Shown piece by piece: positions 1 through 64,000 of a DNA stretch of 64,000 nucleotides. Origin of the DNA: a virus. Where the stretch lies: the UHGV virus genome UHGV-0277313; one strand, written 5' to 3'. The notes below the pieces were generated by a model, which made no database searches, was not told the DNA's origin, and was given only the letters and a program-made list of their open reading frames with translations. The position numbers and the translations under genes are program-made. Positions within the stretch are counted from its first letter, which is position 1. Every line of letters begins with the position of its first letter.

Positions 1-260
1 CTGGTGACATTAACATTACTTCAGATGATATTACGACAAACGCGCCAGTGCATGCGGCTTCTTTAGATGCATATGCTGTAACAACTATAAATCTGTCAGC
101 TAGTTCAGCAAAAGTTCGCGGAAGTTTTCAAGGAAGTTTGAATGGGGGTAGTAGTTTTGCTTCTATTGCAACAGGAATTCAAGGCGATTACCCTGAAGTA
201 ATTTGTCCAAAACCAGCTGTAGATAAACCTGTAGCGCCAGATCTAGATTTTAAAGGTTGA
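1..260 (+). CDS. C-terminal end of an upstream gene (partial; Ser/Gly/Thr-rich, structural-like)
   Basis: The reading frame is open from the window edge to a stop at 258-260. Composition resembles a fibre or structural protein. Confidence 0.3.
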   Translation, partial: GDINITSDDITTNAPVHAASLDAYAVTTINLSASSAKVRGSFQGSLNGGSSFASIATGIQGDYPEVICPKPAVDKPVAPDLDFKG

Positions 261-263
261 TAA

Positions 264-2852
264 ATGACTGAGATTTCCGAAATAACAAAACTTCCGTATT
301 ACGAAGAAAAAAGTGATTTAGAGTATACTTCTGTTAATGAAGAAGTGTACGGGGAAATTGTTAAAGATGTTAATGGTACATTAAGTGCAGACTCAACATA
401 TAAATACCCTATTTATGAAAAAAGTGGTGATTTTGACAAATCAAACTCTGATTTGACAGTTATTGACGGATACTATTATTATTTACGTCCTTTTCCTGTC
501 GAAGGTGTATATGTTTTAGAAATTTATAGAAGAAACGATGAATATAAAGAATTAGAAGCACAAATATCAAATTATAAAGAGATGTTTGAGCATGATGGTG
601 AAGTTGAAAAGACATATATAGAAAAAAGAAACAACATTGTAAATAAGAAAGATGTTCGTGGAAAGTCTTTGCTAGATTGGAATAAACAGTTTATTGAATC
701 AAGAGATTATTTAATCGAACATTTAACAAATAGTTCAGATTATTTAGAGTCAGTTGATAAGTCAAATAATATAGATGCATTTAATGAGAAGCAAAACGTG
801 TTGAATGATGAAAGCGCAACACAAGAACAAAAAGATGCAGCAATTAAAAAATATAACGATACAATAACTGAATATCATAATAAGTTGTTGAATTTTAAGA
901 CTAAATTAGATTTGTATTCAACGTATTTGTCTTTGTATAATGTTATGTTTACAGATGTAAACCATGTTGTACCAAATACAGATACGGAAGCTGTTGAAAA
1001 TCAAAAGCAACAATATAAGAAAATTGAATCTGAATTCAAAGACGATTGTTTGTTTTTAACAAAATGTTCCTCACCTTTAATTTGGGTTGCTGAATTAAAA
1101 AAGGTTTCACCTGGTAAATTAACTGATTTTTCCGGAAGTAGGAGTAATGTGCAATCTGGTGTTTCAAATCTTTATGATGTAGATACAAAATTTTATGATC
1201 AGAAGATAAATGCTGAAAAAGAGAGGCCAAAATATGAAGAGGCTAAGAAAAAGATTGAAAAATATGGTGCTTCTAGTAAAGATAAAAAGTTTTTAGCATA
1301 TAAATTTATTAACCGTAAAGAAGATTTAGCTGACTCATATGGTTTGTATCGTGTAGTGTCTATTCAAGGTGATTCATATAGTATAGAAGTTAATTCAAAA
1401 CAGTCTATAGGTAATCAAATAAAGAAAAGTTTAGGTGTTGTAAATAATAAAAAATTCGACACTAGTTGGGTTACACCAAATAGGTATTTTATAGGGTTTG
1501 AGAAATTAGCATCTGGTACACCTGTATTTACAGTATCATCTTGTGATGATGATATTGCAAATGTTATATTAAAATATGAATATCGCGGGAATAATTCAGC
1601 GCCAACTATTGTTGACACAAAAAGTAGTTATGATACAGAAGGTTGTGATTCGACGAAGCGTTTCAGAACAACTTTTCAATTTTTCAGTGAAACGAAATCA
1701 TATAGAACAACAACAACGGATAGTAAAGGTAGTTTACAGGATTCAGTACGTTATAATTTGTTTGATGCTGTTGAACCTTATCCTGTAGTTGATAAAGTAG
1801 AAGTTAAACAGATTACCAAAAAACAATGGCAAGAGTTGCCAGCAAAAGAAAGATTAAAGTATCATAAAATTGGTACACCAACAATGGATGAACGGTTGCA
1901 AGAAATTTTAGGTGCATTAGAAGATGTGAAGCCAATTATTTCATCATTAATGCCTGTTCAGCAAATAATGGGTTCATTGCAGCCTTTCGTTGGTGTTTTA
2001 GAATCAACAAAATCAACTATAGATACTGTAAAAACAACAATAGGTACAGTAAAATCAACAATTGATAAAATTGCTAGTATGCCGATTGTTGGTGTAGTTG
2101 CTTCTCCTTTACAGAGTATTCTTGATATTATAACTAATTTAGCAGGTGTTTTTGCACAATTCTATATGCAGAATTATGAATTGATTAAAAAGATTCGTGA
2201 TATTAAAGAAGCAATAGATCCAGAAAATATAAAAAAGAAATTAAAAGAAGTTAAAGAAGTTATTGATGCAAATATTGATATGATTAAAGCAGAACGAGAA
2301 AAGATGAAAGCTTTAAAGAAGAATGGGTCACTTGAAGATATCGATAAAAAGAAAATGAATGTTGAATCACCGATCAAGGAAAATGATTTAGCAAAAGGTT
2401 CTGGAGCAGGTTTGTTTGCTGACTTTAATGCAAAAGCTTTAATACCAGCAATTCCAGATGAGATTTTAGAACAGATCGAACAAATCAAGACAACAATTGA
2501 TTCTTTTGAAACTTTGGCTGATACTGTTAATACAATGAAGGAATTAGGTGATTCTGTAGATCAGGCAATGACAACTATTTCAACCGTGAAAGCTGTATTA
2601 ACAGGAACGCCACCTCTGGAAATGGTGATGGATAATATTAGAACAGCAGCAAAACCGTCATTGGACGCGGCTTCATTGCAAATTAAAGATTTTGATAAAA
2701 AGCAAATAGCTTTAGCAGAAGCGGCAAAAGCTTCAAGAGAGAACGCATTGAAATATGAGATAAAAGAGAACGTTCCTATTGAAACACCATTTCCTGAAGC
2801 GGTCGATGAGCAAACAATAAAAGCAAGAACGAGTCCAAAAATTGAGGGGTAG
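264..2852 (+). CDS. large hypothetical protein (862 aa), coiled-coil rich; possibly a virion or internal protein
   Basis: A long ORF with an ATG shortly after the upstream stop and K/E-rich heptad-like segments. No catalytic motif was recognised. Confidence 0.6.
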   Translation: MTEISEITKLPYYEEKSDLEYTSVNEEVYGEIVKDVNGTLSADSTYKYPIYEKSGDFDKSNSDLTVIDGYYYYLRPFPVEGVYVLEIYRRNDEYKELEAQISNYKEMFEHDGEVEKTYIEKRNNIVNKKDVRGKSLLDWNKQFIESRDYLIEHLTNSSDYLESVDKSNNIDAFNEKQNVLNDESATQEQKDAAIKKYNDTITEYHNKLLNFKTKLDLYSTYLSLYNVMFTDVNHVVPNTDTEAVENQKQQYKKIESEFKDDCLFLTKCSSPLIWVAELKKVSPGKLTDFSGSRSNVQSGVSNLYDVDTKFYDQKINAEKERPKYEEAKKKIEKYGASSKDKKFLAYKFINRKEDLADSYGLYRVVSIQGDSYSIEVNSKQSIGNQIKKSLGVVNNKKFDTSWVTPNRYFIGFEKLASGTPVFTVSSCDDDIANVILKYEYRGNNSAPTIVDTKSSYDTEGCDSTKRFRTTFQFFSETKSYRTTTTDSKGSLQDSVRYNLFDAVEPYPVVDKVEVKQITKKQWQELPAKERLKYHKIGTPTMDERLQEILGALEDVKPIISSLMPVQQIMGSLQPFVGVLESTKSTIDTVKTTIGTVKSTIDKIASMPIVGVVASPLQSILDIITNLAGVFAQFYMQNYELIKKIRDIKEAIDPENIKKKLKEVKEVIDANIDMIKAEREKMKALKKNGSLEDIDKKKMNVESPIKENDLAKGSGAGLFADFNAKALIPAIPDEILEQIEQIKTTIDSFETLADTVNTMKELGDSVDQAMTTISTVKAVLTGTPPLEMVMDNIRTAAKPSLDAASLQIKDFDKKQIALAEAAKASRENALKYEIKENVPIETPFPEAVDEQTIKARTSPKIEG

Positions 2853-2854
2853 TT

Positions 2855-3115
2855 ATGAATACTTTATTTGAAAATGTAAAAAAACAATTTCTTTTAGAAG
2901 TGAAACAAGGAAAGTTAAGGAATCTTTTAGGTGTACCTGAAGATAAGCAAATAGAAGATGTTTATACATCAGGTAAGAAGTTAGCTGAAGATTTATTAAA
3001 GAAGGTTGATTATGAATCTGCAATAAAGATGTTGGTATTTGCAGCAAACATGAATCCTGAAATAAAAGTTTTAAAATCTGCTGTAAATGCTTGCAAACGT
3101 TTAAATGATCAATAA
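2855..3115 (+). CDS. hypothetical protein
   Basis: ORF with RBS GAGGGG 8 nt upstream of the ATG. Confidence 0.45.
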   Translation: MNTLFENVKKQFLLEVKQGKLRNLLGVPEDKQIEDVYTSGKKLAEDLLKKVDYESAIKMLVFAANMNPEIKVLKSAVNACKRLNDQ

Positions 3116-3173
3116 AAGGTTCTTCATTGATAGTCTATTTGCTTTTGGCTAAAGCAATTAAAGTAGAATTATC

Positions 3174-3485
3174 ATGTCTAGTGAAAAAGATTTTATAGAA
3201 TTTTTAATATTCATGAATAAATTTGTAGTTTTATGGGAACTGCTTAAATATTCACCTGATTCATGGGAAAGTTATTCTATTGTAGAAGATGAAAAAACTT
3301 TATGTTGTTCACTGGTAGATAAAGATGGCAATGAAATTACAGATGATATTTTAGATAATTTTGTTGAAATTTCTTTAAATAGTGTAGGTAAAGTTTTTTA
3401 TGAACGGTATATTTCAGGAGAGTTCTTTAAGAAAGAAGAGATTGCTGAAATCATAAGAGATGGGTTGCATTTCAAATATTTGTGA
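3174..3485 (+). CDS. hypothetical protein
   Basis: ORF in the co-directional block. Confidence 0.4.
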   Translation: MSSEKDFIEFLIFMNKFVVLWELLKYSPDSWESYSIVEDEKTLCCSLVDKDGNEITDDILDNFVEISLNSVGKVFYERYISGEFFKKEEIAEIIRDGLHFKYL

Positions 3486-3492
3486 GATTGTC

Positions 3493-4410
3493 ATGACAGA
3501 AAATAAAGAAACATTAATAGATGTTAACGATTTTGTATTATGTCCAAATGGTGAGTTAGGTATAATACAATGTTTTTTGTCAGATGAACTTGCGCAGGTC
3601 AAGAATTCTTTTGGCGTTAAATCGTTTAAAACTGAAAATTTGGTTAAACTAAAAAATATTTTTAAAGAAGATGAACAATCAAATCCTTATTTTCGTGATG
3701 AGTTAAATCCTGATTTGTTTGAAGATATGAGATTGATTCCTGAAGTAAAAGAATCAATTTTAAATATTGTAAACGAGTTTGTTAAAGAGATTGAAGATGA
3801 AGAGTTTAAATTACCAATTGTTGATATTGAGATAGTCGGTTCAAACGCTTCTTACAACTATACAGAGTTGTCAGATGTTGATGTTCATATAGTTGCAGAT
3901 ATTGAGAAAATAGAAACAGCAAAAACAAATGATTTTTTTGTAAAAAGTTATTTTGATGCAAAAAGAAAAATATTCTTTCAGCAACACGACATTCGTATAA
4001 AAGGTCATCCAATTGAACTTTATATCGAAGATTCTAGAACGCCTGGTGTTTATAATGGTGTTTATTCAGTTTTAAATAATAGATGGATTCAAGTTCCGTC
4101 AAAGGAAAAGGTTCAAATTAATACAACAGTTGTTCAGAATAAATTTGATAAATATCACGTAGAGATTTCAAGTTTAATCAATGAGCCTGGTCATATTAAA
4201 GAAGCTTTAAAAGTTTATAAACATTTATTTGATATGCGTAAATCTGGTTTGAAGAATGGCGGAGAGTTTTCGTCAGAAAATATTGTTTTTAAGAAGTTAC
4301 GTGATGCTGATCTGATTGATCGTTTAAGAGATTATATGTATAAAGAAAGAGATAAAGAACTTTCTTTAGAATCAGCAGAACAAGTTATAAAAGAAATATT
4401 TGTTGTTTAA
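3493..4410 (+). CDS. nucleotidyltransferase-fold protein (minimal NTase/KNTase/SMODS-like)
   Basis: Motif IVGSNASYNYTELSDVDVHIV matches the G-S-x(10)-DxD pattern of the Pol-beta NTase fold. An internal Met (MTENK...) is preferred as the start. Confidence 0.5.
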   Translation: MTENKETLIDVNDFVLCPNGELGIIQCFLSDELAQVKNSFGVKSFKTENLVKLKNIFKEDEQSNPYFRDELNPDLFEDMRLIPEVKESILNIVNEFVKEIEDEEFKLPIVDIEIVGSNASYNYTELSDVDVHIVADIEKIETAKTNDFFVKSYFDAKRKIFFQQHDIRIKGHPIELYIEDSRTPGVYNGVYSVLNNRWIQVPSKEKVQINTTVVQNKFDKYHVEISSLINEPGHIKEALKVYKHLFDMRKSGLKNGGEFSSENIVFKKLRDADLIDRLRDYMYKERDKELSLESAEQVIKEIFVV

Positions 4411-4421
4411 AGGTTTTCGTC

Positions 4422-5027
4422 ATGGGAAATGAAACATTCAATGGTAAAGTATTACAAGCTTTAGATTTAAAAGCGGATAAAGATTTGTTGAACGTTTCTT
4501 CGGAAACGTTACAAACAAAAGTTGAAGCTACATTGTATATGCTTGAACGTTTACCTAATTCTGAATACAGGTTTGTTCATAGATTAGAAAATCCAAAATT
4601 GTCTTTATACATTGAAGGCAGTGTTATTTATGATTCTGAAACAAAAACAACATATGTTAAAACAATCGACGGTCATGAGAAATTAGTCTATGCATCGCAA
4701 GTTCCAGCAGTTACAGAATATTGGTCAGATGGTGTTGGAAATTGGTATTGTAAATGGAATAATGGTTTGTTAGAACAAGGTGGTGTTGTTGAGGGAAACG
4801 GTAATTTTGGTGCAACAACAATTACAATGAAAAAATCTTTTCTAAATACAAATTATTCTTTAATAGTTACACCAAATTTAGAAAATGAATCAATTTTTAC
4901 TAATACTGATGCAATCGGAACGACAGCTTATCTTGCGGATGTTGCTGGTGTAGTTACAAATAAAACAGTGAATAGTTTTAAAATTTCTTCAAGATCAACG
5001 CATTGTTGGTTCGCTAAAGGATTTTAA
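4422..5027 (+). CDS. hypothetical protein
   Basis: ORF; no motif recognised. Confidence 0.45.
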   Translation: MGNETFNGKVLQALDLKADKDLLNVSSETLQTKVEATLYMLERLPNSEYRFVHRLENPKLSLYIEGSVIYDSETKTTYVKTIDGHEKLVYASQVPAVTEYWSDGVGNWYCKWNNGLLEQGGVVEGNGNFGATTITMKKSFLNTNYSLIVTPNLENESIFTNTDAIGTTAYLADVAGVVTNKTVNSFKISSRSTHCWFAKGF

Positions 5028-5065
5028 AAACTTCACACAAATCAATGAAATTTTAAGAAAAACAC

Positions 5066-5094
5066 TTGCAAAATTTCATCATTTGAGTTAATAT
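5066..5094 (+). promoter_or_regulatory. sigma70-like promoter (TTGCAA-N17-TAATAT) upstream of tnpB
   Basis: The hexamers with a 17-nt spacer are read directly from the sequence. Confidence 0.45.
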
Positions 5095-5123
5095 ATTAAA
5101 TTGAGAAAAGAAGCAAGAGAAAA

Positions 5124-6311
5124 ATGATTCGTAGCTCTGCATTGACGTTAAAATTTGCAACAAGCAAAAAGTTGAACACATTGGATTTGGTGTTCAATGA
5201 ATATGCCCGTGTTGTGAATTTGTATATTGATGCCTTGAATCAAACAAAAGTACTGCCCAAATTTACTAATTTCAAAATGGGTACTTGGCTATCAGCCAGA
5301 TTGCAACAATGCGCTGGCAAACAAGCAACTGAAATTGTGAAATCCACAAGGAAGAAAGACAAAGAGATTCGTTTAAAGAAATACAAGAAAATCTATAAGT
5401 ATTTCTTAAATACACAACGGCAAAAGAAATTTATTGGTAAGAAATTCAGTGAATTAAATCTAAATTACAAAATAAAACCAAGATTTGATGGTAAAACAAT
5501 CAATTTGGATAATAGGTTTTGGTCTTTAAATACATCAACCAACTCATTTGATTATTGGGTTAAACTTGGTTCCATTGGTAATAAAATTGGTTTATTGCTT
5601 CCATTGAAAGAGCATAAACATAACAAGAAATTCAGTAATTGGAAACGAGCTGGTTCTTGCCGTCTGCTGAGAAATAACGGGAAATTTAAGATAGAGTTAA
5701 TTTATGAAAAAGCAACTCCTGTTATTCATAAACCAAATAAAATACTTGCAATAGATGCTGGAATTAATTGCCTGATGTCTTGTTCTGACGGGCGTCAGAT
5801 TGGATTGGAATTAAAGAAACTACTAAATGAACTTAACAAGAAACAACAAAAATCAAAATCATACAATCGCAAATTGAATCAGATACACAACTACGTCCGT
5901 TGGTGTGTCAATCAATTGGATTGGAGTAATCTGTCTGATTTGGTTATTGAAAATCTAAAATATATTCAGATTGGAACAAAACAAAAAGTGAACAAAGCAA
6001 CCCGTAGGTTGCTTTCTAAATGGAATTTGGGTTTATGGCATCGCGCTATAGAACAGAAATGCGAAGCAAACTGTGTTTGTTTGCATTATGTTGAACCTAG
6101 ATACACAAGCCAGACTTGTCCGCGTTGTGGTAACGTGGACAAGGGGAATCGGGATGGTGTGTTGTTTAGATGCACAAGTTGCGGCTATGAAGCCAATGCA
6201 GATTTGAACGCGTCTATCAATATACTGAACCGATTTCGTCAGGAGAGGTTGAATTTATCAGCCGATATAGTCCCTGATATGGCAAAAGCTGATTTCATTG
6301 TTTTTCATTAA
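5124..6311 (+). CDS. tnpB: TnpB (IS200/IS605 OrfB family RuvC-like nuclease)
   Basis: RuvC-I AIDAGIN, RuvC-II VIENL and RuvC-III NADLNASINI motifs are present. A zinc finger CPRCG...CTSCG is also present. No adjacent tnpA. Confidence 0.8.
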   Translation: MIRSSALTLKFATSKKLNTLDLVFNEYARVVNLYIDALNQTKVLPKFTNFKMGTWLSARLQQCAGKQATEIVKSTRKKDKEIRLKKYKKIYKYFLNTQRQKKFIGKKFSELNLNYKIKPRFDGKTINLDNRFWSLNTSTNSFDYWVKLGSIGNKIGLLLPLKEHKHNKKFSNWKRAGSCRLLRNNGKFKIELIYEKATPVIHKPNKILAIDAGINCLMSCSDGRQIGLELKKLLNELNKKQQKSKSYNRKLNQIHNYVRWCVNQLDWSNLSDLVIENLKYIQIGTKQKVNKATRRLLSKWNLGLWHRAIEQKCEANCVCLHYVEPRYTSQTCPRCGNVDKGNRDGVLFRCTSCGYEANADLNASINILNRFRQERLNLSADIVPDMAKADFIVFH

Positions 6312-6330
6312 AATTGGAGACTATAGCGGG

Positions 6331-7284
6331 ATGAATATTTTAGTTACTGGTGCTGCTGGTTTTATTGGTTCACATTTGTTTAATAAGTTGTGCAACAATA
6401 AACATACAGTTGTTGGTATTGATAGTTTTACTGGCGATCTTTCTTTAAAAGATATTAAAGAATCTAGAGTTGATAACTTTTTAAGTAAAAGTGGTTTATT
6501 TAAAAAATGTGATATTTTTGATGAATATCTAAATACATTATTCGAACAATATAAATTTGATGTTGTGATACATTTAGCAGCACATTCAGGAGTTCGTGCT
6601 AGTCTTTTAGCACCTGAAGAGTATTATAGAAATAATGTTTTAGGTACTAATCATTTACTAAATCTGATGGTCAAGCATGATTGTAAAAACATTGTTTTTG
6701 CTTCATCATCATCTGTATATGGAAATTGTAAAGATGTAGAATTTAAAGAAACTGCGGTAGGTTTAAAACCTATATCACCGTATGCAGCAACAAAATTGGC
6801 ATGTGAAGAAATGCTTTTTACATATCATAATTTATATGAAATGAATGTTTCATGTTTACGTTTCTTTACTGTATACGGTCCAGAACAAAGACCAGATTTA
6901 GCAATACATAAATTTACAAATAAAATTCTTAATAAAGAAGTTATCAGTGTATTCGGAGATGGTCATAATGTTCGTGACTATACATATATTGATGACATTG
7001 TGAATGGAATCGTTTCTGCTATAAATTATACAGTCTATAATAAAGACGTTTACGATATATTTAATTTAGGTGGTGGAGAGCCTATTAGCATAACTGAAAT
7101 GATTCGTGTGATTGCTTGTAATTTAGGAGAAATTCCTGAAGTTGTTCATGTGTCAATGCAACCTGGTGATGTTGAAAAAACAGTTAGTAATTGTGATAAA
7201 GCAAAAGAGTTGTTAGGGTATTCCCCTAAAGTATCTTTTAATGATGGTATAAAAGAATTTTTAAAATGGAAGTTAAAACATTGA
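6331..7284 (+). CDS. NAD-dependent sugar epimerase/dehydratase (extended SDR family, GalE-like)
   Basis: N-terminal GAAGFIGSH Rossmann motif and catalytic YAATK (YxxxK). RBS GGAG upstream of MNILVTG. Confidence 0.8.
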   Translation: MNILVTGAAGFIGSHLFNKLCNNKHTVVGIDSFTGDLSLKDIKESRVDNFLSKSGLFKKCDIFDEYLNTLFEQYKFDVVIHLAAHSGVRASLLAPEEYYRNNVLGTNHLLNLMVKHDCKNIVFASSSSVYGNCKDVEFKETAVGLKPISPYAATKLACEEMLFTYHNLYEMNVSCLRFFTVYGPEQRPDLAIHKFTNKILNKEVISVFGDGHNVRDYTYIDDIVNGIVSAINYTVYNKDVYDIFNLGGGEPISITEMIRVIACNLGEIPEVVHVSMQPGDVEKTVSNCDKAKELLGYSPKVSFNDGIKEFLKWKLKH

Positions 7285-8081
7285 ATATTTTGTATTCACT
7301 CGATGATAATTTCATTAATTATACGAAGACATCAATGTTGTCTTTATTAAATAATTCAAAAGAGTTCGTGAATTTTTATTTGTTAACAAATTCAGAAGTT
7401 ATTAGTGAAAAAGATTTTGATGTCTTAAGAAGAGTTCGAGATTGTAACATTAAGTTAGTTTTTGTGCCTGAATCAAAATATAAGTTTTTAGAATCAAGAA
7501 AAATGTTTCAGCATTTAAGTGTGGCAACGTATTTTCGTCATTTTGCATCAGAATTAATAGAAGATGTATCAAAAGCTGTTTATATAGATTCAGATACTTT
7601 AATTGTTAGTGATATAAATAATATACTTAATGAAAATGTTGGAAGTTTTGAGTATGTACGTGGTGTAGAAGATGCCGCATCAGAAAAGAAAATGAAATTG
7701 TGGGATATAAATAGATACATAAATGCAGGTGTTTTGTTAATGAATCTAGATTATGCAAGAAAAGATTTGAATGAGTTTTATGAAAAGATTGCATACTTTT
7801 ATCAAAGATTCGGAAATAAAACAATATCTGGCGATCAGGATATGTTAAATTTTGTATTTAGACCAAAGTATATTCCATTTAGATATAATTTATATCATCC
7901 TTTTTTTAATAAACAGTTTGTACCAGCCAGTTGTTCACAAGATGTTTATTACGAAGAGTGTAAAACACCTGTTGTTATACATTTTGTTGGTAGTAGAAAA
8001 CCGTGGATAAGTGACGTTACTCATCCCTATAAAAGTTTATGGGAAAGTACGTTTAATTTATTGCAACATTTAGATAATTAA
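7266..8081 (+). CDS. family-8 glycosyltransferase (LPS alpha-1,3-galactosyl/glucosyltransferase-like)
   Basis: DxD motif YIDSDTLIV, NAGVLLMNL and HF..SRKPW resemble GT8 (RfaJ/glycogenin fold). Confidence 0.7.
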   Translation: MEVKTLNILYSLDDNFINYTKTSMLSLLNNSKEFVNFYLLTNSEVISEKDFDVLRRVRDCNIKLVFVPESKYKFLESRKMFQHLSVATYFRHFASELIEDVSKAVYIDSDTLIVSDINNILNENVGSFEYVRGVEDAASEKKMKLWDINRYINAGVLLMNLDYARKDLNEFYEKIAYFYQRFGNKTISGDQDMLNFVFRPKYIPFRYNLYHPFFNKQFVPASCSQDVYYEECKTPVVIHFVGSRKPWISDVTHPYKSLWESTFNLLQHLDN

Positions 8082-8132
8082 GGGTTTGTTCTTTAATTCA
8101 GTTGTTTTTAATTTCTATTTAGGTGATTTAAT

Positions 8133-8954
8133 ATGTCTGAAGATAAAAAAGATATTGCCGGTGAATGGATTAGATTTAAACTTCAAGAAGCTTTAAAAAA
8201 AGATCCTTTGTATAAAGACAATGAAGAAAAGAAAGCTGTCATGAAAGATGATGAAGTCGATGTGCATGACGGGATTTCTGATTTTTTGTCACGTGTCTTA
8301 TCAAAAGATGACATTAAGAAATTCAATTATCTTAATGGGTTCAATCCAGAAAGAGAAATACATAAAGAAGTTGTTCCAAATCCTGAAAAAGAAAAGATTA
8401 AAGAATCTGTTTCTATTAAAGAAGATGGTGCAGATAATGTGGAAAACACGTCTGTTGCAAACGAGGATGAAGCTTCTGCCGTTTCAAATGTAAGTAATGT
8501 TGAGAGTGATTCAAAAGATGAATCAGGTGATTTAGATGCGACTTTAGATGTTACTGATGTTGATAACAATTCAGATGATGAAAGCGCTGATGAGTCAAGC
8601 GAGCCTGAAGAAGTAAAAAATAAGGGCGTTGGGGCTTTTGACCGCATTCTTGAAAAATGTGAAAAAGATGAAATCTTATCAAAAGCTATTGCAGCTTTGA
8701 ACGAGCCTGATATTGCTGAAGCAAGAAAATCTTTTTATGGTTGGTTCGATTCGTTTGACGATGAACATTCTTCAGAAGAAGTACCAACAGAAGATGAAAC
8801 TGTTTCTGATACTGATGAAGATTCAGAAGAAGATAAAGCTGCTGATGAAAAGCCAGTTGAAAATGCAGAAAACAGTACTGATGCTGGAAATGAAGAAGCT
8901 AAAAATAATTCCGAACAAGAAGATTCATCAGCTTTAGATGATTTGTTTGCATAA
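8133..8954 (+). CDS. highly acidic Asp/Glu/Ser-rich protein
   Basis: 273 aa with very low pI and low complexity. The ORFs nested within it are artefacts. Confidence 0.55.
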   Translation: MSEDKKDIAGEWIRFKLQEALKKDPLYKDNEEKKAVMKDDEVDVHDGISDFLSRVLSKDDIKKFNYLNGFNPEREIHKEVVPNPEKEKIKESVSIKEDGADNVENTSVANEDEASAVSNVSNVESDSKDESGDLDATLDVTDVDNNSDDESADESSEPEEVKNKGVGAFDRILEKCEKDEILSKAIAALNEPDIAEARKSFYGWFDSFDDEHSSEEVPTEDETVSDTDEDSEEDKAADEKPVENAENSTDAGNEEAKNNSEQEDSSALDDLFA

Positions 8955-8980
8955 ACTTTTAAGAATTAAAAACAACATGA

Positions 8981-9008
8981 AAAGGCTACTGTTAGTAGCC
9001 TTTTTTGT
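8981..9008 (+). terminator. rho-independent terminator
   Basis: Hairpin ggctact-gtt-agtagcc followed by TTTTTT. Confidence 0.6.
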
Positions 9009-9131
9009 TTCAAAGCTAAATTTTATTATATTTTTTAAAAAAGTTCTTGACATGTTATATGTTTTATGTAATTCTTATTTTCGAAAAGGGAGTTTATCTT
9101 CCTTTAGGTTAAACTATATCGGAGACTATTT

Positions 9132-9395
9132 ATGATTAAATCTGAATTTGCTACAAAAGTTGCTGAAAAGACTGAATTGACAAAAGCTAAAGGTGCTGAA
9201 GTCGTTGAAGCTATGTTGAGCACTTTGGTCGAAGCTTTGAAGGCTGGCGAAGAAGTTAACTTCCTAGGTTTTGGTAAGTTTGAAGTACAGACAGTTAAGG
9301 CTCGTCAGTCCCGTAATCCTCGTACAGGTGAAAAGATTATGGTTCCTGAACATAAACGTGTTCGCTTTAAAGTCAGCAAAAAATTAGAAGTTTAA
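9132..9395 (+). CDS. HU/IHF-family DNA-binding protein
   Basis: 87 aa with the conserved HU arm GFGKFEV and the R..RNPRTGE motif. Confidence 0.85.
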   Translation: MIKSEFATKVAEKTELTKAKGAEVVEAMLSTLVEALKAGEEVNFLGFGKFEVQTVKARQSRNPRTGEKIMVPEHKRVRFKVSKKLEV

Positions 9396-9412
9396 TAAAT
9401 TAAAGATGTTTG

Positions 9413-9456
9413 AGAGGTACCCGGTATTGTTCTATATGCCGGGTACCTTTTTTTAT
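9413..9456 (+). terminator. rho-independent terminator
   Basis: GC stem ggtacccgg/ccgggtacc followed by a T7 run. Confidence 0.7.
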
Positions 9457-9467
9457 AGGCTAATTTA

Positions 9468-10061
9468 ATGGGTTTTTATAGGAAGAAAATAGCTTTTATC
9501 ATTGGAAACGGTGAATCAAGAAAGCCAGTGAAGTTAGATTTTTTACGGGAACAAGGTATTATTTATGGGTGTAATGCACTTTATAGAGATTTTTATCCCG
9601 ATGTGCTGGTGTCATTAGATGAAGCAATGACAAAAGAAATTATTGATGCGAAATATGAAGGTTGTCATATTTACAAAGATAAAAATAAAAGCAAATTAGG
9701 TGTTTTTCTTGTTGATCAAGAAGGAACAAAAGTTACATTAAATAAAGGTTGGTCATCAGGTGCCACTGCAGCCTTTTTAGCTGCTTCATGTGTTGAGTTT
9801 GATGATATTTATTTACTAGGTTTTGATGTTTATAAAACTAGATTTGTGGACAATGTTTATAAAGGTACGGCAAATTATGTTGCTGCAAATGCAAAACCAA
9901 TTAACACAGTACAGTTTCGTGAACAATTAGGTCGTGTTATGAAAAACGCACCTTATAAACATTTTATTTGGGTAACTGATTTCGGTCAAAAAGTGTGGGA
10001 TAACGCAGACAATTGTGACATCATGAAAGTGTCTGATTTTAAACAGAAATTTGGTTGCTAA
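9468..10061 (+). CDS. hypothetical protein; possible CMP-sugar glycosyltransferase-like (GT42/MAF-like) fold
   Basis: N-terminal IIGNGESRK...YGCNALY recalls the IAGNGPS...RCNQFY of Cst-type/DUF115 proteins. Weak. Confidence 0.35.
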   Translation: MGFYRKKIAFIIGNGESRKPVKLDFLREQGIIYGCNALYRDFYPDVLVSLDEAMTKEIIDAKYEGCHIYKDKNKSKLGVFLVDQEGTKVTLNKGWSSGATAAFLAASCVEFDDIYLLGFDVYKTRFVDNVYKGTANYVAANAKPINTVQFREQLGRVMKNAPYKHFIWVTDFGQKVWDNADNCDIMKVSDFKQKFGC

Positions 10062-10598
10062 ATGGCTTATCAGTTAGAATTATTTCCTAAAGAACAGACG
10101 TTTTGGCGTATTACGGCTGATGAGTTAAAAGTCGCAATAATGAAGAAGTATGTGTTTGAAAAACATTATGAATTAGCTGCAAGTGAAGTACATTATTGTG
10201 ATATAGTCATTACAAACATAGATGCAAATCCAATTTTAGAAGTTGAAACGAAGATTAGTTATAATGACTTTTTAGCTGATTTTGATAAAGAAAAACATGA
10301 AAAGTATTTAAATCTTGAAGGTATGGTTCCAGATTATTTTTTCTTTGGCATTCCAGATTATTTAGAAAAACAAGTTTTAGAGTTTTTAGCAAATTCAAAA
10401 TATGATTATTACGGCGTAATTGTTGTAAATTCTGTTGGTTTTGTAACAACTGCAAAAAGGGCTAAAAGGTTTCCAACATCGTCAGCAAACAGACGCCAGT
10501 TTAAAGAGTATTTACTGAAAAGGGAAACAAGACAATTGATTAATTTTTATGACGAGAAGAATTTACAGAATTACTCTTCAGGAATTTCTTTGATTTAA
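10062..10598 (+). CDS. hypothetical protein, possible PD-(D/E)XK-like
   Basis: D-IVIT ... EVETK spacing suggests a nuclease core. Weak. Confidence 0.3.
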   Translation: MAYQLELFPKEQTFWRITADELKVAIMKKYVFEKHYELAASEVHYCDIVITNIDANPILEVETKISYNDFLADFDKEKHEKYLNLEGMVPDYFFFGIPDYLEKQVLEFLANSKYDYYGVIVVNSVGFVTTAKRAKRFPTSSANRRQFKEYLLKRETRQLINFYDEKNLQNYSSGISLI

Positions 10599-10655
10599 GT
10601 CTTGACATATGAACTGAATCTTGATAATCTTTATGAAAGTTTCAAGGAGTTTGTA

Positions 10656-11117
10656 ATGTCTAAAAAAGAATATAAAGCTTATGTAAATTATTTGCCTCAT
10701 TTTCAAGGTGAGAAGCTAAAGTATGCAACAGCAGGTTCAATTGGTTTTGATTTGAATGCTTCTGTTGAAGATACTGTGACAATTAATAGTGGCAAACGTT
10801 TGCTAATTCCAACAGGAATTAGAATTTATTCACCTGATACTGCATGGTTTATTTATCCACGTTCAGGTTTAGCTGCAAAGTTAGGTGTGAACTTAATGAA
10901 TTGTGTAGCTGTAATTGATAGTGATTATTTAGGTGAAGTCAAGGTTTGTATGTTTAATTCTGGTGATAGTGAATTTTTAGTAGGGCCTGGCATGAGGATT
11001 GCACAAGGTGTTATTAATAATGTAGATACGTTCAAATTTATTGAAGTATCAGACGAAGAATTTGATTCTTTCAATACTGAACGTGGCGCTGGTGGTTTTG
11101 GAAGTACGGGTGTTTAA
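10656..11117 (+). CDS. dut: dUTP diphosphatase (dUTPase)
   Basis: Motifs AGSIGFDL, RSGL, IDSDYLGE, RIAQ and RGAGGFGSTG. The start is at the internal Met, preceded by the perfect SD AAGGAG. Confidence 0.85.
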   Translation: MSKKEYKAYVNYLPHFQGEKLKYATAGSIGFDLNASVEDTVTINSGKRLLIPTGIRIYSPDTAWFIYPRSGLAAKLGVNLMNCVAVIDSDYLGEVKVCMFNSGDSEFLVGPGMRIAQGVINNVDTFKFIEVSDEEFDSFNTERGAGGFGSTGV

Positions 11118-11119
11118 TT

Positions 11120-11476
11120 TTGGCTAAAAATGTTATTAAAAATTCGATAAATAAAAATGATTTAGGACATTCAGTATCGTCTTCTGCTGAAATGTTGTTA
11201 GTTGATCATTCAGATTATGGATTGAAATTTGCTTTAGTTTCAAGTGGTTCGTCAACAATTGCTGGTTTGTATGATGATTTAGCAAAAGCTGATATCGATA
11301 GAAAAGGTTTTACAAACATCGAAAGTGGAGTGAAACCTATAGATATGGTTGATTCTGTAAGTGTGAAGAGAGCTTCAAAAAAATCAGTAAGAATACATTT
11401 TATGGATGAACAAACTATATCAAAATATTTAGTGAAATGTACAAAAGTAATGTATGACGATAAAACATCTATTTGA
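11120..11476 (+). CDS. hypothetical protein
   Basis: ORF in an operon context. Confidence 0.4.
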   Translation: MAKNVIKNSINKNDLGHSVSSSAEMLLVDHSDYGLKFALVSSGSSTIAGLYDDLAKADIDRKGFTNIESGVKPIDMVDSVSVKRASKKSVRIHFMDEQTISKYLVKCTKVMYDDKTSI

Positions 11477-11488
11477 TAGGTTTATTTA

Positions 11489-13876
11489 ATGTCTGATCTA
11501 GTTTTTCAAGATTTAATTTCTAAAGATCCTAGCGTTCTTGTATTGTTCGATAAATTTGATTTTGATGATGTGAAAAAATCCAAAGCATTTACATCATCAG
11601 CAGCACGTGGGATTTTAAAGGATATTTATAGTCGCGGTTTTACGAATAATTCCGTCTGTGCGATGTATGTTAAAAATACAGCAGTGTTTGATTTCGATGG
11701 TAATTTAGAAGTATATCGTTTACCAAATGAAAAAGCAAAATCAAAAGGTCAGATTATTGTTAATGAGAAGGATAAAGCCGATTTTAAAAATAGACTTATT
11801 GCGCTATTAATGAGAAACGACTTCAAGTCTTTAATTATTTTAGGGAGAGAAGTTGCGAATGTACTGCAAGAGTTTGGATTTTATGGAGCTGGAAGTTGTT
11901 TAGATACAGCTAAAGAGATTAATTTTGTAGGCAATAAAGTTTTAACAATTGAAACTGTCAGTCCTTTAGAATATTCTTTAGGTTTGACTGAAAGAAATAA
12001 GTTCATTTCAGCAATAGATCAGATTTATTCGACACAGTATGAAGTCACATCTATTGATAATGCAAGTTACGTTGATATTGATACGTTTGCAGGGTATCTT
12101 CGTAAACTTGAAATATTATACGATAATAAAAAGATTGACTGTATGGGTTTTGACTATGAGACGAATTGTTCAGAGTGGTCAGTTCCGTGGGCGAAATTAG
12201 TTGCAGTTTCTTGTTCTGATCGTATTACAAATCACGCTTTTTCGTGTGCGTTGTATCATCCTGAAAAGATTATGCACCCTCGCAAAAAGACTTTGTTAAA
12301 GTGGTTGTTTGCACACATCTTTACAGAAACATTGACAACAAATGAAGAGTATATCAAGCTTGCAAAGAAGTTAGAGCATTTTTATAAAGATGTTTATCCT
12401 AGAATTGAGGAGTTACCGTATAAAGAAGTTCTGAATGACGATGAGTATTTTGTTCTAGAATCTTTGCCTGATTTGGTAAAAGTGTTTAAGAAAGCTGCAA
12501 AAAAGGCTTTTGAAGAAAAGACAAAAGCACATGAAGAATATAAAAAACTTATTTTTGAAGCGGTTAAACGTCTGACGTTTTTAATAAACGATACAGAGTA
12601 TCCGAAAAAGTTGCATGATTTTTATTATTTGCTAGATAAGGTTTTATCAAAAATTCCTGTTGTAGGACACAATATTAAGTTCGATATTGGTTGGTGTGCA
12701 AACATGTGTATTGGTTTGCGTAATTTACGTGTTAAAGCCGATACATTTGGTCAAGCTGTTGCTGTAATGGGGCAAAATTTAGGGACAAAATTAAATCTAG
12801 AATCGTTATCAGTTGACCTTTTAGGTGTTGAGAATAAATGGAAATCAGCATTTCATGCATCACCTCGTTTAGGTAAAGGATCAAAGTTACGTTTTGATCG
12901 TGTTCCTTTAAAGTTGTTAGGACCTTATTCTGCAGCGGATGCTATTACAACAGATTTATTGGATGAATACTTCCAAAAGAAAATGGAAGGTCAACCTATG
13001 AATCTTGTTGAAAAGGAACAAAACATTGCTATTGTCATGTTTTCTTTAGGTGAAGTTCATGGTTTTTCTATACATCCTGAAACAGAAACAAAATTGTATA
13101 AATGGGTTAACAATGGGTTAAGAGATTTACGTAATCAATTAGTTCAGCTTCCGACAGTAAAACGTTTTGTTGAAGATAGAAAGCAAGAGTTGCCTGAAAA
13201 GGAAGCAAGTTTATTTGAATTTAATACAAACACTTCTGGTGCGCAGTCACATAATGCAGCTGTTTTATTCAGGAAAGAATACTTTGGTCTAAAGTCATTA
13301 ACATCAACAGATTCAGGTTATCCTTCTGCTGATGCAGATACTTTAAAAGAGATAAAGAAACAATTGAGTGTTTCAATTAAACAATTTGAAACTGCTAAAT
13401 TAGGTGAAAAAGTTTATTGTGATAATAATGGTGAATTAATTACAAATAAAAATATTGATCGTTTTAAAGAAGCATGTACTTTTTGCGATAACTTGATTAA
13501 AACATCAGGGTTTAGTCAGTTAAACAATATGTATTATAAAGTTTCGTATGATGAGAAAAATGATCGACCTTTAGATAAATTTATTGCAGTATTTAAATTG
13601 GTAGGTGCAACAAAAACAGGACGATTGTCTTCACGTTTTCATTTAGCACCTAAAACAGGCGGCGTGCGATATGTTTATTGTTCAGCGTGGTCAAAAGATA
13701 ATATTCGTAAATATCAGTTTTCGCATGAACCAGGTGTTCGTTATGAACCTTTGTATGGCTTAATGGATGTAGTTTATGAAGACGGTACAACAGAAAAAGT
13801 GTCATACGGTGATTTATTAAATCGTGGTTATACAAAAGACGAAATAGAATCTATTTATAAAGCTAATCAAGTGTAG
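11489..13876 (+). CDS. family-A DNA polymerase, N-terminal half (3'-5' exonuclease plus N-terminal polymerase region ending at the TGRLSS motif)
   Basis: ExoI FDYETN, ExoII VGHNIKFDIGW and ExoIII YSAADAITT are present. The gene ends with KTGRLSSRF...; palm motifs A, B and C are absent. Confidence 0.8.
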   Translation: MSDLVFQDLISKDPSVLVLFDKFDFDDVKKSKAFTSSAARGILKDIYSRGFTNNSVCAMYVKNTAVFDFDGNLEVYRLPNEKAKSKGQIIVNEKDKADFKNRLIALLMRNDFKSLIILGREVANVLQEFGFYGAGSCLDTAKEINFVGNKVLTIETVSPLEYSLGLTERNKFISAIDQIYSTQYEVTSIDNASYVDIDTFAGYLRKLEILYDNKKIDCMGFDYETNCSEWSVPWAKLVAVSCSDRITNHAFSCALYHPEKIMHPRKKTLLKWLFAHIFTETLTTNEEYIKLAKKLEHFYKDVYPRIEELPYKEVLNDDEYFVLESLPDLVKVFKKAAKKAFEEKTKAHEEYKKLIFEAVKRLTFLINDTEYPKKLHDFYYLLDKVLSKIPVVGHNIKFDIGWCANMCIGLRNLRVKADTFGQAVAVMGQNLGTKLNLESLSVDLLGVENKWKSAFHASPRLGKGSKLRFDRVPLKLLGPYSAADAITTDLLDEYFQKKMEGQPMNLVEKEQNIAIVMFSLGEVHGFSIHPETETKLYKWVNNGLRDLRNQLVQLPTVKRFVEDRKQELPEKEASLFEFNTNTSGAQSHNAAVLFRKEYFGLKSLTSTDSGYPSADADTLKEIKKQLSVSIKQFETAKLGEKVYCDNNGELITNKNIDRFKEACTFCDNLIKTSGFSQLNNMYYKVSYDEKNDRPLDKFIAVFKLVGATKTGRLSSRFHLAPKTGGVRYVYCSAWSKDNIRKYQFSHEPGVRYEPLYGLMDVVYEDGTTEKVSYGDLLNRGYTKDEIESIYKANQV

Positions 13877-13882
13877 GTCGTA

Positions 13883-14959
13883 ATGAAAATTTTAACTTTT
13901 GGTGATTTACATTTTCATCATTATCATCAATTTAGTCATCCTGTTGAGTTTGGGTATACAGTTCGTTTACAGGAACAAATCAATACTTGTAAGGAAATTG
14001 CAAAAGTTGTTGTAAAAGAAAATCCAGACGTGATTTGTTGTGGCGGTGATGTATTTCATACATGGTCAACAGTAGATACAATTGTTTTAGATGCGGTTGT
14101 AGAAGGTTTGCATGAAATAGATTTAGCTTGTCAATCAATAGGGAAGAAATTTCATATTATCGTCGGAAACCATGATCAGTTGTCTGATAATAATATGTCT
14201 TCGAATTCATTGCGTCCGTTTAAATATTATCCAAATATTGTTTTACATGAACAGATGGAAGAAGATTTGGAAAATAATATTGTGTATATTCCATATGTTA
14301 TGGAAAGTTCTAGAGTTTCTTCTTTCGTATCAAATATTGAGAACAAAGAGAATAAAGTTGCTATTGCACATCTGGATTTTTTAGGTGCAAAGTATAGTGA
14401 TACAATTGTTGATCAATCAGGAAATGATACGAATGTATTCAAAACATTTAAAAAAGTAATTGGTCATCATTATCATTTACCACAAAAGTTGGGAAAGAAT
14501 TTTGTATTTCCAGGTTCACCACAAGTGTTTTCTTTTAATGAACCACGTTCAGCATTAACTAGAGGTGTTTTATTATATGATACAGAAACAGATAAAGTAA
14601 AAAGAATATCTTTAAATGTTCCTGATTGGGTTAAGATCGATGATATGATGCCTATTGGTGAAATTATTAAAGAGCTTAAATCGAATAATTATGTGAAATT
14701 ATCTTTAGCAAGTGATTATTCATTAAGTGAAGAAGGTTTATCTTTAGAAGATATAAAAAGTAAATTTTTAGGTGTTGAAGTAGAGTTTGATGTTGAGAGA
14801 ATAAAAATATCATCTAGACGACGTGATTCAGAAGAAATCACTTTAGAATCAGAAGAAGATGTGTTAAAAGAGTTTATAAAGAGTCAAGATTGTAGTGAAG
14901 AGTTAAAGAAAAAATATCAACAAGTTGGTTTAAGTATTTTAGGAAAGGTGAGACGATAA
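13883..14959 (+). CDS. Mre11/SbcD-like nuclease (calcineurin-like phosphoesterase)
   Basis: Motifs GDLHF, GGDVFH and VGNHDQ. Confidence 0.85.
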   Translation: MKILTFGDLHFHHYHQFSHPVEFGYTVRLQEQINTCKEIAKVVVKENPDVICCGGDVFHTWSTVDTIVLDAVVEGLHEIDLACQSIGKKFHIIVGNHDQLSDNNMSSNSLRPFKYYPNIVLHEQMEEDLENNIVYIPYVMESSRVSSFVSNIENKENKVAIAHLDFLGAKYSDTIVDQSGNDTNVFKTFKKVIGHHYHLPQKLGKNFVFPGSPQVFSFNEPRSALTRGVLLYDTETDKVKRISLNVPDWVKIDDMMPIGEIIKELKSNNYVKLSLASDYSLSEEGLSLEDIKSKFLGVEVEFDVERIKISSRRRDSEEITLESEEDVLKEFIKSQDCSEELKKKYQQVGLSILGKVRR

Positions 14960-15279
14960 TGTTTGGTAGGATCAAAAGATATTTTATAAAAAGAATGTAC
15001 AAAAGTTGTTCCGAAGAGATAATTTTCATTAGGAATTTTTATAGAAAAGGTATCCTATTGGATCCGAGTAGTTTTTCAGATTTACCGTCAGAAAGACGTT
15101 TAAAGATTTATGAAGAAGAGATTTTAGTCCACATTCCTTATGATGCATATAAAATTTATAAGAGTATGTTTGGTGTAGGTTTTCATATTCATTTAATGTT
15201 TGATGCTTTTGGCTATAGCGATTTTAAAAATGAAGTAGTTGAAGATTTATTTATGGATAAATGTCGTGATGCAAAATGA
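14959..15279 (+). CDS. hypothetical protein
   Basis: ORF whose start is coupled to the sbcD stop (TAATG). Confidence 0.4.
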   Translation: MFGRIKRYFIKRMYKSCSEEIIFIRNFYRKGILLDPSSFSDLPSERRLKIYEEEILVHIPYDAYKIYKSMFGVGFHIHLMFDAFGYSDFKNEVVEDLFMDKCRDAK

Positions 15280-16276
15280 AAATAAAAGGGCTTTAGTTGT
15301 TGACTTGTCATATCAAGTACATCGTTATTTATCTGTACCTCAAATGAGTGAATTGAGGAATAAAGATAAAGTAAAAGTTGGTGGTGTATTTGGTGTTTTA
15401 AAAGCTTTAAACAATGCGTTATCAAACGATTGTTTTAGTAAAGTTATTTGTTGCATGGATAGTTACCCTGCATATAGAAAACAATTGTTTCCTTCATATA
15501 AATCATCGAGAAGAAACAATCCTGATAGTCCAGAGTACGCTTCTTATATAGCAACAGATAAATGGGGTTGGTCACAAAAAAGTACGCAAGAATTTACATT
15601 TAGGACGTTAAAGTTTCTTTTACCTAAATTAAAAATCAAGACAATTATTCAGGAAAATGTCGAAGGGGATGATTTAGTTTATCATACTTGCAAACATTTA
15701 ACTGAACAAGGTTGGTCTTGTACAGCAATGTCTGATGATAAAGATTATTTGCAATTGGTTAATTTAATCCCTGGTATTAAAATTTTACGTGCTATGCATG
15801 GTGATGTTGTTACATCTTTAAACTTTTTCGATAAATGTAAAGTTTATCCAGAGTGGTTTATTTTTTATAAAGCGTTGTTAGGAGACCCTTCAGATGAAAT
15901 CCCAAATGTTGTTAAAGGGTTTGGAGAGGCCTCGATCATTAAGTTCGTGAACAAAGCGCATGAATTAGGGATAGATCCAAATGATTTAAACATGTATGAC
16001 AAATTGTTTAGTCTTGCGGAGAATTGGGAAGATTCAAGATCTAAAAGAAGCGTTCAGAAATTTACAAAAGATTGTTTGCATCTTTTAGAAAAAAATTTAA
16101 ATTTAATGGATTTTCGTAGATGCCCGTATGGGTCAAATAAACATGAAGAGTTGCAGTCATTATTAAATGAAAGCGTTGTCGCTGATGAAAGTGGTGCAAT
16201 TGAACTTTTAGAAAAGCTTGAAATGAAGACAATGATGGCTTTACCGTATTCACCAATAATTAAACGCTTGACTTAA
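15269..16276 (+). CDS. 5'-3' exonuclease/flap endonuclease (T5 D15/RNase H-like)
   Basis: PIN-like VEGDDLV and H3TH LLGDPSDEIPNVVKGFGE motifs. Confidence 0.8.
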   Translation: MQNENKRALVVDLSYQVHRYLSVPQMSELRNKDKVKVGGVFGVLKALNNALSNDCFSKVICCMDSYPAYRKQLFPSYKSSRRNNPDSPEYASYIATDKWGWSQKSTQEFTFRTLKFLLPKLKIKTIIQENVEGDDLVYHTCKHLTEQGWSCTAMSDDKDYLQLVNLIPGIKILRAMHGDVVTSLNFFDKCKVYPEWFIFYKALLGDPSDEIPNVVKGFGEASIIKFVNKAHELGIDPNDLNMYDKLFSLAENWEDSRSKRSVQKFTKDCLHLLEKNLNLMDFRRCPYGSNKHEELQSLLNESVVADESGAIELLEKLEMKTMMALPYSPIIKRLT

Positions 16277-16315
16277 AGTTCTTTTTATTTTATAGTAATG
16301 TTGTTTTGGTGAATT

Positions 16316-16462
16316 ATGGCTGAAGAAATTAAAAATAAGCAAGTTGAAAATGAAGACAATGACGACAATGACGACAATGAAAACAAAGAAATTGATGAAA
16401 TTGTCAGTGAGATTGCAGAAAAAGTAGATGGTTTCTTTTACAACAAGGAACCTGAAAAATGA
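16316..16462 (+). CDS. small acidic protein (48 aa)
   Basis: Unlisted short ORF MAEEIKNKQVENEDNDDNDDNENKEIDEIVSEIAEKVDGFFYNKEPEK with an NDD repeat. Confidence 0.3.
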   Translation: MAEEIKNKQVENEDNDDNDDNENKEIDEIVSEIAEKVDGFFYNKEPEK

Positions 16463-16812
16463 AACATGAAGAATCAAAAATACAAAGACAGGTTGTCAAT
16501 TATTTAAGATTAGAACTTCGTCAGTGTGGAGGATTGGTTTTTGCTGTTCCAAATGGTGGAAAGAGAAGTAAGATAGAGGCACGTATTCAAGTTGCAGAAG
16601 GTACGTTGCACGGGGTTTCTGATTTGATTTTGTTGTTGCCTAATTCAAGGACGGTATTCGTAGAAATGAAAACTGACAAGGGAAAACAGAGTGAATATCA
16701 GAAACAATTTGAAGATTCTGTAACAAACTTGGGTTTTGAATATGTCATTTGGCGTTCAATTGACGATTCAATAAATTGGGTAAAAGAAGCTAAACAAAAT
16801 GGGTGGTTTTAA
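16459..16812 (+). CDS. VRR-NUC domain nuclease
   Basis: AVPNGG..R, D-LILLLP and VFVEMK form a PD-(D/E)XK core typical of VRR-NUC. Confidence 0.7.
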   Translation: MKHEESKIQRQVVNYLRLELRQCGGLVFAVPNGGKRSKIEARIQVAEGTLHGVSDLILLLPNSRTVFVEMKTDKGKQSEYQKQFEDSVTNLGFEYVIWRSIDDSINWVKEAKQNGWF

Positions 16813-17027
16813 TGGTAACTAAAGGTGAAGTTTATCGTCATTTTAAAGGCGGAGTTTATGGTGTTGTAGAAATTGCAACGGATCATAATACAAAGGAGTT
16901 GTGTGTAGTTTATCGTAATTTAGAAACTAGTGAATGTTATGTTCGTCCGATGTGTGATTTCGAATCTAAAGCAATTGGTGGTGTTCAACGTTTTACATTG
17001 ATCGACAAGGTTGACATTAAAAACTAA
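16803..17027 (+). CDS. DUF1653-like small protein
   Basis: YRHFKGGVYGV signature. Confidence 0.45.
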   Translation: MVLMVTKGEVYRHFKGGVYGVVEIATDHNTKELCVVYRNLETSECYVRPMCDFESKAIGGVQRFTLIDKVDIKN

Positions 17028-17068
17028 AAATTTTTTTGTTCTTATTGTATAAAAAAAGGAAAAGCACG

Positions 17069-17407
17069 ATGACAGAGTATGTAAAAAGTTTAGTTGAAAA
17101 CCTTTATAAAGAGTCAGATTTTTATGAACAGGATTTAGAAATTTATCCATATGTAGAAAAATTGGCAACTTTTTTAGGTTTAGAAGATGCAGCTGATCTT
17201 TACGCATTCTATAATCGTGCTTTATTTTACGATTCTTTAGATGATGTAAAAAGACATGAATCATCAATGGACGATTGGGAATTCGAAATTTATAAACGAT
17301 TTTTTGAGAAGTTTGGAAAACTTGATGAAGATTTTACAGAAGAAGACTTCAAAAAGTTTAATTCAAATCAAAAAGAATATGATGAGTTTCACAGTACGTT
17401 AAATTAA
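17069..17407 (+). CDS. hypothetical protein
   Basis: ORF with RBS AAAGGAAAAG. Confidence 0.45.
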   Translation: MTEYVKSLVENLYKESDFYEQDLEIYPYVEKLATFLGLEDAADLYAFYNRALFYDSLDDVKRHESSMDDWEFEIYKRFFEKFGKLDEDFTEEDFKKFNSNQKEYDEFHSTLN

Positions 17408-17434
17408 TTCAACTTTAATCTAAAGATTATCTAA

Positions 17435-19330
17435 ATGTTGCAAATTGTTTCTGTAAAAGGCGAGAATTTTCGTTCCTTTAAAAAGTTTGACTTCCAAATA
17501 AAAGAAGGTTTGTGGGTAGTAAAAGGCGCAAATAAAGATGATAGTGCGTCTGATTCAAACGGAAGTGGTAAGTCAACATTATTTTGTGATAGCATTATTT
17601 GGTGTTTAACTGGCAATACTGTTAATGGTCTTGACAGTGAAGATGATGTTGTTAATTTGAAAGCAAAAAAAGATTGTTTTGTTGAAGTAACAATTAATAA
17701 TGATAATCATGTTGTTAAAGTTATTCGAACAAGAAAACATACACAGTTTAAAAATAATCTTTTATTAGAAGTAGATGGTCAGTCGCTTTCTGCGCATCGT
17801 ATTAAAGACACACAAGACCGTGTGAATCAAATCATTAAGATTAGTCCTGCATTGTTAAAGTCAACGATTATTATGGCAGGTGATATCTCTAATAGATTTT
17901 CTGAATTAACGCCAAAAGATCGTATTGCATTATTGGAATCAGTACGTGATTATAAAGTTTGGTCTGATTTCCGCGAAGAATCAAAGATTTCATTGAATCA
18001 ATATATTTCACAAATTGATGATTTGAAGGCATCTAATTCAAATAGCGAGGGCCAGCTTACAGCTATTTCAGGTTTCATTGAAGGATTGTCAAAAGATTAT
18101 CTAGAGGAAAAAGAAAAAACTTTTTCTGAAGATGAAATTCATGTTCTCGAAAATGAATTAAACGAATTAAATTCTTTAAATGATAATAAGGAAGAAATAA
18201 ATCGTTTATCAGTTGAGTTAAAAGAAAAGAACGAAGAAGTTGCAATTGTTACAAACGAACATAATAAAGCAGTTGGTGCGTTAAATAGTTTGTATGCAGA
18301 AAGCTCAAATTTGAAGTATGAAATACAATCGGCTCAAAATAGTATTAAACAGTATAGTACTTTATTGACAACTGATAATGTTTGTCCGACATGTGGCCAA
18401 AAGGTGATTATGTCGGAAGAAAAAAAGTTGGAATTATTGCGGTCATTATCAACAACAAAAAAATCTTTTTTGGAAGCTGTAGAAAAAGAAAAGTTGGTTG
18501 CTGAAAAGATATCTTCGACTTCTATAAGCGAACCTGACGGTTTAGCAAATTTAAGAAATGCGATCACAAATATTTCTTTAAAAATTCAGGAATTGTCTTT
18601 TAAAGATAATGCTGTGAAAGATAAAATTGTTTCGTTAACTCGTAACATCAAAGCATTAAAAGATAATATTGCATCACATAGTTTACGTTTAGAAAGTTTG
18701 ATTAATCAGATTTCTCAATATAAACAGCAAGCATTGTCTATTAAAACGATTATTGAGGAAAATAATAAATTATTAATTGAACTTGATCAAGAACGTAATG
18801 CATATCAATTTTTTTATGATAGTTTAGGGCCTAGAGGTAATTTACGACCATACCTGTTGCGTAAAGATGTTGCATATCTTAATAATGTATTGCAGTACTA
18901 CGCAGCTAGATTATATTCAGGATGTTCAATTAAATTAACTATTCCAACTATTGATTCAAACAAAATAGACATTATTTTTGAGAATACAAATGGTTTAGTT
19001 AAATCTGTTTCAATGTTATCAAAAGGTGAACGTAAGCGTTTAGATTTGTGTATTCAATTTGCTATTTATGATTTAGTACGCTCAACAGCAATGTTTGATA
19101 CTAATATCCTAATACTTGATGAGATATTTGAAAGTCTTGATGTAGCAGGAATTAATCACGTTGTGACAATGTTGGAAGAAAGATCAGAGGTTATTCCTAG
19201 CATTTATGTCATCACACATAATCCAAATGCATATGGGTTGATTCCAAGACAAATTCTTGTTAGTAAAAATAATGATATTTCAAAAGTAACTTTTAAAAGT
19301 GGTGAGTCTGATGGAAAAACAGAAGCTTAA
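17435..19330 (+). CDS. Rad50/SbcC-like ATPase
   Basis: Walker A SNGSGKST, zinc-hook CPTCGQ, signature LSKGERKR, Walker B LILDE and H-loop ITHN. Confidence 0.85.
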   Translation: MLQIVSVKGENFRSFKKFDFQIKEGLWVVKGANKDDSASDSNGSGKSTLFCDSIIWCLTGNTVNGLDSEDDVVNLKAKKDCFVEVTINNDNHVVKVIRTRKHTQFKNNLLLEVDGQSLSAHRIKDTQDRVNQIIKISPALLKSTIIMAGDISNRFSELTPKDRIALLESVRDYKVWSDFREESKISLNQYISQIDDLKASNSNSEGQLTAISGFIEGLSKDYLEEKEKTFSEDEIHVLENELNELNSLNDNKEEINRLSVELKEKNEEVAIVTNEHNKAVGALNSLYAESSNLKYEIQSAQNSIKQYSTLLTTDNVCPTCGQKVIMSEEKKLELLRSLSTTKKSFLEAVEKEKLVAEKISSTSISEPDGLANLRNAITNISLKIQELSFKDNAVKDKIVSLTRNIKALKDNIASHSLRLESLINQISQYKQQALSIKTIIEENNKLLIELDQERNAYQFFYDSLGPRGNLRPYLLRKDVAYLNNVLQYYAARLYSGCSIKLTIPTIDSNKIDIIFENTNGLVKSVSMLSKGERKRLDLCIQFAIYDLVRSTAMFDTNILILDEIFESLDVAGINHVVTMLEERSEVIPSIYVITHNPNAYGLIPRQILVSKNNDISKVTFKSGESDGKTEA

Positions 19331-19565
19331 AGATGCTTTAATTCGTTTGTCAGTGTTAAAAGATGTTGACATTTCTGATAAATTTGATAAGATAGCAAAT
19401 GCAAAAATAATCTTGAATGTTGGGTTTAGATGTCCATGTTGTCCTAATGATCGAGAGATGGCTTGCATTAGTAGAAAGTGTTACAATGATATTCAGAAAA
19501 ATGGTGTATGTCATTGTGGATTGTTTAAAAAAAAAAGAAAGAAGAAAGTAAGGTTTAAAAGTTAA
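19299..19565 (+). CDS. small Cys-rich (zinc-binding) protein
   Basis: CPCCPN...C..CHCG. Confidence 0.4.
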   Translation: MVSLMEKQKLKDALIRLSVLKDVDISDKFDKIANAKIILNVGFRCPCCPNDREMACISRKCYNDIQKNGVCHCGLFKKKRKKKVRFKS

Positions 19566-20069
19566 ATGAATAAAGACGATATGTTTGATAAACTGTTTGA
19601 AAATAAAGGTTTTTCTGTTTATCATGATGGTGAAAAATTAGCACGTTATGTTTGTGATGATGGTAGTATTGATTATGTTGATGAAGATACAGATGATACT
19701 ATGATCACAATTTCTAATGGCAAAATTTGTTGTACAGAATGTGATTGCAAAATCGGTTATAGTAATTGTGAAGTTGTTAATGATCATTCTATTAATCTAA
19801 TTTGTCCTGATTGTCTTTATGAATATAAAGTCGTATTTTCGAACGTTGACAAGATTCCAATGTCAAAAGATATCAAAGCTTTACTTGATGGAAGTATTTA
19901 TGAAGCGTTGTTAGGGAATCAGATTATTCATGTTAAATATTCTGACGGAAAGTTTTTGTGTATTGAGGAAAATGACAAACCTGTAAAACCCGAAATGTTA
20001 AATAAAGAAGTCTTTTTATCAAATGCACAGTTGGCTGATTTGAGAAAAGAAGAGAAAAGTTGTGAATAA
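19566..20069 (+). CDS. Cys-rich hypothetical protein
   Basis: Multiple CxxC pairs. Confidence 0.5.
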   Translation: MNKDDMFDKLFENKGFSVYHDGEKLARYVCDDGSIDYVDEDTDDTMITISNGKICCTECDCKIGYSNCEVVNDHSINLICPDCLYEYKVVFSNVDKIPMSKDIKALLDGSIYEALLGNQIIHVKYSDGKFLCIEENDKPVKPEMLNKEVFLSNAQLADLRKEEKSCE

Positions 20070-20172
20070 TGGCTTCAAAATCTTTAGTGAATAAGGTGTT
20101 TGGTTTGACGGTTGAAATCATTTTTTAATGAATTCAAAGAATATTTAGTGATAGAATAAGAGTGGGAAAGTT

Positions 20173-20679
20173 ATGATTGTAATTGGTTACCAAGGAATTG
20201 GGAAATCAACATTGGTAAAAGACAGCAATTCTTATATCGATTTTGAAAGCTCCAATTTCAAAATTAATGGGAAACGCCCGGATGGGTGGGAACAGATGTA
20301 TTGCGAAGCGGCGTTGGATTTAAGTCGTCAGGGGCACGTTGTTTTTACGGCATCCCATAAATGCATACGGGATTATTTGAAAGATCGCCAAGGTAGCGAA
20401 GTTGTGCTGATTGTTGCACCGTCCGTAGACTTGAAAGACTTGTGGTTGGAAAAACTTAGAAATCGTTACAAAGAAACTGGTCTTGAAAAAGATAAGTTGG
20501 CTTTGCTCAACGCAGAAGATTGTTTTGGCGAAAACATAAAAGAAATGCAGAATTATGCAAGTGTTTTCCCGTTTTATGAAATCACTGATATGAGCTACAA
20601 ATTGCGTTTTCTGTTTGATAACTTTTTAAAAGACGAAGAAGTCCTTAAAACTTTTGGATTTAAACGTTTACATGTTTAA
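20173..20679 (+). CDS. P-loop kinase-like protein (nucleotide or polynucleotide kinase-like)
   Basis: N-terminal GYQGIGKST Walker A. Locally elevated GC. Confidence 0.55.
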   Translation: MIVIGYQGIGKSTLVKDSNSYIDFESSNFKINGKRPDGWEQMYCEAALDLSRQGHVVFTASHKCIRDYLKDRQGSEVVLIVAPSVDLKDLWLEKLRNRYKETGLEKDKLALLNAEDCFGENIKEMQNYASVFPFYEITDMSYKLRFLFDNFLKDEEVLKTFGFKRLHV

Positions 20680-20789
20680 TCATGATTAATACCGAAGAAA
20701 ATGCAAGTGTAATTATTAATACTTAAAACTCAAAAACAAAATTTCGATTGAGAAAATTTTTAAGTTTCTTTAACAGTTAGGTAAGTAAA

Positions 20790-22784
20790 ATGAAGCAAGT
20801 AATAAAACGCGATGGAAAAGAAGTTAAATTTAATTTGAAAAAGATTGTATCGGCTATTCGTAGGGCTGGAGAGTCTTCTGGTGAATTTGGTTATGACGAA
20901 GCTTTAGATTTAACAAATTCAGTAATTCAAATGTTTGATAATAAAGAAAAAGCAACTGTTGAAGAGATTCAAGATGCTGTTGAAAAAGTGTTGAATGAAA
21001 ATAATTACACAAAGACAGCACGCGCTTTTATTGTGTATCGTGAAAAACATAATGATATGAGAAAAGATAATAATGTAATGATTGATGCTGTTCAGTCAAT
21101 TGATGATTATCTTGATCGTTCAGATTGGCGTGTAAACGCTAACGCAAATCAGGGGTATTCTTTAGGTGGTATGATTCTAAATACTTCTGGTAAAGTAACA
21201 GCAAATTATTGGTTGAGCCATGTGTACCCTAAAGAAGCTGGTGAAGCACATCGTAATGGTGATATACAGATTCACGATTTAGATATGTTAGCAAATTATT
21301 GTACTGGATGGTCATTGCGTGCATTGCTTCAGGAAGGCTTTAACGGTGTTAAAGGTAAAGTTGAAAGTAAACCACCAAAACATTTAGCTTCAGCTTTAGG
21401 ACAAATGGTGAATTTTTGGGGTTGTTTACAGAATGAGAATGCAGGTGCACAGGCATTTAGTAGTTTCGACACATATCTTGCACCTTATGTTCGTAATGAT
21501 AAATTGACATACAAACAGGTTTATGATGCTATTCAGGAATTTGTATTTAATGTGAATGTTCCTTCAAGATGGGGAACACAGACGCCTTTTACGAACATTA
21601 CATTAGATTGGACATGTCCGGAAGATTTGAAGGATTCACAACCTATAATTGCTGGTGAAGAGATGGATTATACATATTCTGAACTTCAACCAGAAATGGA
21701 CATGATTAATAAAGCCTTTATTGAAGTCATGATTAAAGGTGATGCACATGGACGTTTATTTACATTTCCTATTCCGACATATAATATTACACCAGACTTC
21801 CCGTGGGAAAGCGAAAATACAAAGTTGTTGTTCGAAATGACGGCAAAGTATGGGTTGCCGTATTTTCAGAATTTCTTGAATTCAGATTTGAAAGTTGGTG
21901 ATGTTAGAAGTATGTGCTGTCGTCTTCAACTTGACTTGCGTGAAATTAAAAAACGCGGTGGCGGTCTATTTGGTTCAGGGGAACAGACAGGTTCAATTGG
22001 TGTTATAACAATTAACTGTGCGCGTTTAGGGTATCTGTTTAAGAATGATATAACAGGTTTATATAAACGTTTAGATGAATTGATGAATATTGCTAGAAAT
22101 GCATTAGAACAAAAAAGAAAGTCATTAAATAAATGGATGGAGCAAGGTTTGTATCCTTATTCTAAACGTTATTTAGGTGGTTACAACACTTTGTTTTCAA
22201 CGATAGGAATTAATGGTGTAAACGAAATGATTCGTAACTTTACAAACGATGAACATGATATCACAGATGACTATGGACAGAAGTTTGCAATGTCTTTAAT
22301 GGATCATATTAATGAGGTGTTAAAACAATTTCAGGTTGAAACTGGTAATTTATACAACTTGGAGGCTACGCCAGGAGAAGGAACTACTTTTAGGTTTGCG
22401 AAAGAAGATAAAAAACGCTATCCTGAAATTATTCAAGCAGGAAAACCTGAAGCACCTTATTATACAAACTCAACACAGATACCTGTTGGGTATACAAATG
22501 ATCCATTTACTGCATTAAATCTGCAGGAAGGTTTGCAGAGACGCTATAGTGGCGGCACAGTTGTACACCTTTACATGGGAGAAGCAATGTCATCATCAGA
22601 TTCTTGCAAGACTTTAGTGAAGCGTGTTCTGGAGAATTATCACATTCCATATTTAACAATTACACCTACGTTCTCGATTTGTCCTAAGCATGGGTATATC
22701 TCAGGTGAACATAAATATTGTCCTATTTGTGATGAAGAGTTAACTTCACCAAAGCAAGAGCAATGTAAAGCTTGTAAGGGTTAA
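20790..22784 (+). CDS. nrdD: anaerobic ribonucleoside-triphosphate reductase
   Basis: N-terminal ATP cone and a C-terminal Cys cluster CPKHGYISGEHKYCPIC with a glycyl-radical-like GY. Confidence 0.9.
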   Translation: MKQVIKRDGKEVKFNLKKIVSAIRRAGESSGEFGYDEALDLTNSVIQMFDNKEKATVEEIQDAVEKVLNENNYTKTARAFIVYREKHNDMRKDNNVMIDAVQSIDDYLDRSDWRVNANANQGYSLGGMILNTSGKVTANYWLSHVYPKEAGEAHRNGDIQIHDLDMLANYCTGWSLRALLQEGFNGVKGKVESKPPKHLASALGQMVNFWGCLQNENAGAQAFSSFDTYLAPYVRNDKLTYKQVYDAIQEFVFNVNVPSRWGTQTPFTNITLDWTCPEDLKDSQPIIAGEEMDYTYSELQPEMDMINKAFIEVMIKGDAHGRLFTFPIPTYNITPDFPWESENTKLLFEMTAKYGLPYFQNFLNSDLKVGDVRSMCCRLQLDLREIKKRGGGLFGSGEQTGSIGVITINCARLGYLFKNDITGLYKRLDELMNIARNALEQKRKSLNKWMEQGLYPYSKRYLGGYNTLFSTIGINGVNEMIRNFTNDEHDITDDYGQKFAMSLMDHINEVLKQFQVETGNLYNLEATPGEGTTFRFAKEDKKRYPEIIQAGKPEAPYYTNSTQIPVGYTNDPFTALNLQEGLQRRYSGGTVVHLYMGEAMSSSDSCKTLVKRVLENYHIPYLTITPTFSICPKHGYISGEHKYCPICDEELTSPKQEQCKACKG

Positions 22785-22789
22785 TGCAA

Positions 22790-22825
22790 AAGGGCGGAAG
22801 TTAAACGCTTCCGCCCTTGTTTTAA
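22790..22825 (+). terminator. hairpin and T-run between nrdD and nrdG
   Basis: gggcggaag-ttaaac-gcttccgccc followed by ttgtttt. Confidence 0.55.
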
Positions 22826-22839
22826 AGAAAGGAATTAAA

Positions 22840-23535
22840 ATGATTTTGGGTGGAATACAGCCATTTACAACAATAGATTATCCAAATAAATTAGCAGCGG
22901 TTTTCTTTTCAAAGGGATGTCCTTTAAGGTGTCCTTATTGTCAAAATCCATCATTGCAACAAGTATCTAATAAATCGGATCTTGCATGGTCTATTGCAGA
23001 ACAATTTATGAAGTCTAGAAAAGGGTTGCTTGATGCCGTCGTATTTTCAGGAGGTGAACCATTAATTCAATATGATTTAAAAGAAGCAATGTTATATGCG
23101 AAAGAAAATGGTTTTTTGGTAGGATTACATACATCTGGAGTGTCATTGTCAGCATTTGAAAGAGTTATATCTGTTGTTGATTGGGTTGGTTTAGATGTTA
23201 AGACTTGTTTTGATTTATACAATGAAAGATTAGGGTGTTCTGGAAATATTCAAACAGAACAGTGTTTGGATCTATTGTTAAAGTTAAACAAAGATTTTGA
23301 AGTTCGAACAACATTGGATCCACGTGTCATTAGTGTTGATGAATTAATGTGTTTAGCAAAGTGTTTAAGTAATAAAGGTGTAAAGACATTTGCTATTCAA
23401 GAATATCATGCTTTTCCTGAAGCTAAAGAAATACCTGATGCAATACAAACGAAGGCTTATTTTAAAGATGATGTTCTTAAAAAGATAGAATGTTTATTTG
23501 AGAATTTTATTGTACGTAGAAGTGGTGGTATTTAA
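22840..23535 (+). CDS. nrdG: anaerobic RNR activating enzyme (radical SAM)
   Basis: CPLRCPYC CxxxCxxC cluster. Confidence 0.85.
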   Translation: MILGGIQPFTTIDYPNKLAAVFFSKGCPLRCPYCQNPSLQQVSNKSDLAWSIAEQFMKSRKGLLDAVVFSGGEPLIQYDLKEAMLYAKENGFLVGLHTSGVSLSAFERVISVVDWVGLDVKTCFDLYNERLGCSGNIQTEQCLDLLLKLNKDFEVRTTLDPRVISVDELMCLAKCLSNKGVKTFAIQEYHAFPEAKEIPDAIQTKAYFKDDVLKKIECLFENFIVRRSGGI

Positions 23536-23936
23536 TGTTTGATATTTTTGCAAAATTAGGTTTACCGATTCCTTCAAAAAAGGATATTATCTTCGTTACT
23601 ATTATTGTTGTTTTAGCGTTAATTTGTTGGAAGCAACATTGTGTAATCAGTGATAAAAATGAAATTATTGATGGAAAGAATACAGAAATTTCTGTACAAA
23701 AAAAGACTATTAGTGAGCTTGATAAAAGTTACAAAGAATCATCTGAAAAAATAAATCAGATGAATGCGAAACTTAATGTAGTTGAAAATACATATCAAGC
23801 TAAATTAAATGAAATTCTTTTGACAGCTGGAAAATGCAAATCTGATTTAAACCCATCGGAAATTGAAAAGAAAGCTAGAGTAGATTTTCAGAAAATTATT
23901 GATGATTTAGCACATTCAACAAAAAAGGAAAGATGA
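23535..23936 (+). CDS. membrane-anchored coiled-coil protein (i-spanin-like)
   Basis: N-terminal TM segment IIFVTIIVVLALICW followed by a coiled coil. Confidence 0.4.
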   Translation: MFDIFAKLGLPIPSKKDIIFVTIIVVLALICWKQHCVISDKNEIIDGKNTEISVQKKTISELDKSYKESSEKINQMNAKLNVVENTYQAKLNEILLTAGKCKSDLNPSEIEKKARVDFQKIIDDLAHSTKKER

Positions 23937-23937
23937 C

Positions 23938-24252
23938 ATGTTTAAAAAGTTTTGTACAAGTATTTTAGTAACATTTGTATTATCAGGTTGTTCACATAAA
24001 GAAGTAGCAATTGTAGTTGATAAACCAACTGTTCCTGTGTATGTTCCAGCTGAAGTAACATCACCTGAAATTATATTATTTGTAACTAAAGATAGTGAAG
24101 GTAATACATTGTATTCTTTTGATGAAAACAACTTTATTAAGTTAAAAAAGTTCCTGTTAGATATCACAAGAAACAATGAATTTACAAGAGAAGTTGTATG
24201 CTACTATAATAAAGACATTTGTGAATTAAAAATAGTTGAAAAGAAAAAATGA
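23938..24252 (+). CDS. lipoprotein (o-spanin-like)
   Basis: Signal peptide with lipobox LSGC. Confidence 0.5.
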   Translation: MFKKFCTSILVTFVLSGCSHKEVAIVVDKPTVPVYVPAEVTSPEIILFVTKDSEGNTLYSFDENNFIKLKKFLLDITRNNEFTREVVCYYNKDICELKIVEKKK

Positions 24253-25250
24253 TTAATTGTTTTGATGTAGAATCTTTATCCGTGTTACAAAAGTATTGTT
24301 TTAAACAAACTTTTCTAATTGGTGAAAATGTTGAAGAGTTTATTTTTGATAAACCTTTTGTAGATGAAAGACTAAGAGCATCAGAATACTTTTTAAAAGA
24401 TGTGCAACAAGGAATTCTATCTTTAGAAAATTTTATTAAAATAAATAAAATTAAAACGTTTAACGAATTAACAAAGAAAAGATCAATGTTTGCTTTTGAG
24501 TGTTTTGAGACGGAAAATTATGAAAAGAAAGTTTCAAAAGAATGTTTACCTATTTTTTGTCGTTTTATTTTAGATAGAAGATTAGCAAAAGATGGCTATT
24601 TTGGCGACACTCAAAAGTTTACACAAAACAATAGAGAAGCTATTTTAGTTACAGTTTATGAATGTAATTTTGTGTACGAAACTGGATTACAAAATAATTA
24701 TACAACTGAAAATTTTATACAATCATTAAAATATAGATTCCAACCAAGTTTTGTTTATCGTTCGAATTGTGTTTATGAATTTCAGCATGTCATTCAAATT
24801 GTTCATAATTTATGTAATGAAAATCAATATGATTTAGATGGCGATTTAGATAAGATTTTAGGTTCAGATGATTTTAATGTGTACTATTCAGTTGCAACAG
24901 AAAAAGAAGCTTTCTTTATTCAAATTTTAAATCTAGTAAGTGAAAAGAATGGTTTAAATAATTTTAATAGTTTTGACGATTTAAAAATGAATTTCATAGA
25001 TGCAATGAAACAAATAGGACTATTCAAGTCTGAACAGACATTTGCTATTTTTGAAGATCCTTTAAAAAAATATTTTAATAGTGTTTCAATTAATGAATCA
25101 TTGTCAGAAAGTGACGTAAAACATGTGCTGAAAACAATTCATTCAAAAAATGTAGAAGGTGTCTTAAAAGTTAGCGATATCTTAAAGAAAATGACAAATG
25201 ATGAATTGAGGGATGAGTTTAAACGTTTTTTAAGAAATGGCGTGAAATAA
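24249..25250 (+). CDS. hypothetical protein
   Basis: ORF. Confidence 0.5.
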   Translation: MINCFDVESLSVLQKYCFKQTFLIGENVEEFIFDKPFVDERLRASEYFLKDVQQGILSLENFIKINKIKTFNELTKKRSMFAFECFETENYEKKVSKECLPIFCRFILDRRLAKDGYFGDTQKFTQNNREAILVTVYECNFVYETGLQNNYTTENFIQSLKYRFQPSFVYRSNCVYEFQHVIQIVHNLCNENQYDLDGDLDKILGSDDFNVYYSVATEKEAFFIQILNLVSEKNGLNNFNSFDDLKMNFIDAMKQIGLFKSEQTFAIFEDPLKKYFNSVSINESLSESDVKHVLKTIHSKNVEGVLKVSDILKKMTNDELRDEFKRFLRNGVK

Positions 25251-25283
25251 AAATAATAGATGTTTTTAATTTGAGAGTGAACA

Positions 25284-26036
25284 ATGCCAAAAGCTGATAC
25301 ATATAGAAGAGATTTATTTAAAAGTAAAAATGATTTCTTTGCATCTCATAAAAGAGAACAAGATTTTATTGGCAATTTGACTCAATTTGGAGATGTTTCA
25401 ATTTTTGGCGGGATATTACGGGATTTTGCATTCAGGAATTTTTCTAGCCCTAAGTCAGATATAGATATTGTTATCAATTCTGCAAAAAAAGAAGGCATAT
25501 TTAATATATTAAATAATTTTTGTTATACAAAAAATAAGTTTGGCGGATATAGAATTAAAGACGAAGGAATAAAGGATTTTGATGTTTGGTTTTTAGAAGA
25601 TACTTGGGCTTTTAAAAATAAAATTATAAAGAAAAAACCAAGTTTTGAAGCGTTATTGGATACCACATTTTTCAATGTAGATTCTATTTTGTATTTATAT
25701 TCTTTTAATAGATTTCTTACATATGAGAATTACTTTTCTGATTTAGAAAATAAGCTTTTAGATATTCGTCTTGAGGAAAATCCAAATCCGTTATCATCTT
25801 TTGTTAGGGCGATATATTTATCAAATACGTTAAACTTAAAAGTTGGAAGAAAGTTATTTCATTTCTTAAAAAAAGAAATTAGAAATTTTGATGCTAACCT
25901 TATAGAAAATTATGCAAGAGAAAAATATGGGGCATCAGATATTTTTTTAAAAAGCAACATAGAAAACCTGCTTAATAAAATTGATATGTCTTCTGAAAAT
26001 GTCTTTTTAAGTGAAGAGGCATTTTCTATTTTTTAA
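25284..26036 (+). CDS. nucleotidyltransferase of the CCA-adding/poly(A) polymerase family (head domain only)
   Basis: FGGILRDFAF...SDIDIVI matches the GGxxRD...DxD signature. Confidence 0.5.
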   Translation: MPKADTYRRDLFKSKNDFFASHKREQDFIGNLTQFGDVSIFGGILRDFAFRNFSSPKSDIDIVINSAKKEGIFNILNNFCYTKNKFGGYRIKDEGIKDFDVWFLEDTWAFKNKIIKKKPSFEALLDTTFFNVDSILYLYSFNRFLTYENYFSDLENKLLDIRLEENPNPLSSFVRAIYLSNTLNLKVGRKLFHFLKKEIRNFDANLIENYAREKYGASDIFLKSNIENLLNKIDMSSENVFLSEEAFSIF

Positions 26037-26271
26037 AAATTTTTTAAGAATAAGTCTTGATTTCTAATTCAATATAAGTTAATCTAACTAAAGACAAAAG
26101 TTTGATAAGGTTTTAACTTTGAAGACAATTAGCTTACAATATGCCTGTTCAGAAGACGACCGAATCTTTATCAAAGACGAAATTCGGAAGTCATCTAAAT
26201 CTATTGTAAATTTATATAAAATTTATAATAGATTTAGATAAGTGAGTTATTTTAAATAATTGGAGGTTTTT

Positions 26272-26859
26272 ATGATTTCATTAAATAATTTTACAGTTGA
26301 TTATCTGAATGAAGATGAAGAAAATTACATGCACATTATTCAGAGTCATGATCCACGAACAGGAAAAATCTTTTCATCATGGGAAGAAGTGTGTGATTAT
26401 TTGGCAACATTTGATTTAGATAAAAAATCAAAGCATATTGTTGATGAAGCTATTGTATGGTTTGAAGAAAATGAAATTAAACCTACAGATAATTTGTTTG
26501 CAAATAGATTATCTGAATTAAAAGAAAAAAAGAGAGAAGAAATAAAAGCAGAAAAGATTGCTACCTTATCAAAAGGTTTACTTTATAAGGAAAAACATTT
26601 TCAATACGATGCAGATGGTAAATCAACAATTCTTTCAATTCGTTTAGGAATTATTGACGGCTCAATTAAAGAGTTTCCGATCGCATTTAAAACTTATGAA
26701 AATGTGTATGTTGAATTAACAGAAGAAGAATTTATTGATATGTCAAATAAAGCAGTTCAGTTTGAAACTCATTGTTTGCTTGTTAAAGATAATTGTTTAA
26801 AGCAAATTGACAATGCGAAAACTTTAACTGAATTGAGTACTGTAAAGTTCGACATTTAA
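26272..26859 (+). CDS. hypothetical protein
   Basis: RBS GGAGG upstream of the internal Met. Confidence 0.5.
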   Translation: MISLNNFTVDYLNEDEENYMHIIQSHDPRTGKIFSSWEEVCDYLATFDLDKKSKHIVDEAIVWFEENEIKPTDNLFANRLSELKEKKREEIKAEKIATLSKGLLYKEKHFQYDADGKSTILSIRLGIIDGSIKEFPIAFKTYENVYVELTEEEFIDMSNKAVQFETHCLLVKDNCLKQIDNAKTLTELSTVKFDI

Positions 26860-26936
26860 AAAGATTCAAACAAGATTTAACACGTTCTTGTTTATAACTG
26901 TTTTAAAACACTAATTTCGTCATTAAAGAGAATAAC

Positions 26937-27539
26937 ATGGCGCGCAACTCCATTAAATATGTTGTTGATATTGATTTAAATAAAAATTATCTTAAAAAAG
27001 CACGTTTTGAAAATCTTGCTGAAGCCCCTGCAGATCCAGCAGAGGGTCAAGTATACTATAATACAACAGATAAATGTTTTTATTTTTTCCATGAAAGCAG
27101 TTGGGAAAAGTTTGTTAAAACTTCTGAATTATTAACACTATTAAACGAGATGCTTCTTCCTGGTGACGGTGTTGATATTAAATTATACCCAGCTGAAAAT
27201 CCGACAAAATTACAAGTTTCTGTAAAAAATAAAAGCGCACTGTATGTAAAAGAATTTGGCGTTTCTGATTGGACTAATGGTGTCATGACTATTACTAAAG
27301 CAGTGCATCAATGCGGTGCAAAACCTGTACTTCAGGAAGTTATGGAATACGTTACTGTTGGTGATAAAACCATATCTCGTGATGTTGAAGTTGGTTTTGA
27401 ATATAATGCTGATGGTGATGTAACACTATACTCATCAGAAGGGTTTGTAGGGTATCTTCAGATAGGTTCACCTTATTCTGACCCAGTTCCTGTTGAAAGC
27501 AGTTTGAATGATATTCTATATGGCCCTGTTGTAGAGTAA
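26937..27539 (+). CDS. hypothetical protein
   Basis: ORF. Confidence 0.5.
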   Translation: MARNSIKYVVDIDLNKNYLKKARFENLAEAPADPAEGQVYYNTTDKCFYFFHESSWEKFVKTSELLTLLNEMLLPGDGVDIKLYPAENPTKLQVSVKNKSALYVKEFGVSDWTNGVMTITKAVHQCGAKPVLQEVMEYVTVGDKTISRDVEVGFEYNADGDVTLYSSEGFVGYLQIGSPYSDPVPVESSLNDILYGPVVE

Positions 27540-27555
27540 ATAGATGACAATAAAA

Positions 27556-27597
27556 ATAACGGGTTTCTTAATTGAAACCCGTTATTTTATTTTTTAT
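27556..27597. terminator. bidirectional rho-independent terminator
   Basis: aacgggtttc-ttaatt-gaaacccgtt flanked by T-runs on both strands. Confidence 0.65.
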
Positions 27598-27938
27598 TGT
27601 TTAATTTTAATCGTTAAAGAATATTTACCATTATCTTTTTTGATATTTGTTAAAGTGGCTGTCAGATATTCTTTTGACGTGTGTGAATTATTGAAGCATT
27701 GCAATTCAATCGTTTTAAAGTCAATAAATTTGCTTGCTATTTGCTGTATTTTACTTGAATGTGCTCTTGTGATAGTAATTTCCTCAAGTTGCTGTAGCCC
27801 TTTAAAAAGGGGTTTAGGAAGTACTATTTTAAAAGATGCAATTTCGTTTTTAATCACTGCATGGGCTTTCTTCTTTAAGAATTTAGAAATTAAATTTTTC
27901 AAGAATTCAACAATTTTCTTAAACATGGCAAACCTCAA
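27594..27938 (-). CDS. small basic hypothetical protein
   Basis: RBS GAGG 8 nt upstream, with terminators on both sides. Preferred over the overlapping + strand ORF. Confidence 0.45.
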   Translation of the reverse strand: MRFAMFKKIVEFLKNLISKFLKKKAHAVIKNEIASFKIVLPKPLFKGLQQLEEITITRAHSSKIQQIASKFIDFKTIELQCFNNSHTSKEYLTATLTNIKKDNGKYSLTIKIKQ

Positions 27939-27954
27939 ATTTATTATTTGATAT

Positions 27955-28030
27955 AAAAAATAGAACCCGTGTCAATAACAAATCACTATAATTAATTCGT
28001 TATCAACACGGGTTTCTTTTGTTTTTTATT
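27955..28030. terminator. long-stem bidirectional terminator between convergent gene blocks
   Basis: gaacccgtgtcaataac ... gttatcaacacgggtttc followed by ttttgtttttt. There is a T-run on the opposite strand as well. Confidence 0.6.
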
Positions 28031-28146
28031 CAGCAGCAATTGCTGAAACTTCCGTATGTTTGAAAGCAATATTTTCTTTGAAGTATTTGCGTTCTTCAAA
28101 TTCTGATTTCTTTCCAACATTGAAGTTTTCGTATGGACGGAAATAC

Positions 28147-28872
28147 TTAATCGACTATTACTTCAGATTTATCTGTTGTTTCGTTTAGTCTGTCAAGGTA
28201 GCTTCTAGCAATACCATAATTTCTTTGTAATAGGTATCGAGGTTTGCCGTCGTACATAAAGTTAATAAGTTTCAGGCATTCAGATTGATTAAAACGTAAT
28301 CTAAACAGTTTACCGTTTGTAACAATCTTTTTTGTTTCATTTATTACTTTATGTCTTACTAAAATACTTTTTACATTTTTTAGTACAGGCATGTAACCAA
28401 TAATTTCTGCAAACAGATGGTTGTTATGTAAACCGTCATAATAAAAAGAACCGTCGGCATCAAAAAGACCTCTGATAAAATCTTTTGAGATTTCATCTTG
28501 TAACAGGTCTATATGAATATCTCCACGGTCTTTTTTAAGTTTTGTTAATTCATAGCGTTTTAAAGCTTTATGCAACTTCCAGCTTCGAATTTCAAAACCA
28601 CATGATGGGTATTTATTTTTAGCAAGGAAACGTTTAATCGGTTTATCACTACCAATAAAATTTCTAAAATTGGTTAATAAATTTATATCCTTTTCAGCAC
28701 AACATATTCTGATTTTATTTTCTGTTGTACAGTTTCCTTCACCGTATAAATAACCAATCCAATATGCAGATTCATGATTTATACAATCAAACACTTGTTC
28801 ATTAAGTGTATATTTTCGTTTGTTCATTTTTACATCCTTTCGGATAAGTCTTCCGACTTGAGCTTTCCTCAT
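28147..28872 (-). CDS. LAGLIDADG homing endonuclease (free-standing)
   Basis: Two LAGLIDADG-type motifs: YWIGYLYGEG and IRGLFDADGSF. Confidence 0.8.
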   Translation of the reverse strand: MRKAQVGRLIRKDVKMNKRKYTLNEQVFDCINHESAYWIGYLYGEGNCTTENKIRICCAEKDINLLTNFRNFIGSDKPIKRFLAKNKYPSCGFEIRSWKLHKALKRYELTKLKKDRGDIHIDLLQDEISKDFIRGLFDADGSFYYDGLHNNHLFAEIIGYMPVLKNVKSILVRHKVINETKKIVTNGKLFRLRFNQSECLKLINFMYDGKPRYLLQRNYGIARSYLDRLNETTDKSEVIVD

Positions 28873-28935
28873 CGTTACTTTAATGTTTAATTAAAGCTTT
28901 CGATTATTATTAGAAACAATTTTATTTGGGCTATT

Positions 28936-29097
28936 TCACTTATGCGCACCCATGACGCGGGTCCATACTTCTGTTAACTGATGTTTATTGCCATCTTTCA
29001 TAGTGACAATTTGTTCAGTTTCATCGTAGTCTTCAATTTCATTGAAATCTTTGACTCCCTTTAGGCGCAACAACGCCATCTTTTTTTCATTTAACAT
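28936..29097 (-). CDS. small ORF (53 aa)
   Basis: Unlisted ORF MLNEKKMALLRLKGVKDFNEIEDYDETEQIVTMKDGNKHQLTEVWTRVMGAHK with SD GGAG 8 nt upstream. Confidence 0.3.
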   Translation of the reverse strand: MLNEKKMALLRLKGVKDFNEIEDYDETEQIVTMKDGNKHQLTEVWTRVMGAHK

Positions 29098-29449
29098 TTT
29101 AATTCTCCATTAAGTTAAGTGGAAATAAAAATCCGAAATGGAGTTCCAGATTCTTATTTGTGTGTTTTCCTATTTACTGTGTGTAAAAGCACATTCTTTA
29201 AGAAACATACTGTTTCCTAAAGGTAGATTGAAGAACTAAAGCTTTTATCTATCATACTGATAATAGCTTTAAAAATTCTTCTTTATTTTCAATAAGTTAA
29301 GGTTGTTGACAAACATTTTTATTTAGTTTAAAACGTTGAAAAACAACAAACATTTCAAGAACAAAAAGTTAATTTTAGAAGAAATGTTCCTAACCTATTG
29401 AAATCGTTAAGTTGCAAAAGATGTTTTTGTCTAATGCAATTTAATTGTG

Positions 29450-29644
29450 TTAAAATGGCAATTCTGGCTCATCACTTGTATCAACAAACACCTGTTTCTT
29501 TATCAAGTTTGATTTACCTTTAAACTCAAGCTTATTTGATTTCAGAAAAGAAAACCAAATTGAATAAAATTCAGATTCTGTTAAATTATCAGGTAACTCG
29601 ATTGAACCTGATACAGTGAAAGATTTAATCGTCTTCGTACTCAA
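29450..29644 (-). CDS. small acidic protein, paralog of the next gene
   Basis: Shares a SGSIE(L/T)P motif with 29625..29828. Confidence 0.45.
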   Translation of the reverse strand: MSTKTIKSFTVSGSIELPDNLTESEFYSIWFSFLKSNKLEFKGKSNLIKKQVFVDTSDEPELPF

Positions 29645-29828
29645 AATCTATCTCTTCTTCCATATCTTCTAGTTCACGATCTGTATCCTCTGTTGGTTCA
29701 ACGGTTCCTGCAAAAGTCCATCCGTTTTCTTCCATCAATTCAATAATAGCATCAATTACAGTATCAGCATCCTCTGTTCTTGGAGTTTCAATTGAACCGC
29801 TAATATCAAACCAAATACGTTTACTCAT
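29625..29828 (-). CDS. small acidic protein
   Basis: ISGSIETP motif and an acidic tail. Confidence 0.45.
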   Translation of the reverse strand: MSKRIWFDISGSIETPRTEDADTVIDAIIELMEENGWTFAGTVEPTEDTDRELEDMEEEIDFEYEDD

Positions 29829-29905
29829 TAATTAAATCCTTTTATTAAGTAAAATTATGATAGCAAAAGACCGCATAAATGTCAAGTAAAATAGAAAAAT
29901 TTTAT

Positions 29906-32281
29906 CTATTCTTCACGTTTACCATAAAAACCGTTGCCGACAAAATACTTGCTTTTGAAATCCATATTTGGGCAAGGATCTTCAAATTCAAGCTTCAGTG
30001 AAATAAGTTGTGTCGGGACTTCAATAGGTAACTCTTCACGTTCTTCTGGAGGGATAGGGTCACCTTCTTTCATCTCAAGTATTTTGTAGTCGTATGCTTC
30101 ATCAAGTTCACGTTTTAAATAATCCCAATTGCAGTTGCCTCCCTTGATATTTAAAATGAATTTACCATCCTTCTCTTCAAAAGATTTAATATCCATTTCA
30201 CGTCCCCATGATTGACCTAAACCAAAATCAATGAACATTTTGTTTCCGTTCATCCAATCATAAATAACATTTGGTACCGTACCTGCATGAAATTGACAAA
30301 TCTTAAAAACTGGAATTAATTCACCTGGGTATATGTCAAGATATGTTGAATCATGAACACCACCAATCATTACTGATTGTAAATCGTGCATCAACATCTC
30401 TTCTGCAATATGTGTACCTGCAATCCATGCCATACGGCTAGCGGATGAATTGTGTACAAAAACACCAGCTTCTAATGCGAAATTGTGTGTATTTTCATTG
30501 TTTTCAACTTCAATATCATATACTGAAATTTTGTTTGGTAGTTTAATTACTTCAACAGATGTAACTTTATGGTTGTTGAATAATTCTGCTACTAAACGTT
30601 CATAATTTTCTTTTGAAAAGTGCGGAACACTTGAAGCTCTAGCTCCTTCATTAATATAAGACAATCTGTATTCTTCAAAAATATTTTCGAAAGAAGAATC
30701 TAGTAATATATTTTTACCAAGTTTTTCAATAATTTTTAAAGAAAGTTTTTTGAACTTATAAAAAGTTGTATTCTTTCCACATTTTCTGATATTATTTTTC
30801 ATATGCTGTATCTTTTCTAGATCATTACCTTTCCAAATTTTATTTATTGTTTTTCTGGCAGATTCAGACAATTGTTCTTTAGACATACAGAATGCATTTC
30901 CATATGTTTCAATGCGTTTTTTTACCAAAGCTTTAACTGCTTCTCTTTGGTTAAAATCCCAATCTTTATAAAGTTCTTTTCTTTTTTTATTTTTTTCAGC
31001 CATTAATTTAGATTGTTTTTCAGAATGTTCTTGTGTTAAAAAATGTTTCCAAATATTGTTTTCACGTTTGCCTTCTCGTATTTCACGTACACGTTTTTGA
31101 GTGTCAATACTACGTTGTTTTGAAGTATATTTCAAACCCATTTGACGTAAATATTCGTGAACAGATACACCTGTCAGGTCAGCATGTCTTTTAATAGTAG
31201 ACATTACAAGAGATGAATGATATTTTATATGTTCTGCCTTATCCATAATAAGTAAATTATCAGGGTTGTTGTTTAATTTGTTGAAATCTTTGTGATGTAC
31301 TGCTTCATTTTTTTCAATAGTACGATCATAATATTTACTTACTATACGATGTACAGAGGCCCAAGGTTTTGTAGTTAAATCATTTCTTTTAACATATTTA
31401 TACCCTAACTTGTCATATTTTGTATAACAAGGCATTAAGCTTTCATTATTTTTTAAATCGATAGCATGTTTATATGTTCCATCCCTTAACATAAACTGGT
31501 GTTCAGGTGTGCATGTAATAATTTCGCCAGAATCTAATGTAACTTTACAAATTGTGTCAGTTTCTCCAGATTTAAAAGCGTTAATAATTTTGCCAGGTAT
31601 AATTTTACCATCATTACAACAAGATAAAACATACTTATTTTCAAAATTATTCACAAGGTTTTGAATTTCAACAACACTGCCATCTAATAAAGGTATTTTA
31701 GTATCACCAACAAAACATTGGATCCCACTATTCTGGCTTGCATTCATAGCATGATTCAACAACTTCCTGTTGCTTTTAGTGTCAGGCAACATTGCATCTG
31801 GTAACGGTCTAGTACAACCAAATACGTCAACAATATATCCATGCTCACGGGCGAACTTGTGTTGATATTCAACGTATGTTTTAATACCAGGGTATGCCCC
31901 CATCATTTTATCAATAGTTTCTTGAGCTTCTTCGACAGTGCATCCCCACTCTTTTGAAAAGTTGTAGGCTGATTTTCCATAGAGTAGACCAAACATTGTT
32001 GACTTCGCCTTTGAACGCAACCCAGAGTGGTGTTCTTTAATTTCTTTATCACTCATGTTTTTTAGTTCAGGAAAAATATTTCTGGCCGTATTACAATGCA
32101 GATCAGCACCTGACAGTAGTACATCTCGAAGTGTTGGATCACAACTAATAGCTGAAAAAATTCGAATTTCCAAAGTACTGTAGTCGTACGAAACTATTAT
32201 ACCACCACCGTTGTGTCTTGTCAAGCTTTTTATTTTCTTTTTTGCAAAATTTTTATTTTTTATTTCCATTTTTCTAGCCAA
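29906..32281 (-). CDS. family-A DNA polymerase, C-terminal half (motifs A, B, C) interrupted by an intein
   Basis: Motif A DYSTLEIRIF, motif B KSTMFGLLYG and motif C VHDS are present. An insertion from Cys189 to ...VHN is followed by SSAS. Confidence 0.8.
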   Translation of the reverse strand: MARKMEIKNKNFAKKKIKSLTRHNGGGIIVSYDYSTLEIRIFSAISCDPTLRDVLLSGADLHCNTARNIFPELKNMSDKEIKEHHSGLRSKAKSTMFGLLYGKSAYNFSKEWGCTVEEAQETIDKMMGAYPGIKTYVEYQHKFAREHGYIVDVFGCTRPLPDAMLPDTKSNRKLLNHAMNASQNSGIQCFVGDTKIPLLDGSVVEIQNLVNNFENKYVLSCCNDGKIIPGKIINAFKSGETDTICKVTLDSGEIITCTPEHQFMLRDGTYKHAIDLKNNESLMPCYTKYDKLGYKYVKRNDLTTKPWASVHRIVSKYYDRTIEKNEAVHHKDFNKLNNNPDNLLIMDKAEHIKYHSSLVMSTIKRHADLTGVSVHEYLRQMGLKYTSKQRSIDTQKRVREIREGKRENNIWKHFLTQEHSEKQSKLMAEKNKKRKELYKDWDFNQREAVKALVKKRIETYGNAFCMSKEQLSESARKTINKIWKGNDLEKIQHMKNNIRKCGKNTTFYKFKKLSLKIIEKLGKNILLDSSFENIFEEYRLSYINEGARASSVPHFSKENYERLVAELFNNHKVTSVEVIKLPNKISVYDIEVENNENTHNFALEAGVFVHNSSASRMAWIAGTHIAEEMLMHDLQSVMIGGVHDSTYLDIYPGELIPVFKICQFHAGTVPNVIYDWMNGNKMFIDFGLGQSWGREMDIKSFEEKDGKFILNIKGGNCNWDYLKRELDEAYDYKILEMKEGDPIPPEEREELPIEVPTQLISLKLEFEDPCPNMDFKSKYFVGNGFYGKREE
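30449..31717 (-). mobile_element. intein with HNH homing-endonuclease domain inside the PolA C-half
   Basis: The insertion starts CFVGDTKIPLLDGS and ends FVHN followed by S. It contains the HNH motif VHHKDFNKLNNNPDNLLIMDKAEHIKYH. Host motif B precedes the insertion and motif C follows it. Confidence 0.65.
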
Positions 32282-33387
32282 TCAGTAAAATCTTTCATGT
32301 TAAAGAATTCGAGATATTTTAAGTTGTTTTGTTTAGCTACTTCTCGTTTTTTGACATCCAAAACAGTCCAATTATGAATTGCTAAATTATAAAAATTTTT
32401 ACTTCTGCCTTTGAAATTGTTTTCATCAGCTGAAGCCTTCCATTTATTAACGAGTTTAATGTCTTCAATATTGTTTTTATCAAAAGGATGAGGTCCATGC
32501 GTCCACATTCCTTGATATTCAATAAATAAATCCAAAGAAGGAATATAAAAGTCACATTTATACGGATATCTGTCTTCCATATATTGATCTTTAACCTCGT
32601 TACCAAATTTTTCTTGTAATAGTTTTAATATTTCAACTTCTTCACTTGAGTAGTTAAAAGAGTTGTTTAACTTTTTAGTTGCATACTCTTTTTCACGAAT
32701 TTTTTTATTAAACTCGTCACCGCCGCCATTAGAAGGCCACAGTTGTTTAAACTGATCTGATTGTGAAAAGTATTCGACACCGTAACGTTCCTTCATGGTT
32801 TCTTTACGTTTGTTAATATCGCCGAATTTGTTGCCATATTTTTCGAGACGAGTTTCCTGACTTTTTTCTTGAAATTCTTTTACTTGCATAGCATTTTCGA
32901 CACCATAACGTTCTTTAATGGTTTCTTTAGCTTTTTTCTGATTTTCAGCATTAGAAAAAGGTGATTTTCCGTCCCATTTTTCAAGTGTCTTTTTATGAGT
33001 ATCTTTATTTTGAAGATTATATGCAACACCGTATTTTTTAATTGTAGATTGAACGCTACGTTTCAAGCGAAAATCTTTAGCGTGTTCAGCGCAGCAAGCA
33101 CTGTAAGTGACTTTAGCTTTATTAAACATGCCAATTTTACCGCAAGTACATGTTGCAGTTTCTACGATTTCTTCGACATTACCAATACTTTTCCACAAAA
33201 ACAATTCAAGATTGTTTGGAATATATTTAGTATGCAAGTTATCAAGAATTTGCTTGCATGCAGCTTTGTTTATAGAATTACCACGTTGTAATTCATCATG
33301 AAGTGTATGAAGATTAGGAAGGCATGTTTCCACACATTCTTTAAATTCTTCAACAGTCACATCTTGTCGTTTATTATAGTCAACCAT
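32260..33387 (-). CDS. homing-endonuclease-like protein with DUF559/Vsr-like PD-(D/E)XK domain and repeated N-terminal modules
   Basis: C-terminal CDFYIPSLDLFIEYQG, plus three or more approximately 35-aa repeats of the KERYGVEN..Q type. Confidence 0.55.
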   Translation of the reverse strand: MVDYNKRQDVTVEEFKECVETCLPNLHTLHDELQRGNSINKAACKQILDNLHTKYIPNNLELFLWKSIGNVEEIVETATCTCGKIGMFNKAKVTYSACCAEHAKDFRLKRSVQSTIKKYGVAYNLQNKDTHKKTLEKWDGKSPFSNAENQKKAKETIKERYGVENAMQVKEFQEKSQETRLEKYGNKFGDINKRKETMKERYGVEYFSQSDQFKQLWPSNGGGDEFNKKIREKEYATKKLNNSFNYSSEEVEILKLLQEKFGNEVKDQYMEDRYPYKCDFYIPSLDLFIEYQGMWTHGPHPFDKNNIEDIKLVNKWKASADENNFKGRSKNFYNLAIHNWTVLDVKKREVAKQNNLKYLEFFNMKDFTDWLEKWK

Positions 33388-33466
33388 TTCGCGAATAGCC
33401 TTTATCTGTTTCAGTACATGTATTTATACTATATTTCAAAACAAATGTCAACAGTTTATATAATGG

Positions 33467-34408
33467 TTATTTCTTTTTCCAAATCAAAAGGACTTCACCA
33501 TTTCTTGAAACATTACCTTTACGTTGAAAATGATTATTATTTGTATGGGAACCTATTTCTTGTTCTTTAATGAAATCGAAAACAGTATCATCCACCACGC
33601 TCATCATTTTTTCTTTAAATTTATTACTGATGATGAATGCGAAGATTTTGCAAGAATCTTTAGAAGTAGCTGTTTTTACAACATTACTCCACCAAATCAG
33701 AAAGTCTTTTTTGGAAAGGTGTTCAGCGCCTTTATCTGAATAGATTTCTTGATTAAAGTAAGGGGGACAAGTGAATACAGCTTCATAAGCTTGATCGGGA
33801 ATAAAATCTTCTGCATCATTGTTATTGAAGAAAACGCTATCAGAAATGTTATTATCAAGTGTTTTCATATCTTTATACATTTCTTTAACATTATTATATG
33901 TAGCTGTATTAATGTCATTGTATATGTATGTAATATCTGGAATTGAGATAGCTCCTAAACAACGGTGTCCCCACCCACCACAAGGGTCATATATAGATTT
34001 AACATTAAAATCTTTAATGAATTGTTTAATATAAAATGGTGAATGATAACTTTTGCCACGGTAGATTCCGGCTTTGCGAAACCCTTGAATAACTTCACCT
34101 TTAGTTAATTCACCAAAACCTTTATTGATATATTGTTTGCGATTTTGATATAGCCAATCACGCAAAGGCATTCCGTGATAGTTTTCATTTTTATTCCACA
34201 TATCAATTTCATGTTTAAACATTTCTTTTGATTGATATTTATTGACGATTTTATTTGTATTGTATAATGCAGAATATCCACGATCTTCTTTTTTAATATG
34301 TTTCCATTCTTGTAGAATTGATTTGTCAGAAACTTCGATATAAAGATCATCATAATAAGAAGCGGGGTAATTAGGTTGTGTTTTAGTTATCATTTTAGTT
34401 ATTTCCAC
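33467..34408 (-). CDS. DNA methyltransferase (N6-adenine or N4-cytosine, orphan)
   Basis: Motif I DPCGGWG followed by motif IV TCPPY. Confidence 0.7.
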   Translation of the reverse strand: MEITKMITKTQPNYPASYYDDLYIEVSDKSILQEWKHIKKEDRGYSALYNTNKIVNKYQSKEMFKHEIDMWNKNENYHGMPLRDWLYQNRKQYINKGFGELTKGEVIQGFRKAGIYRGKSYHSPFYIKQFIKDFNVKSIYDPCGGWGHRCLGAISIPDITYIYNDINTATYNNVKEMYKDMKTLDNNISDSVFFNNNDAEDFIPDQAYEAVFTCPPYFNQEIYSDKGAEHLSKKDFLIWWSNVVKTATSKDSCKIFAFIISNKFKEKMMSVVDDTVFDFIKEQEIGSHTNNNHFQRKGNVSRNGEVLLIWKKK

Positions 34409-34553
34409 AAATTAGTGAATCTTTAAAGATATGAATAAATTATCAGAAACTTTATTAGCTGTCAATTTAAAAATTAATTAAATTGCGAATTTGTTTAGAA
34501 CAAATAACTAAAGTTCTAAATTTATAATTTAACACAACATATGGTGTATTAAA

Positions 34554-34838
34554 ATGTCTGATGAAACTTTAAATTTTGACAATCTTCCAGATATGGAAAA
34601 CTTAATGCAAGAAGATGATGCCGATTCAAATGTTGCTGAAATTGAAAACAACGATTCAGCAAACAATGAAAATGAAGCAGATGACATTGAAAATGAAATG
34701 GAAGCTTCCGAAGATAATGATGAAGATTTTGAAGAATCCGTGATTACATTATTCAATAAAAGTCTTGCTGAAATGGTTGAAAAAGAAACTTTCGATAATA
34801 AAGCGTTGCATGAAGCTTTTGTAAAAGCTTTAGGTTAA
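34554..34838 (+). CDS. small highly acidic protein
   Basis: D/E/N-rich, 94 aa. Confidence 0.5.
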   Translation: MSDETLNFDNLPDMENLMQEDDADSNVAEIENNDSANNENEADDIENEMEASEDNDEDFEESVITLFNKSLAEMVEKETFDNKALHEAFVKALG

Positions 34839-34858
34839 TTCTATAATAGGTAAGAACA

Positions 34859-35311
34859 ATGGCGGATAATAAACCAGTTGCATATCGTTATGATGATAAA
34901 GGGTATTATATTGGTGAGATTACTTGTCAATTAGATCCTCTAGAATCAAAACTAGCAGGAAAGTCTATATATTTAGTTCCAGGTGAATCAACTTTAGTAA
35001 AACCTTTAAAAGGAAAAGAAGGTTTTAAAGTTAAATGGGACAGTGATTCGTATAAATGGTTTTACGAAGAAGTAATAGTAGAAAAGCCTGAAGAATATGT
35101 TCCGACTGAAGCTGAAAAACTTCAAATGGAAATTTCACAGAAGAAAGGTGAATTGTATAAATCCGATTATAAAGCAATTAAATACGCCGAAGGCTGGATT
35201 TCAGAAGAAGAGTACGCACCTGTAAAAGCTGAAAGACAAGCGATTAGAGACGAAATAAACGCTCTAGAAGCAAAGTTAGCTGAAATCAACGGGAATACAG
35301 CTCAATCTTAA
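34859..35311 (+). CDS. hypothetical protein
   Basis: ORF. Confidence 0.55.
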   Translation: MADNKPVAYRYDDKGYYIGEITCQLDPLESKLAGKSIYLVPGESTLVKPLKGKEGFKVKWDSDSYKWFYEEVIVEKPEEYVPTEAEKLQMEISQKKGELYKSDYKAIKYAEGWISEEEYAPVKAERQAIRDEINALEAKLAEINGNTAQS

Positions 35312-35330
35312 TTAAATTGTTGTGTTAATT

Positions 35331-35363
35331 AGAAAGGCCGCTTTAAGCGGCCTTTCTTTTTAT
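35331..35363. terminator. terminator between convergent genes
   Basis: aaaggccgc-tttaa-gcggccttt followed by ctttttat. Confidence 0.65.
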
Positions 35364-35365
35364 GT

Positions 35366-38005
35366 TTATGCAATGTTGAATGTTGGATAACGTGATTTGA
35401 CATAAGGATGAATTTTGTCATCTTTATCTGTATACACGTAGAACAACTGTTTATCAGCGATTTGCGAACCACAAACCAAAGGCATATCTTCTTCAGCAAT
35501 AGGTTGCATCATTTCACCATTTGGCATTCTGAAATTGTAAATATTGATTACAATTTTTTCAGGAGCGAACAGATTGTTTTCTTCAATTTTATCAAGTGGT
35601 GAAGTATAGTCTTGACAAATGATCATGCCAGCCCATTGTGGTGTTGTATCCCAATGGTCGCATGAACAATTTGTAAAGTTCACTGTCATTGAAGTGTTTG
35701 TTCTGTTTGACAAGCGCAATACGTTTGATACATGTTCAAAGTAGCAATTATTAAAGTTAACAATTGCACCAGCTTGAGTACCAAAAATTGAAACAGCATT
35801 GTTTGTAAAGTTACCACGGAAGTTGCAATTTTCAAACAAGATGTTTTTAGCTAATTTATCACCAGCCAAACCAATTTCAATACAGTTATATAAGGTTGCA
35901 TCAATATTCATATTTCTGAAAGTAATTGTTTCAGAATCGCTGACAGCAACAACTGTATTTCCGCTAGATTTCTTGAATTCACCAGTGATTGTTGTATCAA
36001 TCATACGAGTTTCTTCAGCAGCAGAAACTTTTACACGGGCGTCGTTTGTGACTGTAGCGCCTTTTAGATCAACTGATTTACCTGTTGCACTCAATGTTGC
36101 AGCAACGTTACCTGAAATAACATAGTCTTTTGTTGTATCAGACAATGTTGTAGGTTCAGTTGTTTCAATTGTAACAGGTTCAATTGATGTTTTCGACAAT
36201 TGAGAAACACGTTCTTCAAGAGCAGTTAAGCGTGTCAAAGCGGATTCAGCTGAACCAGACGCTGATACAGCAGTTTGTTTAACTGAATTCAATTCTGATT
36301 TATCAGCTTTCAGATTGATAGAACCGTTCAAACCTTCAACTTCTGTCGTTAATTCAGCTTTATCAGCTTTTGTATTAACGGTTTCAGTTAAGGCTTCAAC
36401 ATCAGCTTTAGCAGCTTTTGTTTCTAATGTTGAATTGATACCTGAAACAGAGGATGTCAATTCATCTTTATCAGCCTTCAGAGCCAAACCAGAAGTTAAT
36501 TCTTCTTTAGAAGCGAGGCCTGAAAGATCAATACTCGCAACTTTTTCATCAACTTCAGATTTTGAATAAACTTCAGATTTTGCAGCTTTCAGTTCGACTT
36601 TTCCTGACAGTGCTTCGACTTCGGTTTTATCGGCTTTTAAAGCTAAATCTTTATCTGTTGCAATAACGTCATTGTCATTGATGGTAGCCGCGTCTTTTGA
36701 ATTCAGGTTCAAGTGAACTTTAACTGAACCAAAATCAGCAACGTCCCATTTTGACAACATAGCTAGATTTGCACCGTCACCATTTGTCATGACACCAGAA
36801 AGAGCACCATGATTTTCCATCTGAATAAATTTGCGACCTTCATAATCACTGAAAGTAACAACTTTATCTTTATTGACATCAAGCTGATTCTCGTTGAGGG
36901 TTAAGTTTTCAGACGCTGCTAATTTGTCTTGCTTTTTAGCAACTTCATCCATCGCGGCTTTTTCAGCAGCTTTAGCACGTTCAGCTTCTAGTTGTAGATC
37001 TGAAGCAACAGCGCCAACTTTTTCATTGACTTCTGTCTTTTCAGCAAATGTTGACAGATCAATTGTTTCAGAAAGTTTATCCCATTCTGAACCATCCCAT
37101 GCATAATTGGCACCAGTTGATTTAACATTGTAAACATCGCCAATTTCAGCATCAGAAGGTAAGTCATTTGTTGTTTCCACTTGACCTTTATATTTCATAA
37201 AGGAACTTGTTTTAGCATCAATTTCCGCTTTTGTGTAAGCATCGGTGATACCATAACCTTCAAGTGTTGTTGCTTTATCAGCTTTTTTGTTTAGTGTTAC
37301 TGACAGTTCAGCTTTCACAGTTTCAGCAGATGATTCAATTTGAGAAGTTGTTGTATCTGAATTCCAATAATTATCAGCAAGATTCTTTTTATCAGCATTC
37401 AAATCAGATTCGATTTTAGATAAATTTGAACCTAAAGTGTTAACTGTTGTTTGGTCAGCCTTTAGATCTAATTTTTCAGAAATAGTTGTCATTTCTGATT
37501 TGTCAGCTTTTTCAGCTAAAGAAGAATCAAGCTTGCCATCTAAATCTGAAACTGAAAGTTTAACTTCAGCAATAGCAGAAGTATTTTCAGCAACTTTCCG
37601 TTCCAATTCAGCTGTTGAACCACCACTTCCAGATTGTTCAACCCAATTAACAAACCCACCTTCAACAACAGAAAGGACTTTCCCTTCCATTCCTTCAGAA
37701 GAAGGTAAGCATTTTCCGGTTGTTGTTAAATCAGTATTTTCAGCAACATACCGACCGTCTTCTTTATACAGTTTTGTGTATGTGTTTTTGACACGAGCAC
37801 CATTACGAGCTAAATGAACTGTAATAGCAACACTGCTATCAAGTTTAATTTCACCCATATCAGATTGATAGCCTTCACGCGAAACGATCCATTTAACAAT
37901 CGTTCCTTCAGGGACTTCAATTTGATTGCGAGCAACTTCATTTAACTTAACGCTTGCGTCAGAAACGTTATCCACGAATAATTTAAACTTGCAAGTTGTA
38001 GCCAT
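35366..38005 (-). CDS. tail fibre/tailspike-like protein with C-terminal right-handed beta-helix (pectate-lyase-like) domain
   Basis: Repeated NCxF/NFxN rungs (NCNFRGNF, NFNNCYFEH, NFTNCSCDHW) at the C-terminus. The central region has repeated LKADK coiled-coil units. Confidence 0.7.
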   Translation of the reverse strand: MATTCKFKLFVDNVSDASVKLNEVARNQIEVPEGTIVKWIVSREGYQSDMGEIKLDSSVAITVHLARNGARVKNTYTKLYKEDGRYVAENTDLTTTGKCLPSSEGMEGKVLSVVEGGFVNWVEQSGSGGSTAELERKVAENTSAIAEVKLSVSDLDGKLDSSLAEKADKSEMTTISEKLDLKADQTTVNTLGSNLSKIESDLNADKKNLADNYWNSDTTTSQIESSAETVKAELSVTLNKKADKATTLEGYGITDAYTKAEIDAKTSSFMKYKGQVETTNDLPSDAEIGDVYNVKSTGANYAWDGSEWDKLSETIDLSTFAEKTEVNEKVGAVASDLQLEAERAKAAEKAAMDEVAKKQDKLAASENLTLNENQLDVNKDKVVTFSDYEGRKFIQMENHGALSGVMTNGDGANLAMLSKWDVADFGSVKVHLNLNSKDAATINDNDVIATDKDLALKADKTEVEALSGKVELKAAKSEVYSKSEVDEKVASIDLSGLASKEELTSGLALKADKDELTSSVSGINSTLETKAAKADVEALTETVNTKADKAELTTEVEGLNGSINLKADKSELNSVKQTAVSASGSAESALTRLTALEERVSQLSKTSIEPVTIETTEPTTLSDTTKDYVISGNVAATLSATGKSVDLKGATVTNDARVKVSAAEETRMIDTTITGEFKKSSGNTVVAVSDSETITFRNMNIDATLYNCIEIGLAGDKLAKNILFENCNFRGNFTNNAVSIFGTQAGAIVNFNNCYFEHVSNVLRLSNRTNTSMTVNFTNCSCDHWDTTPQWAGMIICQDYTSPLDKIEENNLFAPEKIVINIYNFRMPNGEMMQPIAEEDMPLVCGSQIADKQLFYVYTDKDDKIHPYVKSRYPTFNIA

Positions 38006-38062
38006 AGGCTTTCTCCGTTAAGAATTTAGTTTCTTCAAATTCAAGAACGGTTTTTTAATTGT

Positions 38063-38467
38063 TCAATCTTGCTTTAGCTTCGTTTCGTCAACTGCACCAA
38101 ATTGAATATGAGTTATTGTACCGTCATCATCAGAATAATAAACGTTTTTAATTCCAACATGCCTAATGATTTTTTCACACATAGGGCAAGGTTTTGCACA
38201 ACCAACAACTTTATCTTTAGAGTAACGATACACTAGAATTGAACAACCTTTTAGTTTATTCCAATCAACTTTTAACAGGGCAGATTGTTCAGCATGCAAA
38301 GATTCAGGCCAATGACGATGTTTCATAGGAATGCTAGAGCTACGAATGTCATTATAACCACGAGAAAAAATTCGTTTTCCTTTAAAAATAATAGCTCCAA
38401 TACGAGGGTAGCAAGTAGATTTTTTAGCTTCTTCAATAGCTGCATTAACAATAGATTGATAGATCAT
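38063..38467 (-). CDS. dCMP deaminase (cytidine/deoxycytidylate deaminase family)
   Basis: Zinc-binding motifs HAEQSAL and PCPMC. Confidence 0.8.
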   Translation of the reverse strand: MIYQSIVNAAIEEAKKSTCYPRIGAIIFKGKRIFSRGYNDIRSSSIPMKHRHWPESLHAEQSALLKVDWNKLKGCSILVYRYSKDKVVGCAKPCPMCEKIIRHVGIKNVYYSDDDGTITHIQFGAVDETKLKQD

Positions 38468-38539
38468 TTAGTTCGTCTTTGTTCCTGTTAAACAATAAAT
38501 AATTTATATCACACACATAGGATATTGTCAACAGTAATT

Positions 38540-39040
38540 TTAAATTTTATCTAAAACGTCTTCATAGCTTTTAAAAACAATATCGCTTAGTGCATCTTTT
38601 GCGTTGTAGTATGTTTTGCAATAGTCATGCTCAAAGTCAATTGGTTCATTTATTTGATGTTTGCAAAAATCTTTTGTTTTGGGTTCGTATAGAAGAAAAG
38701 TTGTAGGAAGTCTAACAACTAACATTGGAGGATTTTGTTCAGTTGCACTTTTCCATGCAAAGAATTGTACTATAAATCCTTTGTATTGTTGTTTGATAAA
38801 AGAAGACATTTCATTAAATAAATCATAGTCTGTATCAAAATAAATTGTTGTACTATCAGTGTCTTCAGTAAAGCTTTTGATTGTTTCAAAATTAGCGAAA
38901 TTGTCTTCAAAATTTAGTTCGTTAGTTAAATTGTCTTTAGAAATAGTTAGACAGATAGCTTTACCGTTAATCGCATAGTAGCTAAACAGATAATAGACGT
39001 CATCAAATTTTGATTCATTGCAAACTTTAAAATATTCCAT
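38540..39040 (-). CDS. paralog family protein 1 of 7
   Basis: C-terminal ..YEDVLDKI and shared internal blocks. Confidence 0.55.
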   Translation of the reverse strand: MEYFKVCNESKFDDVYYLFSYYAINGKAICLTISKDNLTNELNFEDNFANFETIKSFTEDTDSTTIYFDTDYDLFNEMSSFIKQQYKGFIVQFFAWKSATEQNPPMLVVRLPTTFLLYEPKTKDFCKHQINEPIDFEHDYCKTYYNAKDALSDIVFKSYEDVLDKI

Positions 39041-39049
39041 AAAAATCCT

Positions 39050-39529
39050 TTAAATTTCATTAAGAACATCTTGATAGCTGAACATTTCAGGTGATTTCAA
39101 TGCATCAGAAACAGTATCATAGTATTCAATGATTTTAAAATTTTCTGTATTCTTTCCAGACCATAGCGGTTTGGCATCAAAATCATTTGCTAATCTATAT
39201 ACTTGAACAGCATCAATGTCAATTATAATTATTGAAGTATGCAACAAACCAATCACAGTGTGTCCGGTATTTTTATCAAGTAATGTGCAAATTACAGGTT
39301 CAATATTATTTTCCTCTAAAGTATCGTCTAAATGTGACAGCATTTCTTTCAAGGAATTGTTGTGAATAATTTTATATTCTTTATTTGGAATTTTAGAAGG
39401 AAATATATATAGACGATTGTCGTCTATATAAAGTGCTTGAACTGTTGTTGTATCTTCTGTTTTATTAAACACTTCTAAAACATAAATAATATTTTTTGAG
39501 AAGATAATATCAAATTGTTTTATTTGCAT
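39050..39529 (-). CDS. paralog family protein 2 of 7
   Basis: C-terminal ..YQDVLNEI. Confidence 0.55.
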   Translation of the reverse strand: MQIKQFDIIFSKNIIYVLEVFNKTEDTTTVQALYIDDNRLYIFPSKIPNKEYKIIHNNSLKEMLSHLDDTLEENNIEPVICTLLDKNTGHTVIGLLHTSIIIIDIDAVQVYRLANDFDAKPLWSGKNTENFKIIEYYDTVSDALKSPEMFSYQDVLNEI

Positions 39530-39541
39530 GTCCTGTTCCTT

Positions 39542-40054
39542 TTAGATTTCGTTTAAAATGTCAATATAATTTTTAAAGATAGGATCTTGAAAGGCGTCTT
39601 CTATGTTTGTATAAAGTTTAACATAATTATTTTCATCTTGTAATTTAGATTCAGCGCTTGTTGAACTTAAGACTTCGAACTTTTTACTGTTTGGTGAATA
39701 AATTAAATATTGGTCATCAATGTTAATTAACAATTTTGGTTTACTGTATGCACTATCACAAAATACAAATACGTCAGAAGTATTAAGCTTGAATATTCTT
39801 TTATACGATTGTTGTATGTCATTCAACATTTCAACATCTGTATCAAAATCTGTTTTGACATAATCGTCCAAATGTTCGTCAGTAAAGTTTTTAATAATCC
39901 AGATGTTAGCATGGTGATAATCACGATTATTTGTTGTAAGAGAGAAGTTTAATGTGTTGTTAACTTCAACACCTTCAATAACATAAAATGTAATGAATGT
40001 GTCAAGTACATCAATAGTTTGTCTTGTTTTTGAATACTTACAATATTTTGTCAT
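39542..40054 (-). CDS. paralog family protein 3 of 7
   Basis: N-terminus MTKYCKYSKTRQT, C-terminus FQDPIFKNYIDILNEI. Confidence 0.6.
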   Translation of the reverse strand: MTKYCKYSKTRQTIDVLDTFITFYVIEGVEVNNTLNFSLTTNNRDYHHANIWIIKNFTDEHLDDYVKTDFDTDVEMLNDIQQSYKRIFKLNTSDVFVFCDSAYSKPKLLINIDDQYLIYSPNSKKFEVLSSTSAESKLQDENNYVKLYTNIEDAFQDPIFKNYIDILNEI

Positions 40055-40080
40055 TGTTATATTCCTATTTAAATTTCGTT
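40017..40080. repeat. 64-bp repeat, copy A (identical to 41567..41630)
   Basis: gtttgtcttgtttttgaatacttacaatattttgtcattgttatattcctatttaaatttcgtt spans the gene start, the intergenic spacer and the neighbouring gene's end. Confidence 0.85.
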
Positions 40081-40584
40081 AAGTACATCAACATAGTTTT
40101 TAAAAATAGGATCGTTGAAAGCTTGCAGAATATCACTGTATTCTCGTATGTAATAATCTTCATTTTGAAGTTTCATGTTTAAAAGATATCGTGACGTAAA
40201 AAAGATTGTTTGTTTTTTAGGTGTATAAACTAAAGAATTGTTTTTATAATTTATAGCAATATTTGGTATACTTTTAAGTGATTCAGCATATACCATAATG
40301 TTGTTTGTATCAATATTATTTGCTTTCTTTATGGAATTTTCAAGATCTTCGAACATTTTGATGTCATTGTCAAAATCAACCTTCTGTAAATTTTCATTTG
40401 GAGTTTTAGGGTCGAAATTAAAACTTTGCGAAATGAGTAAATCATAGTAGTTATCTTTTTTATAATAAGTCAATAAAGTTTGAATTACACTACATTCGTT
40501 GTTCGTTGAAATACAATAATAGCTTTCATACATATCAACAAATTGTAAATGCTCTTCTCGATAATATTTATAAAAATTGCTCAT
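40069..40584 (-). CDS. paralog family protein 4 of 7
   Basis: C-terminal FNDPIFKNYVDVLNEI. Confidence 0.6.
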   Translation of the reverse strand: MSNFYKYYREEHLQFVDMYESYYCISTNNECSVIQTLLTYYKKDNYYDLLISQSFNFDPKTPNENLQKVDFDNDIKMFEDLENSIKKANNIDTNNIMVYAESLKSIPNIAINYKNNSLVYTPKKQTIFFTSRYLLNMKLQNEDYYIREYSDILQAFNDPIFKNYVDVLNEI

Positions 40585-40593
40585 GTCAAACCT

Positions 40594-41100
40594 TTAAATT
40601 TCATCTAAAACATTTATATAACTTAAAAAGATTGGATCTTTAAAAGCATCTGAAATATCACTATATGTCTTAAAATAATCATATTGTTTATTGATTTCTT
40701 CTCGAATGTTGGCAACAAAATCCAAAATGATATTTTTATAAATTGGGGAGTATATCAAAATATCATTTTCAATAGGTATAATGATTTTAGGAGTTTCTTT
40801 CAGATCTGCCATTTGCCAGACATATACTTCATAATTCTTTATTTTATACATATCTGTATATAAACGTTGTATATCTTCAAATAATTCGACATCACTTGAA
40901 AAGTTGATTCTTTTATAATCATTATCTAAACTATTAAGAATTTGTATGTTGCTGCTAGTGTTGACAACATACCCATTAGAACCGTCAACGTATTGTGAAC
41001 ATACAAAAGCAAAACATTGTTTATCAATCACATAAAAATTTCTTACGTGATGTCCGCTTTTATTTGTATTCTCAAAAACATATTTACAAAATTTTGTCAT
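40594..41100 (-). CDS. paralog family protein 5 of 7
   Basis: C-terminal FKDPIFLSYINVLDEI. Confidence 0.6.
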   Translation of the reverse strand: MTKFCKYVFENTNKSGHHVRNFYVIDKQCFAFVCSQYVDGSNGYVVNTSSNIQILNSLDNDYKRINFSSDVELFEDIQRLYTDMYKIKNYEVYVWQMADLKETPKIIIPIENDILIYSPIYKNIILDFVANIREEINKQYDYFKTYSDISDAFKDPIFLSYINVLDEI

Positions 41101-41604
41101 TTAAATCTCGTTTAATACGTCAATGTAATTTGTGAATATTAAATCTTTTAAAGCAGTTTCAACAAAGTTGTATTTTTGATGATAGGCAATCTCATTTTCA
41201 TCAAACCATTGATCAACGACATATCCACTGACAGCATTAACATCGTCTGTTGCAGGTGTATATATAATAGCGTCACTTTGAATGAACATTATAAGTTTAG
41301 GTTTAGAATAGATATCATTGAATTGAATTACTAAATTCTCAACTGTCTTCTTTTCATAAAAGCTTTTATATTGATTTTGTAAATCAGAAAACAACTCTAT
41401 TGCATTATTAAAATCTGTTTTGTTTTTTTCATCTAAAGAGACAATAATTTCATCCGCATTTCCTGAAGTAATATTATATGTAGGAAAGACACGCTCAACA
41501 GAAAATTGTACTAAAATATATTTTTTATTAATAATATAATAGGCTGTATAATGTTTTCCTGTATTTGTTTGTCTTGTTTTTGAATACTTACAATATTTTG
41601 TCAT
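41101..41604 (-). CDS. paralog family protein 6 of 7
   Basis: N-terminus MTKYCKYSKTRQT, C-terminus ..NYIDVLNEI. Confidence 0.6.
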   Translation of the reverse strand: MTKYCKYSKTRQTNTGKHYTAYYIINKKYILVQFSVERVFPTYNITSGNADEIIVSLDEKNKTDFNNAIELFSDLQNQYKSFYEKKTVENLVIQFNDIYSKPKLIMFIQSDAIIYTPATDDVNAVSGYVVDQWFDENEIAYHQKYNFVETALKDLIFTNYIDVLNEI

Positions 41605-41630
41605 TGTTATATTCCTATTTAAATTTCGTT
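41567..41630. repeat. 64-bp repeat, copy B
   Basis: Identical to copy A when read by eye. Confidence 0.85.
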
Positions 41631-42137
41631 TAAAACATCAATGTAATTTATAATAGAAGGGTCTTTGAAAGCTTCAGCAACTGTTTCATAACGTTTCAAA
41701 TATACAGCATCTTCTGTCATAAATTTAGGTATTTTGGTTGCTTTTATACTATTAACAGAATCATTCTCAAATGAATAGTAAAAACTATAATCAGTATCAT
41801 TTATTGCAAATAATATGGCAGGACGCTTGTTAATATCGGTTAAAATAACAAAAATTTGTAAAGGTAAATTTTCGAAATGTTTTTTAAACCCATTGACAAA
41901 GTCTTTAAACAATTCCTCAACATTATCAAACATGATGGTTTTATAATCTAAAAATGAAAGAGGTACATCTAGTGTAGGTGATGTATGTACGTCATATTTT
42001 AAATAATCATCTTTTAAATACTTTGTAAAAACAGATATAAATGCCGTTTTGTTAACTATGTATTTATTATATTCAGATTCTTCTTTAAATCGTGACGAAG
42101 TTGCTTCTTCATAATATTTAAAATATAGATTATTCAT
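41619..42137 (-). CDS. paralog family protein 7 of 7
   Basis: C-terminal FKDPSIINYIDVLNEI. Confidence 0.6.
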   Translation of the reverse strand: MNNLYFKYYEEATSSRFKEESEYNKYIVNKTAFISVFTKYLKDDYLKYDVHTSPTLDVPLSFLDYKTIMFDNVEELFKDFVNGFKKHFENLPLQIFVILTDINKRPAILFAINDTDYSFYYSFENDSVNSIKATKIPKFMTEDAVYLKRYETVAEAFKDPSIINYIDVLNEI

Positions 42138-42279
42138 TTTGATTCCAGTTATGAATTTACCTTTATGTTTGAAGAACCTTTTTTCTTGTTTTTTAGCTTA
42201 AAGTAAAACTAAAGGCGAGTCAATTAAAATTGGCTCGCCTTGATACTCATAAAAACACATTTCTTTAAAAAGAATAAAT

Positions 42280-43887
42280 TTAGACATTATTTTCAGCAAG
42301 TGAAACTTTTGTATAAGAATTGATAACATCAGTAGTATTACCAACACCTAAGTTACCAAGTTTGTTATAACCAACTAAATAAGCATCACCTTTTGTTGTT
42401 ACATACCCAGAGTTGTACATTGTCATTCCGTGTACATAATTTAGCGTGAAATCTGCAACATTACTGTTAATAAGTACAAGACCTGTTTCAGCAGAATTTC
42501 CAACGACATTGTTTGATGTATTATTAGAATATTTATATAATTCACCGTTTTCAGTTAAAGCTAACAGTGCATATTTATTATTTTGCCCACCAGATGAAAC
42601 ATCAAAAATGTGTTGCAATTTTTTCACTTTTGCTATTAAAACATTTGACGGATAGTAACTATATGTATTGATATAGGAAAGGTGACATAAAGAACCATCA
42701 TCTAATAAAACCAAACCACCAGAATATAGTGAATCTGTTAAGCTAAGTATATTTTTAATATTTTTAGCAATTTCTTTTTTGGAAGAATCTGTATAAATAG
42801 AATAACTATGGCTTCCAGGGCTATTTGAAGAGTAGTAATATTCTTTTATATTTATTTTATTGTTAGCTTCATAAAGGACATCCAAATGATAAACTGTCGA
42901 ACTATAATGTTTATATACAATTGATAGTATCTTCATACTTCCTGACATTAATTTGAAAGAGTATGATTTAGGTGAATATTTTGCCGAAAAATCAGAATAA
43001 GGGCCAGTACAGTATAATTTATGATCATTAGTAATGTAATAAGTCGCCCAATCAGCAAATTGGTATATGTCTTTTACGTTTGTCGCTAGTTCAATAAATG
43101 TTGTTGCTTCTTGTCCATTATTGCTTAACAGACGATCAGAGTCACTTCCGATACCAAAAAGTGTATCATCATTTGTTATATAGAAAGCATTCACGTAACC
43201 TTCATATATTGTTTTTACATAATCAGCAATTTTTTCAAAATCCCCAGTTTTTGAATAATATTGCTTTGAAGATATAAATAATTCATCGTTTTCTGTTACA
43301 TACATTGGCATTAAATATGTCCCAGAGTATGACATTCCCAAACAAGCATCGCGAACATTTTCAGCCACTTTTGTAAATTCAGTAACTGCATTTGTTGATG
43401 AAGGATTACCTAAAAGACGTGAATGACCAGCGGCATATAAATCACCATTATCCATAATCAAATAAGTGCCATATTGGCCACATAATTTAATTTTCTTAAC
43501 GCCTTGACCTAAACGTTGCAACAGAATTTGAATCTCTTTATTTGTATCAGCAATTGTTGAGCCTGATAAGTCTTGCATGCCGACATGTTTTGCAGTATAG
43601 TTAATTTGTTCGTTTTGGTTCGTAATAACCATATTACCGAAATTCAATAACTCATTACCGTCATTATCTGTAAATGTCATTTCAGAATCATTTGGTTTAG
43701 GAGAGAATTTAGTAATCTTTAAATCACCTAAATCAACTTTTCCTGATGTTGTTTTAATTTCAGAAATCTTTTGTGCATAGTTTTCAAAAGGTGCAGTTTT
43801 ATTAATATCTGAACCTTTTTTCACAATAGACTGATATATGTCTTTTTTAATTTTAAGAATTTCTTTAATCTGCTCAATATTTGACAT
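42280..43887 (-). CDS. large hypothetical protein, possibly tail fibre/host-recognition (repeat-containing)
   Basis: 535 aa, Ser/Asn/Tyr-rich repeats and an N-terminal coiled coil. Confidence 0.5.
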   Translation of the reverse strand: MSNIEQIKEILKIKKDIYQSIVKKGSDINKTAPFENYAQKISEIKTTSGKVDLGDLKITKFSPKPNDSEMTFTDNDGNELLNFGNMVITNQNEQINYTAKHVGMQDLSGSTIADTNKEIQILLQRLGQGVKKIKLCGQYGTYLIMDNGDLYAAGHSRLLGNPSSTNAVTEFTKVAENVRDACLGMSYSGTYLMPMYVTENDELFISSKQYYSKTGDFEKIADYVKTIYEGYVNAFYITNDDTLFGIGSDSDRLLSNNGQEATTFIELATNVKDIYQFADWATYYITNDHKLYCTGPYSDFSAKYSPKSYSFKLMSGSMKILSIVYKHYSSTVYHLDVLYEANNKINIKEYYYSSNSPGSHSYSIYTDSSKKEIAKNIKNILSLTDSLYSGGLVLLDDGSLCHLSYINTYSYYPSNVLIAKVKKLQHIFDVSSGGQNNKYALLALTENGELYKYSNNTSNNVVGNSAETGLVLINSNVADFTLNYVHGMTMYNSGYVTTKGDAYLVGYNKLGNLGVGNTTDVINSYTKVSLAENNV

Positions 43888-44386
43888 ATCTTTTATATTA
43901 AATCTTTTTAAATTAGTGTGTTCAATACATAGAACAATAATTTAAACAATTCTAAACTATTCGTCATTATGTCAGTTGATTTTTAACAGACCATACATTG
44001 GCATTACGTTTAAATGTACCCTCATCACATATTTTATTTAGACCGTTTTAGGAGGTCTTTAAAATGCCAGCAACAGCTATTTTAAAACACTTCATAATCT
44101 TTAATGAAGTTTGAATGTAAAATCTAGATTTTGAATCTATTGCAGTACAATATAATGCATTTGCACTATGTCAACATATGTGTTAATATATAATAGATAT
44201 TGCTGTTTTCGTCTAATTTGTCTACAATATAAAATACAAACATTTGTCAAGAAGTGTATATAATAAAATAAATTCTTTTTTGTTGACATAGTCTGACATT
44301 GGTATAGTTTTAATTTTCTTGACAATTTTTTGTAAGTTTGTTATTGTTTAAAAAATCTAAAATTTTAACTATTCACGGATTTTAAA

Positions 44387-45442
44387 ATGACTTATTTGAC
44401 TGAAGAAGAAAGAGCTGCTAGAAAACAGTTGGCCCAACAAAAATACAAAAACAAAGAAGAAGTAAAAATAAGAAAAAGATTCAATGATTGCAACAGTCGA
44501 AGAAGACGGTTGGGTCTTTCTGTTTTCACATTTAATGAATGGCAGGAGTGGTATAAAAACAAGCATGCGCCAAAAGGATCATTGCTTCATAAATATAAAC
44601 AGTTTATTCAAGGTAGAAAAAAGAGAAAGTTGGAAATAATTTCGTTTGAAAAATATTGCGAATTGATTGCTGAACGTAATAGAAACAAATCAGCTAATGC
44701 TGAAGAGAGACGTTTACGCGCAAATCAAAAGGCAAAAGAAAGATATCATTCCAACGAAGAAGTGCGAAAAAGAAAAATGGAATATAGTAAGAAATACAGA
44801 AAAGAACATCCAGAAGTTCGAAGTAAATGTTATTATAAAAAGGCATACGAAAAGTATAAAGAAAAAGTTGCAAACATGTCTGAAGCAGAACGTGAGCTGT
44901 TGAAAAGAAAAATTTATGAAAATAAACAGAGATTTTTAAAAAATATGTCCGAAGAAAAACGTTTGGAATATAAAAAGAAACATGCTGCTCGTTCAAGAGA
45001 CTATTGGCGTAATTTGTCACCTGAAAAACGTCTGGAACTTAAAGAGAGAAAAGCTGAATACTATAAAAATCGTTGCAAAAATAATTTGGAAAAAGTATAT
45101 GAACATTTGGTAAAACAACGTGAAAGAACAGGTATAAAGAAAAAGGATAGTTTTGAAGATTACTTGAAAAAGAAACGTGATATGGATAATAAAACAAATC
45201 ACTATAATGAAGACTTAAGTTTTCTTAATGAAAAATTCCCGTTAAGTCAAAAATTATTGTCTATTGAAGAATACAATAGAAGAACATTTATAATGCAAAA
45301 ATTACAACGTGTCCTTAAACATTTAGGTTTATCAACTAAAATTTTGATGAATTATAAAAGAGGTCACTATACAATGCAACAACTAAAGACTTTTTTAGAA
45401 ATGTACCAAAATAAAGAATGGAAAAATAATGAACGAAAATGA
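44387..45442 (+). CDS. highly basic K/R/E-rich repetitive protein
   Basis: Repeated units of the N.SEEKRLEYKKKH / NLSPEKRLELKERK type. Confidence 0.55.
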   Translation: MTYLTEEERAARKQLAQQKYKNKEEVKIRKRFNDCNSRRRRLGLSVFTFNEWQEWYKNKHAPKGSLLHKYKQFIQGRKKRKLEIISFEKYCELIAERNRNKSANAEERRLRANQKAKERYHSNEEVRKRKMEYSKKYRKEHPEVRSKCYYKKAYEKYKEKVANMSEAERELLKRKIYENKQRFLKNMSEEKRLEYKKKHAARSRDYWRNLSPEKRLELKERKAEYYKNRCKNNLEKVYEHLVKQRERTGIKKKDSFEDYLKKKRDMDNKTNHYNEDLSFLNEKFPLSQKLLSIEEYNRRTFIMQKLQRVLKHLGLSTKILMNYKRGHYTMQQLKTFLEMYQNKEWKNNERK

Positions 45443-45749
45443 GATCAGAGCTTTTCTAAAAGAAAACATTTATAACATTAAAAAGTTTGCAAACGGAAGT
45501 CCATATGATGGTGAAACAGTTTCCTATAATTTGGGAAACACTTTTGTTGTAACTTGTGAAGAATATTTTGATAAAGCATCATATCAATTAAGGTTTAATA
45601 ATAAAATTTCAGAAGATATATTGGCAAAAATTATCTTTGAGTATGTTGATAAACTTTATAAAGAGGTTGTTGAAAAGCCTGATAAAGATTCAGATTGGAA
45701 TTGGCGTTTGTCGCAAGCAACAAATACAACCTTAAGAAATCAGTGGTAG
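45429..45749 (+). CDS. hypothetical protein
   Basis: ORF. Confidence 0.5.
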   Translation: MNENEIRAFLKENIYNIKKFANGSPYDGETVSYNLGNTFVVTCEEYFDKASYQLRFNNKISEDILAKIIFEYVDKLYKEVVEKPDKDSDWNWRLSQATNTTLRNQW

Positions 45750-45751
45750 AT

Positions 45752-46261
45752 ATGCAATATAGATGTGTTGGTTTCGAAAGACTTGCCTTTAGCGGCTTTG
45801 ATCTTTTTATAAACGATTATCGTGATCACGATAATTTATTCGCATCAGGTTGTATTATCTTTTACAAAAAAGATAATTTGTTTCATTTTGTGCTATTAGG
45901 TCGATTAGGAATTTATGTATTAGCACCAGTTGTACAGTATATTTTAAAAGATATTGTAGAGGGCAGCATTTTAGATGCCGATAATTTCTATGCTTATGGT
46001 TTTAATAGTAAAGAAGAGGATCGATATATCACAAATAATTTTGTAAAAGTTAAACCTTTTTATGTGCTTTACGAAAAATTATCAGACGGAAACAACTTAT
46101 ATTGCGATTGTGAAAAGTTTTGTATAGGTTTAGAAAGAAATCAGTCTTTGATATTTAATAGTAAAAAAGATGCTCAAACGTTTATCAAAGATAATCAATT
46201 AAAGAATAACATTATTAAAGTTGATAGGTTGTTTCAAATGAAATTTGGGGATGCTATATGA
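45752..46261 (+). CDS. hypothetical protein
   Basis: Internal ATG chosen to avoid a 55-nt overlap with the upstream gene. Confidence 0.45.
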   Translation: MQYRCVGFERLAFSGFDLFINDYRDHDNLFASGCIIFYKKDNLFHFVLLGRLGIYVLAPVVQYILKDIVEGSILDADNFYAYGFNSKEEDRYITNNFVKVKPFYVLYEKLSDGNNLYCDCEKFCIGLERNQSLIFNSKKDAQTFIKDNQLKNNIIKVDRLFQMKFGDAI

Positions 46262-46812
46262 GGTTTGCTAATTTAAATTATTTGGGTGCGACATATCTAA
46301 CAGAAAATGAAATACAGAGAGTGTTTTTCTATAAGATAGATAACACCTTAATTCCTATATCCCTAAACTTTATTGATTTTATGAAGATTTTTTATATCGA
46401 TGCGAAGTGCGATCTGAATAGTTGCCTGACTAATATTTATTGCTATGATCTAAATGATGTAGACGACAATGATGTTTCTGTAGATAACAAAATATATATG
46501 ACGAAATCTTTTACAAACTATTCAAGACCTGTAGAAAATGTCTGTTTCTTCTATTATAAAAAGAAACGGTATTTGCAAATGCAAAAGATTTTATCATGGC
46601 AACAATCAGATGATTTTAACATTACAATATCTTCTGTAAAAAAAGTGCACCATTTCGAGAATGTTCAATTGATTGTTGTAGAAAATCAGTTTCAACATTA
46701 TGTTAGTGTGAATTCAATTGAGTACAATAAAAATGTTTACGGGTTACCTAGATATGAGACTGTGAAACTTTTAAAATACAATTCAAGTTTAAAGCAATAT
46801 GTTGAAGCTTGA
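46258..46812 (+). CDS. hypothetical protein
   Basis: ORF with ATGA coupling. Confidence 0.5.
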   Translation: MRFANLNYLGATYLTENEIQRVFFYKIDNTLIPISLNFIDFMKIFYIDAKCDLNSCLTNIYCYDLNDVDDNDVSVDNKIYMTKSFTNYSRPVENVCFFYYKKKRYLQMQKILSWQQSDDFNITISSVKKVHHFENVQLIVVENQFQHYVSVNSIEYNKNVYGLPRYETVKLLKYNSSLKQYVEA

Positions 46813-46865
46813 CAATGTTTGTTTTATGTGATAGATTGAACTATCAAATTATGAAAGGAACCTAA

Positions 46866-47213
46866 ATGCTGCATTTGTTTGGAAAACTGTTTTCGAATAA
46901 ACCTATTTATATTAAAAAGAAAAAGGATACAATTTTTTATTCAGTTAACTTTCCATTTGTAACAAGTGATTGGTTAACTTTTCACATTTTAGGTTTGAAG
47001 AAAATAAACGATCGTAGGGTTGTAGCAGTTATCAGAAACATTTTAACATGTGATATTTATGAGGTTGATATCGACGAGTTGAACCACTTTTATAAAAAGT
47101 TTGATAAATATAATTTGTTGTTTAAAAGTCAATTAAGTATTTATAATAAAAAGATTCACGATGGAACAATTCCTGTGATAGAATATAAAAAGTTTGAAAC
47201 TCTGTTTGTTTAA
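46866..47213 (+). CDS. hypothetical protein
   Basis: RBS AAAGGAA. Confidence 0.5.
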   Translation: MLHLFGKLFSNKPIYIKKKKDTIFYSVNFPFVTSDWLTFHILGLKKINDRRVVAVIRNILTCDIYEVDIDELNHFYKKFDKYNLLFKSQLSIYNKKIHDGTIPVIEYKKFETLFV

Positions 47214-47224
47214 AGGATTAAAAA

Positions 47225-47446
47225 ATGTCTGAAGATGATATCAATAATTTTTTTGTAAATTATATTAATGAAAATGGATCAAATGAAACAACAAGTTACC
47301 CTAAAAGTGTTTGTGGTAATATTATTTGTCCTAAATGTCATCATGATACAGGTTATCCGATGGTAACATGTGAAGTTGTTTATGCAGATAAACATTGTCC
47401 ATTTTGTGGAAATGTCGTTGTACATGCTATGAATATCATGTGTTGA
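47225..47446 (+). CDS. small zinc-ribbon protein
   Basis: CPKCHHD...CPFCG. Confidence 0.5.
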   Translation: MSEDDINNFFVNYINENGSNETTSYPKSVCGNIICPKCHHDTGYPMVTCEVVYADKHCPFCGNVVVHAMNIMC

Positions 47447-47453
47447 GGATTTA

Positions 47454-47834
47454 ATGGAATATAGTTATTTGCTTTGTGAAGTAGGTACTCAAGATAGAGT
47501 TATATTTTTTAAGACTTCAAGAAAGTTCAGAAAAACAAATGTCGTAACTACAGTAAACGAGTTTATGGATTTATGTGAATTGGAATTACAACAAAATAAT
47601 GTAATAAAAGTTCATGGGTACTATACAAAAAGAACACATGTTATTCATTATTATATAGACAACACAACTGTTTATACTGAAAGATCTTTGACTGTTACAG
47701 TTGGCTGGAAAACTTTACGTGATAAGTTTAAAAGAAGATTTGGATGTGATGTAGAGATACTTCATAAAAAATATTGTTCGTACATAATTGTCCAAAATGC
47801 TAGTATTGGAAGTAATCTATTGAAAGATATTTAA
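47454..47834 (+). CDS. hypothetical protein, tandem paralog A
   Basis: About 65% identical to 47852..48235. Confidence 0.55.
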   Translation: MEYSYLLCEVGTQDRVIFFKTSRKFRKTNVVTTVNEFMDLCELELQQNNVIKVHGYYTKRTHVIHYYIDNTTVYTERSLTVTVGWKTLRDKFKRRFGCDVEILHKKYCSYIIVQNASIGSNLLKDI

Positions 47835-47851
47835 ATAGTGTTGAGGTTTTA

Positions 47852-48235
47852 ATGGAATATTGTTTTTTGTTTGGTGAAGTAAGAGGAACTCAAGATAAAT
47901 TTATGTTTTTTAAATCTTCATGTAAGTTTAAAGAAACAAATATTGCCAACACAGTAAACGAGTTTATGAATTTATGTGAACTGGCATTGCAACAGAATAA
48001 TGTAATAAAAATTTATGGACATTATACAAAAAAGTCACATGTTACTCATTTTTATGCAGAAAGCACAACTATTTATACAGAAAAACCTCAACATGTCTAT
48101 GTTGGTTGGAAAGTTTTACGGGATAAGTTTAAAAGAAGGTTCGGGAGAGATGTAGAAATACTTCATGAAAAATATTATGGATCAATCATTGTTAAAAATA
48201 CTAATATTGGAAGTAATTTATTAAAAGATATTTAA
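47852..48235 (+). CDS. hypothetical protein, tandem paralog B
   Basis: Shares NVIK(V/I)(H/Y)G(Y/H)YTK and WK.LRDKFKRRFG blocks with paralog A. Confidence 0.55.
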   Translation: MEYCFLFGEVRGTQDKFMFFKSSCKFKETNIANTVNEFMNLCELALQQNNVIKIYGHYTKKSHVTHFYAESTTIYTEKPQHVYVGWKVLRDKFKRRFGRDVEILHEKYYGSIIVKNTNIGSNLLKDI

Positions 48236-48240
48236 ATAGC

Positions 48241-48459
48241 GTGGAGACTTTAATGAACGATTATGATGTTAAAGAGAAGTTGTTGTTGATATTGATTCTA
48301 ATTATTATCATCGCATTGCCTGCCTCGTGCAGTTATGATATAGGTAAAATTGAAGGTAAAGCTGAAACGGTCCAAGAACTGTGTTCAAAAACTGAATACG
48401 ATTTCTGTGTAAAAGTACAACAGAAACCTATATATACTCTTAAAAATGATATTGACTAA
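48241..48459 (+). CDS. small membrane/secreted protein
   Basis: Hydrophobic LLLILILIIIIALPASC segment. Confidence 0.4.
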   Translation: METLMNDYDVKEKLLLILILIIIIALPASCSYDIGKIEGKAETVQELCSKTEYDFCVKVQQKPIYTLKNDID

Positions 48460-48851
48460 ATGAAAGAAACAATATGTTCCAAAACCGAGAAGAATTAAAA
48501 GAAGACTTCGATGAAGTTCCTGTGAACGAAAATCAAATTTGTTACCCTGATGAAGATTGTTTGGAAATCTTAAAGGAAAATGAAGATTGAATAGACATAG
48601 CTTTTTTAAATTATTTCCAATTCTATACGACGTAAAATGATTTGTAAAATGGTGGAAAAAAGCATTTAGTTGAAAAGTGTTATATCAGATTTGGAAGAAT
48701 TCCTAAAAATGAAAAAAGTGGAATTCATTTAGGTAAAGATATACGTTTTGAAAATGGGGTTTCTGTTTGGGATGCTGTAAAATTAAAGGACGGTTATCAT
48801 CTTGTTGCTCCTCTTCAAGGAAATACTTGCACTTATACCGATTTTATAAAA

Positions 48852-49046
48852 ATGGCGTTTCCTCAAGAGTGGTATGGAGATTTCGTTTCACATGAACCAA
48901 TTTATGTCGTTTCTGGTGATGAAGTCGGTCGTGGAAGTGATAATGAACCTTTACTGAAAAATATAAAAATAATTGAAGAATTACCTTTTGATTATTTTAA
49001 CTATGGCCCCACATATGAAAAGTATATGCCAAAGGAAAAAGAATGA
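48852..49046 (+). CDS. hypothetical protein; the frame is open for a further 68 codons upstream (see findings)
   Basis: ATG ORF. The upstream in-frame translation looks protein-like but has no ATG. Confidence 0.4.
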   Translation: MAFPQEWYGDFVSHEPIYVVSGDEVGRGSDNEPLLKNIKIIEELPFDYFNYGPTYEKYMPKEKE

Positions 49047-49530
49047 ATGATTGTTGGTAAAGGAAAATTTTAAAGTCCATGAAATGTTTATAAAAAAATT
49101 CGTGAAGTTGAAAAATTGTGTGCACTTTAATAATAGGTAATGATAAGTGGTGCTTTGCGATAAAAGAAATGCTTTATGATAAAAAATAAAGAAAGATTAT
49201 AATAAAAGATAACTATAATAATGGTAAAAGAAAAAGAGAGTATTATAATGGGATGAATGAAAGTTAATGTTGTGTGAGTGATGATTAGGATGGGGTGATT
49301 TTGGTATGCAGGGAAAATGATGTATGAAGTAGTGAAGATGAAGACAGTAAGAGATGAAAGATATTAGTCTGAAGAAAGGGTAAGATGATTGGGGAAATGA
49401 GTGTGGGGGTTATGTGGTGGCAAAAGGTGAAGAAGATGAAGAATATGAATAACGGCGATGTTTATGGTGTTGCATGAAAATTGGATGAATCGAAGAGTAT
49501 TGTGTATTCTATCTCGTGCCTGTTTTTCGG

Positions 49531-49559
49531 TATAACTATATTATCGAAAGGGAATAGAG
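49531..49559 (+). repeat. repeat unit ataactat(att)atcgaaagggaatagag, copy 1
   Basis: Second copy at 49743..49765. Confidence 0.6.
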
Positions 49560-49713
49560 CAGATAGGAAAACGGCAAGCGGGGCGCAAGCCCCTATACCG
49601 AAAGCCTTATTGACTATATAGGGATATATAGTAGAGTTAGGTATAAGGAAATCAGTATAACAGGCTTGATAGGTAGTTAATACCGAAAAACCCGCTTGCC
49701 GTTAAAATTCCTG

Positions 49714-49742
49714 TTGACAAGTTTCTGATTTTTTGATAGTAT
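49714..49742 (+). promoter_or_regulatory. sigma70-like promoter TTGACA-N17-TAGTAT
   Basis: Predicts a transcript starting at repeat copy 2. Confidence 0.45.
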
Positions 49743-49765
49743 ATAACTATCGAAAGGGAATAGAG
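49743..49765 (+). repeat. repeat unit, copy 2
   Basis: ataactatcgaaagggaatagag. Confidence 0.6.
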
Positions 49766-50549
49766 GATAAACAGGGATTTAAGGTATCAGAGGAAACTGG
49801 TATCATAGGTAAAGCTTTTATTAAGCATTGTTTGACATATAAGACAGTGTTTAATAAAAGCTTTATTTGTTAATGGTACGGTATCCGATACCTGATAAAC
49901 AGTTAAGCTGTTGTATCACTTGTTAATAAAGAGTGGTATAGCGGGTTAACGACCTTTAATCAGTCATTATAAAGTGGTAAAGCAAAGTAATGACGAAATG
50001 ATTAAAGGAATTATCAGGTTCACGTGTGAAAAAGAAAGCACGGCGGAACTATATACAGAATAAATAAAGTGAATGAAATGTCGTTTCAATTTTGTTGAGT
50101 TTAGAAACGACTGAAAACTTTAATCTTAAAATCAATTAAGGTTAAAGTGAAACAATCTATATTATTTAATATAGATTTAAACAGTTAAGGCAAGACTGAA
50201 AAGAAATGCCTTGATAGGTAATAACTCAACGGGATCAAATTCCCTTAATGAAAATAGATGAATTAAAAATAGTTTGTTTATTTTTCGTTAAGGGTGAAAA
50301 TACGGTGGTGAGCCAATCGACAAAAAGTTTCACGACCGTAAAACAAACCGTCTGAAATGGTTTGGATTTGTCTAGGTCAGTTTACTGATTTGAACTCACT
50401 CCTGCTTTAAGTGTATGTGAGAAGTAGGCTGTGGAACAAATCTGTATTGAAATAGATTACTCTAAGTCATTTCAGATATTTTAAGAACAGATTGGAATAA
50501 ACTAAAATAGAATGAAATGGTTTATTCCGAAACAAGAAAGGAAAAGAAA

Positions 50550-50963
50550 ATGATTAGAAACTTCACGCCGCATAAAATCAATCTGTTCGCCGAAGACGGC
50601 AGAATATTGAAAGTATTCGAGCCGGAAGGGCTTGCAAGGGCGGAACAAAAGGCCATCATCGTTGACGAAATTCAATTCGGGAACGACATTGTTCCCGTCA
50701 AAAAGATGATTTTCGGGAGCGTCGAAGGACTTCCCGAAACGGCGGGAGAATACGATAAATTTATCGTGTCGTCCATCGCCGCACAGGCGGCGATGGAGAC
50801 GAACCATCCGTTGAAAAATCAGCTCTTGGTCGTTGCAGACCCTGTTCGCAACGAAGACGGACAAATTATAGGCTGTAAAGCCTTTTCGACTTTCCGAGAT
50901 GAGAATGATCTCGGCGAGATTATGAGCTTGGCTAACAAGCTCAACGACAAATACGCTCGGTAA
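50550..50963 (+). CDS. hypothetical protein (first gene of the higher-GC module)
   Basis: SD AAGGAAA upstream of MIRNF. Confidence 0.55.
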   Translation: MIRNFTPHKINLFAEDGRILKVFEPEGLARAEQKAIIVDEIQFGNDIVPVKKMIFGSVEGLPETAGEYDKFIVSSIAAQAAMETNHPLKNQLLVVADPVRNEDGQIIGCKAFSTFRDENDLGEIMSLANKLNDKYAR

Positions 50964-50970
50964 TATTAGA

Positions 50971-51010
50971 TTTAACAAGGTGGGAGTTGTCCAGATTCCC
51001 ACCCTTTAAA
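50971..51010 (+). promoter_or_regulatory. conserved intergenic stem-loop element, copy 1
   Basis: TTTAACAAG, then stem ggtggga ... tcccacc, then CTTTAAA. Confidence 0.55.
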
Positions 51011-51054
51011 TCTATTCCACAGTGGGGTGGATCCAACCAGAAAGGGAAAATAAT

Positions 51055-51348
51055 ATGACAATCAAAAAAGAAAAAAATTTCACCGTCACCGTAACTTACT
51101 TCAATGATTATAAAGGGGAATGGGTGACTGTTCCCCTGTCCGAAGCCCCGGACGAGTTGATAAACCCGTCTGCAACCGTGGCAGATATTGCCAATATGCA
51201 CGCTGAAATGCGTGCAAGTTTAAAGGCGTTGTACGACGCCTACGATGAAATGGAGCAAATAGAGTATCAGGAATGGTACTCTGAACAACAGGCGGCGGCG
51301 CAGAAAGCCGCCGAAATAGAAATGGCGTACAAACAAAGGTACGCCTAA
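51055..51348 (+). CDS. hypothetical protein
   Basis: RBS AGGGAAAA. Confidence 0.5.
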   Translation: MTIKKEKNFTVTVTYFNDYKGEWVTVPLSEAPDELINPSATVADIANMHAEMRASLKALYDAYDEMEQIEYQEWYSEQQAAAQKAAEIEMAYKQRYA

Positions 51349-51398
51349 ATGTTAATGATAGGACAAGATTGGACAGAAATTGTTTAGTCTTGCCCTAT

Positions 51399-51449
51399 CT
51401 AGTTTCATTTAGTGTAACTAGTTTTTATAATTGCACTAAATGAAACTAG
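51399..51449 (+). promoter_or_regulatory. 16-bp perfect inverted repeat (operator-like) flanking a TATAAT hexamer
   Basis: ctagtttcatttagtg - N19 containing TATAAT - cactaaatgaaactag. Confidence 0.55.
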
Positions 51450-51484
51450 ATCAGAGTGATCTAGTACAGCAAGGAGTTGCAAAA

Positions 51485-51832
51485 ATGAAAGCACAAAATT
51501 ACACATATAGAACGCCGTTCGGAGACGAACTGGCGATCATAACAGGAAAATCAGCAGCACGGGGACGTGATAACCTTCGCAACACCCGCAAAGCCCTAGC
51601 AGCTGCAAACGATATCATATCCACTTTACAAGCGGATGTTAAAGAAAGGCACGCTTGTACAGTTCGTTTGCGTCTTCGCAAGAACAAAGAAATTGCCAGT
51701 TTGTTGGCAGAGGTTGCCAGTTTGAAAGCTGAAAATGAAGCTTTGAAAGATGCGGCGGAGATGTGGCAAACTATTGCCAAATCGAGTGTGACGGCATCTG
51801 GAGAGCTGTTGGATGCTCTCGAAAATGACTAG
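51485..51832 (+). CDS. hypothetical coiled-coil protein
   Basis: SD AAGGAG. LKAENEALKD coiled coil. Confidence 0.55.
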   Translation: MKAQNYTYRTPFGDELAIITGKSAARGRDNLRNTRKALAAANDIISTLQADVKERHACTVRLRLRKNKEIASLLAEVASLKAENEALKDAAEMWQTIAKSSVTASGELLDALEND

Positions 51833-51835
51833 ATT

Positions 51836-51880
51836 GAATTTAACAAGATGGGGATTTGAATAAGATCCCCATCCTTTAAG
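51836..51880 (+). promoter_or_regulatory. conserved intergenic stem-loop element, copy 2
   Basis: TTTAACAAG, stem gatggggat/atccccatc, then CTTTAAG. Confidence 0.55.
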
Positions 51881-51904
51881 TTCAACTAATGAAAGGAAAC
51901 AGAA

Positions 51905-52198
51905 ATGAATATGGAAAAATACAACTATCGTTTCGGGGCAACAATGACCGAGATTATCAAAAATCTCGGTGTTGAAACGGCATTGCCAAACCCTGATTTG
52001 TCTCTGACGAACTTGACACGTGCTGTCAAGACGCACGTGCTTCAAACGCTTGAAAAAGACGGAAAGCAATACGTTATCGTCTCTGATTGCGGCGAGTATG
52101 CTATCGCCGAAATTAAGGCGATTGGTTCTGCGGAAGATGTTGCCAAATTCGTCAAAGAAAATGACTTGGGAGAGGAGTTGATCTCCGAAGTCATTTAA
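51905..52198 (+). CDS. hypothetical protein
   Basis: SD AAAGGAAA. Confidence 0.55.
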   Translation: MNMEKYNYRFGATMTEIIKNLGVETALPNPDLSLTNLTRAVKTHVLQTLEKDGKQYVIVSDCGEYAIAEIKAIGSAEDVAKFVKENDLGEELISEVI

Positions 52199-52202
52199 TC
52201 AG

Positions 52203-52247
52203 CTTAACAAGGTGGAATTGAATTTGATTTAGTTCCACTCTTTAAAC
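52203..52247 (+). promoter_or_regulatory. conserved intergenic stem-loop element, copy 3
   Basis: CTTAACAAG, stem ggtggaa/ttccact, then CTTTAAAC. Confidence 0.5.
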
Positions 52248-52272
52248 TGATTTTTAATTAGGGGGTGCGCAA

Positions 52273-52476
52273 ATGATAAAAAAGATCTTGAAGTTTATGA
52301 ATGATGAAATGATGATCCGTTATGACATAATGTATCCCATAGAATATGGGTACATTGAGAACGGTAAAGTGATATGTTCGAAATGGCGTGCACGGCGTCG
52401 TTTGGTCATTGATTGGTTTTTCGACGTGTGGATGAAAGGCCTTTCTGCTTACTCTTTGAAGAAAGTTGAGGAGTGA
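52273..52476 (+). CDS. hypothetical protein
   Basis: RBS GGGGGTG. Confidence 0.5.
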   Translation: MIKKILKFMNDEMMIRYDIMYPIEYGYIENGKVICSKWRARRRLVIDWFFDVWMKGLSAYSLKKVEE

Positions 52477-52481
52477 TTAAA

Positions 52482-52751
52482 ATGAAGCAATTCGAAATAA
52501 AGATTGTCAATGAACTTTGTGGTGTGCCAGACGAGATGTCGCCTGATACATCACTGACAGCATCACTAAAAGTTGCTATTAACTTTTACGAATGCATTGT
52601 GGAATATCTGTATTTTTCCTATATGCGATTGGAGAATTCGAATTTTCTGAAACGTCCGTGGTGGATGTTTTGGAAAAGTAAAGAAGAATACTTTCGGGAA
52701 CAATACATTCTCGATCGTAAAAGAAGAGGATTAGATCGAAATGCTTTATAG
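52482..52751 (+). CDS. hypothetical protein
   Basis: SD GAGGAG. Confidence 0.5.
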   Translation: MKQFEIKIVNELCGVPDEMSPDTSLTASLKVAINFYECIVEYLYFSYMRLENSNFLKRPWWMFWKSKEEYFREQYILDRKRRGLDRNAL

Positions 52752-52968
52752 TCTTCTTTTAATTGCGGTTGTTTTGTCAACGACTGCCTTTGTGTGTTAC
52801 AGTATGATTTCTGATTTTATTCAGAAACCGTACAGAAAAGAAAATTCGGGGAAAGTTTTGGTTGACAGAAGTTATTTCCCCGAAAAACGAACCGTTCGTC
52901 CTGAATTGGTCGCCTTGGCAAAAAGGTTGTCGATTGAGGATGAACTTGATTACAGAAGATGGAAATGA
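52741..52968 (+). CDS. small membrane protein
   Basis: TM segment LLLIAVVLSTTAFVCY. Confidence 0.45.
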   Translation: MLYSLLLIAVVLSTTAFVCYSMISDFIQKPYRKENSGKVLVDRSYFPEKRTVRPELVALAKRLSIEDELDYRRWK

Positions 52969-53057
52969 ATGCTTCTGTAATAGTTGTCACTGAATTTGGT
53001 GTGCTAAATAGTAAGTGAGGAAAATTCTTCCTTACTTTACTTTTAAGGAGAAAGAAA

Positions 53058-53249
53058 ATGGTGAAATTCAAGAATACAAAATTTGTTAATTGGTGTTATT
53101 ATCACTGGAAACAGTTGAGGGGCACATTAACAAAGACAGACATCGCTGTTCATTGTGCTATTTTCAATAACCAAAAAGTTGTTGAATTGCACGCGGCTCA
53201 ATTGAAACCGTCTGATTATACAGGCGTTGTGAAAAGAGGTGTAAGATGA
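53058..53249 (+). CDS. hypothetical protein
   Basis: SD AAGGAG. Confidence 0.5.
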   Translation: MVKFKNTKFVNWCYYHWKQLRGTLTKTDIAVHCAIFNNQKVVELHAAQLKPSDYTGVVKRGVR

Positions 53250-53464
53250 GTAGTTTTATCAAAATCGACTATGGTATCGTGAGAAAAGAATCGATTTCTG
53301 GTTTAACAAGGGCAAAGGGACAATACCCTTGGAACGGGAAGACGCACTGGGACATCGAAGTGCATCTTCAAGGCACAAAAGTGTGTTTGGAATTTGATTC
53401 GGAATTTGAACGAAACACGGAGTTCAGCCGAATTGCAAACGAACTCAAAAAAGAGGGTGATTAA
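53246..53464 (+). CDS. hypothetical protein
   Basis: Overlapping start and stop. Confidence 0.5.
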   Translation: MSSFIKIDYGIVRKESISGLTRAKGQYPWNGKTHWDIEVHLQGTKVCLEFDSEFERNTEFSRIANELKKEGD

Positions 53465-53465
53465 A

Positions 53466-53978
53466 ATGGCCAAACAAATTGAAGATTACACAGCGGATGA
53501 ACTGTCCGCGAAGATTAAGGCGATTAAGGCGGAACGCGAACGCACGGCAAATGCACTCAAGCGATATGAGGAAGAACTGGAACGGAGGAAAAACAAAAAC
53601 TGGCTTCCGTTGAAAGAAGAAGTTAACTTTACCATAAATAAGCTAACCCTTAGTACAGCTTGTATCGAAATAAAAGTTCGAGAAGGATTTTATGATGAAG
53701 ATTCGTTTCATAAATATCTTTCCGCCTTAAAATCCATTAGAAAGGCGTGGTTTGCTAATTCTAAAGGCGAACCGATTGATATTGAAGTTTTGAAGCCGTT
53801 ATTGCGGAAAGGCTGGGTTGCAATGGATAAAGACGGGGGTTGGTATTGGTATGAAAAAAAGCCGCGTAGATCGTATGCCAATTGGGGGACTGGGATTTGC
53901 CTTTCTAGAACTCTGGAAGGTTTCAATATCAAACCCGTAGAAAATTGGGAAAACAGTTTGCAGGAGTGTGGGTCATGA
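53466..53978 (+). CDS. hypothetical protein
   Basis: SD AGAGGGTG upstream of MAKQIEDY. Confidence 0.55.
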   Translation: MAKQIEDYTADELSAKIKAIKAERERTANALKRYEEELERRKNKNWLPLKEEVNFTINKLTLSTACIEIKVREGFYDEDSFHKYLSALKSIRKAWFANSKGEPIDIEVLKPLLRKGWVAMDKDGGWYWYEKKPRRSYANWGTGICLSRTLEGFNIKPVENWENSLQECGS

Positions 53979-54220
53979 AAAAAGATGAAAAGATATTCCT
54001 GCAAGCACGAAACCAAAAGAAGATGAAGCTTAACAAATGGTGGAAAAAGCTTCTGGAAAAATACCCTTTTATGGGATATGAACATGGAAGCATGAAATAT
54101 CTTTCTATAATGGGAAAAGATACAGGGCTTAAAATAAATTCACCAAGGTTGATTAAAAAGAACATCCTGAAACGGTCAAACGACCAAACCAAGTGGATTG
54201 TAGGAGGTGGGAATGAATAA
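53975..54220 (+). CDS. hypothetical protein
   Basis: SD AGGAG, ATGA overlap. Confidence 0.5.
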   Translation: MKKDEKIFLQARNQKKMKLNKWWKKLLEKYPFMGYEHGSMKYLSIMGKDTGLKINSPRLIKKNILKRSNDQTKWIVGGGNE

Positions 54221-54461
54221 TCCTATAATCATTGACGTTGAATGGAGAGAAGTTTCCTGTTCAACGGAAGCGGTTATTGAACCGAAAGTAATGGTTCAGA
54301 AACAAAAGTGGAACAAGGTGGATAAAGTGATATTCACCTTGTTTTATTCAGAAATCGCCTTTATTGTTCTGCGGTTCATGTATGAGTGTTATACAAATTA
54401 CATGTTCTGGTCTGAACATGGTGGTGTAACTTTACATAAGGTGTTCTTTGGAATGCCTTAA
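54213..54461 (+). CDS. hypothetical protein
   Basis: SD AGGAGGTG. Confidence 0.5.
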   Translation: MNNPIIIDVEWREVSCSTEAVIEPKVMVQKQKWNKVDKVIFTLFYSEIAFIVLRFMYECYTNYMFWSEHGGVTLHKVFFGMP

Positions 54462-54471
54462 GGAGAAAACA

Positions 54472-55275
54472 ATGTTAACTATTGAAAAATTGAAAAAAAT
54501 CGCATCCACATGTCCTTATGGTGGTTGGTTGGCAGTAACCGAAGGTACTGGTGAACTTGTGTGGTCATGGTTTAAAAGAAAACCGTATTTTAACGGTGAT
54601 GCTTGGGTGCGAGACGAAGATGAAGACGTAGAATGCTGTGAAGTATTTGATTGGCTCAACGAGCAGGGTGTAAAGTGGCATCAACTTGATGACTTGCTCG
54701 ACTTGATTGATACATCACCGGAAAGCGTTTGCATCAAGTGTGGAACTGCTAAAAAACAAAAACCTTTTAAACCGATTATAGACAAATTGAAACCGGAGAT
54801 AAAAGATGGCTTTCTGTGTGATGACGGTAAGAACATTTATTGGTCACCGGGTAATTTTGGTTTCGAAATCGCAGACCAAAATTTGGCATTCCCTGAAAAT
54901 GAATTCGTTTTCAAATTGGTGAAAAAACCTAAGGGGACGAAATATTGTCATACAAAAGAAAAGACGGTGATGATGTGCAGGGGCAATGGTTACCGTACTG
55001 TATATTTGTTCTCAACATTTAAAATGTTTGAGACAAATCTTTGCGAACAAAAGGTGTCGTTTGACGATTTGAATAAAGACTTCGCAAAAATTGAAAAAGG
55101 CACGGTAAGTTTTGCAAAGGTGTACCGTGATTACGGAACGTGGGGGTCTCCGAAATGGGTCGAGTGTAATAAAGAAGATTACATTCGCATTGTTAAAGAT
55201 TTTGACGAGTACAGCAAAACTTGGAAAGCAAAATACGACGAAGACCAAAAACAGTTAAAACTGGTTCACTTGTAA
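54472..55275 (+). CDS. hypothetical protein (Cys-rich)
   Basis: SD AAGGAG. Confidence 0.55.
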   Translation: MLTIEKLKKIASTCPYGGWLAVTEGTGELVWSWFKRKPYFNGDAWVRDEDEDVECCEVFDWLNEQGVKWHQLDDLLDLIDTSPESVCIKCGTAKKQKPFKPIIDKLKPEIKDGFLCDDGKNIYWSPGNFGFEIADQNLAFPENEFVFKLVKKPKGTKYCHTKEKTVMMCRGNGYRTVYLFSTFKMFETNLCEQKVSFDDLNKDFAKIEKGTVSFAKVYRDYGTWGSPKWVECNKEDYIRIVKDFDEYSKTWKAKYDEDQKQLKLVHL

Positions 55276-55297
55276 CAACAAAGGAGAAAAACGAGAG

Positions 55298-55678
55298 ATG
55301 TTAGAAAAAATCAAAAAAGAGATGGGTTTCGAATTCATGGATTTGGAACCCTTGTTCTACGAGGCTGTCTTAAGCCTTGAATTCGTACCGAACCCGTATG
55401 GCATTGTACGGGTGTTAAGTGCGCTCGACATGAAAAACATCTGCACGTGGGCGGACAGATGGATTGAGGGCATCGAGGAATTCAATCAATACCGCGAAAA
55501 AAAGTACGCGGCAAACACCTTGGAAAAGTTCAAGACGTTTGCCGAAATGTTGTATTCGGAACTGGAGAGCGACAGTGAAAAGAAGACGTATTTTATTTAT
55601 ACGCCTTCTGAAGAAGCAATCAATGCGTTCAAAAAAGAAAACGGGATTGCCGAAGACGACGACGGACTTCAGTGGTAA
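55298..55678 (+). CDS. hypothetical protein
   Basis: SD AAAGGAG. Confidence 0.55.
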   Translation: MLEKIKKEMGFEFMDLEPLFYEAVLSLEFVPNPYGIVRVLSALDMKNICTWADRWIEGIEEFNQYREKKYAANTLEKFKTFAEMLYSELESDSEKKTYFIYTPSEEAINAFKKENGIAEDDDGLQW

Positions 55679-55722
55679 ATTTAACAAGAAGTGCATTGGG
55701 GTTACTGATGCACTTCCTTTAA
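55678..55722 (+). promoter_or_regulatory. conserved intergenic stem-loop element, copy 4
   Basis: TTTAACAAG, stem gaagtgcat/atgcacttc, then CTTTAAG. Confidence 0.55.
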
Positions 55723-55751
55723 GTTTACAACATCAACAAAGGAGAAAGATC

Positions 55752-55973
55752 ATGAAACGTATGGGTCGTGAATTTTACAGAACGGGAAAAATCGAAGCAC
55801 AGAATGATGTGCTGAAAGGACGGTATGCGATTTATAAAACCCGTCAAGGGTTGGAAATCGTTTTTCATGAGTCGTATCGTGCGGACATTATGTCTGACAT
55901 TGAACGACAGATTGAAAAGAACCCGCGCGGAACGTGGTATTGTGAAAAGAAATATCACGTACTCAAGAAGTGA
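55752..55973 (+). CDS. small hypothetical protein
   Basis: SD AAAGGAG. An internal start is chosen within the longer frame. Confidence 0.5.
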   Translation: MKRMGREFYRTGKIEAQNDVLKGRYAIYKTRQGLEIVFHESYRADIMSDIERQIEKNPRGTWYCEKKYHVLKK

Positions 55974-56043
55974 AATTATAAAGAAGACATCTGAAATATG
56001 GTGTCTTCCTATAATTTCACTTGACAAGGAAAGGAGTAAGACG

Positions 56044-56214
56044 ATGAAAAAACAATTTCACAGATTACTTCTGACAAAGAGTCAGATGGAAAAACAAGCT
56101 AGACTGTATGCTGAACAGTTTGGCGATGATTATGATGAAGCTTTTGACGAGATGATAAAGTCTTGCCAAAAGTATAACAAATTTATTCTAGAAGGGAGTA
56201 AATGTGATGAATGA
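56044..56214 (+). CDS. small hypothetical protein
   Basis: SD GGAAAGGAG. Confidence 0.5.
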   Translation: MKKQFHRLLLTKSQMEKQARLYAEQFGDDYDEAFDEMIKSCQKYNKFILEGSKCDE

Positions 56215-56380
56215 GAAGGAAAGAATTTTCAGTCGTCTTAAACCGATTTCCTGCGTTGTCATGCTGATAGGTTTTATTCCTGCAATGATAACAGCTTTTG
56301 GCGACACGTATCTGACTTTTGTTGATTACGTGTCAGCGTTCGGTGGGTTCTTCGGAGCCTGTCTTATTAATGAAATTTAG
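56207..56380 (+). CDS. small membrane protein (57 aa)
   Basis: Unlisted ORF MNEKERIFSRLKPISCVVMLIGFIPAMITAFGDTYLTFVDYVSAFGGFFGACLINEI with SD GGGAG. Confidence 0.4.
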   Translation: MNEKERIFSRLKPISCVVMLIGFIPAMITAFGDTYLTFVDYVSAFGGFFGACLINEI

Positions 56381-56389
56381 GAGGAAGAA

Positions 56390-57049
56390 ATGAGTGTTAG
56401 CTTCGGGACAAAGTACGAACGCGAATTTACGGAACTGCAAATGGACGAAACCGGAGGGTTGCCCAAAGAAAAGTTCGAAAAGTTGTATAAAAACAATAAA
56501 CCGTCTGTACGGTATTTTTTATATCGTGCATACGGTTTGATGAAGAAAGCAAACGAAGCCTTTGCTGTTTCGTCGTGTGTGTCGAAAGCGACGAAAGACA
56601 AATCCAAAAAAATATGTTCGGAAGTCAGAGAATGTCTGATAAATATGTTGGTAGAGTGTGACGAAATGGAAAGATTTTTCGACACTGTAAAAACATATGG
56701 CGACATGCTGAAGAGCAATGCCGGATTTGTTAAAATCAGGACAGAGAATGATTTACGTTCAGTTTGTAATGATCATTCTGTGTTTTTTACAACGGACATG
56801 GAAAAGGCATGGTCTTTCTGGGAAAGAAAACAAAGTCTTGAACATTTTAAAGACACTTGTTACAACTCAAAAGAAATGCTCAATTTCTTTAAAGAGTTGG
56901 AACAGTCTTCGAGTGATACAGAGGTTAAGAAACATGCGAAACGTCTGTATGAAACAATCGAAGAACAGTTGAGGTTTTTCAAGGTATGTTATGGTGAGAC
57001 GTACCTTGATAACGCAAAAACTTTTGTCATATTTAACAAAGGAGAATGA
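56390..57049 (+). CDS. hypothetical protein
   Basis: SD AGGAGGAAG. Confidence 0.55.
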   Translation: MSVSFGTKYEREFTELQMDETGGLPKEKFEKLYKNNKPSVRYFLYRAYGLMKKANEAFAVSSCVSKATKDKSKKICSEVRECLINMLVECDEMERFFDTVKTYGDMLKSNAGFVKIRTENDLRSVCNDHSVFFTTDMEKAWSFWERKQSLEHFKDTCYNSKEMLNFFKELEQSSSDTEVKKHAKRLYETIEEQLRFFKVCYGETYLDNAKTFVIFNKGE

Positions 57050-57051
57050 CA

Positions 57052-57201
57052 ATGGAACCGAAACATGTTTCTAAAGGCATGAATGCCTATTTGGCCGAAA
57101 TGTTCAATAAGTGGGAAAGTGAAAACACACCCGCTTGGCAAAACAAAGAAATCCGCAAAAGCATTCTGGAATGGCGTGAAAAACATCCGGAATTGAAGTG
57201 A
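57052..57201 (+). CDS. small hypothetical protein (49 aa)
   Basis: Unlisted ORF MEPKHVSKGMNAYLAEMFNKWESENTPAWQNKEIRKSILEWREKHPELK with SD AAGGAG. Confidence 0.4.
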   Translation: MEPKHVSKGMNAYLAEMFNKWESENTPAWQNKEIRKSILEWREKHPELK

Positions 57202-57208
57202 GGGTAAA

Positions 57209-57919
57209 ATGGGAGAAACAGAAACAAAAACAAACACAAGATATAATCGTTCGGGTATTGAAACATATCTGAAACGAAATAAAGTGTTGCCGACAAAAAT
57301 CGGTTTTAAGGATTGTACCTTGACCGATGAAGACGTGGAACTTGTGAAAGGTCATAAGTTCGAGTCTGTCACTTTAAAAGATTGTCATATTCCAAGATTA
57401 TCAATGTTACCGAGATCTGAACAATACGTATTCAAGTATTCGGTTATTGATGAATACGACAGTCTTGCATTGACAAGTGAAAAACGAAGATTGGTTAAGT
57501 TTGACACTTGTCCGACAGTTATTCCGCATCTGAAGTGGTTGAAAGATTGGTTTCATATGTTGTTAATTATTGAAACACCGATCTTGACCGCAGATGGTTT
57601 GGAAAACATAACGTTGAAGTACAACAACGAAATTGCACTGATGGAATATACCTATTGGGACGCTTTTTATGTTTCAACATGTACGAAAGGTTTCGTACAG
57701 TCTGTGTTGGATCATTTACCCAAAGGTATTGTTCCTGATTACGACAACATGTACTTGCCCGTGACAAAGAAGACTTACTTGTATGATGGTGACGGTGTCT
57801 TTGCAACACACGTTCACATCGGCGCAAAAGATTGTGTGAAGTTACGGAACAAGTTGCAAAAAGCCTTGTCGAACATTGCAAACGGAAGATTAGGAGAGAA
57901 CAGTCTAGAAAGGATCTGA
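57209..57919 (+). CDS. hypothetical protein
   Basis: ORF. Confidence 0.55.
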   Translation: MGETETKTNTRYNRSGIETYLKRNKVLPTKIGFKDCTLTDEDVELVKGHKFESVTLKDCHIPRLSMLPRSEQYVFKYSVIDEYDSLALTSEKRRLVKFDTCPTVIPHLKWLKDWFHMLLIIETPILTADGLENITLKYNNEIALMEYTYWDAFYVSTCTKGFVQSVLDHLPKGIVPDYDNMYLPVTKKTYLYDGDGVFATHVHIGAKDCVKLRNKLQKALSNIANGRLGENSLERI

Positions 57920-58086
57920 AAAATGATAACACTGATGATTGTGTTGTTATACCGTTACACAACTATGTCAGGATTTATGGCAACCGTCTTAACGGTATGT
58001 TTGTGTTCATATCCGTCGTCTTTGGTGACTTTAGCTATTTTGACAATAGTTCCCAAAGACGACTTTTTTAATGAAGGAGAAAGAAA

Positions 58087-58458
58087 ATGAGTAAAGTTGA
58101 AACGATCTTCGAAGTGATGACGAGCAAAACGACAGGCGAAGAAAGCACGGTTCCGACGTTCGTTCGTAATTTCAAGTGTGGCTTTAAGGTCACAACGACG
58201 TATTACGAAAAATGGAAAGAAGCGATGACTGTCGTCTATTACAAAGACGTTCGTGTCAGCCGTCTTCACATTATGAAAGACATCGACGAAAAACAGGCGA
58301 AGAGTTTCCTGGAACATTTGCAGGATATGGACATCGCTGTTATTTTGGCGACAGGAAACGTCAAGCGGAAAAAAGAGGGTATTCGTACCGGAAACAAGAA
58401 ACGTTCGGTCAATGCCTATCTTGATAACACAATCGGACATAAAGCGTTCGGTAAATAA
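58087..58458 (+). CDS. hypothetical protein
   Basis: SD AAGGAG. Confidence 0.55.
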   Translation: MSKVETIFEVMTSKTTGEESTVPTFVRNFKCGFKVTTTYYEKWKEAMTVVYYKDVRVSRLHIMKDIDEKQAKSFLEHLQDMDIAVILATGNVKRKKEGIRTGNKKRSVNAYLDNTIGHKAFGK

Positions 58459-58461
58459 TTG

Positions 58462-58507
58462 TTGACAAACATCAGGTGATTGTATATAAATTATACAGTC
58501 ACCTGAT
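58462..58507 (+). promoter_or_regulatory. sigma70-like promoter (TTGACA-N17-TATAAA) overlapped by a 16-bp near-perfect palindrome
   Basis: The palindrome is atcaggtgattgtata / tatacagtcacctgat, matching 15 of 16 positions. Confidence 0.6.
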
Positions 58508-58520
58508 ATGGAGGTTAAAA

Positions 58521-59792
58521 ATGGAAAAAGAAAAGAAACTGACTGTCGAGAGCGTTCATGAAGAAGAAAAGGTCATGGACGAATTTGACATGACGGAGAT
58601 AGCCAAGAACATTGGTTGTTTTACCCCCGCCCCCAAACAACAGAAACAGCAATTGAATGCACAAGACGTACAGGTGATTGCTGATAAAGTTCTGACTGAA
58701 ATGGACAATGAAGATTTGTCTGATTTGTCTGATGATGAAGTCAAGAAAGAATTTGAAGAACGTCTAGCCAAAGAACGTCAAGAAAAACAAAAGGAGCTTG
58801 ACAAACAAAATGGCAAGACGGCTGTCAAAGTGAAGAAGAAATTAACCAAAGATGAAGACAAGTTTATTGCAAGCAATGATGCGGAAGTTGAAGATTTCCG
58901 TGTCAGAAAGTTGCAAGGCAAGGATCTTCATCATTTGAAGATTGAACGCAATTGTCCGAGAAATACTGTTCTGGATATTTTGCGGACGATGTGTTTGGAG
59001 GTGGAAGCTTTTACGAAAGGGAAGCAGCCTTCAGACTTCAGTGAAACGCCGTGTTTCCTGTCAGTCAAAGATTGGAACAACGACATTCAAGAACTTGCCG
59101 ATGACGAATATTGGGAAGTTGACTTGAAAGAACCGTATGATCTGACAGACGAAACAAAAGGAAAGATTGACGATGATTTGTATCCGTTAATCAATCTTGC
59201 CGTACATTGTTTTTCCTTTTATCGTAAAAAGTCGAATTTCACCGAAGAAGATGGGATTTGGCTTGAAAAGGGTGAAGACGGTGAATGGCAACCGATGTTG
59301 ACGTTTGCAATGAACGTTAACAAACAAATTCGTTCGGTCATGCCGGAGAATGTTGACAAACTGTTTGGCTTTAATTTGATGGACATGTTTTCGAAGAAGT
59401 CTATGGAAGCAATGGCCAAACGTGAAGCGATGTTCAATGACGAAGAGCGTCGTACAGTGGACAGGTTGTTCAAGTACTTTGATCATCTGTTGTTTGATGT
59501 CACGAAAGAAGATTTGATAAAAGAAGTTAAGAACAAATTGCTTGATGTTCCGAAAGCTTTGTACACAACTGTTCAAATCGACATCGACGAAACGGAAGTT
59601 CACTTGATGATGTTCATTGCGATGATGTTGAATAAACTGTCAACAGTCTATACCGGAATGGACATCAAAACATTGGCGAAAACAAAAAGTGGTAACGAGA
59701 AGGTTGATGACAGGTTCAAGACATTTTTCGAAGCCTTTAACGTTGGCAAACAATTGAAAAAGGCGATGAAAGATGGTAAGAATAAAGTTTAA
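58521..59792 (+). CDS. acidic hypothetical protein (424 aa)
   Basis: SD GGAGG. Lies downstream of the operator-bearing promoter. Confidence 0.6.
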   Translation: MEKEKKLTVESVHEEEKVMDEFDMTEIAKNIGCFTPAPKQQKQQLNAQDVQVIADKVLTEMDNEDLSDLSDDEVKKEFEERLAKERQEKQKELDKQNGKTAVKVKKKLTKDEDKFIASNDAEVEDFRVRKLQGKDLHHLKIERNCPRNTVLDILRTMCLEVEAFTKGKQPSDFSETPCFLSVKDWNNDIQELADDEYWEVDLKEPYDLTDETKGKIDDDLYPLINLAVHCFSFYRKKSNFTEEDGIWLEKGEDGEWQPMLTFAMNVNKQIRSVMPENVDKLFGFNLMDMFSKKSMEAMAKREAMFNDEERRTVDRLFKYFDHLLFDVTKEDLIKEVKNKLLDVPKALYTTVQIDIDETEVHLMMFIAMMLNKLSTVYTGMDIKTLAKTKSGNEKVDDRFKTFFEAFNVGKQLKKAMKDGKNKV

Positions 59793-59920
59793 ACCGAACA
59801 ACACCACATACAAAGTAATGGTAGACGACCTTGATATGGCAATCAAGGTCGCCTATACAGTTTTGGAATGTCGAAAGGAAGACATTCTTGTCATATCATA
59901 CAATAAGAAAGGAAACAAAA

Positions 59921-60253
59921 ATGACGAAAGCTTTGAATGAAACGAACACGAAACTGTTCTTTATCGACCACATCGAACCTGATTTCAAACTGAACGACGG
60001 AACGATGATTGTGTTCTGTCTTCCGCAGGAAAGTGGTCGTTCGGAAAAATTTGTGAAATTCAAAGTCAGTCCCGATCAGGTTCACGAAGATATTGTAGAT
60101 GGTATCGCGTGTGAAATGGGTTGGGAAGATGTTCACGGCAGTCCCGATGGTTTGTATGACGGATTGTTCATTCGTGTCAGTGATGATGTCATTGGCACAA
60201 AATCCAAAACCCCTGTGGATTTGGATGAAACAAAATTCCAAGTTGAAGAATAA
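59921..60253 (+). CDS. hypothetical protein
   Basis: RBS AAAGGAAA. Confidence 0.5.
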   Translation: MTKALNETNTKLFFIDHIEPDFKLNDGTMIVFCLPQESGRSEKFVKFKVSPDQVHEDIVDGIACEMGWEDVHGSPDGLYDGLFIRVSDDVIGTKSKTPVDLDETKFQVEE

Positions 60254-60265
60254 GGGAGGTTAAAC

Positions 60266-60631
60266 ATGAAGCCTGAAACGAAACTGTTTAAACTGATCGA
60301 CGAAATCTTGACAGCCAAAAAGGCGAAGAAAGAGTTGGACAGTAAGATTGAAAAAGCCGAAGAGACGATTGTCAAACTTGTCGGCGATGTTCAGAAAACA
60401 TCTGTTGAACGTGACGGGGTGGTTTATTCCGTCACGATTGGTGAAAACGTCCGATACGCTTTGGTTGAAGAGGGCAAACGGAAAATGTTGAATGACGTTC
60501 CGTTTGAGTCAGCCTTGTGGAAGAAGACGCCTGACATTGGTGAATGTCTTGAGGATGATGTGATGAAAGAATATGTCATTCGAAAGGACTTTACACCGAA
60601 AGTCATCATCAAAACGGATAAAATCAAATAG
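60266..60631 (+). CDS. hypothetical protein
   Basis: SD AAGGGAGG. Confidence 0.55.
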   Translation: MKPETKLFKLIDEILTAKKAKKELDSKIEKAEETIVKLVGDVQKTSVERDGVVYSVTIGENVRYALVEEGKRKMLNDVPFESALWKKTPDIGECLEDDVMKEYVIRKDFTPKVIIKTDKIK

Positions 60632-60646
60632 GAAAATAATTTCCTA

Positions 60647-60691
60647 TTGACAAACAACGAGTAACCGTATAGATATAGTGTCTATACGGTT
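60647..60691 (+). promoter_or_regulatory. promoter-like TTGACA-N17-TAGATA with an 11-bp perfect inverted repeat
   Basis: The inverted repeat aaccgtataga - N7 - tctatacggtt overlaps the -10 region. Confidence 0.55.
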
Positions 60692-60726
60692 TTGTTATAC
60701 AACCCAAACTTAAAGGAGTAATTATC

Positions 60727-62025
60727 ATGGGTATGTCTTTTAACGAATCGATCAAAGCCATTGACACCATTCGTGCTTGCACGATCAACAACGGAGCGTC
60801 GATTGTTCCGTTGCTGTTGGGTGAAACAGGTATTGGTAAAACCGAACTGGTTCGTGAATATTGTCAAGAGAACAACTTGACGTTGATTACAATTCACGTT
60901 TCGCAGATTGAACCGTCTGACTTGACTGGCTTGTTCAAAATCAACAAGTACGGTAAGACGGATAACTGTTCACCGTCTTGGTTGCCGTGGCTGTCTGAAG
61001 CCGAGTTTGCGAAAATTCAAGAAAGCGGTGCCGTCGAGGTGGAAGTGTTGAATACCTTGAAAGAAGGTGTCATTAACCCGAACGGTGGTATCGTCTTTTT
61101 GGATGAAGTCAACCGTGGTCATGAAGACATCAGACAGTCTTTGTATCAGCTGATTAACGAACGTCGTATGCATACGTTCACCTTGCCGAACAATTACACG
61201 ATTGTGGCAGCGGCGAACCCGTCAAACGGTTATGAAACGTATGACTTCGATAGAGCGTTGGTCAACCGTTTCGCATGGATTGATTTTCAACCGAAAGCGA
61301 AAGAAACTGTTGATTACTTGACGGGTAAGTATTCGACTTCGCCTGTGGTTCAATGGTTGAAGAACAACGAAGAAATGATTGAACTGTGTGCTGTTGACAA
61401 GAATGGTGCGCCGATTTCGAATGACATGGACGATCAGAAAACTATGTCACCCCGTATTTTGGAACAGGGTATCATCTTGTTGGAAGAAATGCACCGTCGT
61501 CATTATCCGCAGAAGTTGAAAAATCAGATTTTGCGGTCAATCTGGAAGAAGAGCGATGTGGAAAGCTACTTGTCTTTCGATGAAGAAGCTGAAAACGCTA
61601 TTGAACTGGAAGACATCTTTACCGGAAAATGGAAGGAACCTGTCAAGAAGTATGTTGAACAACAGAAACTTGATTTGTTGTCGGTCATTGTTTCCCGTAT
61701 GGCGCGGTTCTTTGTTGATTATGAATTCAGCAAGCCGCGTACTGACAAGGAAAGCAAAATGGTCGAGAACGTGGTCGCTTTCTATCACGCCGTTCCTGAA
61801 GAATTGTGTGTAACGTTCTTGAGTGCTTGCACGAATAAATACTTTGAGACGAAAGATGGTCGGAAGTATTTCGGCAAGAATTGCAAGGACGGCAAGTTGA
61901 TTGTCAATGAACATCACTTGTGCATGCAGCCGGAATTTTCTGGTGGCAAAACACAGTATTCCGACAAGGAAATCGGTTCGGTTTTGAAAGGTTCGAAGAA
62001 CATCGGAGCCGCAACGAATAAGTAA
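60727..62025 (+). CDS. MoxR-like AAA+ ATPase (AAA_5/CbbQ-GvpN family)
   Basis: Walker A GETGIGKT, Walker B IVFLDEV, and AAANP...ALVNRF sensor motifs. Confidence 0.75.
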   Translation: MGMSFNESIKAIDTIRACTINNGASIVPLLLGETGIGKTELVREYCQENNLTLITIHVSQIEPSDLTGLFKINKYGKTDNCSPSWLPWLSEAEFAKIQESGAVEVEVLNTLKEGVINPNGGIVFLDEVNRGHEDIRQSLYQLINERRMHTFTLPNNYTIVAAANPSNGYETYDFDRALVNRFAWIDFQPKAKETVDYLTGKYSTSPVVQWLKNNEEMIELCAVDKNGAPISNDMDDQKTMSPRILEQGIILLEEMHRRHYPQKLKNQILRSIWKKSDVESYLSFDEEAENAIELEDIFTGKWKEPVKKYVEQQKLDLLSVIVSRMARFFVDYEFSKPRTDKESKMVENVVAFYHAVPEELCVTFLSACTNKYFETKDGRKYFGKNCKDGKLIVNEHHLCMQPEFSGGKTQYSDKEIGSVLKGSKNIGAATNK

Positions 62026-62033
62026 AACAAATA

Positions 62034-62067
62034 AAGGGAAGGAGTTGAAACATATTCCTTCCCTTTT
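62034..62067 (+). terminator. rho-independent terminator
   Basis: gggaagga ... tccttccc followed by TTTT. Confidence 0.55.
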
Positions 62068-62088
62068 CACAACATTAAGGAGAACACA

Positions 62089-63363
62089 ATGACGACACAT
62101 ACCCTTGATGAACTGATTACCGCGACATTTGTTGCAACAGATGCAGACGGTAAAACGAATTCATACTATGCATTGGTCTTGAGTAAATGCAAGAAATATG
62201 CAAGTAAAGAAGTTCCGACGATGGGCGTTTGTTTCGACCAACGTGGAAAATTGGTTCTGTTGTGGAACCCTGACTTTCTTCGAAAGTTAACAGATGGTGA
62301 AGCGATTGCAGTGCTGAAACATGAAGCGATGCATATCTTCTTTAAACATCTGGCAAGGTTTCAGACAAAGAAAAATCACGAACGTGTGAACATCGCAACT
62401 GATATGGCAATCAATCAGTATTTGAGAGGATTGCCCGCAGGTTGTCAATTGCCTGAAACATACAATCTTCCGAGAGGTTTGTCAGCTGATGCATACTTGA
62501 AAGCATTGGAAGAACAAAACATCGCCGATCAGAAAAAGATGAAAGCATCAGGTGGTCAGGCAGGACAATCTGGTAAAGGTGGTAAAGGCGATAAAGACGA
62601 TGAAGGTGACGGTGATGGAAGCAGCGCCGGAACTGACAATCACGATACGTGGGATAAAGTCGTTGATGAAAATGGTAAAATCATCGGCGATACTGAAAGT
62701 GAAGGAGTTGATACACAATCGACACTGGATCGTATTTCACGAGCTGTTGCACAACGAATGAAAGAGAAAGGTGATACACCTGCATGGGCAACAGCAGTGG
62801 TTGACAATATGGATAAGAAATCAAAACACAATTGGAAAAACGAATTGCGGGTTTTGGTTAATTCCGTCTTGTCAACTGATAAACGTCGTTCGCAGAAACA
62901 TGTGGACAGAAGAATGATTTGTATCACAGATGACTTCTTGTTTCCTGGTAAAAAGAAAGACAGAAAGCCGTCAGTGTTATTGGTCAGAGATACTTCTGGT
63001 TCAATGTTTAATCCTGAAACACAAGCAGCGGTTTTGACTGAAATGGTGGCAATCAGTCGCAGGGCAGAGGTTCTGGTTTGCGATTGTGATGTGACCGTTC
63101 ATCAAGTCTATAAAGTCAGAAAACAATCTGATTTTAAAGAATATAAAGGTGGCGGTGGAACATCGTTCGTGCAACCTTTTGAGGAAGCCAAGAAACGAAA
63201 CGTTGATGCGGTCATTTATTTGACAGACTTGTATGGTGAATTTCCTGATCCGAGAAACATCGGGAAGTATGCAAGAAACACCGTATGGGTGACTGTTGAA
63301 AAAGATGCTGATACAAGAGACCCGCCGTTTGGTAAGGTTGTTCGTATTCAGGACGAGTTGTAA
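62089..63363 (+). CDS. VWA-domain protein with an N-terminal HExxH metallopeptidase-like motif (DUF2201-like)
   Basis: HEAMH N-terminally and a MIDAS-like DTSGSM C-terminally, with a Gly/Asp/Lys-rich linker. Confidence 0.65.
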   Translation: MTTHTLDELITATFVATDADGKTNSYYALVLSKCKKYASKEVPTMGVCFDQRGKLVLLWNPDFLRKLTDGEAIAVLKHEAMHIFFKHLARFQTKKNHERVNIATDMAINQYLRGLPAGCQLPETYNLPRGLSADAYLKALEEQNIADQKKMKASGGQAGQSGKGGKGDKDDEGDGDGSSAGTDNHDTWDKVVDENGKIIGDTESEGVDTQSTLDRISRAVAQRMKEKGDTPAWATAVVDNMDKKSKHNWKNELRVLVNSVLSTDKRRSQKHVDRRMICITDDFLFPGKKKDRKPSVLLVRDTSGSMFNPETQAAVLTEMVAISRRAEVLVCDCDVTVHQVYKVRKQSDFKEYKGGGGTSFVQPFEEAKKRNVDAVIYLTDLYGEFPDPRNIGKYARNTVWVTVEKDADTRDPPFGKVVRIQDEL

Positions 63364-63371
63364 ACATAATT

Positions 63372-63402
63372 GGGGGAGGAGTGAAAATTCCTTCCCTTTT
63401 TC
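63372..63402 (+). terminator. terminator-like hairpin and T-run
   Basis: gggagga ... ccttccc followed by TTTTT. Confidence 0.45.
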
Positions 63403-63421
63403 TTTATATGGGAGAAAAACA

Positions 63422-63946
63422 ATGGAAGAAAATGCAAATGAGATTAAACCTGTTGTTGGTCATTGTTTGGTCAATGGTGCAAGTTATTCTTTACCGATTA
63501 ACGGAAATACGATTATCGAACGTTGTGCTTCAGATAAAAAGTATATCAACCAAAGAAGTGTCATCTGTGAAAAGGAAGACAATGCCGCTAAAATTGTTGT
63601 CGGGTTGAGTGCTTTCTTCAATACTGATGAACGAACACAATTGTTCAGTATCACTGACCCGAAAGACAAACAAAAGAAAATCTTAATCATTCGAGTCAAT
63701 GGAGATTTCGCCGTTGTGTTATTTCATGACTTCGAATGTGTTGTAGCAACAAACGCTTCCAAAACAAAATACAATTCATTTGTATTCAACGATAAATTGA
63801 AATACGAAACTTTCCGTCACGGTGATCATTGCACAATCACCTTAACGAAATCCAAACGTTTCTATGGGACAATCAAAGAATACTTCGAACAGAATGGTTG
63901 TCACTTCGATATCGTTTTGGGTGAATTGATGATGGAGATGTTATAA
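63422..63946 (+). CDS. hypothetical protein
   Basis: SD GGAG upstream of MEENANE. Confidence 0.5.
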   Translation: MEENANEIKPVVGHCLVNGASYSLPINGNTIIERCASDKKYINQRSVICEKEDNAAKIVVGLSAFFNTDERTQLFSITDPKDKQKKILIIRVNGDFAVVLFHDFECVVATNASKTKYNSFVFNDKLKYETFRHGDHCTITLTKSKRFYGTIKEYFEQNGCHFDIVLGELMMEML

Positions 63947-63957
63947 GGGAGGTTAAA

Positions 63958-64000
63958 ATGTTAACCAAAGAACAACGTGAACATTTCGACAGCTTGAATG
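63958..64000 (+). CDS. hypothetical protein (5' fragment, continues past the window)
   Basis: SD AAGGGAGG upstream of MLTKEQREHF. Confidence 0.4.
   Translation, partial: MLTKEQREHFDSLN

Follow-up and report, generated by a model that had tools for sequence, protein, structure and literature searches.

It is established that Rho loads on C-rich, G-poor, unstructured RNA (for example PMC6144790 and PMC6407284). The cytosine-poor tract described here is, like such rut sites, long, unstructured and of extreme C/G ratio, and the RNA of its - strand would have a very strong rut composition (C/G about 8.9); the + strand, however, is the exact opposite (C/G 0.11), and the tract is not kept in the sister clade of the phage that carries it. 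To our knowledge, no curated class exists for natural leaders of an 'anti-rut' kind. A second point of comparison is Szybalski's transcription-direction rule. The tract (70% purine) is the extreme of the sense-strand trend of the window, by which we mean the whole stretch of 64,000 nucleotides that was analysed, and this trend follows the strand of the flanking genes; its magnitude, however, is far outside the window distribution (z about -3; segment score 28 vs 11), and because the tract is untranslated, codon-level explanations of purine loading are inapplicable. By these comparisons the tract appears to resemble an inverse rut site and an extreme case of sense-strand purine loading, and it belongs to no curated family.

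R-loop origins are known from ColE1 (RNA II) and from phage T4 (oriF/oriG), and purine-RNA:pyrimidine-DNA hybrids are unusually stable. Like these origins, the tract has a G-rich non-template strand, a predicted stable hybrid and an adjoining structured RNA; unlike them, it has no promoter that was found conserved, no conserved G clusters and no skew inflection, and it is dispensable in relatives. With the iteron origins of plasmids and phages it shares its non-coding, AT-rich nature and a recurring short motif, but not the 17-22-bp direct repeats, the regular spacing or the conservation of the motif. Phages seldom carry large structured RNAs, and these are little understood. The RNA locus that adjoins the tract resembles GOLLD and ROOL in that it is a non-coding element of a phage, measures from several hundred to about a thousand nt and is rich in helices with covariation; it matches neither GOLLD, ROOL, HEARO nor any other Rfam 15 model even at E<=10, and it differs from GOLLD and ROOL in having no nearby tRNA genes and in enclosing both a promoter-like site and a terminator-like hairpin. 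Rfam 15, which also covers 6S RNA and riboswitches, gave 0 gathering-threshold matches over the whole window, and at E<=10 the region 48900-50600 returned only chance-level miRNA/snoRNA matches (E 0.03-7). Since it fails membership of each of these families for lack of an Rfam match, the locus would found a new family among the large structured RNAs of phages; none of the GOLLD, ROOL and HEARO families is known to have a C-free upstream tract.

The window belongs to a 276,920-bp metagenomic scaffold (ENA ERZ28615576) from a huge gut phage that encodes homologues of DNA polymerase, SbcC and NrdD. A search of INPHARED phage DNA with positions 48600-50600 found no match, and phage protein matches were only distant; no deposited phage genome is a near relative. 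The tract sits in the largest ORF-free gap of the window, 49047-50516 (~1.45 kb), whose flanking genes all lie on the + strand, and the stop codon of the upstream gene abuts it (Table 1). The preliminary description had put the cytosine content of 49141-49500, which lies within the tract, at about 10 in about 360 nt (<3%), against roughly 15% elsewhere. An exact count of 49141-49500 confirms this closely, with 12 C, 97 T, 107 G and 144 A in 360 nt, or 3.3% C vs 13.7% for the whole window; as the same description held, such asymmetry is beyond chance (binomial P(<=12/360) = 2.2e-11), and no other window of 360 nt has so few C (the mean being 49.4 C, with sd 12.3). Values of 14 C or fewer per 360 nt are confined to windows starting at 49013-49160, the stretch holds the longest run without C anywhere in the window (95 nt, 49214-49308), and the maximal C-poor segment scores 28.2, the next best segment in the window scoring 11.4. 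The GC content of the stretch is ordinary (33%), so the anomaly is one of G in place of C, with a GC skew of +0.80 and 70% purines vs 54% for the window, in which G exceeds C on the sense strand throughout. As a + strand RNA it would be 40% A, 30% G, 27% U and 3% C. In the other gaps between genes of the window C makes up 8-20%, never less than 8%, and we therefore rejected the reading that C-poverty is general to the intergenic DNA of this phage. Stops occur in all frames, as had been claimed (20, 7 and 12 in the three + frames, with a longest open run of 34 codons). The C-poor stretch is real and non-coding.

Table 1. Features of the C-poor tract and its surroundings (positions in the window)
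Feature	Coordinates	Strand	Remarks
Upstream gene	48663..49046	+	128 aa in relatives; ATG to AAG in the window, leaving a 64-aa ORF at 48852-49046
Maximal C-poor tract	49031..49508	+	17 C/478 nt; purine-rich (70%); ORF-free; nearly unfoldable
Insertion/replacement hotspot, 5' part of tract	49093..49212		three lineages, independent events
Tract core	49213..49461	+	still recognisable in the most divergent keeper, L024/L025
Sole tandem repeat, AAGATGAAG x2.9 (9-mer)	49424..49449	+	L004, L007 and L024 have lost 9 nt here, an indel of the slippage type
Conserved structured RNA locus, ~1.07 kb	49462..50530	+	34 helices, 284 pairs, many G-U
17-mer ATCGAAAGGGAATAGAG, copy 1	49543..49559	+	invariant; 3' half of a conserved hairpin
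Promoter-like P2, sigma-70/sigma-A type	49714..49742	+	TTGACA, 17-nt spacer, TG-extended TAGTAT; predicted
17-mer ATCGAAAGGGAATAGAG, copy 2	49749..49765	+	invariant; starts ~7 nt past the P2 -10 box
Terminator-like hairpin (>=20 pairs), then T-rich run	49814..49871	+	consensus match
Downstream ORF, 148 aa	50517..50963	+	function unassigned; missing in clade B

Related contigs were found through homologues of the flanking proteins, and a second clade through exact-pattern scans; the comparison covers two clearly separated clades and about five sub-lineages. The close relatives L003 (LR756497.1, 309 kb), L004, L005 (297 kb), L007 and L008, with 92-98% nucleotide identity, all retain the ~1.5-kb gap together with the C-poor tract, which is the most indel-prone part of the gap (+9, -9, -1 and -9 nt in L004 and L007). 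Its identity to the window is 82% in L024 and 89% in L007, against 94% and 95%, respectively, for the adjacent RNA locus; the tract changes about 3x faster than the RNA locus and has more indel columns per nt. Despite this turnover, the tract core contains only 4-9 C per ~245 nt (2-4%) in every lineage that keeps it, up to 18% divergence; the substitutions involving C, 3 to C and 3 from C, are too few to separate selection from neutrality. Larger events have also struck the tract: L007 carries a 240-nt insertion after 49093, in L024/L025 the segment 49098-49212 is replaced by 930 nt, and in L026 roughly 49330-49453 is replaced by a ~600-nt segment carrying a TnpB remnant (Cas12f1-like TNB domain, E 1.6e-5, just under the Pfam cutoff), which truncates the tract and parts its remainder from the RNA locus. 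Several metagenome contigs break at or near the tract; L008, for instance, begins at window position 49500.

The second clade, here called clade B, is a ~313-kb phage (L015/L018, L019, L020) whose flanking genes are 70-80% identical in nucleotides to those of the window. Clade B lacks homologues both of the tract and of the two neighbouring genes, the 128-aa one upstream and the 148-aa one downstream, and the absence of the last indicates that this ORF is not tied to the RNA locus. In the place of the tract, clade B has 1.45 kb of unrelated ORF-free DNA, which holds the lowest-C 360-nt window of a 14-kb locus (17 C; GC skew 0.5-0.7) and a short C-poor (GGATTGT)x4 patch just 5' of the RNA locus; over the ~700 nt closest to the RNA locus the C content is normal (13-19%). 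The conservation looked for in related phages is therefore present in part: all close relatives keep the tract, but it is the fastest-evolving part of the gap and has no clade B homologue. Further searches added no locus. An exact scan of IMG/VR for the 24-mer AACGGCAAGCGGGGCGCAAGCCCC and a search of JGI metagenomes for the two-copy 17-mer pattern found nothing, and an IMG/VR search with the upstream protein and a 127-aa protein led to no further locus. A loose 17-mer pattern gave five unrelated chance matches (L012-L014, L016, L017), which were set aside, as were L001, L006, L010/L011 and L028/L029, where remote homologues of the flanking genes stand in unrelated surroundings and the gap is missing.

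As judged from these sequence comparisons, the constrained functional element is the RNA locus immediately downstream of the tract and not the tract itself. Its consensus structure was derived from an eight-sequence alignment (A1), and all the evidence for structure is computational. The segment 49500-49730 folds with z = -5, and 49700-50520 has an MFE of -265 vs -160 kcal/mol for shuffles (z = -18). Over 49462-50528 the + strand reaches -353 kcal/mol with 58 G-U pairs vs -244 kcal/mol for the - strand, which indicates structure at the RNA level and on the + strand. Compensatory double changes occur at 17 pairs, five of them consecutive in one helix, against 0-3 in slid controls, and 98.9% of alignment cells are paired vs 38-44% with the partners slid by 1-3 columns; both the covariation and the strand-specific folding expected of a structured RNA are thus found in 49462-50530. 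Clade B retains the locus over its full length at 80% identity (window 49462-50528). Where the two clades have identical nucleotides, the small ORFs that overlap the locus lie in different frames, pointing to RNA rather than protein. The hexamers of the promoter-like P2 are conserved in clade B (TTGACA/TAATAT), with a variable spacer. This internal promoter-like site and the terminator-like hairpin suggest that the locus may be an RNA cluster and not a single transcript; all promoter and terminator calls are consensus matches only. A literature search on structured RNAs of huge and jumbo phages found nothing specific to this locus. The RNA locus at 49462-50530 was absent from the features flagged in the preliminary description.

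The tract itself behaves differently as RNA. It folds with z = -1.45, and 8 of 100 shuffles fold equally well, so that its folding energy is not below that of shuffled controls. A scan of 639 windows of 200 nt placed the least foldable positions on both strands at 49201 and 49301, inside the tract, and the most foldable + strand windows at 49701 and 49801, within the RNA locus directly 3' of it. Placed as a 321-nt leader before the RNA locus, the tract has a self-folding energy of -28 kcal/mol vs -66 +/- 16 for random phage segments and forms 17 cross-pairs with the RNA locus vs 41 +/- 18 for random leaders, and 95% of the RNA-locus pairs are retained vs 88% with random leaders. This effect is modest, because about 5 of the 54 controls do equally well.

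We propose, as a tentative preference whose probability we put somewhat below even, that the tract is a spacer or leader, transcribed by read-through from the genes upstream and left untranslated, in which composition matters and not sequence. The first + strand terminator-like site after the upstream genes is at 49814, with none between, and read-through is accordingly the simplest expectation; transcription running on from these genes on the + strand would make the tract an untranslated leader or a 3' UTR. The near-absence of C, with G, A and U kept, would preclude stable G-C helices and leave the tract single-stranded, and an unpaired tract should interfere little with the folding of the RNA downstream. 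The lack of a C-rich, G-poor loading site for Rho would allow the untranslated transcript to proceed into the RNA locus. Few ribosomes may be recruited, there being few Shine-Dalgarno-like GGA/GGAG motifs: in dinucleotide-preserving shuffles, 11.5 GGA are expected and 5 are present (P 0.002), AGGA occurs once vs 3.4, and the Shine-Dalgarno cores GGAG and GAGG are absent vs 2.5 each. The exact sequence could then drift freely through substitutions, slippage-type 8-9-nt indels and insertions. It is the low C content despite fast turnover, together with the non-homologous C-poor patch of clade B, that favours a spacer or leader defined by its composition. We infer that the tract is transcribed, that its composition is selected at all, and that selection acts through Rho or through interference with folding. 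The purine-rich noncoding RNA suggested in the preliminary description survives in this form, a non-coding, untranslated purine-rich RNA being the most plausible identity of the tract, with its transcription presumed. Several observations count against a leader. No conserved promoter was found upstream of the tract among the lineages compared, the only candidate, a sigma-70-like site at 49176-49203 (10/12 matches), having a 4-nt spacer deletion in L007 and being missing in L024; the tract is replaceable, as in clade B and L026; and clade B has DNA of ordinary C content in the ~700 nt next to its RNA locus.

Nearly as likely as this spacer or leader is that the tract is neutral, hypervariable, insertion-tolerant DNA without a function of its own, whose composition is a by-product of slippage at C-free motifs (GATGAAG, GAA/GAT triplets) plus genome-wide purine loading of the sense strand. 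Much of its history agrees with this: no other part of the gap evolves as fast or is as prone to indels, among them 8-9-nt ones at repeated motifs, it has suffered three independent insertions or replacements (L007, L024, L026), contigs break at or near it, and it is dispensable in L026 and in clade B, where it has no homologue. The lag-3 periodicity of the stretch (autocorrelation 0.40 vs about 0.32) and the AAGATGAAG repeat suggest slippage of a triplet type, G exceeds C on the sense strand across the window, and the C-involving substitutions fit drift. Against it, the tract is only weakly repetitive: at k=4-6 its repeated k-mers do not exceed those of shuffles, and self-BLAST found a longest self-match of 11 nt and nothing significant beyond it. 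Nor does neutrality readily account for a C content still at 2-4% after up to 18% divergence, for an independent, non-homologous C-poor patch at the same intergenic position in clade B, for the depletion of GGA, which slippage leaves unexplained, or for the uniqueness of the tract among the intergenic gaps of the window, none of which is comparably C-poor.

The remaining readings are far less probable. A one-way insulator, in which a rut-like - strand RNA would end antisense transcripts from the RNA locus before they reach the upstream genes, is improbable. The - strand of the tract is 30% C and 3% G (C/G = 107/12, ~8.9) and structure-free, with an MFE of about -4 kcal/mol per 200 nt, the least structure in the window; by composition only, it thus has the make-up of a rut site (>= ~80 nt, C>G, little structure), and - strand promoter-like sites lie downstream (e.g. 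50188-50161). Promoter-like sites are, however, not in excess (12 vs 13.2 in shuffles), the flanking genes are all on the + strand, and clade B and L026 dispense with the tract. Quite improbable, too, is an R-loop element or replication origin, in which a C-free, G-rich transcript would hybridise with the pyrimidine-rich template and prime replication or open the DNA. The skew of +0.80 and 70% purine on the non-template strand, a G density of up to 35-39 per 100 nt, a GGGG-N10-GGGGG pattern of the R-loop initiation-zone type and the long structured RNA adjoining the tract all speak for it; but this G-cluster pattern is present in the window lineage only and lost in L004, L007 and L024, no G-quadruplex motif was found in the tract, no conserved promoter was found upstream, and the tract has no clade B homologue and is interrupted in L026. 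Cumulative GC skew, a check proposed beforehand, follows gene orientation and has no origin-type inflection at this locus, iterons are absent, and no initiator gene lies close by, the flanking ORFs having no Pfam replication domains. That the tract is coding or recently coding, whether as micropeptides, in an alternative code with TGA/TAG as sense or as the decayed acidic tail of the upstream gene, is very unlikely. GAA, GAT and AAG codons are without C, the lag-3 signal is joined by a G-at-phase-1 pattern at 49381-49440, a small ORF starting MMYEV keeps its frame in four lineages, and the C-terminal tails of upstream-protein homologues vary and are often acidic. Against this, TAA stops are present in every frame and indels of -1 and other lengths that are not multiples of 3 separate the lineages; coding was rejected both in the standard code and with TGA/TAG as sense; long standard-code ORFs throughout the window give no sign of recoding, and a tRNA and tmRNA scan of the window found none, hence no suppressor tRNAs. 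The only ORF called there by gene callers (30 aa, 49385-49477) is broken by the -1 indel in L004 and L007, the codon changes that separate L024 from the window in the MMYEV ORF are mostly nonsynonymous (~6 vs 1 synonymous, read from the alignment), and the tract does not show the conserved frame, multiple-of-3 indels and synonymous excess of a protein-coding region. A decayed tail is unlikely because the upstream-protein homologues are mostly 115-145 aa, none having a ~120-aa or long acidic tail. A 92-aa - strand ORF of L024 is not conserved in the window. Least probable, in our estimate, is a binding array of GATGAA-type sites (iterons, or operators for a DNA- or RNA-binding protein of phage or host) or a sponge RNA that titrates CsrA, Hfq or ribosomes. 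The preliminary description saw a stretch dominated by GATGAAG-type motifs and offered an origin-like or iteron region and a protein-binding array. In dinucleotide-preserving shuffles GATGAA (5 vs 1.3 expected, P 0.01) and GATGA (7 vs 2.9, P about 0.01) are indeed enriched and GAAGATGAAGA is present twice, but the enrichment is modest, and the excess of ATG/TGA is mostly accounted for by dinucleotide content, vanishing in the same shuffles. The sites are irregularly spaced and unconserved (5 GATGAA in the window, 3 in L004, 3 in L007 and 1 in L024), which disfavours a binding array. Searches of the tract for direct, inverted and tandem repeats found no iteron-like families and no regular spacing, the 9-mer x2.9 standing in place of the three or more direct repeats of ~17-22 bp of an iteron array; with the motif copies not kept among relatives, no clade B homologue and no skew inflection, the origin-like or iteron proposal is not upheld. 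A CsrA/RsmA sponge, expected to carry many GGA motifs, was rejected on the depletion of GGA, an Hfq distal-face (A-R-N)n tract on 20 triplets in runs >=3 vs 18 +/- 6.7 in shuffles (P 0.40), and a ribosome sponge on the absence of GGAG and GAGG.

It is possible, though doubtful, that the tract and the multi-hairpin element together form one undescribed large ncRNA locus (~1.1-1.5 kb) of gut huge phages, with the tract as a composition-selected module. The tract would then be a permanently single-stranded arm with no Rho loading and few ribosomes, which may carry RNA polymerase into the structured RNA or lie next to it as a long unpaired stretch of purines. The presence of C-poor yet non-homologous DNA upstream in two clades would be explained if selection acted on base composition alone. 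By itself the C-poor stretch is a compositional curiosity, real and extreme yet variable and dispensable in relatives, and its value is as a signpost, since it marks the largest non-coding gap in an uncultivated gut phage of ~277 kb; if its composition is selected, it would exemplify in nature an untranslated leader shaped to escape Rho, ribosomes and misfolding. The RNA locus, conserved across at least two huge-phage lineages (277-314 kb) with strong covariation, is the more interesting result, and since phage structured RNAs are rare and poorly understood, a new huge-phage example would be worth experimental follow-up. Its 5' conservation boundary nearly coincides in two lineages, at 49454 in L026 and 49462 in clade B.

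The cytosine-depleted non-coding tract (C-poor tract, 49031-49508, which contains the 49141-49500 stretch) is marked as an insertion hotspot by three independent insertions found in or at it in related phages, one of them a TnpB remnant (IS605-family, with a Cas12f1-like TNB domain). Several independent metagenome contigs also terminate at or close to the tract; strain-level heterogeneity that interrupts assembly at this spot would fit with this. The gene whose stop codon abuts the tract, encoding 128 aa, has lost its start codon in the window phage, which carries AAG at ~48661-48663 where the close relatives L003, L005 and L007 have ATG; two other assemblies, L022 and L023, show 100% identity with the window across 47801-51500, so the ATG to AAG change is probably genuine and not a mistake of assembly.

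Features at and around the C-poor tract and in the rest of the window
Feature	Location	Strand	Remark
Insertion in L026	L026 2996-3370		replaces window ~49330-49453
Insertion in L024	L024 7187-8116		in or at tract
Insertion in L007	L007 954-1191		in or at tract
Contig starts near tract	L008, L020, L007, L023		L008 at window 49500; L020 354 nt upstream of structured RNA locus
128-aa gene	48663-49046	+	start codon lost
Structured RNA locus	49462-50530	+	~1.07 kb, directly 3' of tract
17-mer ATCGAAAGGGAATAGAG	49543-49559 and 49749-49765		two copies, invariant
Promoter-like site	49714-49742		conserved TTGACA / TG-extended -10 pair
GC content step	~50000-51000
Seven tandem paralogues	38540-42137	-	159-172 aa each
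Two adjoining paralogues	47454-48235	+	126 and 127 aa
DNA polymerase-like ORF	29906-32281	-
DNA polymerase-like ORF	11489-13876	+

In the structured RNA locus, 17 of the 284 consensus pairs show compensatory changes, the + strand folds far more strongly than the - strand, and an Rfam search gave no match. Compared with the window, the second, more distant huge-phage clade (clade B) has the locus 80% conserved over its full length, whereas the flanking genes are only 70-80% identical. Within the locus lies a promoter-like site whose spacer differs among lineages while its two boxes are conserved; the second copy of ATCGAAAGGGAATAGAG, a 17-mer absent from the rest of the window beyond its two copies, begins ~7 nt past the -10 box. 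This box also falls within a hairpin showing compensatory change, so that the promoter and RNA-hairpin readings of the site conflict.

GC content rises from ~0.27-0.30 over 44-49 kb to 0.38-0.44 over 50-64 kb with the step at the non-coding locus, which thus separates two compositionally distinct gene modules. The clade-B contigs L019 and L020 (GTDB genome_contigs) sit in MAGs that carry the labels Melainabacteria and Erysipelotrichaceae, a placement that is probably mis-binning and unusable as host evidence.

Elsewhere in the window, the tandem paralogues are 16-28% identical to the first copy and have the C-terminal motif DAFKDPIF.NYIDVLNEI in common. The two adjoining paralogues are 67% identical, without a Pfam match, and their homologues were found in this huge-phage group only. 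DNA polymerase similarity is divided over two distant ORFs; the combination in the 791-aa one of these of a polymerase segment (residues ~15-186) and an HNH endonuclease-like segment (~286-500) suggests an intein or mobile endonuclease insertion.

Follow-up and report, generated by a model that had tools for sequence, protein, structure and literature searches.

A strictly conserved 1.07-kb non-coding element as a candidate for a new structured leader or non-coding RNA in a clade of large gut phages

The stretch of DNA analysed here, a window of 64,000 nt, belongs to a 276,920-bp scaffold of an uncultivated gut phage of the ~300 kb class. Between positions 49047 and 50549 it contains a gene-free gap, and within this gap lies a conserved unit of ~1.07 kb (49462–50528, plus strand) that shares its orientation with all flanking genes and with a predicted promoter inside it, P2. 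Both borders of the unit are sharp: conservation starts abruptly at TTATGG, where BLAST alignments begin (49462) in every lineage, and beyond 50528 the lineages diverge. The 3′ end always lies ~20 nt ahead of a ribosome-binding site, regardless of which gene comes next; here, the first downstream gene opens with the ATG at 50550. An earlier note on this DNA had placed a noncoding, hairpin-rich stretch at 49501–50516, and that description holds, with limits that the alignments shift outwards on both sides. The G+C content steps sharply at the element, from 27–30% to 38–44%, with variable gene cassettes on either side, and the element itself, at ~33% G+C, is not below its surroundings. Adjoining it on the 5′ side is a C-poor, purine-rich tract (49047–49461, plus strand; C 3.6%, G 27.5%, A 41%) that holds several TATAAT boxes at 49198–49249. 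The relatives L016, L027 and L026 have a tract of the same composition (2–4% C) and unalignable sequence, L024 has part of one, and L014 and L018 have none; the tract may or may not be part of the element. No paralogue was found by nhmmer in the 64 kb, where the element occurs once.

Wherever the DNA retrieved from a relative extends as far as the site, the element is there at full length. The relatives form three deep lineages within a clade of uncultivated gut phages of ~220–314 kb, and they share 77–100% identity over the element while whole genes flanking it on both sides have been gained or lost between them. Its conservation is at least equal to that of neighbouring coding DNA: identity reaches 80% in the L018 clade versus 72–77% in the upstream coding DNA, and 87% in L026 versus 74–76% in coding DNA, a neighbouring 351-aa protein there being just 57% identical. 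The 1.07 kb keeps the same order in all lineages with hardly any indels, and no lineage lacks any part of it. Long invariant blocks take in loops and linkers (33 nt at 50016–48, 26 nt at 50120–45), the linkers between hairpins ranking among the most conserved stretches of all. The indels that do occur measure 1, 2, 5, 6 and 7 nt, not a series of multiples of three, and no open reading frame (ORF), whichever frame or strand is read, is common to all three deep lineages. The element thus behaves as non-coding DNA. Its known range is narrow: exact-pattern scans of IMG/VR for distant homologues gave only one true contig, to which a scan of JGI metagenomes also led, a protein-based scan of IMG/VR gave none, and a scan of GTDB genomes gave two mis-binned phage contigs, both of the L018 clade. 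Protein searches with the neighbouring genes returned 2–8 clusters each, all inside this clade; among GenBank phages nothing matched at the DNA level, and a DNA polymerase of 25% identity was all that turned up. The neighbouring proteins have no Pfam match, with no candidate antitermination protein found among them, and we found nothing in the literature on the element or on accession LR756497. A host assignment from the names of metagenome-assembled genome bins was dropped, as Melainabacteria and Erysipelotrichaceae are inconsistent with each other.

The element folds far better than chance, most strongly on the plus strand. For 988 nt of that strand the minimum free energy is −329.8 kcal/mol, where dinucleotide shuffles give −204.5 ± 8.1 (z = −15.5); the minus strand also beats chance (z = −8.2), and the consensus fold energy is −259.7 kcal/mol on the plus strand versus −158.2 on the minus strand. 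Measured against column-shuffled alignments, seven of eight segments give z values from −5.7 to −12.8, the 5′ block giving −2.0. The consensus structure has 287 pairs, 98.6% paired, and double-sided changes are seen in 25 of them, compared with 1–5 in slid controls and with no instance of 25 in 500 shuffles, the structure used for this count having been built from the same sequences. Because there are only three deep lineages and most compensatory changes map to one split, that between the L018 clade and the rest, independent covariation events are few. Invariant G–U pairs are numerous in the consensus structure, and an unbiased, Watson–Crick-only fold of the window sequence gives 44 G–U outcomes, only modestly above 30 A–C. 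No helix encloses the whole unit, the fold being mainly a series of ~12 local hairpins or domains. The hairpin-rich character proposed from the single sequence is upheld, by the folding energy as well as by compensatory changes in relatives, and the four further perfect inverted repeats named alongside it are all present (49810–31/49844–65, 50154–64/50167–77, 50080–87/50105–12 and 50495–503/50520–28).

The unit opens with the conserved 5′ block (49462–49522, plus strand), which includes a small invariant hairpin (49462–66/49473–77). Further on, domain D1 (49571–49702, plus strand) forms a 132-nt irregular hairpin whose closing 12-bp, G+C-rich helix joins ACGGCAAGCGGG (49571–82) to CCCGCTTGCCGT (49691–702). 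This is the complementarity from which the earlier note had foreseen a domain of ~110 nt; with flanking bases included it amounts to 13 perfect base pairs, 108 nt apart. Inside D1 lie the helices CAAGCC/GGCUUG (49586–91/49663–68), UAUAC/GUAUA and CUAUAUA/UAUAUAG (49614–20/49625–31), with double changes in consensus helices 6, 7 and 9 and a column-shuffle z of −12.8. The GNRA hairpin GGGGC-GCAA-GCCCC, also recognised before, is present at 49580–49593 (plus strand) as an alternative to the CAAGCC/GGCUUG helix, and its changes in relatives are all C to U, giving G–U pairs. Since three G residues in the 5′ arm of the long-range pair overlap this hairpin, the two structures cannot both be fully formed. 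Extra complementarities of TTTTTCGGTAT (49522–33/49680–91 and 49525–34/49594–603), considered jointly with the long-range pair as a pseudoknot or switch, were rejected, as they are not conserved in L018, L026 and L024.

On either side of D1 stands a copy of a repeat built around a 17-nt motif, ATCGAAAGGGAATAGAG, at 49543 and 49749. At up to two mismatches these are the only two copies in 64 kb, where 0.02 would be expected by chance; the extended repeat measures 37 nt (49523–49559 and 49729–49765, both plus strand) and is 76% identical between copies. In copy 1 a helix (consensus helix 4) joins the T-rich arm UUUUUCGGUA to UAUCGAAAGG, a part of the motif (49543–49559); it is 100% paired and changes solely from U–G to C–G. 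In copy 2, with the motif at 49749–49765, UUUUUUGAUAGU pairs with ACUAUCGAAAGG across a −10 region (consensus helix 12), and an A–U / G–C / G–U change links the −10 hexamer to the motif flank. The −10 region in question is that of P2 (49714–49742, plus strand), which lies directly upstream of the second motif copy and reads TTGACA-N17-TAGTAT with an extended −10 (TG before the hexamer); the doubled motif and the promoter ahead of its second copy had both been picked out previously, and both stand. Across six sequence variants the hexamers are kept (TTGACA with TAGTAT, TAATAT or TAATGT), whereas the spacer, always 17 nt long, has a different 5′ half in each of the six. Hexamers, spacing and this pattern of kept hexamers and free spacer all fit a predicted sigma-70-type promoter. 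P2 is one of only six exact TTGACA-N16–18-TANNAT sites in 64 kb, and other strong TTGACA-type sites stand ahead of genes at 19366, 29885 and 44319 (second hexamer TATTGT at 44319).

A transcript from P2 is predicted to start at ~A49749, the first base of motif copy 2. The motif itself is ruled out as a phage-specific promoter by its mere two copies in 64 kb, and the evidence leans against copy 1 as a second sigma-70 promoter: it offers a TATAAC that resembles a −10 and stands in register with P2, an acceptable −35 is missing, and its would-be spacer, unlike that of P2, is invariant within the window group. P2 cannot be the sole start, because the conserved unit begins ~250 nt ahead of it (49462–49713, with motif copy 1 and D1 in this part) and because the conserved hairpin across its −10 region can form only in transcripts begun further upstream.

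Beyond the second motif copy comes a small hairpin, GGUAUCAG / CUGGUAUC (49783–49806, plus strand; −8.7 kcal/mol), with a loop that varies between lineages and a stem that is kept in other form in L018 (GGUAUC/GAUACC) and in L026. It leads into hairpin T (49804–49871, plus strand; −33.3 kcal/mol), ~55 nt beyond the predicted P2 start, in which a 30-bp A+U-rich stem is followed by the U-tract UUUAUUUGUU (49862–71). Stem and tail are invariant and the loop is variable, several of the invariant pairs being G–U (consensus helix 14); the minus strand of T has no U-tract. Terminator-like look-alikes occur at gene-block ends elsewhere, one of 20 bp at 28012–27966 and one of 12 bp at 35331–57. The stable stem and U-tract give T the form of an intrinsic terminator, with a stem unusually long and A+U-rich for one; T is thus terminator-like in shape, or possibly a site for a double-strand RNase.

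The remainder of the unit is a succession of conserved domains on the plus strand. D3 (49875–50054) is multi-branched and 180 nt long, its outer helices surrounding two long hairpins, at 49902–50 and 49953–50008, together with an invariant hairpin CGUGU-GAAAAAGAAA-GCACG (50023–42). It comprises consensus helices 15–22, with double changes in 15, 16, 17 and 20, and the column-shuffle z is −10.7 on the plus strand versus −3.2 on the minus strand. The hairpins D4 (50079–112), D5 (50118–47), D5b (50154–77) and D6 (50184–215) follow (50079–50215; z = −9.3). D5 shows one U–A to C–G double change, D5b has a wholly different sequence in the L018 clade and retains its hairpin there (ACUGUA../..UACAGU), and the loop of D4 (50091–101) is complementary to 50223–33, a possible pseudoknot. 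D7 (50242–94) and D8 (50302–39), which span 50242–50339 and consensus helices 26–29, have double changes in six pairs (column-shuffle z = −6.3). D9 (50350–50477; z = −8.1) is a long hairpin of 128 nt whose closing helix, of 17 bp (50350–66/50461–77), has five consecutive compensated pairs, GUCUG.../...CAGAU in the window and UAUCA.../...UGAUA in the L018 clade (consensus helix 30). The terminal feature of the conserved unit is hairpin D10, GGAAUAAAC / GUUUAUUCC (50493–50529; consensus helix 35).

No model of Rfam 15 (4227 models), a set that we take to include GOLLD, ROOL, RNase P, tmRNA, 6S, group I and group II introns, riboswitches and the phage pRNA, matches at its gathering score in the 64 kb window or in seven related loci (89 kb). 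At E ≤ 10, the only matches are miRNA-like ones on the long hairpin and sub-threshold noise that differs between homologues. ARAGORN found no tRNA or tmRNA in the window or in eight related loci, in agreement with the earlier note, which saw no canonical tRNA T-loop. This joint comparison with Rfam and tRNAs, on which that note had made its reading depend beforehand, has a negative outcome for the window and for seven related loci alike, and the region is therefore not accounted for by a known family. As to single candidates, the flanks are unrelated small genes that differ by lineage and no Rfam intron match rises above noise, which gives no sign of a group I or group II intron; a group II domain V reading of 50018–48 was discarded, its helix and loop form being wrong by eye and without an Rfam match. 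By eye, AAGGGUGAAAA..CGGU..GAGCC..CGUAAAAC (50288–50345) and GGAACAAAUC..GAUUAC (50433–60) recall the specificity domain and a P4 strand of RNase P. That candidate too was rejected, with no match even at E ≤ 10 and a would-be P4 partner (50118–29) that is a local hairpin with a compensatory change (consensus helix 24). Nor does the element resemble a CRISPR array or a tandem-repeat RNA such as ToxI, as it has only two-copy repeats without regular spacing.

Its near-intact conservation, its conserved hairpins around a host-type promoter and its lack of a known family make the element a good candidate for a new leader or non-coding RNA of phages. On the best reading of the sequence evidence it would be transcribed, and its highly structured product, either a leader or a non-coding RNA, would belong to a new family. 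More specifically, P2, T and a read-through RNA leading into the downstream gene block lead us to posit, tentatively and without holding it to be probable, a promoter–leader cassette in which the plus strand of 49462–50528 would give a long untranslated structured RNA with control of read-through at T. P2 (49714–42), as a host-type sigma-70 promoter, would start transcripts at ~49749, on the 17-nt motif AUCGAAAGGGAAUAGAG, and ~55 nt after the start polymerase would reach the 30-bp hairpin T and its U-tract (49804–71). Termination at T would yield an RNA of ~120 nt; read-through would yield one of ~780 nt, with seven further conserved hairpin domains, that would run directly into the ribosome-binding site of the following gene block. 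Read-through would then gate this downstream block of higher G+C content, in the manner of nut/put or Q-type antitermination, with the repeated motif as the candidate recognition site, and the long structured part may be a functional RNA by itself. No conserved antiterminator pairing was found in the element. The ~650 nt of conserved structure beyond T far exceed what an attenuator needs, an observation that counts against this cassette.

In lambdoid late control, PR′–qut–tR′ yields a short 6S transcript, and nut and put are antitermination sites. The element resembles the former in its predicted strong, constitutive host-type promoter, in the conserved sequence at the predicted transcript start, and in a terminator-like hairpin ~120 nt downstream with a long gene block beyond. 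The two copies of the motif recall putL/putR and nutL/nutR, and a GNRA-type hairpin ~20 nt after motif copy 1 recalls nut boxA–boxB. The layout alone (promoter, conserved motif, hairpin, terminator-like T) fits a nut/put/qut-type site, with no factor identified. In contrast to these systems, the element shows no sequence similarity to nut, put or qut by eye, no antiterminator gene, be it Q, N or another, was identified, its motif copies stand in tandem, 206 nt apart on one strand, and the conserved structured RNA beyond its terminator-like hairpin has no counterpart there.

A possible alternative, which we consider rather unlikely, is that the whole ~1.07 kb, perhaps with the C-poor tract, is itself the product: a large non-coding RNA of a new class that stands alone and acts in trans, with a size and setting like those of GOLLD or ROOL. 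It would act via its fold, perhaps in complex with some host or phage machine or by assembling with itself, and its position before genes would be incidental. Such an RNA would suit the invariance of loops and linkers over long blocks beyond the stems, the retention of the element regardless of the following gene, its better conservation than that of neighbouring proteins, the multi-branched domains and possible pseudoknot, and a conserved unit that begins 250 nt 5′ of P2. GOLLD and ROOL are Rfam families of large ornate RNAs from phages and prophages and from gut and rumen metagenomes (PMC5737381, PMC12286853). Like them, the element exceeds 0.5 kb, is multi-domain and non-coding, comes from a phage and gut setting, and conserves its loops as well as its stems. 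It differs in matching no Rfam model even at E ≤ 10, in having no adjoining tRNA genes in the window or related loci, as GOLLD and ROOL often do, and in being known from one phage clade only. It is moreover split by an internal promoter and a terminator-like hairpin, and it consists mostly of local domains in a row with no helix closing the whole. Doubtful to a further degree is that it would be an ornate phage RNA of a new class, ~1 kb or longer (perhaps with the C-poor tract), serving as an RNA machine or scaffold, a third phage giant RNA beside GOLLD and ROOL whose promoter and terminator would give short and long isoforms.

There is only a small chance, in our view, that the element is a cluster of small features that are independent of one another and kept together by position only: one or two small RNAs (D1 and the stretch from P2 to T), a terminator, hairpins that stabilise mRNA, and sites for double-strand RNase. 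The fold as ~12 local hairpins or domains in a row, the ~120-nt small RNA that P2 and T would give, and a long perfect hairpin of the kind that is a typical double-strand RNase substrate are what such a cluster would look like; the entire 1.07 kb, however, is kept in order with hardly any indels while flanking genes exchange, the linkers between hairpins are among its best-conserved stretches, and D3, at 180 nt, is a truly multi-branched domain.

Of the two explanations offered in the earlier note, one or more structured RNAs is favoured by the conservation, the compensatory changes, the plus-strand asymmetry and the same-strand promoter, whereas a replication or packaging element finds no iterons or AT-rich block, a motif present only twice, and folding that is strand-specific. 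We regard as very improbable any DNA-level role, be it as an origin of replication (for instance R-loop-primed from the purine-rich tract), in packaging, or as a conserved anchor for recombination at the edge of a mosaic segment. The sharp G+C step amid variable gene cassettes, the above-chance folding of the minus strand, and an upstream purine-rich, C-poor tract that could favour R-loops would be in keeping with one. Yet plus-strand folding is much stronger, with many conserved G–U pairs that are A–C on the other strand; the compensatory changes keep hairpins and not sequence, which a recombination anchor would not need; and we found no repeat family beyond the two-copy motif, no AT-rich unwinding block, and no turn in the cumulative GC skew, which follows gene direction here. 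ColE1 RNA II and the R-loop origins of phage T4 likewise have a promoter and then several hundred nucleotides of structured RNA, and the nearby G-rich, C-poor segment could form a stable template hybrid as in those systems. In the element, by contrast, the purine-rich tract precedes the structured part instead of lying at its 3′ end, neither an antisense RNA promoter nor origin features are evident, and the RNA would continue into a translated gene. Finally, a protein-coding origin, with the DNA decayed to a pseudogene or read in an alternative genetic code, is scarcely credible, even with short ORFs of 20–46 codons present and some large gut phages known to recode stop codons, given the indel lengths, the lack of an ORF common to the three deep lineages, substitutions that follow base pairing, and a window otherwise filled by long standard-code ORFs.

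Returning to the structured leader or non-coding RNA that we prefer, the element would mark where a transcription unit starts, and it lies where two halves of the genome that differ in composition meet. Promoter-early stem-loop (PeSL) cassettes of T4-type phages, which are short (tens of nucleotides) and present in many copies per genome, are similarly conserved units of promoter and hairpin bordering hypervariable gene cassettes, whereas the element is 1.07 kb long and occurs once in the window. Large structured non-coding RNAs are rare, and GOLLD, ROOL, OLE and raiA are each structurally unusual, with functions that are largely open. The phages of this clade have almost no annotated genes, and a strictly conserved element of 1.07 kb offers a concrete handle on their biology, as well as a defined RNA that lends itself to probing, to deletion studies and to cryo-EM. 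Should the layout of promoter, motif and terminator turn out to be a switch that works by antitermination, the clade would have its first described regulatory circuit.

The gene-free unit at 49462-50528 (+), 1.07 kb long, fits best with a transcribed, untranslated and highly structured plus-strand RNA that forms a fixed promoter-leader cassette before a changeable gene block. From 5' to 3', a conserved block (49462-522) is followed by the first copy of a 37-nt repeat (49523-59), in which the motif ATCGAAAGGGAATAGAG pairs with a T-rich arm, and by D1 (49571-702), an irregular hairpin of 132 nt. Promoter P2 (49714-42) overlaps the second repeat copy (49729-65), where a like pairing spans the -10 region. 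A small hairpin with a variable loop (49783-806) then leads into T, a 30-bp terminator-like hairpin with UUUAUUUGUU (49804-871), D3, a multi-branched domain of 180 nt with a 33-nt invariant core (49875-50054), hairpins D4, D5, D5b, D6, D7 and D8 (50079-50339), D9 (50350-477) and D10 (50493-529), about 20 nt 3' of which lie a ribosome-binding site and start codon. The features listed in the earlier note all recur at its coordinates, exactly or within one or two bases: the repeated motif (17-mer copies at 49543 and 49749, with no third in 64 kb at up to two mismatches and 0.02 copies expected from shuffles), the GNRA hairpin GGGGC-GCAA-GCCCC (49580-93), the long-range pair 49571-82/49691-702 (12-13 bp without mismatch) and all four further inverted repeats.

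Predicted folding is much stronger on the plus strand. There, 988 nt fold at -329.8 kcal/mol, below the -204.5 ± 8.1 of dinucleotide-shuffled sequence (z = -15.5), and the RNAalifold consensus of ten sequences reaches -259.7 kcal/mol on the plus versus -158.2 on the minus strand. Against column-shuffled alignments, plus-strand z-scores run from -5.7 to -12.8 in seven of eight segments (-2.0 in the 5' block), the minus strand being clearly weaker for domains D2, D3 and D9. The 287 consensus pairs, derived from the same sequences in which they were counted, are 98.6% paired versus ~42% in slid controls; 25 of them, most tracing to a single split, change on both sides versus 1-5 in the controls, and none of 500 shuffles reached the observed covariation score. 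In the D9 closing helix (50350-66/50461-77) five successive pairs are swapped (GUCUG/CAGAU vs UAUCA/UGAUA), D5b (50154-77) keeps its hairpin in the L018 clade, one of three deep lineages, despite a wholly different sequence, and CAAGCC/GGCUUG in D1 becomes CAAGCU/AGCUUG in the lineage L026. All changes in the GNRA hairpin are C to U, yielding a G-U pair. Given the shared derivation, the single split and the modest excess of G-U over A-C outcomes (44 vs 30) when the window by itself is folded with Watson-Crick pairs only, the conserved plus-strand fold has good support in our view but falls short of proof. The D4 loop (50091-50101, UUUGUUGAGUU) is complementary over 11 nt to the linker at 50223-50233 (AACUCAACGGG), and both are invariant; they may therefore form a pseudoknot around D5-D6. 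The linker also has an alternative partner, CCUGUUGA, at the -35 region (49710-17).

Relatives were found by using three neighbouring proteins as handles, each with only 2-8 clusters among 5.8 billion proteins searched, and fetching DNA around their homologues. The element is full length in every locus whose retrieved DNA covers the site and partial where a contig ends, at 77% to 100% identity across the three lineages (window group, L026, L018 clade); both motif copies occur on one 313,762 bp contig from IMG/VR. Its borders are sharp, with all alignments starting at 49462 and stopping at 50528; the DNA immediately 5' is unalignable between lineages, and the window's first downstream genes (50550-52270) are absent from the other lineages. 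Conservation equals or exceeds that of neighbouring coding DNA: in the L018 clade the element is 80% identical and the upstream genes 72-77%, and in L026 the figures are 87% and 74-76%, with a 351-aa protein close by at just 57% identity. Two contigs (CALAFU010000170.1 and CALBJM010000331.1) carry the complete element, 99% identical to that of the L018 clade, and are filed under MAG bins named Melainabacteria and Erysipelotrichaceae; as phage contigs swept into bacterial bins they say nothing about the host, and that assignment was dropped.

Indels of 1, 2, 5, 6 and 7 nt among relatives, together with the lack of an ORF common to the three lineages on either strand, rule out a protein-coding element; the longest ORF between 49047 and 50516 spans at most 46 codons. 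Nor do known RNAs explain the region. Scanned with Rfam 15, neither the window nor 89 kb of related loci gave a match that reached gathering score, and at E <= 10 there were only miRNA-like matches on the long hairpin that differ between homologues; ARAGORN found no tRNA in the window, where the earlier note had seen no canonical T-loop, and the related loci hold none. A likeness to RNase P, seen by eye, was dropped with no model match and the supposed P4 strand turning out to be a local covarying hairpin. The element thus fits no described RNA family and, as far as the searched collections show, occurs only in a single uncultivated phage clade with genomes of ~220-314 kb.

The window lies on a scaffold of 276,920 bp in a gut-type metagenome from ENA, with ~30% G+C and phage-like gene content: a DNA polymerase apparently split between 11489-13876 (+) and 29906-32281 (-), 16 kb apart on opposite strands, whose two genes match consecutive stretches of one PHROG profile and the second of which includes an HNH endonuclease segment, as well as an SbcC-like nuclease, an anaerobic ribonucleotide reductase and a MoxR-type ATPase with its DUF2201 partner. 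Among GenBank phages there is no DNA match and only a polymerase at 25% identity, and the proteins neighbouring the element have no Pfam domains. A tandem array of eight paralogous genes, 159-172 codons each, occupies 38540-42137 (-), in copy numbers that vary among relatives (L016, L024, L026, L028). The element sits within a run of plus-strand genes (44387 to 64000) and coincides with a sharp rise in G+C, from 27-30% in upstream genes (44-49 kb) to 38-44% downstream (50-64 kb). Upstream, the adjacent genes 47454-47834 and 47852-48235 (126 and 127 codons) are paralogues, ~67% identical, of which some relatives carry just one. Downstream, a 148-aa gene has its called ATG (50517) within the 3' arm of D10; translation more probably begins at the in-frame ATG at 50550, preceded by AAAGGAAAAG, for a product of 137 aa. 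Directly 5' of the element, 415 nt (49047-49461) are nearly C-free (3.6% C, 27.5% G, 41% A; 1-5% C per 100 nt across 49200-49499) and bear several TATAAT boxes (49198-49249), a composition, not a sequence, that recurs in L016, L027 and L026. To judge from this composition, an untranslated RNA from the tract would lack Rho-loading sites, and its purine-rich transcript could promote R-loops.

P2, reported earlier as TTGACA-N17-TAGTAT and found with a TG extension, keeps TTGACA in all six sequence variants, with TAGTAT, TAATAT or TAATGT at -10 and a constant 17-nt spacer whose 5' half differs in each, as would be expected if the promoter is functional. The window has just six exact TTGACA-N16-18-TANNAT sites; strong TTGACA-type sites are also found ahead of genes at 19366, 29885 and 44319, and the exact promoter at 19366-19393 shares spacer words with P2 (TTTCTGAT ... 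TTTGATA), hinting that the phage has a small class of such host-type promoters. Hairpin T, with a U-tract on the plus strand only, resembles in form the terminator-like sites at other gene-block ends of the phage (28012-27966 and 35331-57).

We propose that P2 would initiate transcripts on the motif; those ending at T would be RNAs of ~120 nt, and those reading through would give a structured RNA of ~780 nt that continues into the mRNA. The P2-motif-T layout is similar to lambdoid PR'-tR' and nut/put control in arrangement only, as the element shows no sequence similarity (judged by eye), identified factor or antiterminator pairing. Strictly conserved structure extends for ~650 nt beyond T, and ~250 nt of the conserved unit, with the hairpin across the -10 region, precede P2. 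Both points suggest to us an RNA with a role beyond attenuation, and the second means that transcripts from further upstream must matter. The main rival, a stand-alone large non-coding RNA of a new class, is compatible with the promoter-leader cassette. A DNA-level role, whether as a replication origin or packaging site (the earlier note's alternative to structured RNA) or as a recombination anchor, is made less likely by strand-asymmetric folding, conserved G-U pairs and an element without iterons or an unwinding block. Phage-borne structured RNAs and leaders have precedents as a kind, and the putative promoter-leader element described here is a solid, experimentally tractable RNA candidate of narrow distribution.

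Follow-up and report, generated by a model that had tools for sequence, protein, structure and literature searches.

Hairpins in an operon of small genes

The window, by which we mean the whole stretch of 64,000 nucleotides (64 kb) analysed here, comes from an uncultivated phage of ~280-310 kb. It carries an operon of small genes and, directly upstream, a non-coding region:

49100..50530, + strand: conserved 1.4-kb non-coding region directly upstream of the operon (from the sequence and comparison with relatives)
50550..56214, + strand: run of small co-directional genes, many overlapping or abutting, punctuated by five elements (from the ORF list and gene calls)

The non-coding region is 80-97% identical in relatives and contains structured repeats. 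Sigma-70-like promoter candidates can be picked out within it, e.g. TTGACA-17-TAGTAT with an extended -10 at 49714; promoter-like sites are no commoner there than in shuffles. GC content climbs from 30% to 40% over the same region. PHROG and Pfam searches with the small genes of 50550..56214 gave no informative matches, and no RNA-binding, nuclease or recombinase domain was found with Pfam or PHROGs in the roughly 45 ORFs scanned. Hairpin-plus-U-tract terminators are present in the same operon at 62033 and 63372. To judge solely by the SD sequences, the host is probably SD-using and Firmicutes-like. We take the genes to form one transcript and the operon to be early.

The five elements form a family of hairpins of 50-56 nt, all within this one operon and all abutting or including stop codons. 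They are listed here with folding energies and bit scores from covariance model R1:

50967..51014, + strand: element 1, two-tier hairpin UAGAUUUAA / CAA / GGUGGGAGUU-loop-GAUUCCCACC / CU / UUAAAUCUA; upstream gene 137 aa, stop TAA at 50961; -23.0 kcal/mol, z = -6.1; 67 bits
51835..51884, + strand: element 2, two-tier hairpin with inner stem GAUGGGGAUUU/AGAUCCCCAUC; upstream gene 115 aa, stop TAG at 51830; -24.4 kcal/mol, z = -5.7; 76 bits
52197..52252, + strand: element 3, two-tier hairpin with 13-bp inner stem and UUG loop; stop TAA at 52196 at its foot; -19.4 kcal/mol, z = -5.4; 58 bits
55675..55728, + strand: element 4, two-tier hairpin with inner stem GAAGUGCAUUGG/CUGAUGCACUUC; outer stem contains stop TAA at 55676; -23.3 kcal/mol, z = -6.7; 66.5 bits
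55970..56020, + strand: element 5, diverged member GUGAAAUUAUA / AA / GAAGACAUC-loop-GGUGUCUUC / C / UAUAAUUUCAC; boxes TTATAAAG...CTATAA; outer stem contains stop TGA at 55971; -24.0 kcal/mol, z = -8.2; 38 bits, E = 5e-6

A first-pass annotation made from the sequence had described the family as having four members. All four were located where it had placed them, and their stems pair as it quoted, the third closing with a G.U pair; the total has to be raised by the diverged copy at 55970-56020. The four canonical hairpins fold at -19 to -24 kcal/mol with z-scores of -5.4 to -6.7. In each copy the same layers follow one another: a variable outer stem (8-11 bp), an invariant UUAA/UUAA box, an internal loop CAA/CU, a variable inner stem (10-13 bp) and an apical loop (3-6 nt), amounting to 18-23 bp in every type. 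Most of the supposed loop is in fact paired. The 3x2 internal loop, separated from the apical loop by 10-13 bp, is common to all four canonical types; element 5 has a reduced 2x1 version of it, and a variant from relative L007 only a 1-nt bulge. Boxes and internal loop together make a junction that is invariant in the four canonical types while both helices differ. All loops open with UUG, which pairs as the top of the inner stem.

The annotation had rightly placed the elements next to stop codons but had drawn them too narrowly. Pairing continues outside the boxes (AGAT/ATCT, TTGAAT/GTTCAA, AATCAG/CTGATT and GTAAAT/GTTTAC), and each hairpin begins between -1 and +6, counting from the stop codon's first base, so that it includes or abuts that codon. 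At the other end, the next ATG follows the hairpin by 20-40 nt, and the CTTTAAR box ends about 12-30 nt ahead of the SD, where 30-50 nt had been given. Both slips are minor and leave the interpretation unaffected.

The composite pattern TTAACAAG-N(15-40)-CTTTAA has four matches in the sequence, every one on the + strand, where 100 dinucleotide shuffles lead one to expect 0.12. With one mismatch allowed, the 5' box alone yields 129 matches where 128 are expected, which is chance level. The signal is thus the two boxes combined with the helix. A covariance-model check, proposed with the first-pass annotation, turned up a further copy and the shuffle expectation lies 30-fold under the observed count, so the family withstands it. 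A filter-free scan of all 64 kb found no copy in the AT-rich 50 kb, in agreement with the element's reported absence there, and the 10 kb downstream of the window also lacks one. A search of 80 IMG/VR loci (730 kb in total) gave 0 matches, chance occurrences of the boxes never bringing the helix with them. The suggested comparison with Rfam produced no family at its gathering threshold across the window, and in E-value mode over 48.9-56.2 kb only noise (miRNA and snoRNA models, far below threshold). A weak model match at 62020-62072 proves to be a standard terminator, composed of A-tract, stem and U-tract, whose loop UUGAAA is similar.

Selection acts on the sense-strand RNA

Covariation was assessed in 23 distinct variants from related phage contigs. 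Pairing is kept in 96.3% of cells, and both partners have changed in 12 of the 20 pairs, five of these belonging to the outer helix; 0 of 500 shuffles reach the observed covariation score, and controls with slid partners pair in only 24-59%. This bears out, and considerably strengthens, the earlier argument from compensatory conservation to a function of the RNA structure. Individual copies illustrate the pattern: orthologues of element 2 carry compensatory changes, with two swapped pairs in L138, and its paralogue 2b displays an A-U to G.U to G-C series. Within the UUAA box of element 5, an A-U pair that is invariant elsewhere has become U-A.

The strand can also be read from the substitutions. 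G.U pairs occur on the sense strand at 18 distinct positions, against 3 positions with A.C, the antisense equivalent, and single changes in orthologues are mostly of the G.U type. In each of the five copies folding favours the sense strand, by 1.5-6.9 kcal/mol. Covariation, G.U bias and sense-strand stability together show that selection acts on the RNA, and that the hairpins are kept as RNA structures on the sense strand.

The elements stand out as islands of conservation, loops included, with 96.4% identity against 85% in their flanks. For element 1 the figures in relatives are 93-96% against 41-85%, while most relatives share element 3 without a single difference (100% identity). Of the whole family only element 5 survives in the more distant L149, with an intermediate box UUAUCAAG...CCUAUAA. 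In variants from L007 and L143, as in element 5, the 'invariant' junction is altered and the element is still kept.

Comparison with known intergenic signals

The closest structural parallel is with the early RNase III sites of bacteriophage T7 (R0.3, R0.5, R1, R1.1 and R1.3), which lie between early cistrons downstream of promoters A1-A3. Those sites are likewise intercistronic, follow a promoter region and form two-tier hairpins of about 55-65 nt, some two helical turns long, with an internal loop; when folded here, their upper and lower stems differ between copies and always pair. The flanks of the loop are conserved in both systems, as CUCAAGG...CCUUUAUGAU in T7 and as UUAACAAGG...CCUUUAAR here. 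For T7 we used cleavage coordinates that we take to be those of Dunn and Studier 1983. The internal loop of the present elements is smaller (3x2), the host is unrelated, and the likeness is one of structure, the cleavage being seen in T7. Covariance model R1 has no significant match in T7 400-8200, its best hit (10 bits, E = 1.3) lying off the R sites. The link to T7 is, then, by analogy and not homology. In T7 the sites are known to be cut once, so that a 3' hairpin remains (PMC1540722).

The RNase III sites of phage SP82 are also hairpins with internal loops in phage early mRNA of a low-GC, SD-using host (as summarised in PMC1935012). The covariance model found no match in the host-takeover region of the SP82-related phage SPO1, where the intergenic layout is a different one of terminator, promoter and 5'-UTR hairpin.

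Two further systems resemble the elements in their genomic setting. The PeSLs of T4-like phages are repeated small intergenic stem-loops among small variable ORFan genes subject to gene indels (PMC4122927; PMC2839356), and here too repeated intergenic stem-loops occupy a small-ORFan region with indels between close relatives. PeSLs are, however, composites of a sigma-70-like promoter and a terminating stem-loop, whereas no -35/-10 pair was found beside any element (the nearest candidate is a weak 9/12 match at 55724-55753) and the space between hairpin and next ATG is only 20-40 nt. Integron attC sites similarly follow directly 3' of a cassette ORF. They too fold as imperfect hairpins, in which the outer boxes are conserved, the centre varies and some bases stay unpaired, and their R'' consensus RYYYAAC is matched by the 5' box seen here, ATTTAAC/GCTTAAC. 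The 3' box is CTTTAAR in all copies and not GTTRRRY, so the attC pair of boxes is incomplete. The elements differ also in being much more regular at 50-56 nt, in their sense-strand G.U bias and in having no integrase among the roughly 45 ORFs scanned.

Possible functions of the elements

Gene content around the elements varies among relatives. Element 1 and a 97-aa gene are missing from L006, as is the gene right after element 3 from L012, while L008 carries 677 bp of inserted sequence directly behind element 4. Two blocks absent from L149 (50529-52272 and 54475-55737) each end with an element, and in L005 the near-identical paralogues 2 and 2b sit on both sides of one gene. These observations, with the fit of the 5' box to attC, are what might be expected of DNA-level recombination sites or cassette boundaries, PeSL- or attC-like, through which accessory genes are gained, lost and shuffled. 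We regard such a role as very improbable. By a rough count about 6 of 24 breakpoint ends fall within 10 nt of an element edge, approximately what an intergenic location alone predicts and no clear preference for the elements; some junctions abut elements 1, 3 and 4, and the remaining ends fall within genes or at SD/ATG junctions. None of the deletions seen corresponds to a simple crossover from one element to another, the promoter that a PeSL needs beside its stem-loop and the 3' box of attC are missing, the ORFs scanned include no integrase, and the G.U asymmetry points to RNA. A broader version, in which huge phages carry exchangeable gene cassettes whose 3' ends are defined by the hairpins, draws its support from the L149 block ends and from the elements being conserved islands between diverged genes. 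An attC- or PeSL-like recombination or insulation signal specified by the hairpin would then travel with accessory genes, perhaps in the form of single-stranded DNA that folds, or through recognition by an unknown phage protein, and would allow blocks to enter the operon immediately 5' of an SD. This, too, strikes us as highly unlikely.

Among readings at the RNA level, the position of every copy directly 3' of a stop codon between co-directional genes is shared with Rho-independent terminators, which also have a GC-rich hairpin and A-rich 5' and U-rich 3' flanks able to pair. The elements might be leaky intrinsic terminators, attenuators or passive REP-like barriers: the inner GC-rich hairpin with its CUUUAARUYU tail would halt some RNA polymerases or stall 3' exonucleases, and expression or stability would thereby be graded from one end of the operon to the other with no endonuclease. 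REP elements near stop codons stabilise upstream mRNA in enterobacteria. A lenient scan flags elements 2 and 4, and only these two, as terminator-like (5 T in 8-10 bases, where the inner hairpin is followed by CUUUAAGUUU), which also counts against cleavage by RNase III, and the similar loop of the terminator at 62020-62072 may mean that the family derives from terminators. Nevertheless, the first-pass statement that no U-tract follows was essentially right. Three U's come after the inner stem, in CUUUAAR, and none after the full hairpins, which are followed by AUUCC, CUAAUG, UUUAAU and AACAUC; neither structure leads immediately into a U-rich tract as an intrinsic terminator does. Since genuine U-tract terminators exist in the same operon, this is a real difference. 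The outer helix, moreover, covaries past the A/U boxes and is itself selected; termination needs no such pairing and leaves the exact conservation of boxes and internal loop unexplained. We consider this explanation rather unlikely.

The exact conservation of UUAACAAG/CUUUAA exceeds what bacterial RNase III is known to need, and a sequence-specific protein would fit it equally well. Such a phage-encoded RNA-binding protein or endoribonuclease would recognise the UUAA-CAA-G / C-CU-UUAA junction on a helix of any sequence, and could be a translational or stability regulator or a dedicated processing enzyme. The invariance of the junction beside two variable helices, the conservation of whole elements, loops included, above their flanks and the UUG at the start of every loop all favour it, and the partner could be encoded among the neighbouring genes, none of which has an assigned function. 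On the other hand, the ORFs scanned contain no RNA-binding or nuclease domain, the elements with a changed junction (element 5, L007 and L143) persist nonetheless, and the UUG is paired. On balance a dedicated protein seems improbable.

Of the roles originally suggested (processing site, protein-binding hairpin, attenuator), the modelled anatomy best supports a processing site. Substrates of E. coli RNase III typically span two helical turns, about 20-22 bp, and where there is an internal loop the enzyme cuts a single strand, so that a protective hairpin stays at the 3' end (PMC1540722). In SP82, sites of this internal-loop type receive one cut from the B. subtilis enzyme, on the downstream side (PMC1935012). 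The elements have both the two-turn helix (18-23 bp) of a bacterial phage-type single-cut substrate and an internal loop (CAA/CU) that could confine cutting to one strand, and covariation of the outer helix fits a long dsRNA substrate. By analogy with these phages, the hairpins are predicted to be single-cut RNase III processing and 3'-stabiliser sites in a polycistronic transcript, a proposal that we hold tentatively, at somewhat short of an even chance. Each copy would fold to about two turns of dsRNA, a substrate of host RNase III, and the asymmetric internal loop (5'-CAA / 5'-CU) beside UUAA/UUAA would leave a single phosphodiester, on the 3' side, open to cleavage. A stable hairpin blocking 3' exonucleases would then terminate the upstream cistron, and the downstream cistron would begin about 30 nt ahead of its start codon. 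Both the choice of RNase III over another factor as reader of the element and the position of the cut are inferred from that analogy, and the CAAGG/CCUUUA flank in common with T7 could be coincidence.

The elements are most likely a new example of a kind of signal that is already known, and do not overturn current understanding. They mark cistron boundaries where all genes are of unknown function, and the covariance model is ready for annotating such signals in related metagenomic phage genomes. Their compact, modular design, a conserved junction with free stems, makes them candidate insulators for synthetic operons. If they are processing or stability sites, an uncultivated phage punctuates a polycistronic operon of small genes as T7 and SP82 do, which would represent convergent design in a very different group of phages.

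Structure and copy number of the intergenic hairpins

The four stem-loops reported in the first-pass annotation are all present, and the pattern TTAACAAG-N(15-40)-CTTTAA is matched four times in the window against 0.12 matches expected; the 5' box by itself occurs at chance level. Folding upheld the hairpin described there but not its extent, since the real unit is larger: bases outside both boxes pair, and so does most of what had been taken as loop. The true unit is a two-tier hairpin of 50-56 nt with five parts. The outer stem is variable and has 4-7 bp, and the UUAA/UUAA box next to it is invariant; then come an internal loop that is asymmetric (5'-CAA / 5'-CU), an inner stem, again variable, of 10-13 bp with abundant G.U pairs at its top, and an apical loop of 3-6 nt. 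Folding energies lie between -19 and -24 kcal/mol; relative to dinucleotide shuffles, the z-scores range from -5.4 to -6.7.

A covariance model, R1, was built from 11 variants (alignment A1) and used to scan the full 64 kb without filters. It scored the four reported copies at 58-76 bits and revealed a fifth, diverged copy (38 bits, E = 5e-6) whose box reads UUAUAAAG...CUAUAA, one 'invariant' A-U pair having become U-A. The five copies are as follows.

50967-51014 (+), element 1, preceded by a 137-aa gene
51835-51884 (+), element 2
52197-52252 (+), element 3
55675-55728 (+), element 4
55970-56020 (+), element 5, the diverged copy

On both points that the first-pass annotation had made decisive, further copies in a covariance scan and an excess of the flank motifs over chance, the family stands. 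The five copies share the + strand and are confined to 50.9-56.0 kb; this is the first 5.5 kb downstream of a non-coding region of 1.4 kb (49.1-50.5 kb) that is itself conserved. The AT-rich 50 kb, from which the element had been thought absent, indeed gave no significant match in the filter-free scan, and nor did the 10 kb past the window end. A weak match at 62020-62072 (23 bits) sits after the AAA-ATPase gene. Its hairpin, AAAGGGAAGGA-GUUGAAACAUAU-UCCUUCCCUUU followed by UCAC, looks like an ordinary A-tract/stem/U-tract intrinsic terminator, and may be an evolutionary cousin of the element family because a UUGAAA-type loop is common to both. The Rfam search proposed in the first-pass annotation, covering the whole window at the gathering threshold and 48.9-56.2 kb in an E-value scan, returned no family match.

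Placement in the operon and genome setting

The first nucleotide of every hairpin lies between -1 and +6 relative to the start of a stop codon, which puts that codon within the outer stem or at its foot, and 20-40 nt separate the hairpin end from the following ATG. In elements 1, 3 and 4 the conserved TTAA box contributes a TAA that is in the reading frame of the upstream ORF, providing back-up stops (50961-50975, 52196-52207 and 55676-55684; the series in element 1 is TAA-TAT-TAG-ATT-TAA). Among relatives, a 94-aa gene preceding element 2b, a paralogue of element 2, terminates at the box TAA itself (2797-2802 in the related contig L012).

Other intergenic gaps of the operon, in which the elements punctuate a co-directional run of small genes at 50550-56214, carry different kinds of signal. 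The gap at 51349-51484 has three consecutive strong hairpins totalling -51.5 kcal/mol: GATAGGACAAGA.../...TCTTGCCCTATC, which occurs in two alternative loop versions across relatives; a palindrome at 51403-51445; and CTAGATCA-GAG-TGATCTAG. The palindrome consists of perfect 16-bp inverted repeats (CTAGTTTCATTTAGTG / CACTAAATGAAACTAG) around a 19-nt spacer with TATAAT, and just downstream of it is a 115-aa gene that gave a weak bZIP-like match. Its spacer is exactly reverse-complemented in two related contigs, L006 (10497) and L007 (8290), relative to the window and about ten others; possible explanations are a tiny promoter or operator capable of inversion, or template switching that inverted the centre of a quasi-palindrome. 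Two internal promoter candidates, at 58462-58510 and 60648-60695, have TTGACAAAC, a 17-nt spacer and TATAAA or TAGATA (pattern TTGACA-N17-TAxAxA). Both are embedded in long near-perfect palindromes with arms of 13-17 bp, an arrangement that suggests operator control. Canonical U-tract terminators are found at 62033 and 63372.

The non-coding region at 49100-50530 is 80-97% conserved across relatives. It contains two promoter-like sequence copies, each followed by ATCGAAAGGGAATAGAG (49523 and 49729), nested long-range inverted repeats (49522-49533/49680-49691 and 49570-49582/49691-49703) and a 20-bp hairpin with a T-tract (49814-49871). These structures may be small structured RNAs; the region has no Rfam match. 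GC content is about 30% as far as 50 kb and about 40% beyond, the step falling exactly at the non-coding region (~50000) and the high GC continuing for at least 23 kb downstream. An equivalent step is seen in a more distant relative, L149 (at ~4000 there). The + strand carries every gene from 44.4 kb to past the window end, and window genes have strong Shine-Dalgarno (SD) sequences.

A megablast of 50.0-56.5 kb against public phage genomes gave no match. A 276,920-bp metagenomic scaffold encodes an identical copy of one window protein, and contigs of close relatives, NCBI LR756497.1 among them, measure 297-313 kb; the window is a portion of a very large phage genome. It encodes NrdD, an SbcC-like ATPase and a 5'-3' exonuclease. 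The family A DNA polymerase appears to be split and intein-invaded, a single ORF (29906-32281, - strand) having the polymerase A domain, an intein and an HNH endonuclease, and a separate ORF (11489-13876, +) the 3'-5' exonuclease domain. A TnpB/Cas12f1-like protein (OrfB_IS605 and TNB domains; 5124-6311, +) adjoins sugar-nucleotide epimerase and glycosyltransferase genes. Seven tandem ORFs of 159-172 aa at 38540-42137 (- strand), diverged paralogues of 21-43% pairwise identity, gave no match in Pfam and PHROG searches.

Conservation, covariation and gene content in relatives

Homologues of the 137-aa protein led to about a dozen distinct related contigs; a search of IMG/VR with the same protein found no relatives. 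All close relatives carry elements at orthologous positions. Mean identity to orthologues is 96.4% in the elements versus about 85% for 150 nt on each side, and element 1 is 93-96% identical where its flanks reach only 41-85%. The variant set comprises 23 distinct sequences of types 1, 2, 2b, 3 and 4, named after the elements, and the common architecture is adopted by all 23 on folding. The compensatory conservation of the stems noticed at first pass is borne out by alignment A3 and its 20-pair structure: 96.3% of 460 cells are standard pairs, falling to 24-59% when partners are slid by 1-3 columns, and two-sided changes occur in 12 of the 20 pairs, including five outer-helix pairs. The covariation score of 0.535 compares with 0.208 in shuffles, none of 500 reaching the observed value. 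For example, the type 2 copy of contig L138 has two pairs swapped, G-C to A-U and A-U to C-G, and one pair of type 2b runs from A-U (L009) through G.U (L143) to G-C (L005). A flank-pattern scan of IMG/VR gave at least 120 matching stretches, and the 80 loci listed (730 kb) were used as a negative control; each of these carries one match to the two boxes, correctly spaced and due to chance, with the helix absent and no R1 match at E <= 1.

On the sense strand, G.U pairs are seen at 18 distinct (type, pair) positions and A.C mismatches, which would read as G.U on the opposite strand, at only three; the sense strand also folds more stably than its complement in all five copies, by 1.5-6.9 kcal/mol. 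Selection has therefore acted on the structure of the transcript or, in formal terms, of the sense single strand. With the covariation, this supports the RNA-level structure advanced in the first-pass annotation.

Gene-sized indels near elements distinguish the relatives. L006 is missing element 1 together with the 97-aa gene behind it, L012 is missing the 67-aa gene directly after element 3, and L008 has a 677-bp insertion directly after element 4. An additional 94-aa gene and then element 2b are found upstream of the 115-aa gene in L009, L012 and L143; L005 carries 2b and 2 together. From L149 (IMG/VR; 71-81% nucleotide identity) the blocks 50529-52272 and 54475-55737 are missing, so that elements 1-4 are absent and only element 5 is kept, and both missing blocks terminate in an element. 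The elements are associated with accessory genes. That they act at the DNA level, as a cassette or recombination signal, is highly improbable. The junctions compared among relatives gave no evidence of a crossover-site role, because breakpoint ends within 10 nt of an element edge make up about a quarter by rough count, as does the element share of intergenic DNA, and the L149 junctions fall elsewhere, at leader hairpin, SD/ATG sequences or the interior of gene ends.

Proposed RNase III-type processing and its alternatives

The most likely function, proposed tentatively and by analogy, would be to serve between cistrons as an RNase III-type site for processing and 3' stabilisation. The first-pass annotation was right that these are not classical terminators: elements are without a U-tract, and true U-tract terminators are nearby. 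Because of this, because the outer helix is itself selected and because the helix totals about two turns, broken by the conserved asymmetric loop, the anatomy argues for a long double-stranded RNA signal rather than a terminator. It matches what has been published on phage-type RNase III sites, which span two helical turns and whose internal loops restrict cleavage to one phosphodiester and preserve a hairpin that protects the 3' end (PMC1540722); SP82 sites that contain internal loops receive a single cut, on the downstream side, from B. subtilis RNase III (PMC1935012). The next candidate, a leaky terminator or exonuclease barrier, is conceivable but appreciably less probable than processing. 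A site for a sequence-specific phage protein is less likely again; neither a phage-encoded RNase III nor an RNA-binding protein was found among the ORFs scanned.

Several other candidates were rejected. For a readthrough or frameshift stimulator, the TTAA box adds in-frame stops in elements 1, 3 and 4 and a slippery heptamer is absent. The loop lacks tandem G.A pairs, which speaks against a K-turn or another named motif. A MITE with TTAA target duplication does not account for sequence outside the TTAA boxes that is complementary too and covaries. Spacing and motifs do not appear to fit the consensus sequences of N4-type hairpin promoters and AR9/phiKZ-type promoters. A switch, in which the 3' arm would pair with sequence further downstream, was seen weakly, in element 1 only, and was dropped.

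The five T7 early intercistronic regions were folded for comparison. They have conserved flanks, CUCAAGG...CCUUUAUGAU, and upper and lower stems that vary between sites and always pair; the cleavage coordinates marked on these folds are presumably those of Dunn and Studier 1983. The T7 sites, which lie downstream of promoters A1-A3, have this design principle in common with the elements, and their flanks resemble the element flanks, UUAACAAGG...CCUUUAAR. R1 finds no significant match in T7 positions 400-8200 or in the SPO1 host-takeover region, scanned as a proxy for the SP82 sites and differing from the elements in intergenic layout; the relation to the T7 sites is an analogy. The elements are a new RNA motif family, but a known kind of signal.
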